Assembly: GCF_033153115.1 (NCBI RefSeq)
Contig: NW_026889769.1
Coordinates: 4,650,001-4,714,000 of the forward strand
Origin: Saccostrea echinata
Lineage: Eukaryota
Length of the DNA: 64,000 nt
Reading direction: 5' to 3'
Shown: positions 1 through 64,000 of the stretch, piece after piece
How the letters are laid out: the number at the start of each line of letters is the position of its first letter
How positions within the stretch are numbered: position 1 is the stretch's first letter
Position numbers and translations under genes: made by a program
The notes under the pieces: generated by a model
The model's database searches: none
What the model was told of the DNA's origin: nothing
The model's input: the letters and a program-made list of their open reading frames with translations, nothing else

Positions 1-330
1 ATGGATACCAATTGTGCCCTTTTAAAAGCCGACCAGTTTTTACATCTTAATTAAAAGCGTCTACATGAGAAGAAAAATCTTGCTTTGGTCTTCAATTCGA
101 AATTAAGATATATCGACCATGTTTATCAATTAGCAGTATTTATTGTCAATTATATGATAAACTGGATGGCTAAAACTTTTCGATGGACAATTTTCCTTAT
201 TTATATAACATAATACTATCATCTGTGGTTATGTCTTTCAATTTATCTTATGGTGACAAAGTATATATTTTGAGATTAAGTAACCGTCAGAATTGGGGCG
301 GGGGGGGGGGACATTAGGTTTTTAATGCGT
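1..330 (+). repeat. Duplicated segment starting in a Penelope-like RT remnant; paralog of 13424-13582 + 14650-14830 (empty site for the solo LTR)
   Basis: Near-identical sequence to 13424-13582 that continues directly into 14650-14830; degraded MxTNCAP...FNSxxRYID-type RT coding in the first 150 bp. Confidence 0.8.
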
Positions 331-1149
331 ATTTCAGGTGTTTTACTTGAAGATTTTATGAGTAAATTTCCAGGAAATTGATGGTCTTTTACACCTACTG
401 ATACATGACACTTCAGTGTCACTTCTACCATTCATAGGATATGAAATGGGAACGATGAAAGTTTAAAATAAATCACACTCCCTGGAATTCTTCACAACAG
501 CTCTGAAATCTTCGTTATCACAGAAGAGATATTGGAAATCACTACATTTTTCATTTTCAGCTTCTTCACGAAGTGTTTGAAGTTTTCCTCTCAGAGAAAA
601 TTGGACCATGGTTTGCTCTTTTTCATAAAGAAATGTATATAGCCGATAATATTGAAGACAGATGATTCTAAATCAGCGCAAATAAAATCAATAATCGATA
701 TCATCGGAGACTGAAACATTACTTACATACTGGGTATGTACTAAATTATAGTATCGGGAGGGGGATTTTTTCCAGAAAGAAATGTTTCTTTTTCAATTAT
801 TAATTCAGTATGGAAATTTTCACTAACAGGCTGACTCTACACCCTCCACATAAACCCCCTCCCCTATTTTTTGTTGCAGTATGGCCAAATCCTTCAACTA
901 CATGTATCAAAACCTGCCACAAAATAAAAAAAAATTGTAACTTTCGAAATAGATGGAATGCTTAACGAAATGAAGTTGCATTTTACATTGAATTTTTTTT
1001 TTATTTTTTTTTAAAGAAAAGAACTGAAGCCTGAAGAACTTACAATACGTCCAAGATGACTTCGGTTTACATCTTAAGACATATCTTAGAGTGGGTATAA
1101 GATAACGTCCCGGATACTTCAGAGGGATCTTACTATACCTTCATAAACA

Positions 1150-1375
1150 TGCCCATTGTTTTATTTTATGATCAGACGAACTACAATAAACTTTACCAAC
1201 AATGCGTCGTTATTGATTCGGACCTCTAATAGCAACACAGGTGGGATCAGGTGCCATAGAGGAGTATGCATCCCCTGTCGACCGGTCACAACCGCCGTGT
1301 GCTCCTTGTCATGATCTGGCAAACGGAAAAATTCGTAGACAATTCAGTGTGTAAATAATGTCCTAACAATTAGTA
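1150..1375 (-). mobile_element. Penelope-like element 3' terminal fragment
   Basis: Reverse complement of the conserved motif GGCGGGTGTGACCGGTCGACAGGGGATGC..CTCCT..GGCACCTGATCCCACCT at about 1238-1300. Confidence 0.6.
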
Positions 1376-1417
1376 AATCTTGCATTAAATTCTACTGTAA
1401 TTTTTACTTTTTTAAAG

Positions 1418-2175
1418 GATATCGGGTCGTCTGGTGTATTTTCAGAAAGCTTGAAGATGTTCGCGTGATGGCTGTCCCTAACAGATTTTTGGAAGGCGTC
1501 AATGACGAGGAAAATGGATTAGCCTTTGTTAAGCAGCAATTAATTCTAGATCCAGAAATACAGAGTATGAATTCAACATTGCAGATAAAATTAAAGTTTG
1601 ATATGGAACTGAAACAATTAAAACAAACGTCTTTCATATGTGTTGTTAAATTAAAAAAACGAAGCCACAGGGGAAATTCTTGAAGAAAATTTCATGAAAG
1701 TGGTGAGAATAAAACACGACGGCCTTCCTCATTTCCTGAATGTTTCTACAAAAATCATGCAGTTTTCATGAATACAGTCGGTCATCCTAGCACTGAAAAG
1801 GAAGACTTGCCGGAAATTCCCAGGCATGCTTATAAATATGTCGTTATTCCAGGACACATCGACGAGGATACTAATGGTCACCTGAATCAATCCTCCTATA
1901 TTCGATTTTGCATGGACGCAGCAACGAATGCATCGTTGAAAGGGTATGATGAACTTTACACAAGTGATATGTGTTTATACCCCTCGTTACAGTGGACTAT
2001 TAGCTATATGGGTGAGGGCCTTGCTGGTGATCAGTTGACTATATCTACATGGCAGAAAGAACATTCTCCCGACAACATAAGATTTGCTATCGTACAAATT
2101 TCAGTCAAATTTTTCTATGCATCAACAGTATTTGGGAAAAACGCAAAAGAGAAAAGGCTTTGGCATAAATTGTAA
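1418..2175 (+). pseudogene. Acyl-ACP-thioesterase-like (double hotdog) pseudogene, copy 1; second coding exon only
   Basis: Acceptor tttaaag|1418 at the same position as in copies 2 and 3. Translation GYRVVWCIFRK...HIDEDTNGHLNQSSYIRFCMDA...WHKL aligns to 12186-12955. A +1 A in the A-run at about 1652-1659, TGA at 1681-1683 and a 7-bp deletion at about 1712. No first coding exon recognisable in 1-1417. Confidence 0.85.
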
Positions 2176-2249
2176 ATAGATGTTTATATTTGATTTTGTA
2201 TGCAAGAAATACTGATCCTTAAATCAGCATATTCTGTCGGAATACTTTG

Positions 2250-2625
2250 ATGTTGATATTAAAAAGATGGAGGACTTCAGCATTGACAATATTTTTTTTT
2301 GTAATTTTTGGCGATGGGTCTTCCAACGATCTATTGGAACTCCCATGGTCACAAATTGTGCGCTTTATTAGCGTCGAGCTGTTTTTTTTTTAAATTCTTC
2401 TTTAGCAGAATTGATTCAAATGCTTCTACATGAGAAGAAGAAGAAGTCTTTTGCTGTGGCTTCAATTCGACATTAAGATACTACGACAATGTATTATCAA
2501 ATACCAGTATTTATTTCCACTCATGTATCCTCTTGATGTATCCCATTGATCTCGAAATAAAAGCCACGTAAAGCCACGTCTCTTTCATATTTGGACGTTC
2601 TACTGAATATAGACTTTAATGGCAA
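2250..2625 (+). mobile_element. Penelope-like reverse transcriptase remnant
   Basis: Degraded coding for LIDNI..FQxSIGxPMxTNCA..FNSTxRYxDxVLS, a Penelope-type RT region; many frameshifts. Confidence 0.65.
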
Positions 2626-3196
2626 TTTTACTCCGGTTATTGCCAAGATCAAAGAAATGCCACAGGCATTTTTCTCCAATAAATCACAAACGACATCAAA
2701 AAATTATAAGATTAGAAATACATATCAAACCACTGTACAGCTGAAAAGAATATTTCACTTTAGATTCTAATACCGGTACTTATTTAGATCATATCCATGT
2801 GTCGTCTTCGGCAATCTAAACAGTGTGTAAAACCTGATAAATGTTTTATAGCTAAATTGGACTGTTACACGGACCTTCCCACAACATTTACAATCCCTGA
2901 TTTTACTGATAAGGCAACAAAATAAACAACTGATTTTGTTATTTTATATTCATAAATATTAATCAATAAATGTTACAAAAAAATTTATAAATAATTAAAG
3001 GATATTTTTAATCCAACGAAAGCTGAAATCGTGTGCCTTCCATTGCAATCGATACCTAAGCAAACAAACAAATTGACCCTCTGGTGTTAAATGGAACAGC
3101 CTAATCGTGATATGGTGACCTAATTCGTTATATATAGAGGAAACGATCAGCCAAATTTATTAAAGCTGTTAGTACAATAAAACCGTTGTTTGAAAT

Positions 3197-3687
3197 CGGT
3201 TAAACTTCGTTATCTCGAACTTGATGGGGTCGCGAAATAAACTTCGAGATAACCGAGGATTGGAGATATTGAGAGTAAAATACTTAAAAAACAAGCATTC
3301 TGAAAGTATTGCATTAGCAATACTAGTCCCCTACCGGCAAGTGTAATCTGGTTCCCGTTAAGAATTGAAAATGCCATAGTTCCGTCAAAAATCAATGAAG
3401 CGGGGCGAAATGCATACTTGATCTGTAACTCATCAAGATACACTCACACACCAAAAATCAGCTCAATATCTGCAAGCGTTTAGGAAAAAAGTGCGGAAAA
3501 CCAAGTGGGACAGACTGACAGACAGACAGAGGGACAAACAGACAGACAGACGGACAGACTCAGAGGAAACCTATAGTCCCCTCCGGTTTCACCGGTAGGG
3601 GACTAATAAGCGATTGGGACTTTCAAATAACTTCGACATATCAATGGCATTCAAGATATCAGTGTTGGAGATACCGAAGTTCAACTG
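3197..3687. mobile_element. Tc1/mariner(pogo)-type MITE
   Basis: TIRs CGGTTAAACTTCGTTATCTCGAAC / GTTGGAGATACCGAAGTTCAACTG. Confidence 0.65.
3290..3609 (+). mobile_element. Short Helentron-associated (HINE/DINE-1-like) element nested in the MITE
   Basis: AACAAG start, subterminal IR TAGTCCCCTACCGG, (GACA)n microsatellite, terminal palindrome AGTCCCCTCCGG..CCGGTAGGGGACT. Confidence 0.75.
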
Positions 3688-3789
3688 AATATAAGCCTCG
3701 GCTTTTATATTTCAAACAACATTTCTCGGCGTCGGAGGTTATCCCGCAACATTCACGAAAACGCGAACTTTATTTCTTAAATAAACAAA

Positions 3790-4580
3790 TAAACTATTAT
3801 ATTACAAACGGGATGACTTTAGCTTTTTCTTTTATCTCCTGCATATGGATTTTATCTCACTCAATTCTTTTTAAAAGCAATCAAATTTTAAACCGAGGCT
3901 GGCTACTCAGAAATAAGTTGATGCTACAAAGATTTCAACACACTCTTTACAGTAAGCAATTTGAACACTTTACAGTCATTATAACGTCTTGCAAATGCAG
4001 TCTATCGTAGGATACTGCTGACTGACAAGGTTCATACCAATCGTTAATCCACTGTTTTCAGACTAATTTTGACTGCAGATTACCCCGTTTACCTGATCAA
4101 TAAGTGGCGCAGTGGTTAGAGCGTCTTCTCCAGAGTCGCAGAGTAAGGAGCTGACCCTTACGTTGCGGGTTCGAATCCACTGCGGGACATGGAGACCGAT
4201 CCTTCAGATGAGACCGTATAAACCAAGGAGACCGTATAAACCAAGGTCCCGTGTCGCAGTAGGTGTTGGCACCGAAAAGATCCCTCACTGCTCAATGGCC
4301 CTGAGTGCCGAGTATAGGTATAAATGTGCTGCCCAACAAGTGGTGGCGTCTCCATATGAGTAAAAAAATTCTAGAGAGGGACGTTAAACAACAAACAAAC
4401 AAAAGTCTGATCAATAAATAGGGATTGCAAAGGGTTCGACAAGGGATACTTACTTATCCTAAGCACCTGATCCCACCTCTGGAATTTCCAGGGCTCCGTG
4501 TTCCCTGTTCACATAATTGTATTGTTTGTATATTTGTTTGTTTGGGGTTTTTTTTTCAGATCAATCACTGTTTGTTGTCT
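3790..4580 (+). mobile_element. Penelope-like element 3' region, interrupted by a SINE
   Basis: Degraded RT C-terminus followed by the TTACCTGATCAA..CGACAAGGGAT..CACCTGATCCCACCTCTGG terminal motif. Confidence 0.6.
4104..4406 (+). mobile_element. tRNA-derived SINE with V-domain core
   Basis: A box TGGCGCAGTGG, B box GGTTCGAATCC, core CCTTCAGATGAGACC..AAACCAAGGTCCCGTGTC, (AAAC)n tail, 11-bp TSD CTGATCAATAA (4093-4103 / 4407-4417), internal 18-bp duplication. Confidence 0.85.
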
Positions 4581-4972
4581 TTGCCTATTTTATTTAGAGA
4601 ATTTTATAACCTTCTTAAAGTAATGATTATCAAAAATAAATGGTTGAATTTAATTGGAAGAGTCGGCTTATAGTGAAAAGTGTCAACAAAAATGTAACAC
4701 ATGAGGACTAACTCATCTCAGGTTTTATTAGCTTGGTTCAACGAATGTTCAGCAAGATATTTCACCAGGACTTGCTTCTCATCAGTCCTTAAAAATAAAT
4801 CCATACTGGTCGATGTCACTTTGTATTCAACGGCACATTGTATCCTGCTAACAGACGTTTCCTACCTTTTCTGAGAAAGAGTTCTATTAATTAATCCCGA
4901 TAAATGTATTATGAGTGTGATAACTGTGCTTAACCTTCACCTTTTTTCATTCAATCCCGTTTCATATCTTAA

Positions 4973-5994
4973 GGTAGAACCTATGTCGGAAAAGTCTTTG
5001 TCACAAGATTTTCAAACTATTCAAAATGATAAATTAGCACTCGCTTGTCAATCAGATAAAAATATATGGTATGTTTCCTTGTAATTAAATGTAGTACAGC
5101 CTGTGCAACTTGGAATGATAATTTTACACTACGACTACATATTTTCAGTCATTTTTAGGGGTACTGATCATAATGAGAATATAGAAAATCACAACAATAC
5201 TTCTTCAAACATCGTCTTTTATAGACTTTATCAATTGAACCGTATTAAGCAATATTATTCAAGAATAAATTCTTTTTTATTCAATTGACATAAAAGATTA
5301 AGTCCACATTTCAACGAATATAGGCAAATGTGCTGAATATTTATTGAGTCAATTTACCACCTAAATTTGTATATATTTTTCAAAAGTCTTTATCAGAATG
5401 TTTTCAATCTTTAATATGGTGAAGAAGATACCCAAATAATTACAAAAAGTGATTAAAATATATACCTTTCCCCACAAACGAATGAGAGACACTCTATTTA
5501 TCAATACTTCTTTTGTTGACCTTTCTGCACTAACACAGGATTTATTTATTAAATGACTGTTTTGCGGTTGCGTTCAGATTTACAATGTAAATATCTATCA
5601 AAAAATGTAATTTTTTTTATTTAAAAAGATATTTTAGGGAAACATTATTATTATACACCAACCATTATGAATAATTAACAAATAATAATGAAAGGGAATG
5701 TACGTCATTTCATGATAGACATTACAAAATTTACACACAATATTTAACAGATCTTTGACCCGAAGACATTTTTATCAAGATATTGTACTATTTAAATTTC
5801 TTAGGTTTTTTTGATTTCCTTCAAAATAGTTGCATACCATTCACAGTTGTGTAACTTCATTACAAGAGGCAGTCTTGGAGAAAGTACGGGGAAAAGTAAC
5901 ATTAAATTAATTATGACGTATTAATGGATCTAGCATAAAAAAGACGGTCTAAACTGGTTTACTTGATATGACGTCATACGACGTAGGTTCTACA
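4973..5994. mobile_element. Non-autonomous Kolobok-like DNA transposon
   Basis: TTAA at 4969-4972 and 5995-5998 flanking TIRs GGTAGAACCTATGTCG / CGACGTAGGTTCTACA. Confidence 0.7.
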
Positions 5995-7436
5995 TTAAAT
6001 ACAGGAAACTTACAACATTCTTTTATCAATACCTCATAATCTTGCCACCTACAGTGTATAGTATTTATTTTTTGCAACTTTGCTGTGCAAGTTTCGGTCG
6101 GTCGACAGACCAATGGTGTCTTAAAAGTTTGCTAGATAGCCATCAAACTCTCCACATAAGTTTGGCCTTGGTAATCAGATAACCTTTTAAACTTTATAAC
6201 AAACATTTGCTACAAATATATCTCCAGAACGTTATCTTTATTTTTATCAACTTTGTACACATAATTGTCATGATAAAATGGCAGTTTTTCATTTTCTGGA
6301 CAAACGTCAAGGTCACCAGATTTTCCATTATATCCCCACCAAATGGTTTTCAAATACAGTATCAATGAGACCAAACCTGACACCCACGCCCCACGCTGTC
6401 TCAGAAAGCAGTCCAGGGGACTACTCTGGATGCCTTTCTGAAAATTTGGGCCTGCCCTGGAACTGCACTGGTACTACTCTAAAAAGCAAACCATAAAGTC
6501 CACTTCGACTGCTTTCTGGGACCTTTTTGTTCATCCATTCTAGCAGAAGTCCCCTTCTGCATTTGCAATTGTTTACTTTCAGCAAAGAATTTCTTAAATT
6601 AAGAATTAAAAATAGCTACAATGTGTTAGCATATTTGCTTAATAAAATTATTCCAAAAAAATCTATAGAACGTTTGATAATGTGAATCAGAGTTGTCGTA
6701 GCACTTTTTGACATTAGGTGTAGGTTCCTTGTGATTGGGAAAATTATCGACTTCTTTGCCAAATTGATACAATAGTTCAAAACAGTATTTTTTCCTTCTT
6801 GTGTATTTTACACTGTTTAATGTACACAGTTCTAATTAAAGATATCAAAAAATTCGAATTTAAATACATGTATAAAAAAAAAATCACTTTTATATTTCAA
6901 TGATATTGGAAAATCTCGATTATTTTTTGATCTCGAAAAATCAGTTTTCTGATATCAAAAATGATTTTTATTTTTAGATTTTTTTAATATAGAAAAAAAT
7001 AAAGGAGATTTTTTATATCATAAAACATTCTGTAGATAAGAAAATACCCTTAAAATATTAAAACATTGCCTCATATATCATTATGTACATAATAAAAGAC
7101 ATTATTTTTTCTGATCGGTGTTATTATAGGAAGAAATTCGGGGATTTTCTGATAGAAATATGAGGAAATTCATCTTTTAGATTTCAAATGAGTTCTTTTT
7201 AATGGAATCAAAAGCCTAGTTTATACATCCCACTTAATGAAATCTGAATAATGTGACATTAGAAAATTTTGCATTCAATTCTAATTATGCAAGTTGTTTT
7301 TAACTAATTACAATGAACTATCTAGTTTGAAGACGTGCGCATGATCGGTCCCCTCATAGATTTTCATCGATGACGGAAAATCTGGATTAGTCATTATAGG
7401 CATTAGTTTTTTGTTTTTCTTTTTTTTTTTCTAAAT

Positions 7437-7438
7437 TA

Positions 7439-7480
<42 letters not shown>

Positions 7481-7532
7481 GAAATTTGTCCATTGTCTGT
7501 GGTCTTTGTAAACTTTTCACATTTTTATTTTC

Positions 7533-7568
<36 letters not shown>

Positions 7569-8050
7569 ACAAAGTATCCTTGGGTAAAGGGGGTTCAAGT
7601 TTGTTGAAATGAAGGGCCACGCCACGCCTTCTTTCAAGATGATTTATGATTTCGTGAAAAATTAATGGCATCATTTAAAAATCTTCTTCTCAAGAATCAC
7701 TGTGCTTGAAAATATGAAACTTATGTTGAATCATTGTGAGGAAGTGTAGATTCAAATTTGTTCAAATCATAACCCCCGTGGGTTGGGTAGGGCTACAATG
7801 TGCGGTCAAAGTTTTACATCGGAATACATAAGAAATTTTTTTAAAAATCTTCTATTCAAGAACAGCAAATTCATGATTGGTCATCATGACCATGTTAAAA
7901 TCATGACCCCCAGGGGTAGTGTGGGGCCACAATGGGCGATCAAAGTTTTTCATGGGAATACATAAGAAAAATCTTTTAAAATCTACTCCTCAAGAACAGC
8001 AAAGCCATGATTGGTCATATTTATATGGAAGCATCCTCACGTAATATTTC
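7437..8050 (-). mobile_element. HINE (Helentron-associated) fragment with about 166-bp satellite monomers
   Basis: TTAGCTCACCTGAGCCGAAGGCTCAAGTGAGCTTTTCTGATC end-box, the reverse complement of 58262-58304, followed by monomers of the 55.3-58.1 kb satellite. Confidence 0.8.
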
Positions 8051-8224
8051 ATCAGAAACTATGTTTTGACTACAGACTCTAGCAACGATTTTTTTATTAT
8101 TTTTGGCATTTCTGTAATAACTGGTTTTTTGTTTACGGCGTTGTCCTTAAATAACCTAAGTTCCTGGTGATCTGTATATCAATCTTATCAAAATCTGACA
8201 TAACTTACCTTCCATACGAAAATG

Positions 8225-8420
8225 TAAATAAAGGAAGATAACTCGCTTGTGAACAATAAACTTTTGTGTAGTTCTACATTTTATCACCTTATTTAATCAG
8301 ATCGATCAGTCTGGATACTCTAATTCCCCTGGGTTTTTATTAAAAGTCAACTAGTCCGGATAGTTTTGGAATACTTAGAACAGTCTTGGTGAGTGTACAC
8401 TTTCCTGCAATCGTCAAATT
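8225..8420 (+). promoter_or_regulatory. Putative promoter and non-coding exon 1 of thioesterase copy 2 (donor GTGAGT at 8389)
   Basis: Homologous to 15470-15660 upstream of copy 3 (GGAAGATAACTC..GTTCTACATT..ATCACCTT..CCGGATAGTTTT..GGTGAGTGTACACTTTCC); a matching acceptor tttttgacag at 10843 precedes the ATG. Confidence 0.6.
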
Positions 8421-8431
8421 ATGACTGCATT

Positions 8432-8960
8432 TATATCATCCCGAACGAAGTCGGGGTGATATATTGTTGCAGATATAGGTGCTCGGGGAATCTCACTGAA
8501 ACTTCACAAAAATGATAACAACCAAGTCTAGCTGCATTCAACATTTAAAAAAATTATAACGATAATCATTGTCATGGAAAAAAATGCAATATGAAAAGTT
8601 TCAATATCATTTTTCAGTTAACTGCCCAGCCAATTTTATTTTTTGCATCAAATGGTAGCTGTTTGTCAAAGTTTGTCATTGTTGCCATGGAAATAAAAAA
8701 GTTTTTGGTTTTTGATTTCTTTCTCTAGATGATTCCAACCTATATGATATTGATTCTCCGCAATTTATAGAGTTAAAATATCCAAAATCATAGATGGCTG
8801 CTATTGCCATGGAAACAAAAAGCTTAATTGAGCTTAATTTCTTAAAGCTTAATTTTCACCAGAATTTAAATATTCGTTGCATCTCAAATATAGCACCCTT
8901 TGATTCATTTCGGAATATAGAGTGAAAGCTCAGTTCAGGGTGACATATGCTTTTGCTCCA
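8432..8960. mobile_element. HINE-like element hosting a foldback insertion
   Basis: Terminal palindrome TATATCATCCCGAACGAAGTCGGGGTGATATA, internal GTTGCCATGGAAA motifs, second GGGTGACATATG box. Confidence 0.5.
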
Positions 8961-8962
8961 TA

Positions 8963-10070
8963 TTATGGAACGCCAAATTAACATATATTCAAATATTTGA
9001 ACCTATCTTCAAATAATTGTACCCGGTAGAGCGCTCGCTCCGTGATCGGGAGGTCGTGAGTTCGAATCTCGGCCGCGACTGACCTAAGTCGATAAAAAAT
9101 GGATAGCAACTGTTCCTTCGTCATGCGCTTGGCACTTTGAAGTGAAAGTTGCTGGTCCTTCGGATGAGACCTTAAAAACCGAGGCCCCGTGTCACGGCAG
9201 GCGTTGGCACGATAAAGATCCCTCACTGCTCAATGGCCGTAAGTGCCGAGTAAAGGTCAAAATTTGAAGCCCTTCACCGGTATATGGTGACGTCTCTATA
9301 TGAGTGAAAAATTCTCGAATGGGACGTAAAACAGCATACAATCAATCAATCAATCAAATAATTGTACCTATCTTCAAATAATTGAACCTACCTTTAAATG
9401 AATTGAAGATAGGTACAATTGAATTAAAGATAGGCGTAAATAATTATGCCTATCTCTAAATAATTAAACCTAGGTTCAAATAACCTATCTTTAATTAAAC
9501 CTATCTTTAATTCAATTAAAGGTAGGTTCAATTGAATTATACCTATCCTTAATTCATTTAAAGATAGGTACAATTGATTAAAGATAAGTAGAATTGATTT
9601 GAAGATAGGTACAATTGAAACATATCCACAAAGGATTTGAAGAAAGGTACAATTCAATTATACCTAGGTTCAATTCATTTTGTGTCGTAGAAAATAATGA
9701 AAGCTCCCTCTAACATCGACTTGAACATGGATGGAACCAAACAAAGCATTTTTTATGGGGAGTAGTTGTTATTGTAGTGTCTTTGTAATTAAAGATAGGT
9801 TAATTCATTGCACCTATCTTAAAATCAATTATACCTATCTTTAATTCATGGTATTTGTACCTATCTTCAAATCAGTTGTACCTATCTTCAGATCGTTTGT
9901 ACCTATCTTCAAATGAATTAGAGATAGGTATAATCGAATTAAAACTATCTTTAATTCATTTACAGATAGGTACAATTGATTTGAAGATAGGTACAATTGA
10001 TTTGAAGATAGGTAAATTAATTGAAGATAGGTTCAAATATTTGAATATATGTTAATTTGGCATTCCATAA
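8963..10070. mobile_element. Foldback-type MITE with about 21-bp internal subrepeats
   Basis: About 50-bp near-perfect TIR TTATGGAACGCCAAATTAACATATATTCAAATATTTGAACCTATCTTCAA and arrays of TACCTATCTTCAAAT.AATTG in both orientations. Confidence 0.85.
9024..9353 (+). mobile_element. 5'-truncated tRNA-derived V-domain SINE nested in the foldback element
   Basis: B box GAGTTCGAATC, core GGTCCTTCGGATGAGACC..AAACCGAGGCCCCGTGTC, (CAAT)n tail, 15-bp TSD TCAAATAATTGTACC (9009-9023 / 9354-9368). Confidence 0.88.
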
Positions 10071-10872
10071 TTGCTTCATACAGTGTATTATAGCAAAGTT
10101 TTTTTTTGCTGTATGTTGTGCGTTTCTAAGAGGTACATTTTGGTATAATAATCCCAATTTTATGGTAATGTCCTCTCTATTTCTCGCAAAATAAATCGAC
10201 CACAATATGTATAATTCCTCGGGTAGAAATTTTGTTATTTGGTTCATGTAAAAAGTCGGAAACCAAACTTTAGGGAATTCTCTATAGCAATTGTTTGTAC
10301 AACTGTATATATTTTAATTTAAGAACACAGACACACAGTATGCGGGTTTGCAATCGTTTCGGTCAAAATAGGGCAAGTGCTTGAAAATCAAGTCTAGGGC
10401 CTATCATCACTTCTCGTCAAATGCAGCACGAAAAATTCAGCATATCAAGAATTTCACGAATCTGATAGAATCAGAAAGTTTCTCATCTCATAAAATGATT
10501 CACTCCCTGCATGTCTAGTGCAAAAATTATTGCATTTGGAGGGGGGATTCAAGAATAATTTTTCTAATGTTTCGACATGAACCTCAAACGAAATACTGAT
10601 CGTTCTCCCTTTCTTCTTGTTGTTTGAAATAATACATTTTCCCAAATATAAAACTTATAAGATACATGTACCTAAAATGATTATAAATAATAACATTAAC
10701 AACAATTAAGATTAAAAAGAGGAGTTTCATTTTTCAACAAATAAGTTATTAATCATATCGTTTTAAGCGTCTGATATTAACGACATACAATTCAAAACAA
10801 AACCAGTCATACTTATTGTTGTTTACTTCTTCATTTTTGACAGTGCAGGTGTAGCTGAATCCAATCCAAACA

Positions 10873-12955
10873 ATGTCCCATTACAGGGTAAACAGCGTTA
10901 GTGGGTCGGCAGCCTCAGTCTCTTTTATTGGCATTCCGTACAGTGATATCGACAGAACAGGTTCTTTTAAGCAATTTTGGTATTGAAATCATGCAAAATG
11001 AGTAAGAAATTTATTTTAAGTTATTTTGTCAAAATTATAAAGTCAGAGCATGAGGATGTACTACATTTGTTAAAAACGAAAAGTTACAGATTAGATATAT
11101 ATCACTTGTCAATCAATTTATTCTCTCAAAATCATGTAAATGATACATGAGGTATAGAAACATATAAAAGCATCTAGACACATAATACAGTGGGTCAAGC
11201 AAAAGGTGCGATTAATTAATCCCAACTGATGGGGAGGACTGACTATACTTTTAATTTTAGAAGTAAATGTATATAATTTTTTCAAAGACTCAACATCTTT
11301 TAGACACATGACTTCACAGAACTTCACAGTTATTTGGTTAGAAGAAAATTGTCGGTTAAAAAAATCTTTTCTCAATTGCTTGTATGTAATATAGTGATAT
11401 TCATCTCATATCTGATTACTATTGTATAAGCTACATTTAAAAATGCTATAATTTTAACTTTTTGAAGATTCATAACCTTTACTATTTCACTTTTGAACGT
11501 ATTGATGTTTTAAACTTTGTATATTTTTAATCAAACTGCATCTGTCAAAAATATTATCTATATATTATATAAAAAATATTATATATTATATTTTTTTTAA
11601 AAATCCTGAAGTTTGTCATTTCTCCTTTATCATATTGTTTAGTAAATACATATATATAATGCTACATAATTTCTTTTCTTTTCCAAACACAAGTTTTGCC
11701 CAATGTATTATAATCTAGTAAATATTTATGTATAATGGTAACCGCCCAGTTTCTCCTGAATCATATAAATGTAAAAAATATTTTAAGGCTGCCTACCCTT
11801 TGAAAAAAAAAATAAGTATCCTTTTTTTCAAATTCAGACATAATTTCCAAAAAAAAAGTCGGAAAAAGTCGACTAGAACTATTGGACGTTGGATAGTGAC
11901 ATATTCGAAAGTTATTCTGATGTCACAGTTTTCGAAAAGTAAAAGTTAAAAACAAGATAAATCAGGAACGGCCAAAACATTTTCTGAAATGTAGCATTAT
12001 CATTGCACTAAATTTTTAACTATAGCAATTTACCATTTACCATATAAAAATATCGATTTATATATTTAATGAATTATTGACATTTTGCGAGATGTATTCT
12101 TGTAATTAAATCCATTAATTTATGTCTGTATACTAAAAAAATTCATCTCTACTATAGTTATGTAAATCGTTCTCCATTTTAATAGGACACTGGGCAGTCT
12201 GGTGTATTTCTAAAATGTTTGAAGCTGCACGCTTAGCGGCTCTCCTTGATGGGTTTCTGGACTACAGACGAATCATTGACGAGGAAAATGCCTTAGCCAT
12301 TATCAAGCAACAGTTGAATTTAGATCCTAAAGTACATAGTGTGAGTTTAACATCACCGATGAAATTAAAGTTTGATCATGAATTTAAACAATTAAAGAAA
12401 ACTTCCATCATGTTTGCTGTTAAGTTAAAAAACGAGGCCACAGAGGAAATTCTTGGAGAAAATTTCATAAAAGTGGTGAGAATAAATAGGAAAACACGGC
12501 GCTCTTCTTCATTTCCTGAATATTTCTACGAAAAATATGCAGCTTTCATGAATACCCCCGGTCATTCTGGCACTGAAAAAGAAGACTTACCGGAAATTCC
12601 CAGGCATGCTTATAAATATGTCGTTATTCCAGGACACAGCGACGAGGATTTCAATGGCCACCTGAATCAATCCTCCTTTATTCGATTTTGCATGGATGCA
12701 GCAACGAATGCGTCTTTGAAAGGGTATTATGAACATTACACAAGTGATATGTGTTTGTACCCCTCATTACAGTGGACTATAAGCTATGTTGGTGAGAGTC
12801 TTGCTGGTGATCAGCTAACTATATATACATGGCAAAAAGAAGATACTGCCGACAATATAAGATTTGCTATCGTACGAAATGGCAATCGAATTTTCTATGC
12901 GTCAACAGTATTTGGAAAAAACGCAAATGAAATAAGATTTTGGCATAAATTGTAA
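10873..12955 (+). CDS. Acyl-ACP-thioesterase-like double-hotdog protein, copy 2; join(10873..10960,12186..12955), 285 aa
   Basis: Exon A MSHYRVNSVSGSAASVSFIGIPYSDIDRTG, phase-1 GT..AG intron, exon B HWAVWCISKMFEAAR... Motifs DIDRTGH (first hotdog) and DEDFNGHLNQ..SYVGE (DxNxHxN..E, as in the catalytic hotdog of FatA/FatB-type enzymes). The donor GTTCTT is weak but positionally identical to copy 3. Confidence 0.85.
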
Positions 12956-13329
12956 ACAGATAATTGAATACTGATTTGTTATTGCATAACTCATTAACTG
13001 AAATTTTAAATTTATTTGTATTCAGAATTGTACCATTCAAGTCATTCTGTATACTTTGGTCGAAAGGCTTCTGCTGAAAATAGCGATCAAATGGCAGAAG
13101 ACAATACCTTTCACTGTTGAATGCATAAAAGAATAGAACATTTTCTTTAAATCAGCAAAATCAAAACATATTTACACTTTATTCAACCATTCTGTGTGAT
13201 GAATTAAAAAAAGAAACTGATATGATAAATACCTGTTTCTTCAATAAAAATGGCACTTAGAAATACACATATCTTGTGATTAGTTATCGTGAAGATTAAT
13301 CCGTTAAAAATAGTCTAATTCTGTTTAGT

Positions 13330-13582
13330 AAATTTTAAAATGATGCCGGAGTTCCTCATTGAGAATATATACATGTGTATGTTGTCTTTGAAGACCAGGT
13401 CTTCCAACAGTCTGGAATTTTTATAGATACCAATTGTGCCCTTTTAAAAGCCGGCCAGTTTTAAGGTCTTAATTAAAAGCGTCTACATGAGAAGAAAAAC
13501 CTTGCTTTGGCCTTCAATTCGACATAAACATATTTCGACCATGTTTTATCAATTAGCAATATTAAATTTCATTCAATTATAT
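13330..13582 (+). mobile_element. Penelope-like RT remnant
   Basis: Degraded MxEFLIxNIY..VVFxDQVFQQS.GI..DTNCA..FNST coding. Confidence 0.6.
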
Positions 13583-14645
13583 TGTAACCGGTTCTTGTAG
13601 AAATTAAAAATAACTGCAAGATGGTATATAAGGTTGGATTCTTAGTATTTATTCCGTGGAGATATATAGTTGATTTCAAGATGAAATAAATGTTTTAAAT
13701 CAACCCTAAAATAACAATAACAACATATAAATACATAGACAACATATAAACAAGCACATTCACTTTACAACACAAAACGATCACAATTTAAACACATAGA
13801 ACATTCATTTAGGCCATTACTTTACACTTCATATAAACGCATTCAAAGGGCAATAACTCTTTGAAACTCTTACTGAATTAATGATGTAAATTATATTTCT
13901 CTATACTGAAATATTTACAATACTTTAAAAATATGAGTTTAACATACCAGTGTATGGAACAAAGTGATTTATCTCTTGATCAGGATGACTTTAAGAGTTA
14001 TTACATGATGACCTAATGGATTAATAAATTATAAAATCATAATAATTCAAACCCAGATCTTAATAACAAAGATCTACATGAATTAGATTAAAACATAACT
14101 TGCTCTTACTTTACAATATCAATCTTAACTTTAATAACTTTAGAACTTTCACTCTAGCACATTCATACTCATTTAGCAAGTTTATATTAAAATACTTTAT
14201 TGTTTCATTCATTACCTTTAATTTTAATTTATAATCATTTAATTAGTTGAAGAAAAGGATTTACTTACTATTTATGGATGTTTAATATACTCCAATATAT
14301 ATATAAATCAAATTATAACAGACAACCAGATCTCTACATCCTTCTCAGACAAAAATCTCTGAATAGAATCATAAAACAAAGGTTTCCCGCCTGAATGGAC
14401 AACTTTGACCAAACAATACCAACTGACCAATAGAATGTATGAAAACAGACAATACCCTTATTTATAAATGGACTAATCCATATATCTACCTTAACCCATA
14501 GTCTTTGGGTTAAACCATTATTTAAATAGGGATGTTTATGATATTAGTAATGCAGGCGCAGCGCTTGTATAGATGTATGGATTAATGAATAAATGAAATT
14601 CCTGAAATAAATTAAAATAAAATAAAACTAAGTACAACTACCACA
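13583..14645. mobile_element. Solo LTR (1063 bp), Gypsy-like by TSD length
   Basis: TGT...ACA termini, 4-bp TSD ATAT (13579-13582 / 14646-14649), absent from the paralogous site at about 147-160 (CAATTATATGATAA). Confidence 0.8.
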
Positions 14646-15469
14646 ATATGATAAACTGGATGGCTAAAACTTTTCGATCGACAATTTTCCTTATTTGTAT
14701 AACAACATAATACTATCATCTGTGGTTATGTCTTTCAATTTATCTTATGGTGACAAAGGATATATTTTGAGATTAAGTAACCGTCAAAATTTGAGGGAAA
14801 ATACGGAACCTTAAGGTTTTAATGCATATTTTATTTATTGTTTGAAAACACAGACTGAGATCAAAAGTGAGCTCGTCTAAGTTCTGTGGCCCCGGAGCCT
14901 GATCTTACCTCTGGTGTTTTCAGGGTTCCATATTTGTCTTGCTGTAATTTATAATTTTTATCGTTGAATTGGATTTTTTAACTCGATCATTATTCATTAT
15001 CTTAATATTACATAGATCTTAAACTACTATTCATATTTCAGAGTCGGTGCTGTTAGATGATTGGTTTGAAATTTTTTCCAGAAAGATTAGAAATATGCGT
15101 CAATTTTAGTATTTATATGCTTTAACAAACACTATTTTTTTAATCTGCTTGTGTACGTGAAATGGACATTTTAAAAATGACAGCCTCTCAATCACTGAGT
15201 TGATCATTCCTTCATTATACTGTGTAACATGCTTCATATTAAACCTTTGTTTTTCCGGCACTTATATTTTGCACTCCTTGCTTACTTTGCACTCAAATTT
15301 GTCAAAACTTCGCTTCACTAATATTTTTGATAATTCTTTCGAATTATGATATATACATGTATATCATAAACGAAATATATGGTTTTTAACTATAAAGTCT
15401 CCTTGAGTTATTGTTTTATATAGATCTCTATCAAAATTTAACATAACTAGCTTTCCATAATAAATTGTA

Positions 15470-15660
15470 AACAAAGGGAAGATAACTCACATCTAAGAAC
15501 TTTAAACTCGTGCAGTTCTACATTATCACCTTTTTAAAACCAAACAGTCGATATACAGTATTTCTTTGTAGTTTATATTTTACACACAACTAAACCGGAT
15601 AGTTTTTGGATACTTATAACAGTTCATGGTGAGTGTACACTTTCCCGCATCATTAAATTA
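15470..15660 (+). promoter_or_regulatory. Putative promoter and non-coding exon 1 of thioesterase copy 3 (donor GTGAGT at 15629)
   Basis: Paralogous to 8225-8420; acceptor ctttcag at 16991 lies just before the ATG at 16997. Confidence 0.6.
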
Positions 15661-15894
15661 AGGTCATATCATAAATTCATTATTTACGTGATATTAAAAG
15701 AGTCAGTTCCGTTTAATAAGTAATTCCAGACATATTAACAAAGTGAAGCAAGTCTCAATAAATAAAATATAATACCTGGGATAAGAAATTTATTAGGTCC
15801 ATGTAAACATCAATGGCTTGCATCGAAAAAGTCTTTTGGAAGGATACCGTTTTGGAGTAAGATCACATTACCTAACTGTATATTATTCGATGAA

Positions 15895-16050
15895 ATATGA
15901 AGATAACAAACAGTATTCAAGCTCAAAGGTCCATTGAAAACAGTTCAAATTCAGAGCAGAGCAAACACGGACCTCTAAAAACATCAGATGTGGGATCAGG
16001 TGCCATGGAGGAGTATGCATCCCCTGCCGACAGGACATACCCGCCTGCTT
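15895..16050 (-). mobile_element. Penelope-like 3' terminal fragment
   Basis: GAAGATAAC..CAGAGCAAACACGGACCTCT..GTGGGATCAGGTGCCATGGAGGAGTATGCATCCCCTG. Confidence 0.6.
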
Positions 16051-16798
16051 CTTGACATGCCATAATAGTGCTAAACGAAAATCATTACGTATTATAGAGA
16101 ATCCGAAACATTAGAAACATTTGAGCATCGAATTGTAAATTTTGGAGTTCATGGTGTCATAACATGGATTGCTGTGCTAGCTACAAAATATACAATTAAA
16201 TACTAATATTCACTTTTATCGATTTCATGGAAGTTTGATGATATATCACTTCTTTGAATATATTATGCCTATTTAAATGACATACACCACATTTGTATAG
16301 CTAAAATGAGAGAGCAGCCGTTACTGTTCAACGTGAGCTTGAATTTTGATTTTTCCGTTTATTACTATGTTCAAAGTTTGTAACGTCAAAATAAAAATCC
16401 TCTTAATGTTCGTGTTACGATGTTTTGAATGCCGAAGCTTTAAACGCATTCAATAGGAACAATGCTTATGGGTATGTAACTAATATTGATATGCAAAATT
16501 AAAAGGAAAAAAGAGAAAATTTCAAAATTAATAATATGCGGGAAATTTTGTTTCACCATGGTGGACCATTGTTTCATTTTTGTAGAGTTTTTAAAAGAAA
16601 GGATACCCAAGTGTTAAGTGCTATGCTAAAATTTTCATGTAGTGTAAATTCGATTTTTTTTTTCAAACATACCCCTGAGCTCTTGACTTGCTTATATACA
16701 TAGCTATATTTTCAGTAAAAAAAAAATACGCAATACTTATGAGAAAAAAAATTAGCTTTTACTGTAGGTTACATTATAACTGTAAATATTGTAACTCT

Positions 16799-16944
16799 NN
16801 NNNNNNNNNNNNNNNNNNNNNNNNNNNNNNNNNNNNNNNNNNNNNNNNNNNNNNNNNNNNNNNNNNNNNNNNNNNNNNNNNNNNNNNNNNNNNNNNNNNN
16901 NNNNNNNNNNNNNNNNNNNNNNNNNNNNNNNNNNNNNNNNNNNN
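16799..16944. other. Assembly gap (146 N)
   Basis: Run of N. Confidence 1.
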
Positions 16945-16996
16945 ACATGCTTACGCTGTTCAATCAGATGTGCATTTATTTGCACTTTCAGGTAAA

Positions 16997-18036
16997 ATGT
17001 CGCATTACAAAATATTTTCGACAAGTGGAACATCAGCATCTGTTTCATTTTTTGGGATCCCTTATGCAGACTTTGACAGAACAGGTATTATTCCCTATCT
17101 TTAAAAAGGTATAAATGAAATATACGTTTAAAATTTTATCTGAGTAAAAAAAAACAAACCATACTGATTATAAGACAAATACCACAAATGAAACTGTCAC
17201 TTAGCGTATGATGTTGCCACTTTGCTATTCTTTATGATTTTCTATTTGAATCAAATTTTTCTAAAGGGCATTGGGCAGTATGGTGTATTTCGAAGATGTT
17301 TGAAGCCGCCCGAATAATTGCATTGTATAATGGATTTCTAAATTTTACTAAAATTGATGGACGAGAGGCAGGTATGGTGATTGTGAAACAGCAGTTAAAA
17401 CTCAGTCCCAAGTTACACGAAATGACCTTAAAATCGAAAACTCAGTTGTTATTTGACATGGTGCTGCTAGAAGTCGGAAAAACGTCTATTTTATATCGGA
17501 TACAATTCAAAGATGGGTCCACTAATGAAATTCTTGGTGAGAATTTTCTCAAATTTGTCAGAATGAGCAGAAAAACAAGACGACCTATGGTATTTCCAGA
17601 CTGGTTCTACGAATTGTACGCATCGTATATGAATTCTTCCGGTCATCCAGTTTTGTCGAAAGAACCTTTGCCTGAAATTCCAGACAATGCATATAAATTC
17701 GTTGTTGTTCCAAATCATAGTGACACGGACAGGAACAATCACGTGAACCAATCATCATACATCAAATTTTGTATGGATGTTGCCACAAAAGCAGCCTTAA
17801 GTGGACATTATGTTCACTTTTCTGAAGACATGTGTCTCTACGCCTCCCTTCAATGGACAATAAGTTACGTTGGTGAAAGCATGGCAAATGACGAACTTAA
17901 TATATTTACTTGGCAAAGGGAGTATAAACCAGAACACATATATTTTTCAATTTTGTTAAAAGGTAGACCAATTTTTCATGCTTCAACAATTTTCGATGAG
18001 GAGGCAAAAGGAATCAGAATAGCTTCTAGAATATAA
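16997..18036 (+). CDS. Acyl-ACP-thioesterase-like double-hotdog protein, copy 3; join(16997..17084,17267..18036), 285 aa
   Basis: MSHYKIFSTSGTSASVSFFGIPYADFDRTG|HWAVWCISKMFEAAR..., 182-bp GT-AG phase-1 intron, HSDTDRNNHVNQ and SYVGE motifs, AATAAA at about 18065. Confidence 0.88.
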
Positions 18037-18561
18037 AAAAAAAAGTATATTGAAAATTAAAAAGAATAAAACAAAATCGTCATATACTAGTACTGCATCA
18101 ATCATGTAAATGATCATTGATGTTTCGAAAACCCTTCTACATGAATATGGATCACTGATTAAGTAATTCTAACTACATCTATGAAAATACTGTTTATGAA
18201 TTGATATGTACGTAATAAAAATATACCTCTATATCGCCCTTAGTTAATGTTTTAATTAATGAATACTTATATTATGATTGTATGGTACCTGTAAGTCTCA
18301 AATGTAAGGAATTCAACGTCTTATTTAATAAAACATGTTCGTTATCGATGATTTCTTTCGTAGTTTTGCATTTGGTGACAGACAAGAGAAAGATTAATTT
18401 TTATACCAATATTTTGCCTATTCAAACTTTACCTGTTATGCCTGCATTTAAGAAGTGTCGACACATAAAACAACCCTTGATTAAGCATTGTTGCAGCCAA
18501 ATTTGCAATTGTCATTTTTCACTATTAAAACTTTATTTTTTCTAAAAAATAATGTTTAAAA

Positions 18562-19934
18562 TAAGGATGTCAATTTCATTTGGATAACCTAGTCGAATTA
18601 TCAGGAGGCTTTAGTCGAGCGATGGTCGAATACTCATTTTAATAATATATTTTCAAGTCAGTTTAGCTTTTTGTCATTTTTCAGACTGCTTATTTTCAAT
18701 GTTTAAATCAAGCTACCATCACACATAACGTATTTCTCAATATACATGTGTAAGTACATAGTAGAAATACCTTAATTATCTTTATCTGATTTAAAAGTAT
18801 TTTTTACCACATATTTTATCCAAACACACTTTATCAAATACTATGACTTGTCATAAAAATATCATTTGACACCATTTGATTGGACCCGTGACTGGTACTA
18901 ATTATCAAAACATTAAGAAACAAGATGTGTTTGTGAAACACTGATTCCCCAGTAAGACAGCTTACTTCCAAGGTGAAAGTTTTTCAAATTTTGGTCAAAC
19001 TCCAAGGTCAAGGTAAAGAAGTCAAAAATGTCGGTGCCCAAAGAACTTGTCACAAAGAATACACGTGAAATATGAAAGCCGTATCTCTAATCATAAGTTA
19101 TGGCCAATGTTAAAGTCTTTAAAAGTAGGTCAAACTCCATGGTCAAGAGTTAAAAAGTTTTGGTACTCAAAAGAAAGGTCTCGTCACAAGGAATACACCC
19201 AAGAAACATGAAAGCCATAACACTAACCGATCAAATATTATGGGCAAGGTTAATGTTTTCCAAAAGTAAGTCAAACTTCAAGGTCAAGAATTCAAAAGTA
19301 TCGGTATTCTAAGAAATGTCTTGTCACAAGAAATTTTAACGAGAAATACGAAAGCCCTAGCACTAAGCGTTCAGAAGTTATGGACAAAGTTAAAGTTTTC
19401 CAAAAATAGGTGAAACTTCAAGGTATGAAATATGAAAAAAAAAAATAGTGTCAACTATCTAAAAATTATGCAATTAAGGTAAAAATTTGGTAAAAGTTTA
19501 TAAAAATATAGGTCAAACTCCAAGGTCAAGAGTTCAAAAATGTTGGTGTTCAAACTGCGAGGTCAAGAGGTCAAATATGTTGGTACTCAAAGAAAGGTCT
19601 TGTCACAAGAAATACAAATGAAATATCAAATATGAAAGTCATAGCACTAACCATTCAAATGTTACGGGCAAGGTTAACGTTTTTGTGGACAAACAGAGAA
19701 ACAGACAGACGGACAGACCAAAACTATATGCCCCGAATCTTTTATCACCCGGGGGGGGGGGGGGGGGTTGAGACGATTTTTTTTATTGTATTGTTTAAAT
19801 AAAAACATAAGAAGAGGGTAAATACATGTAACTCGTTAGAAATGTGCTAATCAGTAACCGAATAAAAAATGTACAGTCGATAGTCAGTATGACCGAGTGA
19901 TAATCGAGTACCCGAATACTCGTTGATATCCCTA
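18562..19934. mobile_element. hAT-type MITE containing a nested HINE
   Basis: TIRs TAAGGATGTCAA / TTGATATCCCTA, 8-bp TSD GTTTAAAA / ATTTAAAA (7 of 8 match); TIR family shared with 56692-57543. Confidence 0.65.
18919..19768 (+). mobile_element. HINE with an array of about 140-150-bp monomers
   Basis: AACAAGATGTGTTTGTGAAACAC start, monomers with AGGTCAAACTCCAAGGTCAAG..CTTGTCACAAG, (GACA)n, AAAACTATATGCCCC end-box. Confidence 0.8.
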
Positions 19935-21361
19935 ATTTAAAACAATAAACGTTTCTACCAGATAAGTTTGGCATCTTTTTTGCTTTGAGAGTTTATGCTG
20001 TTAATAACATGATTAATTCATACATGGACAGAAAACGTTTTACTTGGATAAAAATAATAAACACATAGAGCGTATGAAATCGAAAAAAATACGACTAATT
20101 TTTGCAGTCAGCGTAGACGTCAAAGGACAGCATATAATTGTAATCCGCCCTTAAAGTCAATGATTTATTCTCAAAGGCGAAACCAGGACTTAACCATTGA
20201 TGAACATCATCCATCAGTTCAGATTGTAAGGTATGGTATAAATCGGGCGTTAACCAGTTCCTATCATGTTAATGCATGATATGAACAGAAATATACATTA
20301 TTAAATTTAATAGTTTTTAATACATGATGTAAACAGAAATATAAATTATTTAATTATTTTTTTTTCAAAGATTCTTGGATATTCGAAAGCATTTTAAATA
20401 TTCATCTTTCGAGTCTTTTTTCCCAAGATTTTAGGTTGATACATCTTTTTTGTGCTTAAGGACAGTCTTAAATCTTAATTTGACAATCTAATTATGCTTG
20501 TCCAAGAAATCTTTAAATCTGTAATGACGTGAAGAGATATGTTTATAAATGATTGTTTAACTTGATTTTAAAAGTGGCTTTAATTCAAGATACTGAAACA
20601 ATTATATATAATGAACACTAATTTATACATGCACTATTTTGCCATATTACATATGTTATGGTTTAAACATTATTTTACTCAACAAAAGATCAGAAACAAA
20701 TTATTACAACTTAGAAGTTCTCCTTACATGTAATTACTAAATGTAATTATCACGAATAATTGAATGAAGATACTTTGATGGATTAGTACGTGTAAGATGT
20801 ATACACATATCTATAATATACACTGCATAAAATACGTACAGACGAAAGTGAAGCAGAATTTTTAAAATCATTTGAATCTGTTGGAATAAGATAAACGTTT
20901 GAGAACTGCAGAAATTATAAAGTATAAGATGTGTATCAATGATGTTCAGATCAAATCTTTGTTCATAAAAAAGTTCTCACATGCTGGAAATAATTTGTTT
21001 GATAAATTACTTAATTTAAAAAAAGGATTTTGTGCATTTAGTTGAACTTAGGTGAGCTGATAACAGTACGCCTGTGTCATACTCTAACGAACACACTGAA
21101 AAAAGTATTTGGGAAGGTAAATGCAGATTCCGTGATCCTTTGTGGTAATTGTAGTGAAAATGAAACGCACAGTGTTGGTACAATGACAAGTGACACAACA
21201 GAAATTTAATAACATTTCATTCAAAATTCATTAGCAGTGGTTTAGAACAACGACTTCTGCACATTAACAAATCTTAGGAAAAAAAATTTTCAAACCACTA
21301 ATGTACAAATAATACCTTCTTAATTGACGATTGATCTTAACTATAAACATTACAAAATAAC

Positions 21362-21991
21362 TTTTTTCTGCCCCCGTATCGAAGATTCGGGGGCATATAG
21401 TTTTTGCCCTGTCCGTCTGTCTGTCTGTCTGTTTGTCCGCAAAAACTTTAACTTTGTCCATAACTTTTGACTGGTTGGAGCTATGGCTTTAATATTTCAC
21501 ATGTGTATTTCTTGTGGCAAGATCTTTCTCTGGATACCATCATATGTGACCTTCTGACCTTGACCTTGGAGTTTGACCCAGTTTTGCAAAATTTTACCCA
21601 ACTTTAACATTGGCCATAACTTTTGAATAGTTGGTGCTAGGGCTTTCATACTTCACACGTGTAATCCTTGTGACAAGACCTTTCTTCGAAAACCAACAAC
21701 TTTGACCTTTTAACCTTGACCTAGGAGTTTGACCTACTTTTGAAAAACTTTAACCTTGGTCATACCTTTTGAACAACTAGAGCTAGGACTTTCATACTTC
21801 ATATATGTAATTCTTGTGACAAGACCTTTCTTTGGATACATGTACCAACAACTTTGACCTTAACCTTGAAGTTTGAACTACTTTTGGAAAATTTTAACCT
21901 TGGCCATAACTTTTGAACAGTTGGGCTAGGGCTTTCATTCTTCACATATGTAATCCTTGTGACAAGTCCCTTCCTTGGATACCAACAACTT

Positions 21992-22022
<31 letters not shown>

Positions 22023-22137
22023 GGAAAACTTTGACCTTGGACAGAACTTTTGAGCAGTTGGTGCTAGGGCTTTCATATTTAATATGTCTATTCCTTGTGA
22101 CAAGACCTTTCTTTGGATACCAACAATTGTAATCCAT

Positions 22138-22168
<31 letters not shown>

Positions 22169-22499
22169 AAAAACCTTTAACCTTGGACATAACTTTTGAA
22201 TGATTGGTGCTTTGGCTTTCATATTTCACCTGTGTATTTCTTGAAAGGACTTTCCTTGGGCAACATTAATTTTGACCATTTGTGCTTGACCTTGATGTTT
22301 GACATACTTTTGAAAATTTTTTTAACCTTTTCCATATCTATTCAATGGTTGCTCCTAGGGCTTTCCTATTTCACAGGTATATTCCTCGAGACAAGACCTT
22401 ACTTTGGGTACCAACATATTTGATTTGCATTTGAGAAAGTTTAAACTTTGCTATAAGTTACCAAACAGGGGCATCAGTGTTTCACAAACACATCCTGTT
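21362..22499 (-). mobile_element. HINE of the same family as 18919-19768, in inverted orientation
   Basis: Terminal palindrome TGCCCCCG..CGGGGGCATATAG, (TGTC)n, about 6-7 monomers of about 145 bp, GTGTTTCACAAACACATCCTGTT end. Confidence 0.85.
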
Positions 22500-24139
22500 G
22501 TTTGTTTGTTTTTTGTTTTTGTTTGATTGGTTTTTTTTTTATTTCCAAGCACAACTACGATGGTTAATGTTGCACGAATGCAAAGAGCAAGCCAAATGCT
22601 AAAACTTATGGGACACCCATAGTAAATAAATACTATAGCAATTCCAACACATACATTTCTATCATTGTCAACCTTATGTCTGCAAATTGTTAGTCTACCT
22701 ACTGACCTTTACCTTTCTTGAATTCATGTTCCTGTTGTCTAAACACGACCACCTTCTCACTTATTTTTTGGCTTTTGCTATTTTGTATTTCACATTTTTT
22801 TTGGTATCCCCTATTTTTATTTATCTATTTTATTATTTTTTTTTTTTAAAAAACAAGAATGAAGAAAATTGTAAAGCTTGTTTCGAAAACGAACAAATGC
22901 TTTTTTTTTTTTTTAATTTACCAATACAAGGGCGTTAGTAAGATGTCAAAATAAGCACTGCAGAAAATGAATGTGCAATTCAACCACAAAGGCTTTGTAG
23001 AAACGAGAGCTCTTTTTAAAAAATCTGTATAAAATAAAACGAAAAAAGACTTTATAACAGTATCGTTAATTCTCGTTTTAAAGCGACGTAAAATAGTTCA
23101 TTCGTATTAAAGCTCTCCGGATTTCTGTTCTTTGTGAAATATCTATATTGTTATTTGATACTTGGCTTTTTGCAAACAATTATAGACTACAATTGCTTAG
23201 AGCTTATTCAATATAGACCTTTTCTGTTTATTGGTTCATCTGACATATTGTTGATAATTTGAGTCGACTATCAAAATGATATATAAATTTCCTGTTAGAA
23301 TCTACGTAAATTGTTTGCCATGATGCGATTTTTAATTTTAAAATTATTAACGTTGTATCTCTCTCTTTTCACATCTCTTGGCCCACGATCCGAGAAAGAG
23401 AGAAAGAGTATGAATTATTGTGAACTTCAAATCTCTCTTAATTGCTCTTTAAAGACAGTAACAGAAAATAAACGATAAAAATACTGATCACCGTTGCATG
23501 TAATTTTGTCAAGTGAAATGTAAAAAAACTTAATTTCTTGTTTTGACATTTTTAAATGCTAGAATATGGTTTGTTCGACAGCGTTGTGCATGTTCTATTG
23601 AATGTATTATGAAAAAATATGTATATTCAATTTTTGATTACCGAAAAAAAGGAAAAATAATAATAACAAATTGTGAAACGCATAAAACCTACAAATTTCT
23701 TTGCCACTGAAGATAAGTTTGCATAATAAAGACATTTACTACATCACAACTGGTCTGTGTCTTCGCTCTTAATTAGGGTCAAAGCCCTTGCCGTTTGGAA
23801 TGCAAGGAAAGAAAGAAATGCCAAAAAAAAAGTTTTATGCCTAAATTTCGAAAGTAATACTGGTAAAGAAATTCTGAATAATAATTATTATTATATGGAA
23901 TGAAATAGCATATACATGTAGTTGCTTAAACCTATTTTTTTAATATGATAAAAGATGTACATGTTAATTACAAGTAAAAATCAATATTTACACTAAGAAG
24001 TTGACTATATTCTCCAAACATTTTCTTGGAAACTGGGCATAGTACAAAAACAAACCAAAGTATAAATAATTGAAGAGTGAGTGTTACGTTGAAGTTTTCC
24101 TTCTAATGAAAAAGGTGAAGATAACGAACAGTGAGTGAT

Positions 24140-24756
24140 CGATCCCGGGGGTTATGATTTGAACAAACTTGAATCTATACTACCTGAGAATGCTTTTATA
24201 AAATGACTTATTATGACTTTGCTGTTCCTGGGAAAAAGATTTTTAAAGATTTTTTTTTTCTATGTATTCCTATGTAAAACTTTGATCGCCCCTTGTGGTC
24301 ACACCCTACCCACGGGGATCATGATATGAACAAACTTGAATACACGCTACCTGGGAATGCTTCCGTATAAATATAGCTGATTTTTGCTTTGCTGTTCTTG
24401 AGAAGTAGATATTTACAGATTTTTTCTATGTATTTCCATGTAAAACTTCGATTGCCCATTGTGGCTCCACCCTACCCCCGAGGGTCATAATTTGAACAAA
24501 CCTGAACATACAGTACCTGTGGATGCTTTCATATAAATATGAATGATCATGGCTTTGCTGTTCTTCATCAGAAGATTTTAAAAAAGATTTCTCATATGCA
24601 TTTGTATAGAGAACTTTGATCCCCGTTGTAGCCATACCCTACCTCCAAGGAGTCGTGATTTGAACAAACTTGAAGCTACACTACCTTAGAATGCTTCCTT
24701 ATAAATATGATTAGTCACGACGCCTTTTTTATTCTAGAGAAGATTTTACCTATATG
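24140..24756 (+). repeat. About 166-bp satellite/HINE monomers (left part; the array resumes at about 27075-27210)
   Basis: TGAACAAACTTGAA..ACACTACCTG..ATGCTT..ATGTAAAACTTTGATC monomers; the interrupted monomer ..CCTATATGTT| resumes as |CCCATGTAAAACTTTGATC at about 27075. Confidence 0.8.
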
Positions 24757-24760
24757 TTAT

Positions 24761-24902
24761 ATTTGTTGGACCAATAGTCATACAATAATTGCTGTATCTG
24801 GAAATGAAGCGGGGGCGTGACGAGTGCCCGCAGGGCACGAGGTCACGACCCCGTTTCAATTCCAGATACAGCAATTATTGTATGACTATTGGTCCAGCAA
24901 AT
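24761..24902. repeat. 142-bp near-perfect hairpin upstream of the Crypton ATG
   Basis: ATTTGTTGGACCAATAGTCATACAATAATTGCTGTATCTGGAA...GTGCCC-GCA-GGGCAC...TTCCAGATACAGCAATTATTGTATGACTATTGGTCCAGCAAAT. Confidence 0.95.
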
Positions 24903-24983
24903 GTTTTGTGGCACGCCTACTTTCACGAGCTGCAGTGGCATTTTTCGCGCTTCAATTTAGTTGGGATTGTTTTAAGCTAAAAG

Positions 24984-25909
24984 ATGGACGTAGATTTTTT
25001 GGATAATGACTTCAAAGTTGAAGAAATAGACGACATGACATTGTCTCAAGTGTGCGACGAAATGGAAGCTTTCGACGGATTACTGAACATGAGCCTTACA
25101 CAGACGCTAGCAGAGTACGACACAGGATCGGAGCATGGTGAATTTAAGCTTGAATGGGACTTTTTGAGTGAAAATGAAAACAGTTCGAATTTGCCGACCA
25201 CATCGGGTGATCGTTTTGCGCCCCCAGTGACCGAGAGTGAACTGAAATCTCTAATTGAAAGCCAGGAAAACATATTAAACACTAAACAAAACACTAGATG
25301 GGCGGTCAACGTGTTTGAGAAATGGAGAACAGGCAGATCCGAAACTATTCCAGAACTTCAATTCCAGGGCAGCGAGGAAATGAATTACTGGTTACAACGC
25401 TTTATAGTGAAAGCTAGACGGCAGGATGGTAAGGACTACCCCCCTAAGAGCCTGTACTTGATTTCATGTGGACTACTTCGTTTTTTGCGGGACAAAGGTG
25501 TGTACGACAAAAACTTTTTAGACGAAAAAAACACAACTTTTATTGAATTTCGGAAAGTTCTAGATGCAAAAATGAAGTCGCTGATTGAAAAAGGCATAGG
25601 GTGTACTACGAAGCAGGCTGATCCTATTTTACTAGAAGACGAGGCCAAGTTGTGGGATGTTGGAGTGTTTGGAAAGAAAAATGCAGAACAACTTCAGAAA
25701 ACGATTTTCTTTTACGCCTGTAAAATCTTTGGTTTGCGTGGGTGCGACGAACATCATAACCTGGAATGTGAACAGTTTACTATTGGATCAGATCAGCTAG
25801 GAAAATTTATTGAGTTTACGGGTCGAAAAACCAAAACGTACAAAGGAGGGCTCGGACAGCTAAATGTGTGCAACAAGACCATTAAACATCACTGCCAGTC
25901 CGGTAAGAG

Positions 25910-25945
<36 letters not shown>

Positions 25946-26552
25946 AGGATGTACGCTTGCTCGCTCGCTCAGCTTACAAATTCAAAATTTTCTTGTAGGT
26001 GAGAGATGCATTGCTGACTATTTCGATCTATATCTGGATTCTCTTGGACGCCAAGGAACATTCTATCGAAGACCTCTTCCCGCAACATCTGAGGTGCCAA
26101 TCCGATACGGAAATCAAGTTGTGGGAATTAACAAGCTGAAAAACTTAATGCGAATCATCTGCACGGAAGGTGGTTTACAGGGTAATTATTCGAATCATAG
26201 CGGCAAACGCACTTGTGCGACCCAGCTATATATGTCTGGTGTTGAAGAGCAGCAGATAATGGATCGGACTGGTCATCGTTCTCAAGCAGGTGTCCGTAAA
26301 TACAAAAGATCCAGTGCGCAAATGGAAGCTAATGTGTCAAAGATCTTGGATCCGCCCAAAGAGTGTACCGAGAATTCTACTCCGTTGAATACTCTAGATG
26401 GATGCACTCCAGGTATTTCAGATGAGTGTCCCGTTATTCCACAGACTGCAGCAAATGTCCAGGGTGAGGGGGAACCTCAGAGCAAGAGATTCAAACCGAA
26501 CAGATTCCCGTTTGGAGAATTTAAAAATTGTAACATTACATTTCAGTTTTAA
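24984..26552 (+). CDS. Crypton tyrosine recombinase (DUF3504 / KCTD1-ZMYM-QRICH1-related); join(24984..25902,25999..26552), 490 aa
   Basis: A 96-bp GTAAGA..TTGTAG intron joins two ORFs in frame. Motifs NTKQNTRWAVNVFEKW, ARRQDGKDYPP, FGLRGCDEH (R), KTYKGG (K), FYRRP, NHSGKRT (H), TGHRS (H), VRKYKR (Y). Confidence 0.9.
25912..25940. repeat. (CT)n microsatellite in the Crypton intron
   Basis: Direct observation. Confidence 0.95.
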
Positions 26553-27306
26553 AGTGAAATTTTCACAAAAATCAATGACTAGCCAGATAGCTTGTTAAAC
26601 TACCTAAACCTGATATTTCAGAATTGAGTCTTTTTTTTCTTTTTTTTTTCTTTTTTTTTTCTTTGTCTTGTAAAAATTGTACAAGGACATTAAATTTAAT
26701 TTAAAGGTTTTGTTGAAAAATTTAACTTTACAATGGTTGATTAAATGATAAATTTTGTGAGGATTTGATTTTCTTACCTTACAATAATTATAAAATTATT
26801 GTACGGCATAATTACCACGCCTCCTTTGATACAGTGCAATAACTTGCAGTTTCTGAAGTTATTGTACGATGCTAGGCTACGCCTACCTGGGTACAGAACG
26901 AGTACAGAACAAACTGTATTATATAAGGAGAGGAACTAGTAAGTTATTTTAGAACTTGTTTCCAATCCTTTTGATTTAATCAATAAAATATGTTCAAAAC
27001 AATACAGAACGAGTATTGGAAATCACAGTACACTAGTCATCAAAGAAAATACGCCGCATAAGTGCCACAAGTACCCATGTAAAACTTTGATCGCCAAAAG
27101 AGGCCACACCCTATCCCCGGGGTCATTTATACTTAAATTTACACTATGTCCGGAAGCTGTCACATAAGTTTCACCTTTTCTGGCCCAGTGGTACTTGAGA
27201 AGAAGAAAAAATTGAAAATTCCAAAAAGATCTTTAGTTTTACATAGAGAAATTAGTTTTCAGTCTTTTCAATACACTATATTAGCAAAACATGAATTAAT
27301 GTACCG

Positions 27307-27412
27307 GTAGTTTCGTTCAACCAGACACACGGATGTCTCCGTAAACTCAGACGAGCATCTCTGTTTGTCGGAGTTTAAGAAGACAGCCGAGTGTCTGGTT
27401 GAACGAAACTAC
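27307..27412. mobile_element. 106-bp palindromic mini-element
   Basis: GTAGTTTCGTTCAACCAGACAC...GTGTCTGGTTGAACGAAACTAC, with imperfect pairing continuing to the centre. Confidence 0.75.
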
Positions 27413-28499
27413 TGCATAATGTAGTCTTACCGTCTCTCTGTTCGTATGATGTTCGTATGTTTACATTTGTAAATGTGTCTCAAGTATGTATTATTTGTGA
27501 CTTGTAAATTATATGCCATGAGATTTTATATCTTGAGCAATAGAGCAGAAGGATCAAATACCAGTAGTATAATCACTTTCGTCGCGGATAAGTACATAAT
27601 ACCACCGCAGGGTTAGTTATGAAACGTCCATACTTACATTTTAGTAGAATTTTATATTGTTCATTATTGAACCTTTGAATGGTCATGAGGGGAGCTTAAG
27701 TACCGGATCGTTCATTTCAGACAAAAAATTGACACTTGAAGGCAGAGAGGGAAATGAGGTGATGATATGATGTATAATCGCGGCGCTAAGATGTCTTCAT
27801 TTGTGACCCTTCATTATTTATGGCATTCAAACTCTTCAATTTGCATAGAAATATAAATGGACTCGAATTTATTTAAGACAGCCAGCACGATAAATAAGAT
27901 TTGAAAATAATATTAAGAAGAAAATTCTTCTCTGTGATCACATCTCACTGTTTAAGCATAACTTGCATATATTGTAAAACATATCCGAAGACTTTATGAA
28001 TCAACTGCCGATCAACATGTCAATTAAAAATTACAATAATTAGAAAAACAATTCGTAATCAATGAGTCATGGAAGGTTAGTCAGTCATTACTGTACGTCA
28101 ATTAGGGCCCGTCGATTAGTGTGTCCTGCAGAAGGAAATATTCATAAATCAAATAATTAACCAGAATATCTTAGAAATTAATGTCGAATCGTTTGTCAAG
28201 TGTATTTTCCAACTATATATTGTAAAATTCTAAATGTTATCAACATTTTTATTTTGATTCATAATAAAATGATCCTCCATCTGAAGTTGTAACAAATACT
28301 AGAAAAGAATAATATGCTTTTCAGAACCAATTAATTTCGTCAGAATTGTTTTCATAGTTATATATATTTTTTTTTTGAAAATATACAATTAGATTGTTTT
28401 CGTCTAATGATCATGTATTCAAAAAAGAAGCTGTAGTGTATTTAAAAAAAGTCTCAATTTAATAAAATGTGAAGAAAACGAATTGTAATTATGCTAAAA

Positions 28500-28990
28500 A
28501 GTCCAGTTAAACAAAAACTGAGAGTGCGGAAAACTCACACCCTTGAAAACATCAGAGTTGGAATCAGGTGCCATGGAGGAGTAACCAACTCGACCGTTCA
28601 CACCTGCCGTGAGCCCCTTGTATTTATCGGGAACTGTAGACAATTCTAAATGAAAATAATGGCCTAAAAATTAATTTGTTTTAAAACCATCTGTCAACAT
28701 TCGACCTAACGACAGGCTGTATTTCAAAAAAGGTCATTGTATTGTCCATGATATCCTTGCATCACCGACTTATTGGTCAGTATCCTGCCTCGGTTTAGAA
28801 ATTGTTCGTTCTCTAAAGATGCATGCTCCTGTGTTTCAGATCAACTGGGAGTCATAAACACTCTTTGCAGGTGACAAATTGGAAATTGCTACACAAATAA
28901 AGGGAGTTGGCGATTGAAAAAATTAAAATCATCACATTTGTCAGAAAGTTTGGTTGATATTTGCCATCAGTGTCTTACTCTAGTCAGACT
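28500..28990 (-). mobile_element. Penelope-like terminal fragment
   Basis: GGAATCAGGTGCCATGGAGGAGTAA..CACACCTGCCGTGAGCCC motif; flanking sequence similar to 1236-1375 and 62205-62560. Confidence 0.55.
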
Positions 28991-29241
28991 CTGGTGTTTT
29001 TTCGAGTTCAACAGAATAAATCAAATCAAATCAACGCACAACATAAAAATGAATGTTCTTTATTGACAAACGCCCACATATCTAAATGTCGAATTCAAGG
29101 CCACAGTAAGATACATCTTTTTCATTAGGTTTTTAGGTTCAGAGTACTTATTTATAGTGTAGAAACAAAATGATTTTAACAAATTGAATGTAAATTTGAA
29201 GATGATCCATCACAAGATATTAAGAATTTTTATTTTCATTT

Positions 29242-29800
29242 TTAAAGATTACCTGCAGTAGCATTTTATTTTTTGAAATGATAAAGATCACAATAAAATA
29301 ATACGAAAGAAAAAAACCGCATCGAAATCTATGCACAAATAACGAAGTTATCGCGCTTTAAAGGTGCCTATTTTTACCTGTTTTGAAAATCCAATCAAGC
29401 GAAAATAGAAATGATCGATAACGAGGCTCTACTGGTGTGACGTCACAACATGTACCGCATAAGCGGGTCAGTATTAACGACAATGAGATTAACGTGGAAA
29501 ACGACGACGATTTTAGCTTTGATATGAGGCATTGGTCTATAAGTTTTAAAAATCCAGACGGAATAATTATTGAGCTTTGCATCAGACCTTACTAGGCTGA
29601 GCCAGAAACCGATTCTAACGAGGAATTTATAGAGATTTCAAAACAACCTACAGCCAGGGTCGTGTATACTACAATTAAAGTTCCTGTATATATCTCCCTG
29701 TTACAGCCTACTGAATATGACTGGAAAAAAATCATCAAAACCAAAATACAGGAATTTTTAATTCTATATTTTCAATGTCCTAAAACAGTTCGTTCATCAA
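29242..29800 (+). mobile_element. Possible Kolobok-derived remnant
   Basis: TTAAAG start, AAATAACGAAGTTATCGCG and TGACGTCA motifs, broken reading ..CIRPY*AEPETDSNEE resembling the PYxFEP start of Kolobok accessory ORFs; right end not found. Confidence 0.3.
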
Positions 29801-30987
29801 GCTGTTAATTATTTCAACAAGATCTTCATTACTATCGGCTAAATGATAATTGACGATTTTCTCGTTTGGATAAAAATTCTTCTATGTCTAAATTTGATAA
29901 TCAGTTGTTACCATTTAGCAATCAGCAGCAGCAATATTATCAATTTAATTTTACTTCAAAGTCACGACCAAATATATTTTCAAAAATCGGGTCATTATCA
30001 ATATACAAATTATTAAAACTAATTGTTAAATAATGATACCCGCGTACTCCTAATTATGGTAATGTACTTATAATTTTTTTTTGTCACCACAAAATTAAAG
30101 TTGTTACTTATTTTTGATGACTAATTCATATGAAATGAGCTGGTGAAAAGATAACATGAAATCCTTTATATTCAATAAATACATTTAATCCGAATTTCCT
30201 CGATATATTTTCAAAATTCTCAGTTTTCATGAATTCACATGAAATTTCATCTCAATTTTTACAATTGACCATATAATGTCAAATATCTAGATTTTTGTTT
30301 GATGAATATTCAAAGGTTAAAGATTAATTTACAAGTTAAAAAAGATAGAGTAATCAGGCAAATTATCGAGAAAAAAATTAGCCCGAATTTGCTCTATACT
30401 TTCTGAAATCTTCAATTTACAGAGTGTTTTTAATGTCTATAAGAAAGATTTTTAATCATCAAAAATATATCAATTTGGTGTAATTGTGACATAAATACAT
30501 TAATTTCTACCAGTTATACATTCTATTTTTATGGTATTTTACACTAATGATATACAAAATATTCATTTCGAATTTTCTCCGTCATTTTATTCTTATGAAT
30601 GTTATGTTTGACAACTTTATAAAATACATCAATTTTCTAGTGGCAATTACAGAAAAATTATCACATACATTTTTCACATGCACAGGACTAGTTCAAAGCA
30701 ACTTAACCTTCAATATAACCAGGAATAAATAATAAACCTTCCAAAAAGTTATGAGAAAAATCACATATAAAATTTTCATAGACTAGAAGAGATTTCAATA
30801 CATTATTTATGACATAAACATGAAATCAATATACATGTATAGTGAACATGCCATTCAATGCTTAATATATGAATATCAGAGGGACTAATATACATGCCTA
30901 TACATGTATATGTAGTTATATACATATAGGTCCCTGGTATTATGTTATTATTGGATATTTTACATTTGTAAACTGAGTTTAGAAAAC

Positions 30988-32336
30988 AACAAGCAAATTC
31001 AAAGAATTGTGGTCCCCCGCTTTCGATGTCCTAGTGGATGAGATGCAATTATTTATGGCATATTGTAACTGTCTTGTTTGTTTGTCCTGTCTTATCTGTG
31101 CATCATACAAAAAGACATAAATTATTGAATTAATAACAGTTATGGCAAAGACTATAGCTTCTCAAAACTACATCAAACTTCAAGATCAAGGTCATGAGGT
31201 CAAATATCATAATAAAATCCAAAAGATCTTCACACAAGCGATGCACATGTAAAAAAAATATATATCAGAAACCAGAGTATACAATCAGAAAGGTCTTGAA
31301 ACAGGTAATGAACATGTCAAATGTAAATACCATATCTTCTCTCAATCAAATGTTATTAGCAATGATAAAATTTTTAAAAATTAGGTCAAATTTTAAGGTC
31401 AAGGTCATGGGATTAAAAATCATAATACATTTGGAAATGCTTGTCACAGGTAATGCACTTGTCAAATATGAATGCCCTATCTTTGCTCCTTCAAAAGTCA
31501 GCAAACCGATGAAATGTTTGAAAATTAGATCAAACTGGAAGGTCAAGGTCACGGGGTCAAATATCATAGCATATTCAGAAACATTTTGACACAGGTAATG
31601 CACTTGTCAAATATGAACACCCTATCATATGTCATTCAAAAGTAATCACCAAATATAAAATTTTTGAAATTTAGGTCAAACATGAAGGTCAAGGTAAAGG
31701 GGTCAAAAATATAGCATGCTCGTAAACACTTTGTCACTACTAATGCACATGTCAAATATGAAAGCCCTAACCATTCTAAATCAAAAGTTATAAGCAAAGA
31801 TAAAAATTTTGAAAAGTAGGTCAAACTTCAAGGTAATGGTCATGGGGTCAAAAATCATAGTACATTTGGAAAGGTATTCTTACAGGTAATGTTCATATTT
31901 AATATGAAAGCCCCATCTTTTCTCATTTAAATTTAATGACCAGTTTAAAGAAATGTTAATTTTTTGAAAAGTAGGTTAAACTTCAAGGTCAAGGTCACGG
32001 GTCAAAAATCATAGTATAATTTCGAAAGGTCTTGTCACAGGTAATGAACAGGCATAATATGAAAGTCCTATCTTTTCTCATTCAAAAGTTATGACCAATT
32101 TAAGGTAATGTTAATTTTTTTGAAAAGTAGGTCAAACTTCAAGGCCAAGGCCATGGGGTCTAAATTCACAGTACATTTGGAAAGATCTTGTTACAGGTAA
32201 TGTACATGTGAAATACAAAAACCCAATCTCTTCTCACTCAAAAGTTATGGCCAAGGTTAAAGTTTTTGTGACAGACAGACCGACAGACGAATGAGATTTA
32301 ATGTCCCCTCCCTTTCCCTAAAGCGAGGGACAATAA
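30988..32336 (+). mobile_element. HINE (third family) with about 146-155-bp monomers
   Basis: AACAAG start, GTCCCCCGCTTTCG subTIR, about 7 monomers with AGGTCAAACTTCAAGGTCAAGGTCA..CTTGTCACAGG, (GACA)n, GTCCCCTC..GCGAGGGAC end. Confidence 0.8.
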
Positions 32337-32598
32337 ATACCTACACACATTTATAAGTATATAGTTTGTTCAGCACCAATAAATATAACTCCTCAATGTG
32401 ATCATATATTGCGTAAAATTTGCTGGAGTTTTAAGATAACAAAAAAGCCATCTATGACAATCATCTTTGCCTGAAAATGACATCCTTGAACTTTGTAACA
32501 TTAATATGCATGCAGCTATCAAACTTAATTTCACATTTAGATGCAAAATACTTATTCAAGGATAAAATTTCTTTTTGAGCATTTGTAGCACAAACATT

Positions 32599-33512
32599 TA
32601 AGACCACGGAACATTAACTGGCAAAATTGGAAATATGCAGCTTACGTCATTTCTATCTGTTACAATCAAAACATTTAATGATAGACAATGGAATAGGTGG
32701 GTACAATTTGGCACGGACGTCCGAGAAAACATTGGATTGAAATTCTAGTTTGAAAATCATTTTCAATCCACCTCAGCTACGCTAGAAGGCAACGCGTTAC
32801 TGATTGACCCAGAATACAAATAATTTCAATTTCGGACTATTTTGAAGCTTGAATATATAAATCAGATTTTCTGACCAGTGCTTTTAAAGAAATATAAAGG
32901 AACAAATATTTGATTTCTGTTAGGTATGTGCATACGTGTGTTGTGGGGGGGGGGGGGGTGCATGGAGGGGGCTGAACGATCTTAGAAATAAAAAAGGTTT
33001 TTTTTTCTAAGTTTGGACAACCCCTCCCAAGTTTTTGATTGTCAAACATTTTTCAGTAAAGACAAAACTAAAAAAAATACCTCTTGTCATCCTAGAGAAA
33101 ATCATAATTTGTCATGTGAAGGCATGATCTGACTGGACAATTTTTTACCCCCCCCCCCTTTCTAGAATCAAATCTGAAAAAATAATCTCTGTCTTCTATG
33201 ACTTACGTGTCCTTAAAATTATAGGCTAAAACTCATATAAACAATGATAAATATGAATTTCAAACAACATGTATTTGGGAATTACAATTATTTGTCTTTC
33301 GGATCATACAATCACACTCTGCGCTTGAAAACAGCTCAGGTGGATTGAAAATGAATTTCAAACTAGAATTTCAATCCAATGTTTTCTCGGACGTCCGTGC
33401 CCAATTGTACCCGCCCATTTCATTGTCTATCATTACATGTTTTGACTGTAACAGATGGAAAAGACGTAAGCTGTACATTTCCAATTTTGCCAGTTAATGT
33501 TCCGCGGTCTTA
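32599..33512. mobile_element. MITE with about 180-bp TIRs (PIF/Harbinger-like, tentative)
   Basis: 32599-32779 (TAAGACCACGGAACATTAACTGGCAAAATTGG..TCAATCCACCTCAGCT) is inverted at about 33333-33512; TAA/TTA ends. Confidence 0.8.
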
Positions 33513-36289
33513 TTGATCAGTGTCAATAACTTGTATTGAAATTGAATTAAAAATTACCTCTTGAGGGTTTCTACTGCAAGTACATGTATATGTAGTTCAT
33601 TTGTAAAAATCTAAATTTTAATCCAGCCACTACCAGCAATTTTGTTCGGCATGCTCTTGCTTAAAATCCACATTTCTACAAAAACATTTCTTTGATCAGA
33701 TAAATATGTACTTCCTGCTTCTGACATGATATATTCTGAGAAAATCTCTTTTCCACAGACAGCCATCATTCATTTGATGTGAGAATTTCTTGCTGAACAT
33801 GTGTCCACCTGGTGAAAGTCCAAATTTTTTGTTGACCTATAATTTAAAGAAAAGTAATATATTTTACATAGCAGCACAGATGCTGCATTACATGATAGTT
33901 AGATAAAGTTGTGTCCATATTTCTTATACATGTACATGTACCTCAATAGTCCATCTGCCAGCACTCCTTGCTCAATCATCCTGCATTCTGACCTCCAGTC
34001 TTTTTTCTAGTCTAGGGTAAAGTAGGATTGTTTTTCTCAGTTGTCTATGATGTAAAAAAGCCAGGCCTTTAATTTATCTTGGGGAGTGGGAGAAAGTCAC
34101 ATGTTTTGATGCTATTGATTTTGACAAAATTTTATTATTAAAGAAATGAATCTTCTATTTTTTTCTTTGATCAAGGTATATATCAAAGAAAACTTGGTCG
34201 GAAAACTTCATCAATGTGCGTAGCGCATATACATACAAAACCATTTGTGGTCTCTTAATTTTTTTATCAGTCAAAAAAAAAAAAAAAATCAACAAATGCG
34301 TGTCGGGAAAATGTTATAAAAATGTAATTTCTGATTATCTGTTTTAAACACCTCAATGTATATTAAAAAAAACCGTTATAGTTTAATGTTGTCATTTTAT
34401 TTTATTTTTTAATGTCATTGTTTAAATGCAATTCGGCATCCTCCTCCGTCCCCTTCCCGAAATTTTGAATTTAAAAGCATTAGAGCATGCAATGATCTGA
34501 AAGTATGTTACTTCATGATTGAGAATATATAGAAGCTTGATACTGGTATCAAATAAAGAAAAATACTAATTGTGATATATTGCGAGTTTTATATGAATAT
34601 CTGTAGGCAAAGGAGGCGAAAAAAAGTTTGATAAATCATGATATATATTATCCAAGCTAAAAACTGACACAGAAATTGATCAAATAAAATTCAGACAGTA
34701 ATGGGATAATGAAAACCTCCTACATTACTGAAGGGGTGATGGCTGACCCGTGAATCACAAAGTGGCCTGGATGATTTAAAAAAAAAAAATAAAGGTGATA
34801 GATTGTTAGCTTGCAATTTATGCAGAGTTATTGCCTCTCTACGAATTCCGTTTTGTCTATGCATGTGTATCTACTTATATATATAAAGTCATACAAATGC
34901 ATACATGCCCGATTATTTTTAGTTACTGCAATTTTTTATTTAAAGAATATACATATTCATTTTTTTTTAATTTTGTGAAATTGTAATTTAACTTCATTAT
35001 TTTTGAAAATTTTAAATAGGCAACATATTTTTCGTTTAAATGATTCATTCAAAAAAATGAATGCTTTGTGCAAATGAGCTATTATACCTATCAATGAAAA
35101 ACCTCTATCTAATACATGTGAAAAAATAATTGCATAAAAAAACATAAGGTTAATTAAACAGCTGTTTATTCTAAAATGCTAAAGTTACATGATTGTAAAG
35201 AATTTCATTTATAATACCTAAACTAAAGTGAAATGAAATATGTCTGCGAAAGTCAAAATTCACCCAGATATGACTTACATAATCCGATTCGGATCTCTCT
35301 GTTGTGCACATCATATGTTGATATTTTAAATTAAAAGGTGGTCGGCCATCCTGGCTTATAGATTATAACTCATCGTTTAGATCTAGCGACACATAATCGA
35401 TGATCTTGCTTTAAAAATAGATCCATGAGCATTTTTAATACTGGAACATCACCAAAGGTAAGACAAAGCTTTCTTCCTTAGTATTCATGATTTATCAATG
35501 ATAATTTCAAATCGTCATTGATCGGCATTTTCCAGTTTTTTGTCCTATTGCTGCTGGTGTTTTCCACGTTTATACTCTCCAAGATTCTGAACATAATGAT
35601 CCGACGTAAATATGAATACCAGTTTATATTTCCACTGTTTTCCTTGAGAGAACCTGCATCTGCAACATAATACGTTGGTTACAGAGAGTTAGGAAGTTCG
35701 CCAGAAATGGCATTGTTTACCATTAACTGTAGCCGCTTATCGCCAAAGCAAGCAGACAAATATCATTATTTGTCATTTCTCTGAACCAGACTCCTTTTAA
35801 GTATTCTCCTGTGTCTGTAATCAAAACCTGATTAAAATAAATTATGCCCAGCTGCACACTACACTGAATTATTATGCAGACATATGCAAACTTTAGGAAG
35901 TCCTAAACAGTTTCAAAGGTAATGCACGCCCTTCCTCCTTTATTTCTTCTATGTAAGAAACAATTGTTAAACATAATTTTGTTGATGGAAAAAATATCAT
36001 TTTTCAACAAGTTAAGCATTTATATGCACTATACAACGGTACTTAAGATTTCTTCGTTTACCTGACTTTGAGTTACCGTATCTAAACTGGATTCCAAAAC
36101 TTCATATATACACTGCAGGGTCAAGTAAATGCTCTACCGCCGGGTCCTTTTTTTTTTTTTATCGCAACAATTATTAACTGCTGTGAAGAGAGAAACTGTA
36201 CTGTGCGACAATATATTCAAGAAGAGGTGTAAATGAAGTTTGGATTCTTTAAAACTCCAAACAACTTTTGGAAAATATGATATCATTTT

Positions 36290-37990
36290 TTAATCACTTA
36301 CATCACGATCACGACGCATGACTTTTCAAAACTTGATACAAAATCTTCCTGATAAATTAAAGACCATACCTTGTGACATCACTGACAACAACTTCTTTAT
36401 GAAAAAAAAGAACTCGGAAATTTTTTACATCTGGTGACTGGTCATCTACAAAATGACTTCGTTTGAAATCTTCCTGTTTCTACATACAAGTACCTTGAAG
36501 ATGTTACTAGAAATATGCTGCAGTTCCTCATTGACAATATCTATGCAGTATATATGCAGGAATCCCTATGAGTATGAGCACTAATTGAGTTCCTTTATTA
36601 GCCAGCCTGTTTTTGTATTCTTTTGAAACAAAATCTTTTCAAAAACTTCTACACGTAAATTAGAAGCTGTCACATGACTTTTGCTGTGGCCTTCAGTTCA
36701 ACATGTAGATACATGTATATCGACTACGCATTATCATTAAACATACTTTCATTTCGAGATAAAATACATCACGGAGTCTGCTACATCTGTATCATTTTTG
36801 GATGTTTTATTAAACATAGATATTAATGGCAGACTAAAAATTAAACGGTATAACAAACGTGATGATTTTATGGTATTTTCCCCTATTAATATATTCCATT
36901 ATCGAATGCATATTGTGTTTATTACTCACAAGCGCAAAACTGAAAGAGATGGTTTTGAGTACGATAAATTTTTCAACAGAAGGAAGCTATTAACAGATAA
37001 GTTGATGTTACATGGCTTGCTATAATTTTGTTTAAAATCAGCATTATCGTTATAATGACCTTGTTTGCAAATGCATGTGCAACCTATTTTTGGGTCGTTT
37101 TTGACTGACATATTTCCAACCAATTGCTGGTCCAATGTATTTTTATGCCATTTTGACTTCGAATTACTAGTATTCCACTTCAGGGTTGGCCGGGAAATAC
37201 TAGTGGTGCTAATTTACCTGTTGTAAATACCCATATTTCTCGTCCCAGTAAATACTACATATTTTCTCGTTTAAAGTCATCATTTCGTAAGTTCTGTGGT
37301 CGATACATTGGCCTTGTCAGCAAATACAATCTATCATTAAGTCAAATGCTGACTGACTTTTTTCATACTTTTTGTTAGGCCATTATTTACACACTGAATT
37401 GTCGACGGATTTTTCCGTTATTTCCCGATCATGACAAGGAGCAAACGGCGGGTGTGACCGGTCGGCAGGGGATGCTCACTCCTCCATGGCACCTGATCCC
37501 ACCTCTGAAGTTTTAGAGGTCCGTGTTTGCTCTGCTTTTATTTTGTAATGTTTAACGGACTTTTGAGCTCGTTATCTCCACATATTTCACTCTAAACTGG
37601 GACTTCGAATTACTAGCATTGCATTCAATTTACCTGATCAATACAGAGGGCTCACGACAGGTCGACATAGGATGCTTAATCCTCCTAGGCACCTGATCCC
37701 ACCTCAGACCCCAGGTTCATGAAACAGTCTTAGGTCAAGTATTGTAAATTGTCTAATTTTTTTAGTATCGAAATCACATAAAATTTTAAATGTTAAAGTT
37801 TGTTTCCCTTTCATGCTGTCAAATTTATTTTTCAAGAATCAGTTTCTAATAATTATTTCATGAATGATCTGAAATTTTGACTTAAAGTCTAAGATTCCTT
37901 CATGATCCTGGGGCCTGATGTTCCCAGGGGTCCGTGTTTTTGCCCTATTCTAGTTTGAATGATTTACAGGATTAAGGAGACTGATCACAG
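36290..37990 (+). mobile_element. Degraded Penelope-like element: RT remnant plus two tandem 3' ends
   Basis: DFSKL (FDFSTLY-like), FLIDNIY..GIPM..TN..PLLAxLFLYSFE, RY..IDxxLS, SFLDVLL..KRDDF; terminal motif at about 37445-37510 and about 37645-37704. Confidence 0.7.
37705..37917. mobile_element. Harbinger-like MITE inserted in a Penelope 3' end
   Basis: TIR CAGACCCCAGGTTCATGAAACAGTCTTAG / CTAAGATTCCTTCATGATCCTGGGGCCTG with CWG ends; it splits CCCACCT|..|ATGTTCCCAGGGGTCCGTG. Confidence 0.75.
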
Positions 37991-38915
37991 TTCATTAGCT
38001 TGACCTATTTTCGTTTTTGTAGGTTAAAGGGTTAAAGAAGCAGTTTATGATGCTACATGTATGACAAAACATTGTTCTTTACATGAAGTGTATGAAAGAA
38101 AAGGTATAGAAATGATCCATTCCTGTGTATAAACGAACTGAAGACGCATTAATTTTTACATAAACATTTTAATACAGCTAGAATACATCTCACAAATAGA
38201 AACATAAATCAAGCCTGCACTTGAATCTAAAAAAATATTGCATCATGTAGACAATTATGATTAAGGAAAGATAAATTATAAAAATTAAATCAAGAATTTT
38301 CAATCTATACGCATATTGGACAGAGTTCCTGGACCAAACAAATAATAACTGTACTATTTTTTCATCTTCGTAATACAGGGCGCAGTCCTGTGGCGTGGCA
38401 TTTTCGGTCTTGGAAAAAGGATCTCTGATGACAACACGTTGGTCGTTACGTTTTGAATTACATTCATAATGTCAGGTAAGTGAGGCGTCTTCAAATTAAC
38501 ATTCAGACGGGGCACTTAAAAGGGACTAATACTAACTAAATAATTAAGAAGACAATTGATTTATATTTATTCTGTTTTAAGTTAAAAATAATATTATTTT
38601 CAATGTAAATTGATCATTTTGGAAGGCATGCCATCATGTAAAAATGTATTACATATCGGAATAGATTTGAGCTGATTTTTTTTTAATCCTTCACACAAAA
38701 ATGAACCTCTGTCTTTGGTTGCATCTGAATTTTGATTGGTACGAAGTCCTAGAGAAAGTATGTATGTCATTCATAAGATCTCACAAGTACTAGAAAGGCT
38801 GTGAAACTTCTGAGTGACGCGCAATTGATCATGCGTGCGCTCATTTGAATTTCAAAAAAATTAGATTTTTTGTGGACAATTCATCACTGTGGGGCGAGTG
38901 TGTGGACAAATCTTT

Positions 38916-39011
38916 TATAAAGATTACGACTGAGAACATTCATTTAGAAATTAAAACAAACGTGTCATAGCAACATTTACTGAGCTTCAACTTTTAGGAC
39001 TTCACATAACA
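38916..39011 (+). promoter_or_regulatory. Candidate TATA/Inr promoter and non-coding exon 1 of the EGF-ZP gene
   Basis: TATAAAG at 38916, TCATTT at about 38940, donor GTAAGT at 39012, TGTGGACAA twice upstream; the ATG exon is preceded by a strong acceptor (poly-T..CTAG at 40771). Confidence 0.4.
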
Positions 39012-40785
39012 GTAAGTGATAATATCATTTATAATGTTTATACATGTACAACAACTTATGAAATGTTATATGATACGATTGAAGATTTTACTACATTAAT
39101 GAATGTGCCATACTCTTAAGATTATTTTTATTTATTTAATGAGTCACATCTATTTTATTTATTACAATATTTAACAATTTAAAAAAAGGTAATATCCTTG
39201 TCATTTTCAAGACAAATGAAGAAAACTATTTAATGCCATAAAGTGAACTATTGCCTTATACTTTATCTGTATTTATTCACAAATGACACTAAAACTACTC
39301 TAAGAACCAGTAAATCTATCCTTCCTTTCATTTTTATTTCGTGGATAAGTTATGTTAAATTGTTAAATTCGTGATAACTGATTAAATGAAATTTCTTCCT
39401 GCAGAAAATTTTCAATCTGAGAAAACATCTCTTAAATATTAAGTAATACATGTATAAGATGTACTTAATAAAAGATAAAATACTTCCTATATGGATTTTT
39501 GTTCATTATCTGTCAGTAATCTTTTAGTAAATTAAGTTTTTGAAGTGATCCATTTGTAAGATTGGTTTGCATCAAAAGAAGAATGAGGGGCTGAAAAAAG
39601 TTCATTTTCAAAAAGAGATTCAAACCAGACAACGTGGGATATATATACTAGGATGTAACTTCGCCTGTTCTTCTTTGCTAATTCATTTGTGCTATTATTT
39701 TCATTCCAAAACTCGTTATTTCTTTTTCTGTCATTTCAAATAGCTCTGATTTTATTTTACATTAATAACTTTTAACTCAAACAGCAGGTACATTGGAACA
39801 ATTTTATTTTACAACGTCATTCATTTTAAAATTATGCATAAATGTGGGAGTGATGACACTTACAATTCTGTTACACCTAGCTATATAGTGTAACTGTTAG
39901 AAGGACAAGGGCGTGGTTTTCTTCAACTTTATTGGCCTTACCTCACCATTATTAATACTTGTGTATATCTATTGATTTCCTAGAATAATTATGTTATTAT
40001 CTGTGTTTAACTTTAAGGGGTCAAAACTTATCAAGGTAAATGTACACTTTATATAGTAAATGTCTACTGGCTTACATTCATTAATGTATTTTGAACCAAT
40101 TTAGAGATATGTTTGTATGGAACGAGAATTGTAATCAATTTGTTAAGTTCTTTTATTATAACTATACACAAAAAAATTAAAACATTTTCCGTAAATGATG
40201 TATCATGCACCAATTGCATCGTAAACTTTTTGATATTTACGCATGTTAATTTGATATTACCGATTTTTTTTTTTACACTATATCTACGTATATATAATAA
40301 TATGTGTATGCAACTTTTTTGAGAATAAAAAGAAAGGAATAATTGAACTGCATTAAACATGATTAAATAACATATTTAGTTTTCACTAGTGATTTGTATA
40401 TGAAGTGTTTAACAAAACAACAATATGTAAATTTTATGGAAGGAACCTTACACTGTGTACTTTTACTGACTGTTTTGCACAGACTAATGACAAAGATAAT
40501 GAGCGAAGGAATGACATTAGGGAAGCATTCCAACACATCAGAAAATGCTGAAACTGTTAGGGAACACCTACATTAGGAATGCCAATATTAATTAATTTTA
40601 AACTCATTATTTTTTGACTTTCAAAAGTTATGTAAAGGTTACACAACTTATGAATATGAAACCACATGCGCGTTTTTTTTTTTTTTTTGCAGATATACAT
40701 ATAGGTTATTACATTGCAAAACAAAGGTCTGAGAAAAATTCGTAGACATTTTACTTTTTTTTTCTTTCTAGAAAAAAAAAAAACG

Positions 40786-43700
40786 ATGAATCTTAAAGAA
40801 ATTCTTTTTGTTGGATTCATCCTTTTTGTAAATATTGGTGAGTATCATTTTGATATAACTTTCTAAACAGCTTGCCTTTTTTTGATCAACAAGCCTACAA
40901 CGAAATTTGGTATATCCACTAGAATCAATTTGATTGGATTACTTAATCCAAGAGAATGACCAATGACGGTTGAATGACCTCGTTGATTGTAAAAATCTTT
41001 CTCTTAATTGCGATATTGTATAGTATAAGAAATGAAGTTTGGACAGAAGAGTTTATAAGAAGGTTGAAGATTTCAGAGTTCAAAGAATCATAAAGAACCA
41101 CGTGACCCTTAAAGGATTCTATGATCCGGTTGACACATGCAGAAACTCCAGATTTCAATAAGCCGGGAATCAATTCTGAAAATCATAACATTACGTTTGG
41201 AACGTGCCCAAATTTCGTTGTTCGATTGTTGACCACAAAAGTCACGCTGTTTTTGAAATGATATGTGTATTGTTAGCAATATCCTGATTTGCTGCTGTTA
41301 TTCTCTGACAGGAAAAACTAAATCAATCTAATCTACAACAGAAAACAAATACAAATGTAAATATATTCCTCTTAACTGTCCTACAATTATTCTTACAATT
41401 AACATGGTAAACATACTTTTTGTGTGTTTCGTGTGTTTAGTCATCCTAAATCGAGAACAATTTTCAGAACACCCAAAAACAGTCATTTCGGGATAACTTG
41501 AATGTTTAAAGATTCTATCATGATATATATACATGTATATATAAAAGCTTTCAATATGATACTCAAAAGATATGTTATAGAAACTTGTCGAACTATTTGT
41601 GCAGGAAAAATAATCCCCCCCCCCAAAAAAAAATCCCCCAAAATCAGCCTTATTTTTTCATTCTCCCCAAATTTTTTCTTTTATATCTAAATTGAAATTC
41701 AATACAAAAACATGAAAAAAAAGTAGAAATTTACCCAAAAGAAATTCAAATATATTCTAATTCAATTTTGTAACAAATTAATTTAAACCTAAAACAAAAA
41801 AGAAAGGAGTATGATCAAATCCCCACTTTCTCCGAATTTTGGGTATCCTACGATCTTAACATATAAACGACTCTTTCGTGTTATGATGGTTATTACTAAG
41901 GGTAAAATAGGTTAGAAATATATGCATTTAAATTTAAACTATTCTAAATAATGAATTATCTTGTATCAGGTTTCAGTGTCTTGAGATAAGGTACAAATAA
42001 CATATATTACTGTTCTTTTGTCAGTATTCGCAAAGTGGCATTGTCGAAATAGGCTAACTGGGGGATGCTTAAATGGGGGAACGTGTGACAGCGACTCTGG
42101 AGTTTGTACCTGTCCACCAGGATTTGAGGGGTACAATTGTGGGCTTGAGACCGGTAAGTAGGGAATAAGTAAATTTAAAAGAACCTATCTAAACAGCCAC
42201 AACAAATATAAAACCAATATATGTTCTGAATGCACGAGACATTGTAAGCATCTACTATACAAAACATGCACTGATTTGTTAAGTATTTTGAGAAATGCGA
42301 ATGTTATTGTAATTTGTAGCCCTTATCTGCCCCGATGACAACGCAGCTGATTGCAGGAATGGTGGTACCTGTTATAATACTGACCAGTGTTTCTGTACTG
42401 CCGACTATATTGGAGCCCAGTGTGAAACTCCTATCTGTAAGTCTTCTTAAAGACCAATAAAATATAAAAAATTGTTACAACAATTTATTCTTATGTCGGT
42501 TGATGGAATTTCTGAACATGAAATACAACAAATATTGAATTCGTTTGGGCAAATACATTTACCAATAAATAAAATTATTTATATATGAGATTACAGAAGA
42601 GAAATATGTGATCATTAATTTAGATATTCAATGTACAACTTTTCTGCAGCTTCCATGGAATGCCGTGGAGAGGGGACTGATATCACAGTGATTGTACCAA
42701 ACGGTTTTAGGGGAGAGATCTACTCTCAGAGGGACGGATCCAACGATGATGTGGTACCAGAGGAGTGTAAATTCACTGCAACAGCAGCAAGACCTGACAA
42801 TTATATACCATATACATTCACTATTCCGTTTGACAGAACCAGTCCATGCATAAACGCAACACTGAATGAAACCGTAAATGAGGTGGGTATGCTTTAAAAA
42901 ATCTATCGAAACAAACAGTATTTACGATTTACTCTTGAAATAATGGTTTGAAAGATTAAAAAAAAACACAACCGTGTCACTTTTGACCTTGAGTATGATA
43001 CTTTATATTTGTCAAGGTTAAGTTGAACATTGTCTTAGCAATATACCTATTTTTTGGTTTCAGAATGGAGACTCTGTATTTTCGTCCGTTATTGTGAAGA
43101 CCTATAGTACAATGTTTATAACAGACTATGATGAACAATTAACATTTGTCTGTATCCACTCTACCAGTAATTACACACTGGGTACTCGACTTGACCAGGT
43201 CGATCTTGATAAATCGTGAGTAACAAGGCAACTTCTAATCTTCATGATAGAACTTCAATCAAAATATCAGTCACTGTATACTGAAAACTTTTAAGTACTT
43301 AAAATGGCACAGGAATACGGCTATACAGGCGTCTGTCAATTGTAAAGTTGAATCAAAGGCTTCTGCCTGTAATCCGACATAAAATAGACTTGACTGATTA
43401 TATATCACTATGGAAACACCGTTTGCGAGTAATTATAATTATTATTTTGTTTACGTCACAGACAGTAATTGCTTTGCACGAATAAACATCTGAGACGGTA
43501 TAGTCTTCAACCACTCTAATCGTTTTTGCGCGGGAAAAGAAATTGATTCAGAGACTTACTTCAGGTTTATTTTATTAATTTCAAAGGAGAAATCTGCAGA
43601 CGGATAAGAAGGACGGTGATTATTCCCCTGTCAGAATGAATGTTCTCAATGAAGATGACACCAATCTTACCGGTCAAGTCAATGTCGGTGACGTCATCAA

Positions 43701-46507
43701 ACTTAGGTTCTATCTGGATGACGAAACAGGTGAGACCAACATACATGAATAAAGCCAAACACAAACCCATGCCCTCTGCATGCTCTGTATTTACACGCTT
43801 AAAGGGTACCATGGGCAGAATGAAATAAACTAGCATAGAAAAAATAGTTCGAGGACTTATCATTTTCTGGCAGATCAAACTTTAAATTTTCTACCTATTA
43901 TAAATGTGACTGGGGTCTTGTTGAACACAAGTGTTCACTGAATTCAAAGTTACTGGGTTCCTTTTGATTTAAGTTTTAATTTGCACTGGGTCTGGGAATG
44001 CACAATGGCAGAATTCCTTCAAAAAACGAACACCAATGTGTATGTTTTACTCAACTATAGGCAAGTACGCAGGATCTCAATATCCTTACATCCAAAGCAT
44101 CAGTTTAAAGCATACCATGTATATTTCCTACGTTGGTACGTACATCTAATGTAAATACATAAAGTTGAATTAAATCACTAATGAAAATTTGTATCGATAT
44201 GAAATCAAAAAGTCGCTTAAAAACGACTTTAAAAATAAAACAAACTGAATAAAATAATTTAGTTACTGGTTACGAAAGAATTAACAAAAATAGTGCAGCA
44301 GTGATGCATAAACTAAAGTAGATGTATGCTTTATGATGTGTATTTAATTTAGAGTTAAGTTGTATATTGTGTTTGATTTTTCGCCCACATGCCTCCTTTT
44401 TCAGAAACAAATCCACAACAACCACGTACAGTAGTTCACTATTGCACTATCGAGCACTGAATTTGGAATCGATGGTGATGACGATGACGCAACGGTGCAG
44501 TAGTGCCATGATGATTTTGTGATAATGCCAGAATGATGATAAAATGACGCGATGGCAGTGGTGTAATAGCATGATGGAGCAATAGCAAACATCGCTTCAT
44601 CGTCATATTATCATCCTTTCTACATCATTGTGTTATCTCATTGCGTCACAGTGCTATTGCTCCATTGCGTCATTGTGCCATATTGTCATCGCACCATCGT
44701 GCCATTGAACCATCAACCCAAATCTCGATGGTGCAATAGTGACTGTGTGATCCTATTTGGATTTCATAGGTATTTCTTATGGCTATATGAACATGTATAT
44801 TAAAACTTTGGATATGGATGATACTTGACATAAATATAATGCGACGAAATATCATCTGGAATTCATTTATCATATAGATATGGTCTGACAATGATATAGA
44901 AAAGGTAGTCTGAAAACTTTTTTTTCTTTCATTTTCAGTGTATAAAAATTTGAGAATGGAGGACTGCACTGCAAATGATACCAGATTAGAAAACGGAAAT
45001 AGTTTTCAATTCTTGGAGAGGGGGTATGTATTCAAAGTTCTTACTCTGAGGATAAATATAATTACATGTAAAAATACACTCCAAGGATCTCATATTCTTT
45101 TTATGTTTGGGCTATGAATTTGTGCCAGATTTGAAGGAGTTTCAACCTAAATCTTAGATAGCTACATATCTACATATTTTCTTCCTGGACAGATGTCCTA
45201 CTGAAGCCGGAGCCGCTATAATGGTAAATACTGATGGACAAACTCTTACTAGAATTACCCATCCCGTCAGAGGAGAAGGAGAAGTTGCTGCTGCAATCTT
45301 GCCTATCTACGCTTTCAAATTCAAAAGTACAGGAAACGTAGCTTTCAACTGTCAATTAAAAATCTGCCGAGATGGCGAGGATTGTAATCCGGTATGTGTT
45401 CACTTGTCTGTTATCGTCTGTGTCTGCCTTTTGACATCCTCTTTCAGAGTTCATAAAATATCATATCTGAATACATTTTCTTATAACATTTAAAGCACGT
45501 TCATATTTTCAAACACTTGTATACGACAATGTTACTTGTCATCCTCTTATCACATTCCCTTTTTTAACAATAAATGTCTTTTTAACAGAATTGTGGGGCA
45601 CCTGCAGCGGACGACGCTGCCCCTGCAGCAACAGATGTTGCGCCAGTGGCACCAACAAATGGTCCAGCTGATGCAGTTCCCACTGATGTGGCTCCTACTG
45701 ATGTCCCTGGTGTCGCCCCAGCTGATGGCGGAGCTCCCGTCGATGTAGCTACAGATGTTCCACTTGATGCGGTTCCTACCGACCCTCCTGCCCCCGCAAG
45801 ACGAAGAAGGCGAGCAGCATCAGGGGAAGAAGGGAAAATATTTTCTGCTAAGATTTCTGTTGTTGATCCATTTGAATCTCAATGGCGTGCCAATCAAGTA
45901 ACCAGTGTACCTCCACCAACAACAGGTATATTGAATAACACTTGTTTGTATGTTTTAATGTAATTTGATAGGCACTATCTATTTTCCACTCAAACTCCAA
46001 CTGTCCTGATTGAATTATTTATGCAATCTATCGACTAAGGAAATGCCCAGTAAGTCACATGATACTTTGTCGGTCTATTGAAGGATAGACTAGTATACTT
46101 TTTACTTATTTGTGACAAAGAAATATATTTCTTATTGGGTGTGTCTTTGTTTGGAAATAAGGAGTCCAAGCCAGCAGTGGTAATTTGTATGAACTGAACA
46201 TTGACCCCAACAACTATATATGATTAGTAGGTTATATTTTAGACTTTATTTGAAATGTTTAGCAGATAATAATATCCATATTTTCTTTATTTTAGAATCA
46301 CCAGCAGAAGAAAAGACATGTTTCCGCTCTCAGGAGATCCTGATTGTCATCATAGTTATGTCTGCGTTTGTCTTTGTTTTACTAGTAGCCTGTCTTGTAA
46401 TGTCTTGTACCATTCTAAAATTAAGACACAAGTTTAATTGCCGTGAAAATGAAAGTGAGTCACATATGCCTAGATTTTTTCTTCCTCATGCCAAACTACA
46501 AGCTTAA
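40786..46507 (+). CDS. EGF-like + zona pellucida domain membrane protein (EGFZP / shell-matrix type), 552 aa; join(40786..40837,42025..42153,42320..42436,42650..42882,43064..43215,43587..43729,44939..45023,45193..45391,45589..45925,46296..46507)
   Basis: All introns are GT-AG and phase-compatible (1659 nt in total). Signal peptide MNLKEILFVGFILFVNIVFA; EGF1 CLNGGTC..CTCPPGFEGYNC; EGF2 CRNGGTC..CFCTADYIGAQC; ZP motifs (V.VGDVIKL, DCTA, GCP, AFKF..VAFNCQLKIC); RRRRR furin site; TM ILIVIIVMSAFVFVLLVACLVMSC. Confidence 0.9.
40855..41262. mobile_element. MITE in the first coding intron of the EGF-ZP gene
   Basis: About 55-60-bp imperfect TIR TTTCTAAACAGC..CAACAA..CAACGAAATTTGG / CCAAATTTCGTTG..TTGTTG..GCTGTTTTTGAAA. 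Confidence 0.65.
44403..44768. mobile_element. Degraded foldback MITE (GATGGTG-rich subrepeats) in an intron
   Basis: GTAGTTCACTATTGCAC..GTGCAATAGTGAC inverted ends; same family as 53848-54160 and about 59010-59220. Confidence 0.55.
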
Positions 46508-48715
46508 TGACCATATGATTTTAAATTCAGTAAGTAATAATGATTCACATTTTAAATCCTTTGTTGGTTTCACCATTTAAACAATCTTGACATTCTGCTT
46601 CATTTAAAGTGCAGCTATCTTAAATCTTTAATTTTATTCATTTATTCAAAAGTTAGCTACATCTTAAAGATACAGCAGAAGAAAACCTTAATTACAATTT
46701 ATTAGTGTGTATTTTAGTTCAGCTTATTTTGCTGATTAACATATCAGTCCAAAGAATAACCACAATTTTTACTTTCTTACAAATACTTATGACAAGGAAA
46801 ATATTTTACTCACGAATAATAATAAATTGGACTTTTTATTTTTTCTCCTTTTACGTCCTCAAAATTAAGTAATTTCGTGTACATGAGTTGTTGTTGAATA
46901 TAAAATTAATTAAATATTTTAGGAGTCGTATCATGGCATTACAATTAAAAAGATTGTACGTTTGAATCAATATGTTTGAAATACGAGTGAATTTAAAGGT
47001 GTTTTGTGTGAAAATATCTATTCTTGTAAGACGGGTTGTATGAAAGTACGTATGGAAGGAAATTTTATAATTTGTTATTGTTAATGGTGTTATAGATATG
47101 ATATTATGTATTAGGGACTAACAACTTACAATTTGTATATAGCCATTTTCTATTTTAAAACAATAAATTTTAAAAACAAAATTTCTGTGTGCATGTTGAC
47201 ATAGTGTAAATACAAAATGGCGACGATCTTAAGGTTCGTCTCTAGCGGCGACGGTGCAGAATTTGACGGAAATGGCCTCTTCACTCGAATATTTTATAAG
47301 GAAATGATAGTCATTTATTCCAGTGAGAGTTGTCCCCCTTATCAGAGGGACGATGAACCTTGAGCTAATTATCCAGTTACCGTGAAAGTTCTTGTCGTGG
47401 ATGATGCAGGATAACCCCGTGCTAACGGGCAACTCCTCGGCTTTTAAATTTCAAAACAACATTTCTCCCTTGGTCCCTTTGGGGGGAAAAAAACCATAGA
47501 ATTCTCAAAGTAGCCTTTGTAATTTTCTGATGCAACTTTGTCATATGACTGGTAAAAATCTTTTTAACTCGGTAAACTTAACGGAGCAGACCCAATTGAT
47601 GTTTTGAAGTAGAAAAAGGAGAAATGTGTCTTTCCCTTCTGACCTTTGCGTTGATTGACCTCGCTAAAGGAGACAACTTTTACAAGCGTACATTGGATAA
47701 TACAGCCACCCTCATAGATCCTATTAATATGTGAAAATGCACATGAGCATGATTTTAGTACCTTATATATTATCAATACACTCGATAATCATCTATGGGG
47801 TGGATTCCAGTGTCTATCTTTCGATATTCTTATTTCTTATTTTAACTTCTTATTTTTCCATATTTTAAAAACATTTTTATTTAAATAGGCCCATAGGAAG
47901 CAATTTCGGTTTGGGGGGGCACATCCATAAATTTTCAGTTGAGAGGGCACTATCAACTACCACAAATTCCTTGATAAGCAAAAAAAAAAAAAAAAAAAAA
48001 AAAAAAGGTCATCAGACGTTTTTATTGAGGGGGAACAAGTATATAGTAGCTATGTTTTCTATATATAGTAATCTATATGTCGGCAAAATTATTATATTAG
48101 TTCTAACTTCTTGTTTTCCTAATTCTAAATTAATATTCTGATTTTAGGTATATCTTCTTTAAATTCTCCAATTTTATTATTATTTCTTAATTTTATTTTA
48201 TTTTGACACTTTTACAAACTTTCTTATTTTGATTCTAACTTAAAATTCTGATTCAGTATACACTGTACCTTTTTTTATTTTCATTACTAGAAAATAAATG
48301 TTAAAATACGAAATTTGGAATTATAATAATGATTATAGTTTTAATATCTTTTCTTAGTACACCTCATATTTCCCACTAATTAGCCATAAACGGTATAATA
48401 AAAATACACAGACACAAAACATTGATCATCGAAAGGGTGTCAGGTGACCTTAGGAGTAAAATTCTAAAATATCTTTAGTCTGAATGATTATCATTTGCTA
48501 AAATATATTGATTAGTTATAGAACATTTGTAATTGTTCAAATGATAACTTCCTATCTTATTGTAAATTAGTGTTTTGTTTAGGCAAATTATTTACTAGGC
48601 ACCTATATCATATAAATAGGATTATACGTGAACCGATGCTGCACTGCGATACCTTACATTCTTATCAGTGTTTTTTACATTATTTTTAAACCCAGCTATG
48701 TCTTCAAGTTACACC

Positions 48716-49032
48716 CAGGCACGTAGAACGCAGGTGGGGGGGGGGGGGGGCTGTTTTTCTGAGTATAATATTTTGCTATAGTAAATTTGCCTTTGATGCT
48801 GGTCCCCCCCCCCCCTTTCACTTTTTGACGTTGTAAGGTTGAGTACTGGCAATTTGTAGGATTTGTACAGTAAATTACCTTTTATTTTTGGCTTTTCAGA
48901 TAATTTTGGGAAGTTGCCCCCCCCCCCCCACTTTTGGTCAATTTTTTTTTTGAGGGGGGGGGAGCTTGTCAGATTTCTTTGGGAAGTTGCCCCCCCTCCC
49001 CACACACTTTTGAAACCGTTTCTACGGGTCTG
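48716..49032. mobile_element. Poly-G/C-rich MITE
   Basis: TIR CAGGCACGTAGAA / TTCTACGGGTCTG with flanking 5-bp direct repeat ACACC. Confidence 0.6.
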
Positions 49033-49128
49033 ACACCAGAGAAAACACAATGGTACAAAAATTGATACTTTATTGGCGGTACCCCTACTACAGCTGTACA
49101 AGTAACCTAGCTAATGTATATCAGGACA

Positions 49129-51143
49129 GCCTTCAAGATCTTAGCGGCCAACATTACTTTACTGATTAAACGGAACGCTAACATAGCCGCTAGGTGACAA
49201 ATTTTAAGAGCCATTCTCTGTAATGACTTGAACTTTTATAAAGGAGCTGTGGCACGCATAGTCATAGAATTTCTCCAAAATCTCTATGATAAAAATCTTT
49301 GATACTGTAAACTAAAATCAGGCAAAAATTGGTTGCTACGTGTCATGGTTACCATAGCAACATATCCTAAAGTTAGAAAAATGGCATTTTTCAACATGTT
49401 CAGAGTCCCACAGTTAACGTTTGCGGCAAAGCAAACAAGTGGCAATGACTGTTTCCGAAAGTTGAAGGCCTGGTGTCTTGAATGCGTGATAAACATCTTC
49501 GGTAAATCAACTATAGCATACGTTACTATGGAAACAATGTATTCAAAAGTAATAATTTTGTTCATTTAATTTTATAAAGTCATACACTTAAGAATAAAAA
49601 CAATTTTAGGTTGAAATGAAAGCAAATAATAGACAAGAGATCCTTGTAACATATACCAAGGACAAAATATGATATTTCTTATAGGTTGGCAATGGTTGCC
49701 ATGGTTTTAATACCACGAAGGGATTTTAAATTTACTATCTTAGTGTTTTAATCTTATCCTATCTTTTTAAAAAGCATATTTCTATATAACTGATGATCAA
49801 TTGTTAAAGGCGTTGGTGTGACCCTAATTTTCACATTTCAAAAAATTCAATTTCAATTCTTTAAATAGTGCGTTGCTATGGAAATAAGGCGAAAAAAACA
49901 TGCATAAAAATCTGAAAAATACTCTGTTTCCTTGGATACGTACCCTTTTAAGTAGATTCCCAAAACTTTAATTATTGATATATGTCAACAACTAACCTGA
50001 CTTTCAATTTTGATACCACCCAATCTCTAACTGGATGCAAAAAGCTGGCACATAGGGTCTAATATTGACATAAATTAACAAAATCGAACATTCTCTCTTC
50101 TTGGTAACCATAGCAACAGTGTTGTATTTTTCAACAACCTTTATCAATATAATATATTCAACTTTAGTTCTACGAGATAAGTACTATTCAAGGTGATTCA
50201 AATAATACGTTTCTTGATTAAAAGGTTAGTAAATTCCTAAAGCAGCAAAAAAATATCACTTTAAACAACTAGTACGTTGTTTCCATGATTGCACTGCAAA
50301 GTAACAATTAATCTCAATTTTTCTTATGTTATAGGTGTTGCAAGGTCCTAAGGATGTATATGTGCCAGTCATGAACTTTATTGTTTTTCCTCAAGATAGT
50401 AGCATTAACCCAATCATAGCAACATATTTTGCATGGTGACACTGTGTTACCATGGCAACCATGAAAGTTATTTTTAGAATAATATTGCCAATACCTAATT
50501 ACATAAGGTCAAATATTTTTCATTGTTTTCCTTAGGTTGTTGATTGAGTTTGATCATGTAACATCTATCATTTGTGAATATTGAGCGTTTTTCAGCATCT
50601 AAAATGTATTCAAAATGTACCCATGGTTACCACTTACTTAGAGATAAATTCTAAATAGTTTCTTTATAGCATAAGTGGCAACAAGGTGTCATGTTTTTGG
50701 GAGAATGGTTTGTTTGTTCTTCTTAGTCTTTATCAAGGCTTAATAAAGATTTAAAGTAGCTGAAAATCTCTATTTTTACAACTTTTATGGCTGTTACCAT
50801 GGCAACCAAGACACATAGCAACGAAATTTTAATTGATATATGTTTCTGGTGTCAGGTTGTAATAATGCGCAAAGTTTCATCAAAATCGGTGACCATGCGT
50901 GGCAAAGAAGTTTAAGTGGTTACAGAGAATCGCTATTAAATTCAAGATATCTCAGTTTTAATTCATTTTTGAAGCAAAGTGATCAAATTCAAGAGCAAAT
51001 GTGCGTTAAAAGAAAATGCAATAGGTACTCGTCTTTGATTTGTTACCAAGCGTCAAATATTTCATGTAGCAGCTAGACTTCCATATCATTCAAGATTATA
51101 GCCCTTTGTTTAGCCAAGTAGCCGCTATGATCTTGAAAAGGGC
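49129..51143. mobile_element. About 2-kb non-autonomous DNA transposon rich in GTTNCCATGGNAAC palindromes
   Basis: TIR GCCTTCAAGATCTTAGCGGC / GCCGCTATGATCTTGAAAAGGGC; several X-box-like motifs; no coding capacity. Confidence 0.65.
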
Positions 51144-51384
51144 AACCCATTTCCAAAGGAATAAACTATGAAAATACACCAAAAAAAATATAGTGAACTT
51201 TAAACCACGTTAAAATATTAAGATGTATTTTTAATAAAATGCTCATTTAAAATGTTCATAATATTATTACAAAGTTAATATAACAATTCACAGAGTCACT
51301 GATCAGAGTTGCTCTATTTCGGTATCTCGAGGGTTAGGACAGTCCGATACAGTCCCTTTGCTGGAGGGCAGACACACCTCCAGT

Positions 51385-53268
51385 TCATAGGTTTCCTCTC
51401 AGCTGTGGTTCAAAGAACATCCGGAAATTCTGATAAACTCTTCCAGCAAGCTGGGCCACATTTTCATTGCGAATCTCTGCAATCTTCTGATAAACTTTCC
51501 CGATAAGTTGTGGACTCATCGGAAATTCAACTCCACACTGTCGGTTGGGACTATTTGATTCCACTAACAATCGGTCACCTGGAATCTCCTGTACCCCTGC
51601 TATCTGTACAGCTGACATTTCTGTGACGTGTCCACTCACCCCGAAGAATACAGGTCGGCCAGACTTCGTCCAAATTCTCACCTGCTCCGGTCCTCCGGTA
51701 AAGTTATGCAAGTATACTGGCACCAGGGTCGGTACAAATAATCCATCCAGAAGCGTAAGACAATCTTGAGTGGGTACAAGACCCAAAGGGTCATCTGGCG
51801 AGCCCTTCAACAATAACACCATTCCTGCGTTAAAATCAGCTCTGCGGAAGAATTCCGCCAACACGAACCTCTGCTGACATTGGCTCGTGACTTCTGAGTA
51901 ATCCAACCCTATGTCTCCAACCACCCAGTTCTTATCCCGGCAGGTCGCAACCACATTTGCTACATCCCTGGGGAGTGCAAAGTCTACCTCTCCTGGGCGT
52001 ATCCCCTTTGCTACTACCCAGTAATTACTGATATCTGGTAATGGCTCTTCGTGGAAACCATAACCTACACAGCCGCCAATAATACCTACCGGTTCTTCAA
52101 TTGGGCATTTATCGTCGCTCAAAAACTTGTTAACATCCCTTCCCCAGATACTTGGCATCCTTCCAGGATGCCACAGGCAATCAACTACCTGCAACAATGG
52201 TAAACCAGTGTCCCTCGACCAAGAATGGAGATCACTTCTGCTAACACACTTTACATTAGACACTGGTAAACTTGGCAGAGTAGACGCATTAAAGACAGGT
52301 TTCTTCAAGGCAGGTTCCAGTTCTTTCAGGGAATTTGGCATACTGTCTTGAACCACCAGCACCTGAGAGTTAGGCCATTCTCCAACAATGTGCTCTGGCA
52401 ACTCAGACTCCCAACACTCTCTGAAGTTAGATTGAGATTGATCCAACTCATACCAGTCTCCCATAAATTTAGCCCCATTAATCAGGATTGCCATGACCAG
52501 TGGATGGGCTAGCATAGCCACATGCGGTGACCATCCCATTCTTACTTGTCTTAGCTGAGTCTCCAATGGAGGATTCACCCCTAAGTGCATCGAGAGGCGA
52601 TACATGACCTCTCGGATCTGGACTGAAAAACTCCATTCCACTTTCCCCATTCTCTGCTCTACCCAAAGGCGGAGTTGCTCTAAAGTGGCATCTTGGTTAA
52701 CACTTTGTGGTGTCAACCACAAAGTTTCGGCCAACTCCATTAAAAAATTCAGAAAAACTGGGATATCATCTATCCCTTTGGCATGAAATTCCCATATGTG
52801 AGTAAACATGGGAGTGGCACCTGAAAACTTGGCACTGCAGGTTCGAACGGCACACTTGGAGTATCCTTGAGATTGGTTCACAACCAACTGGTTCCTATCC
52901 AACATACAGTCTTCTGCTCCTACTGGAACAAGGTGCATCCTGTCATTGGCTGAGAGGTCCCTGCTATTAATACCACTTGGTTTTGGTGTACTGGAATTCA
53001 TCAGTCCTGAGTCCCTCGACTTGCTTCCTAATCCATATAACTCTTCATGACAGTGAAGTTCCTCTACCTTGCTCAGCAGACTCGACCTATCTCTCCCGAC
53101 AGAAGGTATTCTTTTATCTCCCGTTATATAGTTCAACAGTCCTCTTCCTTGCCCCTGTACTCTGCCTCGATCTGCTTTGGGCAGCCTCTCCTCCACTACA
53201 GGCTTCTGGAGAATATCATCATTTTCTTCAAAGTCCTCGAGTTCAAAGATACGATTAGGGCTATCCAT
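51385..53268 (-). CDS. C2H2 zinc finger + degenerate TatD-fold protein, 627 aa, single coding exon
   Basis: Uninterrupted 1.9-kb ORF. Acceptor TTTTCCTGTGTTTTGTAG| lies 10 nt before gctATGg (53268). ZnF CAVRTC-SAKF-SGATPM-FT-H-IWEF-H. TatD-like motifs in correct order: VVDCLWH, GIRP, VGDIGLDYS, YLHNFTG, FGVSG, IPGDRLLVESNSP, N(F)RMFF. Confidence 0.8.
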   Translation of the reverse strand: MDSPNRIFELEDFEENDDILQKPVVEERLPKADRGRVQGQGRGLLNYITGDKRIPSVGRDRSSLLSKVEELHCHEELYGLGSKSRDSGLMNSSTPKPSGINSRDLSANDRMHLVPVGAEDCMLDRNQLVVNQSQGYSKCAVRTCSAKFSGATPMFTHIWEFHAKGIDDIPVFLNFLMELAETLWLTPQSVNQDATLEQLRLWVEQRMGKVEWSFSVQIREVMYRLSMHLGVNPPLETQLRQVRMGWSPHVAMLAHPLVMAILINGAKFMGDWYELDQSQSNFRECWESELPEHIVGEWPNSQVLVVQDSMPNSLKELEPALKKPVFNASTLPSLPVSNVKCVSRSDLHSWSRDTGLPLLQVVDCLWHPGRMPSIWGRDVNKFLSDDKCPIEEPVGIIGGCVGYGFHEEPLPDISNYWVVAKGIRPGEVDFALPRDVANVVATCRDKNWVVGDIGLDYSEVTSQCQQRFVLAEFFRRADFNAGMVLLLKGSPDDPLGLVPTQDCLTLLDGLFVPTLVPVYLHNFTGGPEQVRIWTKSGRPVFFGVSGHVTEMSAVQIAGVQEIPGDRLLVESNSPNRQCGVEFPMSPQLIGKVYQKIAEIRNENVAQLAGRVYQNFRMFFEPQLRGNL

Positions 53269-53847
53269 AGCTGTTGGCCTACAAAACACAGGAAAACATT
53301 AAATATATGCAAATAGAGACAATTCAAGTGCAAATTTTATTTCTTCATTTTAACAAAAATGAACTCTTTATCCAATATTTGCACATGCTCCCCATTGTTG
53401 CCCAAACCTACACAAGCTATCACTACATCCAACTTGACTGCACTGAGCACTCCAGGTAAATATATAGGGAAGTAGGGTATGGACTAACCACAGACCAGAG
53501 ATATTCCCACACACCCTGGGTAAAACCAGTTACTGAACCATTGGCCCCTTAAGATTTGTTCTACCACAGATGCAGTACTGTTTCAATCTAGCCCTCCTCT
53601 TCAGCACTGAGTTGCTTAGGAGTTTTGGTTAACCCTTTATCACTCGACATAACCCAGGATAGGGGCTAACTTGGTCATGTATTGAATTTCAATATTTAAA
53701 TTGTACCTTATTTTCTTTACTCCTGGGCCCTAGAATTTAGAATTGCTACAGGAATATGATAATGATTATACCCTTCAATGGGTCCTGATGAGAGGAAGTT
53801 GATAAATACCGAGGGCTGCTATGACAGGTTTGACAATATTTAGAAAT

Positions 53848-54160
53848 TATGGAATCTGGGAAGGGCCACATAGTTCACTATTGAACATGTAGGTGCTGTG
53901 GTGATGACATAACTGTGTGATGACACACAATGGTGCTATGAAGAGGGTGCGATAGCACAATAAAGGGATAGCAAGCATCATTTCAACACTCATGGTTTTA
54001 TTGCCTTCTTGTCCTTTAGTTCCATTGTGCTATTGCACAACTGCACCATCATGCTATCACTTCATCATGCTATTGCACCATCATAGCATCATATTGTGCA
54101 ATCAAACTAAACCATGATGGAGAACTGGTGAACTACATGGCTATATATTCGGATTCTATA
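53848..54160. mobile_element. Foldback MITE
   Basis: TIR TATGGAATCTGG..GGCCACATAGTTCAC / GTGAACTACATGGC..CGGATTCTATA. Confidence 0.65.
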
Positions 54161-55177
54161 AGGAATAACTCTGGAATCCTGATTGGGTCACAGAGCTACT
54201 ATTGCTCTATCGAGATTTGGGTTGATTCAATGGAGAGATGACAATATGGCACTAGACGACTGCAATGGCACTATGGAGCATTTACTAGCTCCAGTGATTC
54301 ATTTTGAAAATGGTTATCATGGGTCCAAAGGACCCCTCTTAATGACAACAATGAGTCCCATGCCAAAATCAATATGCCCAAATCCGAAGGTACCGCATAT
54401 TAGCTACTACAGAGGAAATTCTGGTGAAATATAAAAGGGTATTGACTACTGCACGAAAGTGCAAATGTTTTATTGTAGCTGTGAATGGTCTATACTTTTA
54501 CTATTGAATTGGAAGTAAGAATACATGATTTTGTGGCATAAAAATAATATATTGTCAACTGTGCACTTTGTTTCTATTTTTAGATCGTAAATACGATCTT
54601 GTCATAAAAAGCACAGATTCTATTAAATGAAGTAAAGTAAGTTTAAGTTTTTTTAAAAAATGAAATATAGTCAGAAAGAAAAATTATCAAAATTTATACG
54701 TCTTAGCTTCTAAACATGCTAAAGAAAAAAATTATAATACACAATATACAGCTTAACGAAGCCAAGTCTAATTATTTCTACCCTAGAGATTTTGATAGAT
54801 TTTCTTGCATGAATTTTTACTATTATAATTATTTTAGGATAAAATAATGGAATGTTTACCATCCCGATTTCTTAGGGGGGGGGGGGATCTCAAAAGTTGT
54901 CAAATTTACTATTGACCCTATAGGTATTTGTTGGAAAAGCGCCAAATTATCACATTTTCCCCATGTTTTTCTGCTCTAGGGATTTCCTTTTCAATCAAAT
55001 ACATGAAAGTTATTAGAAAAAGTCATCAAACTGTGATATTTCAAAAAAGTTGACCATCTGGGTTGGTTTAGGAGTTATTACAAAGTTTTTCCCAAATACC
55101 CAATACCTCTAAATTTGCCATATTGCGGTATACTTTTTGTATATATCACATGTATCAGAGCAAATGAATTATTGTGG

Positions 55178-55180
<3 letters not shown>

Positions 55181-55215
<35 letters not shown>

Positions 55216-58075
55216 CACATTGGCAAGGCAAAAGCACAAATCAGTTCAGTACTGAAAAGATTACGGGGGGGGGGGGGGCTTGAATTTTAAACTACCTGAT
55301 GATGCTTCTATGTCAATATATAATTTGTTTAATTTGTTTTAACAAATGGCTTTGTTGTACTTGAGAAGATTTTTTCAAAAATTCCCATATATTCCTCTGT
55401 AAAAATTTTATCCCCCATTGTGGCTCCTCCCTATCCCAGGGGTCATCATTTGAACAAACTTGAATCTACACTACCTGAGGATGCTTCCATATCAATATGA
55501 CTAAACATAGCTTTTCTGTTCTTGAGAAGAAATTTTTTTCTATATGTTCCTATGTAAAACTTTCGATCCCCTTATTGGGCCCCACCCTACCCTCGGGGGT
55601 CATCATTTGAACAAAATTGAATTTACACTACCTGAGGATGCTTCCATATCAAAATGACTAAACATGATTTTCAGTTCTTGAGAAGAAGATATTTTCCTAT
55701 ATGTTCCTATGTAAAATTTTTGATCCCCCATTATGGCCCATCCCTATCCCCTGGGGTCATCATTTTAACAAACTTGAATCTACACTACCTGAGGATGCTT
55801 CCATATCAAAATGACTAATCATGGCTTTGCAGTTCTTCATCAGAACATATCTTCCTATATATTTCTATGTAAAACTTTGATCCTCCATTGTGGCCTCACC
55901 CTGCCCCCGGGGGGTCATGATTTGAACAAACTTGAATCTACACTACCTGAGGATGCTTTCTTATAAATATGACCAATTAGGGCTTTGCTGTTATTGAGAA
56001 GAAGATTTTTAAAGATTTTTCCTATATATTTCTATGTAAAACTTTGATCCTCCATTGTGGCCCCGCCCTTCCCCCGGGGGTCATGATTTGAACAAACTTG
56101 AATCTACACTACCTGAGGATGCTTCCATATAAATATGACTCATCATGGCTTTGCTGTTATTGAGAAGAAGATTTTTAAAGATTTTTCCTATATATTTCTA
56201 TGTAAAACTTTGATCCTCCATTGTGGCCCCGCCCTACCCCTGGGGGGTCATGATTTGAACAAACTTGAATCTACACTACCTGAGGATGCTTCCATGTAAA
56301 TATGACTCATCATGGCTTTGCTGTTCTTGAGAAGAAGATTTTTAAAGGTTTTTCCTATATATTTCTATGTAAAACTTTGATCCTCCACTGTGGCCCCGCC
56401 CTACCCCCATGGGTCATGATTTGAACAAACTTGAATTTACACTACCTGAGGATACTTCCACATAAATATGATCAATCAGGGCTTTGCTGTTCCTGAGAAA
56501 AAGATTTTTAAAGATTTTTCCTATATATTTCTATGTAAAACTTTGATCCTCCATTGTGGCCCCGCCCTACCCCTGGGGGGTCATGATTTGAACAAACTTG
56601 AATCTACACTACCTGAGGATGCTTTCATATAAATATGACCAATTAGGGCTTTGCCGTTATTGAGAAGAAGATTTTTCCTATACATTTCTATTAGGGATGT
56701 CAACGAATAATCGACTATTCGACTATCAGTCGAATGGACCGACGATCGAATAACGAAACGACATTCGAATAAATAAATTCAATAAAAGAGTGATAAAGAG
56801 ATGGAATTCTCATCCTAAAATTGAGAAACTGTCTTTCCTCAGACACAGACGATAAGATAATTTTCCTCATTAAAAACTGCCTTTACATGTAGAGAGTACA
56901 GTAATTAGAAATGCTTCCCTTCCGCGAGAATTATTTGTCAATTGATATGTTGTTTTTGTAATAAAATTATCTCGCTTTACTGCGCTTTCTTTGTAAAATT
57001 ATTAATTGGACTTGATCTCATACCATGTACCCATTATAGCCGTGAAATGTTTGGACACTATGGTAATTATTATAAAATTAATATTCTTTTACATATTTTA
57101 AAGGCATTTGATGGTTGGTACAAAAAGTATATTCAAATGTTTAACATTATCACAGACACCGTGTGTGCCCCCTCGTTTTAATAAGCTTTTAAAAAAATAT
57201 ATCGTACTGTCATTTTTTATGCTTCCTAAAAAAAACGACTTTACAGACCGATTTATGAACATGATTGATGGGGAAATCATACATTTTGGTGAATTAGCGG
57301 TCTATATTTAGTAAATATAAACACGCTATCCACATTTTAGGTCCATGTGAAAATCTGTGTGTAACATTTGATGTAACTTTTTAATAAATTTAAGAAAAGG
57401 GGATTTGGGGTTAAATATGTCATGTACCATTGAAGTTTGAAATAAAAATTTAGTTTCCGAAAAAGTTTCGAATATATTCGACTATCGTTCGAATAATGCA
57501 ATGGAATATTCGACTAAAGAAAATAAATATTTTCACATCCCTAATTTCTATATAAAACTTTGATCATCCATTGTGGCCCCGCCCTACCCTCAGGGGTCAT
57601 GATTTTGACAAATTTGAATCTACACTACCTGAGGATGCTGCCATATAAATATGACCAATTAGGGCTTTGCTGTTATTGAGAAGAAGATTTTTTAAAGGTT
57701 TTTCCTATATATTTCTATGTAAAACTTTGATCCTCCATTGTGGCCCTGCCCTAACCCCTGGGGTCATCATTTTAACAAACTTGAATCTACACTACCTGAG
57801 GATACTTCCATATAAATATGACTCATCATGGCTTTGCTGTTCTTGAGAAGAAGATTTTTAAAGGTTTTTCCTATATATTTCTATGTAAAACTTTGATCCT
57901 CTACTGTGGCCCCGCCCTACCCCCGGGGGTCATGATTTGAACAAACTTGAATCTACACTACCTGAGGATGCTTCCACATGAGTTTCATCTGCCCTGGCTT
58001 TGTGGTTCTTGAGAAGAAGATTTTTAAAAGATGCTACTAATTTTTCACTAATTCTTCATTATCTCCCCTTGAAAG

Positions 58076-58125
<50 letters not shown>

Positions 58126-58128
58126 ACT

Positions 58129-58183
<55 letters not shown>

Positions 58184-58213
58184 GTGAAAAGTTTACAGAC
58201 GGACGGACGGACG

Positions 58214-58245
<32 letters not shown>

Positions 58246-58304
58246 GACTACAGACAAAATGTGATCAGAAAAGCTCACTTGAGCCTTCAGCTCAGGTGAG
58301 CTAA
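55181..58304 (+). mobile_element. Complete HINE carrying about 12 monomers of the about 166-bp oyster-type satellite
   Basis: AACAAGAGGCCCATGGGCCACATCGCTCACCTGAGC start, tandem monomers, (GACG/GACA)n, AAAGCTCACTTGAGCCTTCAGCTCAGGTGAGCTAA end palindrome. Confidence 0.9.
56692..57543. mobile_element. hAT-type MITE inserted in the satellite array
   Basis: TIR TAGGGATGT / ACATCCCTA, perfect 8-bp TSD ATTTCTAT (56684-56691 / 57544-57551), subterminal TTCGA motifs. Confidence 0.9.
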
Positions 58305-59324
58305 AAAACAATGTTAGATACATTGCTGGTATGTTTCTTTTGATGCAGTCAACAGTTCTTATTAAAATGTCCATAGACATTTTGAATACTCAAGCGAGTC
58401 ATGCGTTATTCTTCAGCGTCATGCATTGCTTACAGGACTGGAAAACAGTGATGTTGTGAAAGCCATTTCAGCGTTTGTTCCTAATTATTGTCTTAAAAGC
58501 ACATTGTATGACTCATAAACATTACAGATAATGTAATATAATGTTAATTTTGTATTAAAATTACAATACTTAGGAAAGCTGTTACGTTGCATCTACGACT
58601 GCATGAAACTAAAAAGCTGCGTAAAGTCATGCGTACTCAAATTAGACTAGGCCTCGTTAAATACAAAGGTATAGTATACGCTTAGAAATGTTCCACAGAA
58701 GACATAATCGAACTATGCTATCTAACTTTAAATTATTTTCTGATAATTGCTTGTTTATTGTAATTTAACAGTGAATTGTGAAATCTGACCTGTTGTTGGC
58801 AAACTGATACCTGGTAAAATCGCTCATGCATATCACTTAGCACGTGGATATGATGCAATTGGTCATTATATCGAAACAATTTAAAATAATAAATGTCCTT
58901 CTATGAATTTATTGCGTCCATTGGGATGCACATTTGTTGAAACAATGCGTCCTTAGCAAAATTTGTGCGCAATTTATGCAGGACGCAGATCAAAATGAAT
59001 CACTGTAGCTCTATGATGCAATGGTACGATGAAGATAACAAAATGACGCAATGATGAAGAAAAGGGTGATAAAATGACGATGAAGTGATGCTTGCTATTG
59101 CTTAATCATGTTATCACACCATTGTCATTGCGTCATCTTATCAACATCCTGGCACTATCACAAAATCATTGCATTATTGCAGCTTCAAAGTCAATGATAG
59201 TGCAGTAGTGAACTACTTGGTTAACAAGCTGTCAACTTATCAACAGAGAATACAATTTTATATAATCATTTCAAAGATTAAAAAAAAATTGAAAATCTTC
59301 TCTAGCATCACAATATGGTGAAGG

Positions 59325-60573
59325 TACAATAGCCAAGAAGGGTTAAATTAGAAAAATGAAAAAAAAGAATTAAAAAGTCGCAAATAACAAGATAAAGTCA
59401 CAATATTGAGATAAAAAGTCGTAATTTCAACTTAAGAAAGTCAAAATAACGAGATAAAAAGTCGTTATTATGACTTAAGAAAGTCGTTATTACGACTTTA
59501 GAAAGTCGTAATAAACTATTATTGAATCAGATATAAAAAGTTGTTATTACAACTTATAGTTGTTATTATGACTTTAGAAAGCAGTCTTCGGCAAATCCTG
59601 GGAGTCCGAAGCCCGGGACCTGGTAAAATTGAGAGCGGGAATGTGGAAATTGCATACTTACAAGCCCGAAGGGCATGTAAATTCTGAGGCCTAAGCCTCC
59701 GTATTATCAAATTAAATAATACCAATAACATTAAATGTACTTAGAAGTCTGATTTTTTATCTAAAGTGGAGCACGAAATAAAATTTTAACAACAGTTTAT
59801 TCTACCGCGATTTCCAAGGAACTCTTTTGCAAAGGAGACACAAAAAGTATACACGTTGAAAACAATACGTGACTTCCAAGGAACTCTTTTGCAAAGGAGA
59901 CACAAAAAGTGTACAGGTTGAAAACAATATTAATGGTGAGACAATAGATCGATAGAAATGGATTTCAGATCATTTCCTTGGCATGAAAAGGCAAGTAAGA
60001 ATAAAGTTACTTGATAAAATTCTGGGCATGTAAATATTTGTTTGGGCTAGTGTAATAAGTGGTTAAACCTGCCCGAAGGGCATGTATTGAAAAAAAGATT
60101 TGGCGAAGACTGAGAAAGTTGAAATAACTTCGAGATAAAAAGTCATTATTACGACAAAAGAAAGCCATTATAAAAGATAAAAAGTGGCGATTATGAAGTC
60201 GTTATTACGACTTACTTGAGTTGTACTAACGAGATAAAAAGTTGTCATTACAAGTAAAAAGTCGTTATTCCGACTTAATAACTAGATAAAAAGTCGTTCT
60301 AAGAGATAAAAAGTTGATATCAATAACGAAATAAAAAGTCATTATTACAACTTAATGAAATCGTAATTACGACTTTTTATCTCGTAATAAAGACTTTTAT
60401 CTCATTACGACTTTCTTAAGTCGTAATTACGACATTGTATCTCGTTATTGCGATTTTTTTTTTTTATCTTGTACGACTTTTTATCTCGTACGACTTTTTA
60501 TCTCGTTATTACGACCTTTTTGGTGTTAATTTTTTTTTTCACTTTCCATTTTTGACCCTTCTAGGCTTTCGTA
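59325..60573. mobile_element. Foldback MITE with about 21-bp AAAGTCGTAATAACGAGATAA subrepeats
   Basis: TIR TAC..AGCC.AGAAGGGT.AAA..GAAA.TGAAAAAAA at both ends; subrepeats switch orientation at about 60365. Confidence 0.8.
59582..60112. mobile_element. MITE nested in the foldback element
   Basis: TIR CAGTCTTCGGCAAATC / GATTTGGCGAAGACTG, flanking AGAAAG direct repeat, GCCCGAAGGGCATGTA twice, about 62-bp tandem duplication at 59812-59929. Confidence 0.75.
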
Positions 60574-62049
60574 CAAAGGGACCTTATGGCACATAAGATA
60601 TTGTGCCAGGATATTAGCATCGTCTCAAGCCACGGTCCGGAGTCCGCATATAGCTCTCTCCTACCAGAATGGGAGAGGATCGTACATTTTGGCCGTGGTT
60701 TGCGACAATGGGATATTAAGTTATTGAGAACAGTTACCAGGGGGTGAATGTATTTAAATGTGAACAGAACCGACATTTATGAAATTTCCGCATATTTTTA
60801 TTGGCGGTTTCCGCATAAGTAATGCAAAAAAATTAATTATACTCACAGAAATACGTTAAAGCAGCACAAGATGTTGCACTACACTGTGAACACACTGCAG
60901 CTACGCGACAAGGGGAATACAGGTTGCGTCTATTTACCCAAATGGACCTATATGAAGTAAAACACTGTCAAATGGACCAGATTCAACTGAATGGACAAAA
61001 AGTTATTGAAATAAACAATTTTCTTCAATTTATATTTTACAGAGTAAAATAATAAAAGTGAATTACATGTATGTATTATATATTTCTTCTTTTTTTAAAG
61101 ATATTGAATGGAATTTATTATAAATGGAGTAAGTAACAAAGTGAAAAGTTTCAGCTACAAAGTACTTGTTGAATTCAAATAGAGTATCGAATAAAATCCA
61201 GTAGCATTATACAAACAAAGCATTATGCCATAACGTGATTTATCAGTAGTGCACATTATCGATTATCTCATATTTAATCACAGGCACTTGGGGTATGGAC
61301 CCCCCCCTTCTCAATTTTTTTTTCTTTTTAAATCTGGGGTCGAGTCACCTTTTCCCTATTTTTATATTCTAATATGCACTATATATCATCAATAATATAA
61401 CTCTTTTGTCTCTATATGCTGTTTTTAAATATACCGTTTTCGACTGATACATAAAGAGAGAAGGCTTGCAACTCTTTTCTCGTCGTCTGCCTCACCTCGC
61501 TTAAACTTCGCCTGATTATTTATCTAAAGCATAAGAAAACATGGAATATGCATACATCAATAAATTTGTTACACATTCTTCTTCCTTCTCATATTTCCAT
61601 TTAAATTTTATGTGCCCCCGATTTGTAAATATTTCGATTAAATCAACCGCATCTAGGGTAAATTTTGTTGATGTGCACTAGCTGGGACGGAAGTGCAATA
61701 ACGGTAGTAGTAATTGTCAGTATCTTAGGAAAAACGGATACTCAGTCTCATATAGAAGAGTTCGACTATACTCCGGGGGTGGGGGGTAGGAGATGGGGTG
61801 GGGAAGGCAAACAACCTCGTTGTCAATATTTTTTATACTTTTATAGCAAAATAGTGTTCTAAAAAAGCCCCCCCCCCTTTTCAGTACTACTTGCCTGTAG
61901 AATTTTCTCAAGAATGTCCAAAAAACGTTATATCATTGATCGGCAATTTTAAATAGAATAAAAATTGTCTTTTCAGATGGAAAAAGATATACGTAGGCAT
62001 ATGTCTTTTTTTTTAATACGTGAAATCTACCTTTTAAAAAAAGTTTATT

Positions 62050-62560
62050 TAATTAAAAAGGTGAAGATAACGAAGAGTGGTCGATCTCAAAAAATCCACA
62101 AACAATACAGATCTGTGAAGAGGGCATAAACCCACAAACAATACAGATCTGTGAAGAGGGCATAAACCCACAAACAATACAGATCTGTGAAGAGGGCAAA
62201 AAACACGGAATCCTGGAAATTCCAGGGGATCAGGTGCTAACCTTGGAGGAGTAAGCATACCGGCCCTGTTGATCAGTCACACCCGTCGTGAGCCCTTTGT
62301 ATTGATCAGGCAGACGGAACATTTCGTAGTCAAATTCAGTACAAATTTGAAGAACAAAGGCCTAACAATTGGTATGGACCAAGTCATTCAAAATACCCTC
62401 AGTGATAGGTTATATAATTGCTAACAAGGTCATTTTATATAAAGGCCATAAAATTTACGAAATGCCGGCTTCAAACGAGTTTGTTGAACCCCTTTATCTT
62501 TAATTCATAGGCATATGGTTGCAAACAACAAACAAATCCTCAATTATATTTGACATTTAT
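62050..62560 (-). mobile_element. Penelope-like terminal fragment containing a 36-bp x3 tandem repeat (62096-62198)
   Basis: GGGATCAGGTGC..GAGTAAGCAT..CACACCCGTCGTGAGCCC motif; unit CCACAAACAATACAGATCTGTGAAGAGGGCATAAAC. Confidence 0.65.
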
Positions 62561-63229
62561 ATATGGAGCATAATTTTGTAGCGCGAACCATGTCAGTGCG
62601 AAACAGTAATTGAGCGAAACGCATCCGTTACCGTATAAAGGGATGCAACTGTGAAATGTGGCTGCTTGAGGATATGGAAACATTGATGTGGCGACTTGAC
62701 AAACATTCAGATTATGCATCATGGATTGATTCTTTTGAGAAAATTATTTAGTTTTAAAATTCCTTGTTTTTTTAACTGTCGACAGATGTGGTGGAAAGTT
62801 CAAGCTCAAAGCTTGTTTACGAAGCTAAATTCCTTAAACAGGTAAACTACATGTAACCCGAATTTACTCTAATTTTCTCGTTCAGCACCATAAAGACAAA
62901 ATAAAATTATTATTGTTTGTTTGGAATTGCCTCTCGCCTCATTGAAATGACCACTCCTGAAAAAAATTATTGACCAAAAATAAGAAGATTTTTTTTATTA
63001 CTGGTCCGTTGTCACATGTGCCACCCAATCACTTAATAAGTGTTGGATTTCAGCAATACTGGGTTCATGGTTGATGGGAGATACCCTTAACAAAAAGGCA
63101 GAAAATGATGTGTTCATTGCCTATTGAAATTTTTATAAACAATTTTTAATTTAACTTCAATTTTGAGAGAAAAAAAATACCCCCCCCCCCTCCCAGGTCT
63201 GAAACCTCCCAGGCAGCAATTCCAAACAA

Positions 63230-63770
63230 ACATTTTTTTAAGGATGGCCTAAGAACAATCTTTAAAAATTTTCTTCTAGGAATACATAAGGAAAATCTTT
63301 AAACACCTTCTCAAGAACAACAAAGCCACGATTGGTCATATTTATAATATGGTAGCATCCTCAGGTATTGTAGAATGAAGTTTGTTCAAATCATGACCCC
63401 TAGGGGTAGGGAGGGACTACAATGGGCGATAAAAGTTTTACAAAGGAATACATAGGAAAAATCTTTAAATATATTCTTCTCTAGAACAGCAAAGCCACGA
63501 TTGGTCATATTTATATGAAAACATCCTCAGGTTATGTAGATTCAAGTTTTCATGTTCAAATCATGACCCCCTGGGATAGGGATCGAGAGGCCATATTGAG
63601 TAATCAAAGTTTTACATAGGAATATATAGGTAAAATCTTTTATAATCTTTATCTCAAGAACATCAAAGCCATGTATAGTATAGATATATTTATATGGCAG
63701 CATCCTCAGGTAGTGTAGATTTGTTCAAATCATGACTCCAGGGAGTAGGGAGATGCCACAATGGTTTATC

Positions 63771-63850
<80 letters not shown>

Positions 63851-63960
63851 AAAATCATTAAAAACCCTCTTTTCAACAACAACAAAGCCTTCTTCAGTCA
63901 TATTAATTCAGAAACATCCTAAGGTAGTGTAGATTCAAGAGCGTTGAATTCATGCCCTCC
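63230..63960 (-). repeat. Degraded about 166-bp satellite/HINE monomers with an (AT)n microsatellite at about 63776-63847
   Basis: CATCCTCAGGTAGTGTAGATTCAAG..TTCAAATCATGACCCC monomers, the reverse of 55.3-58.1 kb. Confidence 0.8.
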
Positions 63961-64000
63961 CCCTTTATATTATAACTTTAAAATACTGATTTCTGCTTTT

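Follow-up and report, generated by a model that had tools for sequence, protein, structure and literature searches.

Animal Cryptons are the source of the KCTD1, ZMYM and QRICH1 genes, and the circle intermediate of Crypton movement is still hypothetical. The described group closest to the element reported here is CryptonA, whose members are 1.2-2.3 kb long with no terminal repeats found, and the ends of animal Cryptons are reported without such repeats (PMC3212892). In another oyster, Crypton-A elements rank with the most frequent polymorphic insertions (bioRxiv 10.64898/2026.02.10.705023). Oyster Crypton-A is thus already known and polymorphic, and our element belongs to a known kind. The Glomhoppers are fungal CryptonA elements that encode a DUF3504 recombinase with catalytic residues and include intron-bearing copies (PMC13465315). 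Activity has been demonstrated for CryptonF-1_cRei, a Chlamydomonas element of another Crypton group, in which a short terminal donor sequence of 5 bp matches the target and no true duplication is made (PMC9977147).

Three systems other than Cryptons are also relevant. The retroelement DIRS-1 carries an internal stretch (33 + 55 nt) that is complementary to its joined termini, together with reverse transcriptase (RT), RNase H, Gag and inverted LTRs (PMC7192593). In bacteria, the CTX attP(+) site (PMC4246890) and the attC site (PMC2727003) each contain two inverted site copies, separated by about 100 bp, from which a single duplex site with some bases left unpaired can be folded. One of the strands is favoured, and the source of the single strand is known.

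We analysed a 64,000-nucleotide stretch of DNA from the oyster Saccostrea echinata (hereafter the window) that carries a CryptonA-type transposon at 24756..27070 on the plus strand. Like published CryptonA elements, it has an animal host, is about 2.2 kb long, encodes a DUF3504-type recombinase alone with no C-terminal extra domain, and has neither a long terminal inverted repeat (TIR) nor a 4-6-bp terminal direct repeat. It differs from them in its 142-bp palindrome at one end, in the copy of its end junction that it carries internally, and in its repeated end sites. It shares with the Glomhoppers the recombinase and the intron, and differs from them in host and in its hairpin, which has no counterpart in their main text. 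As in CryptonF-1_cRei, a short terminal sequence matches the target, although the exact match is 2 bp rather than 5 bp, and the oyster element is known here from its sequence. Palindromes or hairpins are not mentioned in PMC3212892, PMC5753468 or PMC13465315, as far as their main texts are concerned. Taken together, we consider it likely that the locus is a recent oyster CryptonA-type insertion with a spliced, Cre-like recombinase, for which the junction of the joined ends would be the recombining site and the palindrome and the internal 9-bp copy would be part of the machinery.

The boundaries of the element were placed from the register of the host repeat and from contigs that represent other copies. 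A 166-bp tandem repeat array (left part at 24154..24757, plus strand; TRF reports period 166 and 3.3 copies at 24154-24710) leads up to the element, and comparison of all monomers in the window indicates that the break in the last left monomer follows 24755 or 24757. The split monomer restarts in register at 27071 and continues to 27206 on the plus strand, which bears out the original observation that the host monomer is cleanly divided. This 166-bp repeat is present in several short arrays in the window, and by description it can be likened to the Cg170/HindIII repeats of non-autonomous Helentrons, with their 166-bp period and short dispersed arrays of 3-6 monomers (PMC7492417, PMC8268682). 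The dinucleotide GT at 24756-57 is repeated at 27071-72 and is the sole sequence common to both junctions, so the left end, which is placed from one copy only, is either 24756, in which case nothing is duplicated, or 24758, which implies a 2-bp duplication.

The right end lies at about 27070, and the terminus itself reads GTGCCACAA (27062..27070, plus strand), as judged from contig matches and from the 9-bp comparison described below. In three contigs from other copies (two from X8 and one from X13), the match reaches 65 letters past 27006, which corresponds to 27070. In X13 record 12 the left side takes up 180 letters, leaving the 65 letters as the right side, and these are followed by about 149 unrelated letters. 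The matches of other copies end at 27070 and not at 27072, the position expected if GT were required homology in every copy. No target-site duplication (TSD) beyond GT and no long TIR was found at the element ends, and a 4-6-bp direct repeat was not found at the two termini, where the match is 2 bp if exact and 5/8 over a longer stretch. Such little-to-no target duplication fits the published absence of terminal repeats in animal Cryptons. An earlier note on this DNA had reported no TIR/TSD pair, which holds in that there is no long TIR and only GT is shared, yet the note overlooked both the palindrome with 61-bp arms and the 9-bp inverted match. Its suggestion that the true end might lie near 27074 was about right. 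The TTATAT motif that it placed at both ends has 66 plus-strand copies in the window, and the copy at 26919 lies inside a secondary insertion and therefore cannot be an element end.

This secondary insertion of 98 bp (26905..27002, plus strand) carries an AATAAA signal and an A-rich tail and is flanked by a 13-bp duplication (26892..26904 and 27003..27015, plus strand) that has no other plus-strand copy in the window. Three contigs (two X8, one X13) jump from 26890/26894 to 27006 and so omit the insert, and the depth across 26904-26999 is 8597 compared to 123 for adjacent sequence in X8, and 1245 compared to 7 in X13. Based on these joints and the excess depth, 26905-27002 is a separate high-copy repeat with a 13-bp duplication, which accounts for the segment initially regarded as unexplained. 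Its AATAAA signal and A-rich 3' end suggest that it is probably the 5'-truncated tail of a LINE.

The element had also been described as CpG-rich relative to its flanks. The counts are indeed higher (80 in 2169 bp of the element versus 40 in one 2-kb flank and 51 in the other), whereas the observed/expected ratios are nearly equal (0.91 versus 0.85 and 0.88; window 0.70 +- 0.19), and thus the CpG excess mostly reflects G+C content. We also rejected CpG richness as a mark of youth, because the observed/expected ratio is uninformative on age.

The only long ORF pair within the element comprises exon 1 (24984..25902, plus strand), which encodes an acidic N-terminus, the core-binding domain, R252 and K284 of the predicted tyrosine recombinase, and exon 2 (25999..26552, plus strand), which encodes H373, K376, H399, Y408 and a low-confidence tail. 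When spliced, these exons yield the 490-amino-acid protein originally proposed, with no internal stop, and this protein is 100% identical to P0067, the RefSeq model of S. echinata LOC133190099. Three Pfam matches were obtained, all recombinase-related: PF12012 (DUF3504; E 8.6e-15, above cut-off), QRICH1 (7.8e-10) and a sub-threshold match to Phage_integrase. None of them points to a reverse transcriptase, a DDE transposase or a GCR1_C domain. The tyrosine recombinase motifs recognized at the outset are all present (GLRG starting at residue 250, KTYKGG at 284, NHSGKR at 372, TGHRS at 397 and RKY at 406), including the HxxR position that reads HSGK(R).

Conservation of the putative catalytic residues was assessed among homologues, with near-duplicates included in all counts. 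R252 is present in 192/205 homologues, K284 in 185/202, H373 in 141/153, H399 in 131/140 and Y408 in 121/131. Position 376 is K in 111/153 homologues and R in 39/153, which makes HxxK a family trait and led us to reject it as a lesion; the second arginine of the R-H-R-Y tetrad is thus Lys376, a conserved variant of the predicted catalytic site. K287 was also considered as the catalytic lysine and is less likely than K284 (92 versus 185 of 202). The AlphaFold model has a moderate mean pLDDT of 61.7, with residues 372-375 below 50, and matches the folds of QRICH1, Cre, XerA, XerH and integron integrase (for Cre, Foldseek E ~2e-8; VIA Z 15.9, rmsd 8.7, 289 aligned). Judged from the predicted fold and the conserved motifs, the protein is a Cre-like tyrosine recombinase with the putative catalytic set R252-K284-H373-K376-H399-Y408.

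The two exons are separated by a predicted phase-1 GT..AG intron of 96 nt that contains a (TC)n run (25903..25998, plus strand). Among 239 homologue alignments, 39 stop at residues 305-309, most of them as G-K running into the GT donor, and two distant metagenomic relatives, L001 and L002 (49 and 47% identity), have a donor at the same position. Four Logan proteins (P0046, P0071, P0073 and P0080; 88-92% identity) cross the exon junction in one frame, and we read these as probable spliced transcripts. Contig ends also fall at the intron borders, in that X13 records 10 and 11 end at 25902, X13 record 12 begins at 26000 and X4 record 20 begins at 25998, while X1 records 3 and 4 continue through the intron. 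No spliced joint for the window copy was observed among the joints listed (15 of 32, all from assembled contigs). Splicing therefore appears well supported for the family, the window copy itself being represented by genomic sequence, and the concern that the intron might not be spliced is answered by its conserved position and by its splicing in relatives.

The family is multi-copy and recent. A total of 7,503 cluster representatives match the protein at E values up to 0.001, and eight named oyster loci (two in S. echinata, three in S. cucullata and three in Magallana gigas, some of which may be haplotigs) are 83-99.8% identical among themselves. In a protein tree, the oyster copies cluster by host species, as do those of a second family (~56% identity), a pattern that fits several recent bursts of activity in families passed on vertically. 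A horizontal origin was considered for the similarity between Saccostrea and Magallana copies (89% identity); a tree that follows host species needs no such transfer. Relatives were not found among 145 candidate stretches in viral contigs or among 28 candidate stretches in prokaryote genomes, and a metagenome scan of 239 candidates yielded four loci (L001-L004), none of which has both ends. With the DUF3504 match, the Cre-like predicted fold, the multi-copy family and the split host monomer, assignment to the Crypton-type tyrosine-recombinase transposons is supported, as the earlier note had proposed, and CryptonA, rather than CryptonV, is the probable group.

Comparison of the window with the listed contig pieces revealed 3 differences in 940 letters for X4 and 15 in 1617 for X1 (0.3-0.9%), versus differences of 7.9% for X8 and 9.2% for X13. 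Stretches of the element without contig cover in X1 or X4 are no proof of absence. The small difference from the X4 and X1 contigs indicates that the copy is young, in agreement with the initial proposal. However, its ORF is not free of lesions, contrary to the initial description. Five residues are private, defined as differing from every covering relative of at least 80% identity: an extra L98 (0/17), K143 (0/17), L217 (0/21), G445 and G464. Residue 143 is E in 177/189 homologues and K in the window copy, and the extra L98 directly precedes a nearly invariant N-T pair. The view that the copy is intact and possibly active is weakened by these five changes and by the right subterminal insertion. 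To judge from these features, the window copy is probably impaired, and the private coding changes and the 98-bp insert mean that it is not the best reagent for experiments.

The left end of the element carries a terminal palindrome at 24761..24902. It spans 142 bp, with 61-bp arms that are 93% complementary and an inner stem that extends to a 3-nt loop, and it folds at -71.5 kcal/mol (z -21, 0/200 shuffles). The hairpin tip (24822..24842, plus strand) includes a GA/GA mismatch (24822-23 versus 24839-40), a 6-bp stem, and a GCA triloop closed by C-G, with one unpaired G in the tip as judged from sequence and folds. GNA loops and sheared GA pairs are stable. The A/A mismatch in the window hairpin (24804/24859) is a base pair in X8 and X13, both of which carry the pairing base at 24859. 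Furthermore, among the differences listed in the comparison with contigs, none fall in 24860-24951 and eight fall in 24952-24979.

Folding favours the top strand over the bottom strand by 6-7 kcal/mol, and all three transition mismatches on the top strand are G.T (3/3, or 1 in 8 by chance). Given this chance, and given the similar strand difference (3.7 kcal/mol) of an unrelated high-copy hairpin about 240 bp away at 27307-27412, the top-strand bias is weak. A long hairpin upstream of the ORF was found in 0/2 distant relatives (47-49% identity; best 150-nt windows of -18.6 and -26.5 kcal/mol), L001 and L002, whose right ends lie outside their contigs. Rfam returned three miRNA-precursor matches below the gathering score that stem from hairpin shape only. 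A 20-nt pattern from the arms gave 0 matches in viral sequences, and nine prokaryotic loci with this pattern were rejected as chance, since the match ends at 20-23 nt in each case.

Next to the palindrome, the final 9 bp of the element recur internally in inverted orientation: TTGTGGCAC at 24906..24914 (minus strand) is the exact reverse complement of 27062-27070. Both 9-bp words are single-copy in the window, and the chance of such a placement, estimated empirically, is ~2e-4 (12/63,980 positions). The internal copy and the adjacent palindrome arm together mirror the end-to-end junction of the element, and thus joining the ends lengthens the hairpin across the junction. The joined ends are predicted to fold at -80.8 or -82.4 kcal/mol, compared to -71.5 kcal/mol for the integrated form, the joint itself containing either mismatches or two additional bases. 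The junction itself consists of imperfect 12-bp arms (8/12 match) around a spacer of 5 or 7 bp, and arm-spacer-arm is the usual layout of tyrosine recombinase sites (PMC3212892).

A 10-bp core, TRCAATAAYT, is repeated at both ends. Two inverted pairs at 26780..26866 (26780/26794 and 26835/26857, with no strand assigned) are candidate binding sites for the recombinase or an accessory factor, and the core also occurs in the hairpin arms (24781/24873), giving three inverted pairs in total. There are six occurrences in the non-coding ends and two in the other 61.7 kb, compared to a shuffle mean of 0.025 and maximum of 2 (5000 shuffles), a figure that is optimistic because the core was derived from the sites counted. 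An end-to-end joint, as expected for a circle, was not observed among the joints listed (15 of 32), which come from assembled contigs that drop rare forms.

These features can be arranged into a mechanism in which the recombinase would bind the repeated end sites and connect the right terminus with the left. The junction, with its imperfect 12-bp arms and 5- or 7-bp spacer, would then recombine with a loosely matching AT-rich target, and integration would leave no true target duplication. We infer that the recombinase most likely acts on the end-to-end junction, and the terminal palindrome and 9-bp internal copy would be parts of the recombination machinery. The reading we favour is that these two parts would enable a single strand to fold up as a duplex site, and only after end joining. 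By analogy with CTX and integron cassettes, and echoing the internal complementary region of DIRS elements, we tentatively extend this to animal CryptonA elements generally, which might recombine a folded single strand whose duplex site is rebuilt only once the ends are joined. The likeness to DIRS-1 is the internal stretch complementary to the joined termini (9 + ~61 nt in the oyster element), and it does not extend to gene content, as no DIRS-type RT/RNase H, Gag ORF or inverted LTR was found in 23000-29000. The oyster element shares the strand preference of the bacterial sites only as a weak bias, and, unlike theirs, its single-strand use is a proposal drawn from the sequence.

Two routes could make use of the joined ends. 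In the first, a strand would be displaced and circularised, its junction would fold back onto the internal copy to give a duplex site whose spacer is mismatched, and a single strand exchange made by the recombinase would be resolved by replication. This would account for the mirror copy, which is in register with the arm, for the kept pairing, and for a top-strand tip with a GCA triloop and tandem GA/GA. It also suits a right end that lies at the arm/spacer border with only 2 bp in common with the target. There is precedent in CTX, which works with one exchange on a pair of inverted sites some 90 bp apart (PMC4246890), in attC, which uses a single folded strand (PMC2727003), and in the active CryptonF, which gains copies despite excision (PMC9977147). 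However, no single-stranded or circular form was present among the 15 of 32 contig joints listed, the element has no replication or nicking gene, the strand bias is statistically weak, and the upstream hairpin is in neither of the two distant relatives; we regard this route as possible and rather doubtful. The other route, to which we assign slightly less than an even chance, follows the Goodwin model and would proceed through a double-stranded circle, with the palindrome and subterminal pairs serving as binding arrays and the junction copy as a decoy, a regulatory site or an old fold-back relic. The junction alone offers an arm-spacer-arm site with an 8/12 match, the 10-bp core occurs in short right-end inverted pairs for which a long hairpin is unneeded, and no single-strand source is called for. 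Moreover, data for CryptonF agree with this model (PMC9977147), and Starships make circles (bioRxiv 10.64898/2026.09.21.753150). Left unexplained by a duplex circle are the 93% pairing of the 61-bp arms, the mirror that runs exactly to the nine terminal bases of the other end, and the structured tip.

Two further explanations would remove the palindrome, or the transposon itself, from consideration. The 9-bp match is readable as a TIR pair and an unrelated high-copy hairpin lies nearby (27307-27412), so the palindrome might be a separate fold-back MITE at the left end of a Crypton proper at 24906-27070 with 9-bp terminal inverted repeats. We consider this unlikely, since the depth of the hairpin (314 in X8 and 11 in X13) is near that of the coding body (60-224 in X8 and mostly 8-16 in X13), whereas true separate repeats are 70-180-fold higher. 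In addition, the arms and the right end have the 10-bp core in common, and X13 record 9 links the right arm (from 24861) to the ORF in another organism; this contig and the depth argue that the palindrome belongs to the element. The locus could instead be a domesticated single-copy DUF3504 gene of the KIAA1958/ZMYM kind, as might be suggested by relatives automatically named 'KIAA1958-like' and 'ZMYM2-like' and by the lysine in place of the second arginine. This is very improbable. A single-copy gene syntenic across bivalves was the outcome the earlier note had flagged as contrary to its reading, and the family is instead multi-copy in three oyster species, with several loci in each, which argues against domestication. 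The flank of X13 record 12 is unrelated to that of the window, the element sits inside a split repeat monomer, and the extra domains expected of such genes are absent. Domesticated DUF3504 genes lose the catalytic Tyr and His (PMC3212892), both of which are retained here.

We return, then, to a recent CryptonA-type insertion whose joined ends would form the recombining site. Database entries for Eulor5/Eulor6, which are Crypton-derived repeats, reportedly mention hairpins. For Cryptons, the literature outside Repbase Reports, Dfam, Goodwin 2003 and bioRxiv supplements yielded no description of a hairpin at one end combined with an internal copy of the junction. With its right end mapped, its junction defined, candidate sites repeated at the ends and a junction-completing hairpin, this recent 2.2-kb family supplies well-defined material for initial biochemical work, and the ends of the oyster Crypton would allow recombination of a duplex to be told apart from that of a folded strand. 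If true, the folded-strand reading would mean that a eukaryotic tyrosine recombinase can take a single-strand route of the copy type.

The window holds a Crypton, a CryptonA-type tyrosine-recombinase transposon. In copies of this element assembled from two sequencing runs, X8 and X13, the beginning of the ORF carries a 69-bp tandem duplication of 24987-25055, with position 25055 joined back to 24987, which agrees with the repeated N-terminus of the homologous recombinase proteins P0065, P0066, and P0069. At the other end of the gene, one contig from a third run (X4 record 20; 1,273 letters at a depth of 17) aligns over 25998-26624, taking in exon 2 from its acceptor site onward, with one difference, while its first 642 letters do not fall on exon 1. 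It may derive from another exon spliced onto Crypton exon 2, or else from a copy whose intron has been replaced.

Each of the three inverted pairs of the 10-bp core TRCAATAAYT in the non-coding ends is followed by an ACGCC-containing word (24912-24923, 26816-26827, and 26879-26887), and another lies near the right end (27050-27054). This arrangement suggests that the ends comprise three homologous end modules.

About 240 bp to the right of the Crypton is a 106-bp palindrome (27307-27412; z -12) that is unrelated to the element's own. It is covered by high-depth bins (about 9,000 in X8) and is probably a fold-back non-autonomous repeat. Elsewhere in the window, arrays of 20-22-bp units (9354-10057 and 59371-60541) also form large-scale palindromes. 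The 166-bp host repeat split by the Crypton recurs in more short arrays (7682-8018, 55382-56676, 57544-58028, and 63277-63671), and there are 140-146-bp arrays at 19090-19424, 21441-22423, and 31288-32262.

Three thioesterase-like (4HBT/HotDog) frames on the plus strand (1684-2175, 12158-12955, and 17212-18036), two of which were scanned, are tandem paralogues. On the minus strand, a 637-codon frame (51385-53298) ends in a TatD DNase-like domain at the C-terminus (Pfam E 1e-17) and may also contain a C2H2-like motif around residue 210. This frame lacks introns and sits in a G+C-rich island (41-46%); the absence of introns and the base composition suggest a mobile element.

Follow-up and report, generated by a model that had tools for sequence, protein, structure and literature searches.

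The single-exon gene that we describe here lies in a 64,000-nt stretch of a Saccostrea echinata contig (the window) and is, with near certainty, the third open reading frame (ORF3) of a clade of Gypsy LTR retrotransposons. It has lost its mobility, and we regard it as an orphaned, probably co-opted retrotransposon accessory gene. In the full explanation that we propose, about which we are evenly divided, the gene descends from an old Gypsy insertion from which the LTRs, gag, and almost the whole of pol have disappeared, and the stranded ORF3 is spliced to a unique host exon via the element's own acceptor. The host would then keep a likely nuclease-dead finger-TatD protein that binds rather than cuts, its proposed ligand being the RNA or RNA-DNA structures on which the element's enzyme acts.

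Origin of the gene and its genomic relatives

The 923-Mb host genome contains 73 matches to the window protein. The best paralogues share 54 to 55% identity with it over amino acids 91 to 627 and immediately follow integrase, GPY/F, and PHD domains. Direct repeats (170 to 272 bp, 96 to 99% identical) bound five of the six regions examined; they begin TGTAGT and have a purine tract before them, and the LTRs of the elements with the best paralogues are 270 bp long. The sister elements are Ty3/Gypsy retrotransposons with a third ORF, arranged in the order gag, protease, reverse transcriptase (RT), RNase H, integrase, PHD, spacer with acceptor, ORF3, polypurine tract (PPT), and LTR. The position of the window gene matches that of the Gypsy ORF3, which lies behind the integrase C terminus, has its own acceptor, and precedes the PPT and LTR. 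The arrangement extends across the clade: Gypsy domains were also detected upstream in 16 of 18 more distant TatD-bearing loci (exceptions L083 and L100), and three distant loci (L086, L094, and L137) are intact elements with LTRs that are 99 to 100% identical.

Several features of these elements were recorded in passing. L032:107-4717 is an internally deleted element (98.5% LTRs); its gag-protease continues in frame into an open ORF3. The gag ORFs at L088:971-2821 and L094:7121-8644 start with a helix-hairpin-helix motif (Pfam HHH_3), and a weak dUTPase-like match follows the protease in L032 and L086.

Phylogenetic analysis (without rows P0006 and P0008, and with an L138 row that lacks one exon) placed the window protein as sister to the ORF3 of the L035 element with support of 100/100, inside the Gypsy-borne TatDs and apart from host TATDN2/3. 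The RT tree splits into the same three groups as the TatD tree; inner support is modest, but the agreement fits one old acquisition of TatD.

The window protein is present in NCBI/UniRef/nr. In a protein library clustered at 50%, 894 proteins match it at E ≤ 1e-30, and the named relatives come from oysters, abalone, and pearl oyster. A zinc finger ahead of the barrel occurs in 113 of the best 150 library relatives; thus, the finger-TatD fusion is not peculiar to this locus. No locus for P0002, P0003, or P0017 was recovered from the metagenome and viral contigs scanned. One finger-clade TatD relative, P0025, is filed as a protein of a Sedimenticola MAG, possibly host DNA in a bacterial bin.

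Parts of the ancestral element are still recognizable around the gene (Table 1). Above the ATG, a 350-nt stretch can be aligned to the sister element over its integrase end, spacer, and acceptor (score 139 versus a shuffle maximum of 38). The integrase C-terminal PHD remnant sits 170 to 360 nt upstream of the ATG; it is split over three frames by two, probably three, frameshifts, and its finger is partly deleted. The spacer that follows includes the polypyrimidine tract and acceptor. On the other side of the gene, homology to the element ends just short of the PPT position, and no LTR follows the 3' spacer. No LTR, gag, protease, RT, RNase H, or integrase core was found in the window and 30 kb upstream, and a possible integrase match near 54100-53990 was not significant (37 versus a shuffle maximum of 49). 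The window locus lacks the set that defines an intact LTR retrotransposon (LTRs, gag, and PR-RT-RH-IN), and the gene is single copy and immobile. Among 10 matches, none was a close DNA sister of the locus with more than 74% local identity.

Table 1. Features of the window gene, its upstream exon, and the surrounding element remnant.
Feature	Coordinates	Strand	Evidence or remark
Non-coding upstream host exon, no ATG	60847..60986	−	Spliced contigs; donor ttct/GTGAGT
GT-AG intron, 7568 nt	53279..60846	−	3' end at the ORF3 splice acceptor that came with the retroelement
Integrase C-terminus/PHD finger remnant, decayed	53440..53628	−	tblastn E 6e-4; E 7e-5; DNA score 139
Spacer from element, between pol stop and ORF3	53279..53439	−	Collinear with young elements
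Coding exon, 627 aa	51385..53268	−	ORF3 of Gypsy LTR retrotransposon (near certain), now stand-alone
C2H2 finger (52854-52783) and helical bundle with distal invariant His255	52459..52866	−	
TatD TIM barrel, 3/8 site residues kept	51409..52194	−	Pfam, Foldseek, library alignment
3' spacer from element	51130..51307	−	Scores 63-67 versus shuffle maximum 43-47; control family 38

The first-pass annotation had proposed that the gene arrived as mobile-element or retrocopy cargo, with no RT or integrase nearby. The first of these origins was borne out, as the relatives are ORF3s inside LTR-bounded gag-pol elements; the second was not, because element spacers and the PHD remnant flank the gene. Its remark on neighboring domains holds for RT but not for integrase, of which the decayed C-terminal remnant survives. 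An ordinary host TatD paralogue (a TATDN2 ortholog or retrocopy) that served as the source of the elements' captured ORF3 is a very improbable alternative. Intronless host TatD genes do occur in this genome, in the form of a tandem pair of TATDN3-like genes on C56 (L131:7501-8319 and L132:4670-5515) with intact sites. However, the two host TATDN2-like genes (on C29 and C22) are multi-exon and form their own clade elsewhere in the tree, and ORF3s with intact sites branch below the window gene. The flanking pol remnant and the nesting among Gypsy ORF3s refute this alternative: given the element flanks and its sister position to a mobile ORF3, the window gene is neither a TATDN2 ortholog, as the annotation had allowed, nor a retrocopy.

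Other elements and gene-like frames occur in the same region. A 1366-aa protein-primed DNA polymerase B (Pfam DNA_pol_B_2) with further intronless ORFs beside it, a Polinton-like element, lies 20 kb before base 1 of the window (L162-L163). Within the window are split DUF3504/tyrosine-recombinase frames that are Crypton-like (24981-26552) and three related thioesterase-like (4HBT_2) frames (1339-2175, 12158-12955, and 17212-18036; Pfam scan of two).

Domains, fold, and active site of the encoded protein

The sequence features described in the first-pass annotation were confirmed. The frame runs on the minus strand from the ATG at 53268 to the stop at 51385 without an internal stop, giving 627 aa, and the splice acceptor (tgtgttttgtAG/G at 53280-53279) lies 10 nt 5' of the ATG. 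Note that position 53278 is the first base of the exon and not of the codon frame. The C-x4-C-x12-H-x4-H finger is present at 52854-52783 (C139-x4-C144-x12-H157-x4-H162), and the C2H2-helical module of which it forms part is common to all ORF3 types of the clade. The TatD-like barrel is matched by Pfam PF01026 (TatD_DNase; E 9.8e-18, aa 416-619) and, likewise, by the structure model.

An AlphaFold model of aa 135-627, built on a 14-row alignment, reached a mean pLDDT of 74 (a 4-row alignment gave 37) and shows the finger-helical part as a folded domain that a disordered linker separates from the barrel. When this model was compared with the PDB using Foldseek, all 17 listed rows at E ≤ 0.001 were TatD-family or TatD-like amidohydrolase chains, the best with E 2.8e-10 and a TM to target of 0.77. 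By Pfam and Foldseek, a TatD-family TIM-barrel fold is present in the protein. A sequence search of the PDB gave a best match of only E 0.39. In BFVD, the fold search reached E ≤ 0.001 with one protein, which is from Yasminevirus and uncharacterized, and the ESM Atlas search with the finger-helical module returned no family (TM under 0.4). Envelope domains are absent, TatD being the sole Pfam domain and the fold searches yielding no env match. A search for longer fused forms of the protein found none, a result of little weight.

The altered motifs that had been noted (DCLWH, GIRP, GDIGLD, LLLKG, and ESN) and the kept HNFTG are all present. We scored the eight TatD site residues from HxH, GxHP, GE, H, H, and ExD. 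The window protein keeps three of them (H367, H521, and E570), and the other five are non-canonical (L365, R424, D452, L486, and N572). All eight are kept in 126 of the 146 complete library rows, and a state with five of eight changed occurs in only 5 of the 146. Among the relatives with an intact site is S. cucullata XP_062585372.1. The earlier reading as a pseudo-nuclease is therefore supported as probable, and judging from these residues the protein is quite likely catalytically dead.

The further idea that selection in the host accounts for every ligand loss was not upheld. The mobile sister family also keeps three of eight site residues, but there all three carboxylates are kept and the histidines are lost; the positions of L365, R424, and L486 are non-canonical in the sister too. 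The lost histidines of the sister indicate that degeneration of the site began in the mobile lineage and that most histidine losses predate the window insertion. Among site residues, only the two carboxylate changes are private to the window. At 190 outgroup-invariant columns, 14 changes are private to the window protein, and two of them fall on carboxylates, of which the site has three (P = 0.015, post hoc).

Mutants of TatD proteins bear on how much activity could remain. According to PMC10711561, TATDN2 E593A and E705A abolish degradation of R-loop RNA, D707A reduces it, and E593A binds R-loops only weakly; E705 is the equivalent of the kept E570. Alanine mutants of the equivalent Glu and Asp in TATDN3 are reported as impaired, whereas TATDN1 was stimulated by E112Q and two His mutants remained active as exonucleases (PMC10085689). 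We consider it rather unlikely that the window protein was co-opted yet is still an enzyme, acting for the host as a weak or altered RNA/DNA exonuclease with one metal held via H367, D452, H521, and E570 (for example, on an R-loop substrate as in TATDN2). The retention of E570, the conservative nature of both private changes, the intact fold of the model, the partial activity that D707A retains (PMC10711561), and the tolerance of TATDN1 to several site mutants (PMC10085689) would all permit this. Against it stand the rarity of so altered a site among library rows and the bridging Glu, described as essential in alanine mutants of TATDN1, 2, and 3 (PMC10711561, PMC10085689).

Transcript structure and retention of the frame

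Contigs from six different sequencing runs were compared with the window. Those of runs X2 and X5 (two of the six runs; two samples from one study) break exactly at 53278, and the foreign letters beyond this point (31 and 38, respectively) have a single exact match in the window, at 60847 behind a GTGAGT donor. These junctions show a host exon spliced to the element's acceptor across a 7568-nt GT-AG intron. The RNA status of the runs is presumed, but a spliced junction indicates RNA. The upstream exon anticipated by the first-pass annotation is thus real, seen as junction 60847/53278 in both runs. Its 3' 31 to 38 nt are seen in spliced contigs, and its 5' boundary is placed from the AG at 60988-60987. 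The DNA of this exon (60847..60986) is single copy in the genome and lies 7.6 kb upstream of the window gene. Contigs of run X1, from another study, cover most of the ORF and stop before the junction; those of run X7 (organism C) do not cover the ORF.

Two contigs from X1 and X4 (2423 and 2494 nt) touch the window ORF in only two short stretches; by eye, their letters outside these stretches match the ORF3 of the sister element, which suggests that the mobile ORF3 is transcribed too. Tandem arrays of 166-174 bp lie inside and above the intron (55382-58028 and 63277-63671). Exon-like frames at 45158-46507 (+) resemble, by eye, the end of a ZP-domain membrane protein. A gene-trap into this downstream gene was considered and rejected, as its frames are on the plus strand.

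We lean slightly toward host co-option, rather than slow decay, as the explanation for the open frame. The main alternative, less probable yet carrying real weight, is a relic on its way out: the ORF3 of a fairly recent, possibly non-autonomous insertion without function, whose strong acceptor by chance traps host-exon transcripts and whose frame is open by luck. The loss of both LTRs, gag, and RT and the lack of a close DNA sister count against such a relic. However, the changes in the window gene, if all neutral, imply a divergence of only 3 to 5.5%, which does not require a very old insertion, and a frame survives substitutions at this level 2 to 19% of the time (d of 0.05 to 0.02). Furthermore, the internally deleted element L032 keeps ORF3 open, so a decaying pol is also compatible with a non-autonomous element.

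The clearest contrast is between the ORF, with 0 lesions in 1881 nt, and the adjoining, tenfold shorter pol remnant, with 2 to 3 frameshifts in 190 nt (P = 0.008 to 0.0008). This argues for retention, but it weakens to P = 0.06 to 0.6 once the choice of this frame among 73 matches is allowed for, a point on the side of the relic. An uninterrupted ORF3 was found in only 1 of 14 related loci checked, and the other 13 are broken or partial, which again speaks for co-option, as does the splicing to a host exon.

Measures of selection are mixed. At the 190 outgroup-invariant columns, the window protein has 14 private changes versus 22 in its mobile sister, a difference that is not significant (P = 0.24); its tree branch, no longer than that of the sister (0.27 versus 0.47), counts for co-option. 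Synonymous sites relative to the sister are saturated (pS 0.83), and dN/dS therefore cannot be assigned to the host period. All six ORF variants in the contigs are nonsynonymous (P = 0.23 if neutral, 0.005 if omega is 0.2), as a relic would predict, although these contigs have a depth of 2 to 8 and the variants may be errors. The relic reading also gains from the ortholog searches: a word search gave only the window protein and an S. cucullata protein at 42%, and among the best 150 library rows and added sequences nothing but element ORF3s exceeded 43% identity to the window protein. CpG depletion (0.45 versus 0.8 in the sister) was not counted as evidence, since other mobile families range from 0.23 to 0.64.

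Modular ORF3s, a second stand-alone copy, and known systems

Sibling families of the PHD-integrase subclade (support 100/99) have the finger-helical module in common, and its C, C, H, H, and distal H are invariant in 11 of 11 rows. Behind the module lies a TatD, an MBLAC1-like fold, or nothing, in which case the module is fused to pol. Young Gypsy elements with LTRs of 99 to 100% identity (L155:8176-9756, L159:7874-9451, and L161) carry an ORF3 made of the finger module and a metallo-beta-lactamase fold (E 9.7e-30 to human MBLAC1). In L151:896-9070, L153, and L157, gag, pol, PHD, and finger form a single 2725-aa frame with no nuclease after it. This modular ORF3, in which one finger module is combined with TatD, an MBLAC1-like RNase fold, or nothing, is new here. 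We found no description of a TatD- or MBLAC1-carrying LTR element in the open literature (Repbase, supplements, and subscription journals lay outside the search), and the term 'TatD' is absent from PMC6238403 and PMC13524379; term look-ups in PMC6962438 and PMC12709183 likewise revealed no such element.

Human MBLAC1 is reported to be an endoribonuclease (PMC6303110), and TATDN2 to degrade RNA in R-loops (PMC10711561). From the domain pairings we infer that ORF3 may comprise a targeting finger module and an exchangeable RNase, either TATDN2-like TatD or MBLAC1-like. Our preferred mechanism, which is speculative and which we hold only tentatively, is that this pair serves the elements as a targeted RNase and the host as a decoy. 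The mobile ORF3 would be made from a spliced message and would act on element RNA, hybrids, or host defence RNA; the dead host copy would compete for substrate or partners, as a decoy or dominant-negative directed against the young sister family. The weak R-loop binding of TATDN2 E593A (PMC10711561) weakens the simple decoy version. The swap of TatD and MBLAC1-like folds behind one finger module suggests that the elements need a targeted RNase, and it makes the role of non-envelope ORF3s directly testable. Among mollusc genes that carry the label 'TatD-like' or 'uncharacterized', many are probably ORF3s of retrotransposons.

A second stand-alone copy, LOC133176619 (S. echinata, L083:4874-8200, C77), is a stronger domestication candidate than the window gene. 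This 1109-aa ORF contains two finger-helical modules and a dead-site TatD with three of eight residues kept, and no pol match was found in 40 kb around it. Its Ostrea edulis counterpart aligns over the full length at 53% with an identical dead signature, and a counterpart also occurs in Logan contigs. Both the S. echinata and the Ostrea proteins have Asp at the bridging Glu position, a state seen in only 4 of 149 library rows, in lineages apart from the window gene. Conservation of the dead site between Saccostrea and Ostrea points to repeated domestication. It is possible, though we think it doubtful, that oysters repeatedly domesticated the modular ORF3 of a widespread marine Gypsy clade, whose exchangeable RNase would derive from hosts, as a dead decoy, and that the bridging Glu was lost convergently. 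Domestication would then have come before the Saccostrea-Ostrea split in LOC133176619 and again in the window gene. If so, restriction factors against retrotransposons would have been built from a counter-defence nuclease and not from gag or env. Two stand-alone dead-site copies in one genome would add accessory nucleases to gag, env, and integrase as subjects of transposon domestication, and would supply candidate restriction factors for a farmed bivalve.

Domesticated env and gag genes include the syncytins, Fv1, Fv4, and Drosophila Iris. Like these, the window gene is an element ORF kept after the loss of pol and spliced via the element's acceptor, with possible restriction of relatives. 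It differs in being a nuclease-fold accessory gene rather than env or gag, in that transcription enters from a host exon, and in being known from one species. With human TATDN1/2/3 it shares a TatD barrel of the HxH class and an N-terminal extension (PMC10711561, PMC10085689), and its intact relatives keep all metal ligands; unlike them, it is an element-derived single coding exon with a zinc finger and five changed site residues. Maelstrom and EXD1, cited in PMC5408684 as inactive nuclease folds that keep RNA binding in transposon control, would be a model for the proposed, hypothetical role of the window protein, although the fold differs. There is also a likeness in architecture to the LTR retrotransposons Juno and Vesta of bdelloid rotifers, for which PMC5408684 describes enzymatic ORF3s (a DEDDy exonuclease and a GDSL esterase), typically expressed from spliced messages. 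In both cases, a non-envelope nuclease occupies the env position of a Gypsy-type element. The rotifer enzyme is of the DEDDy type, whereas the oyster ORF3 has a TatD or MBL fold behind a fixed C2H2-helical module, and the window gene is a stand-alone, host-spliced copy.
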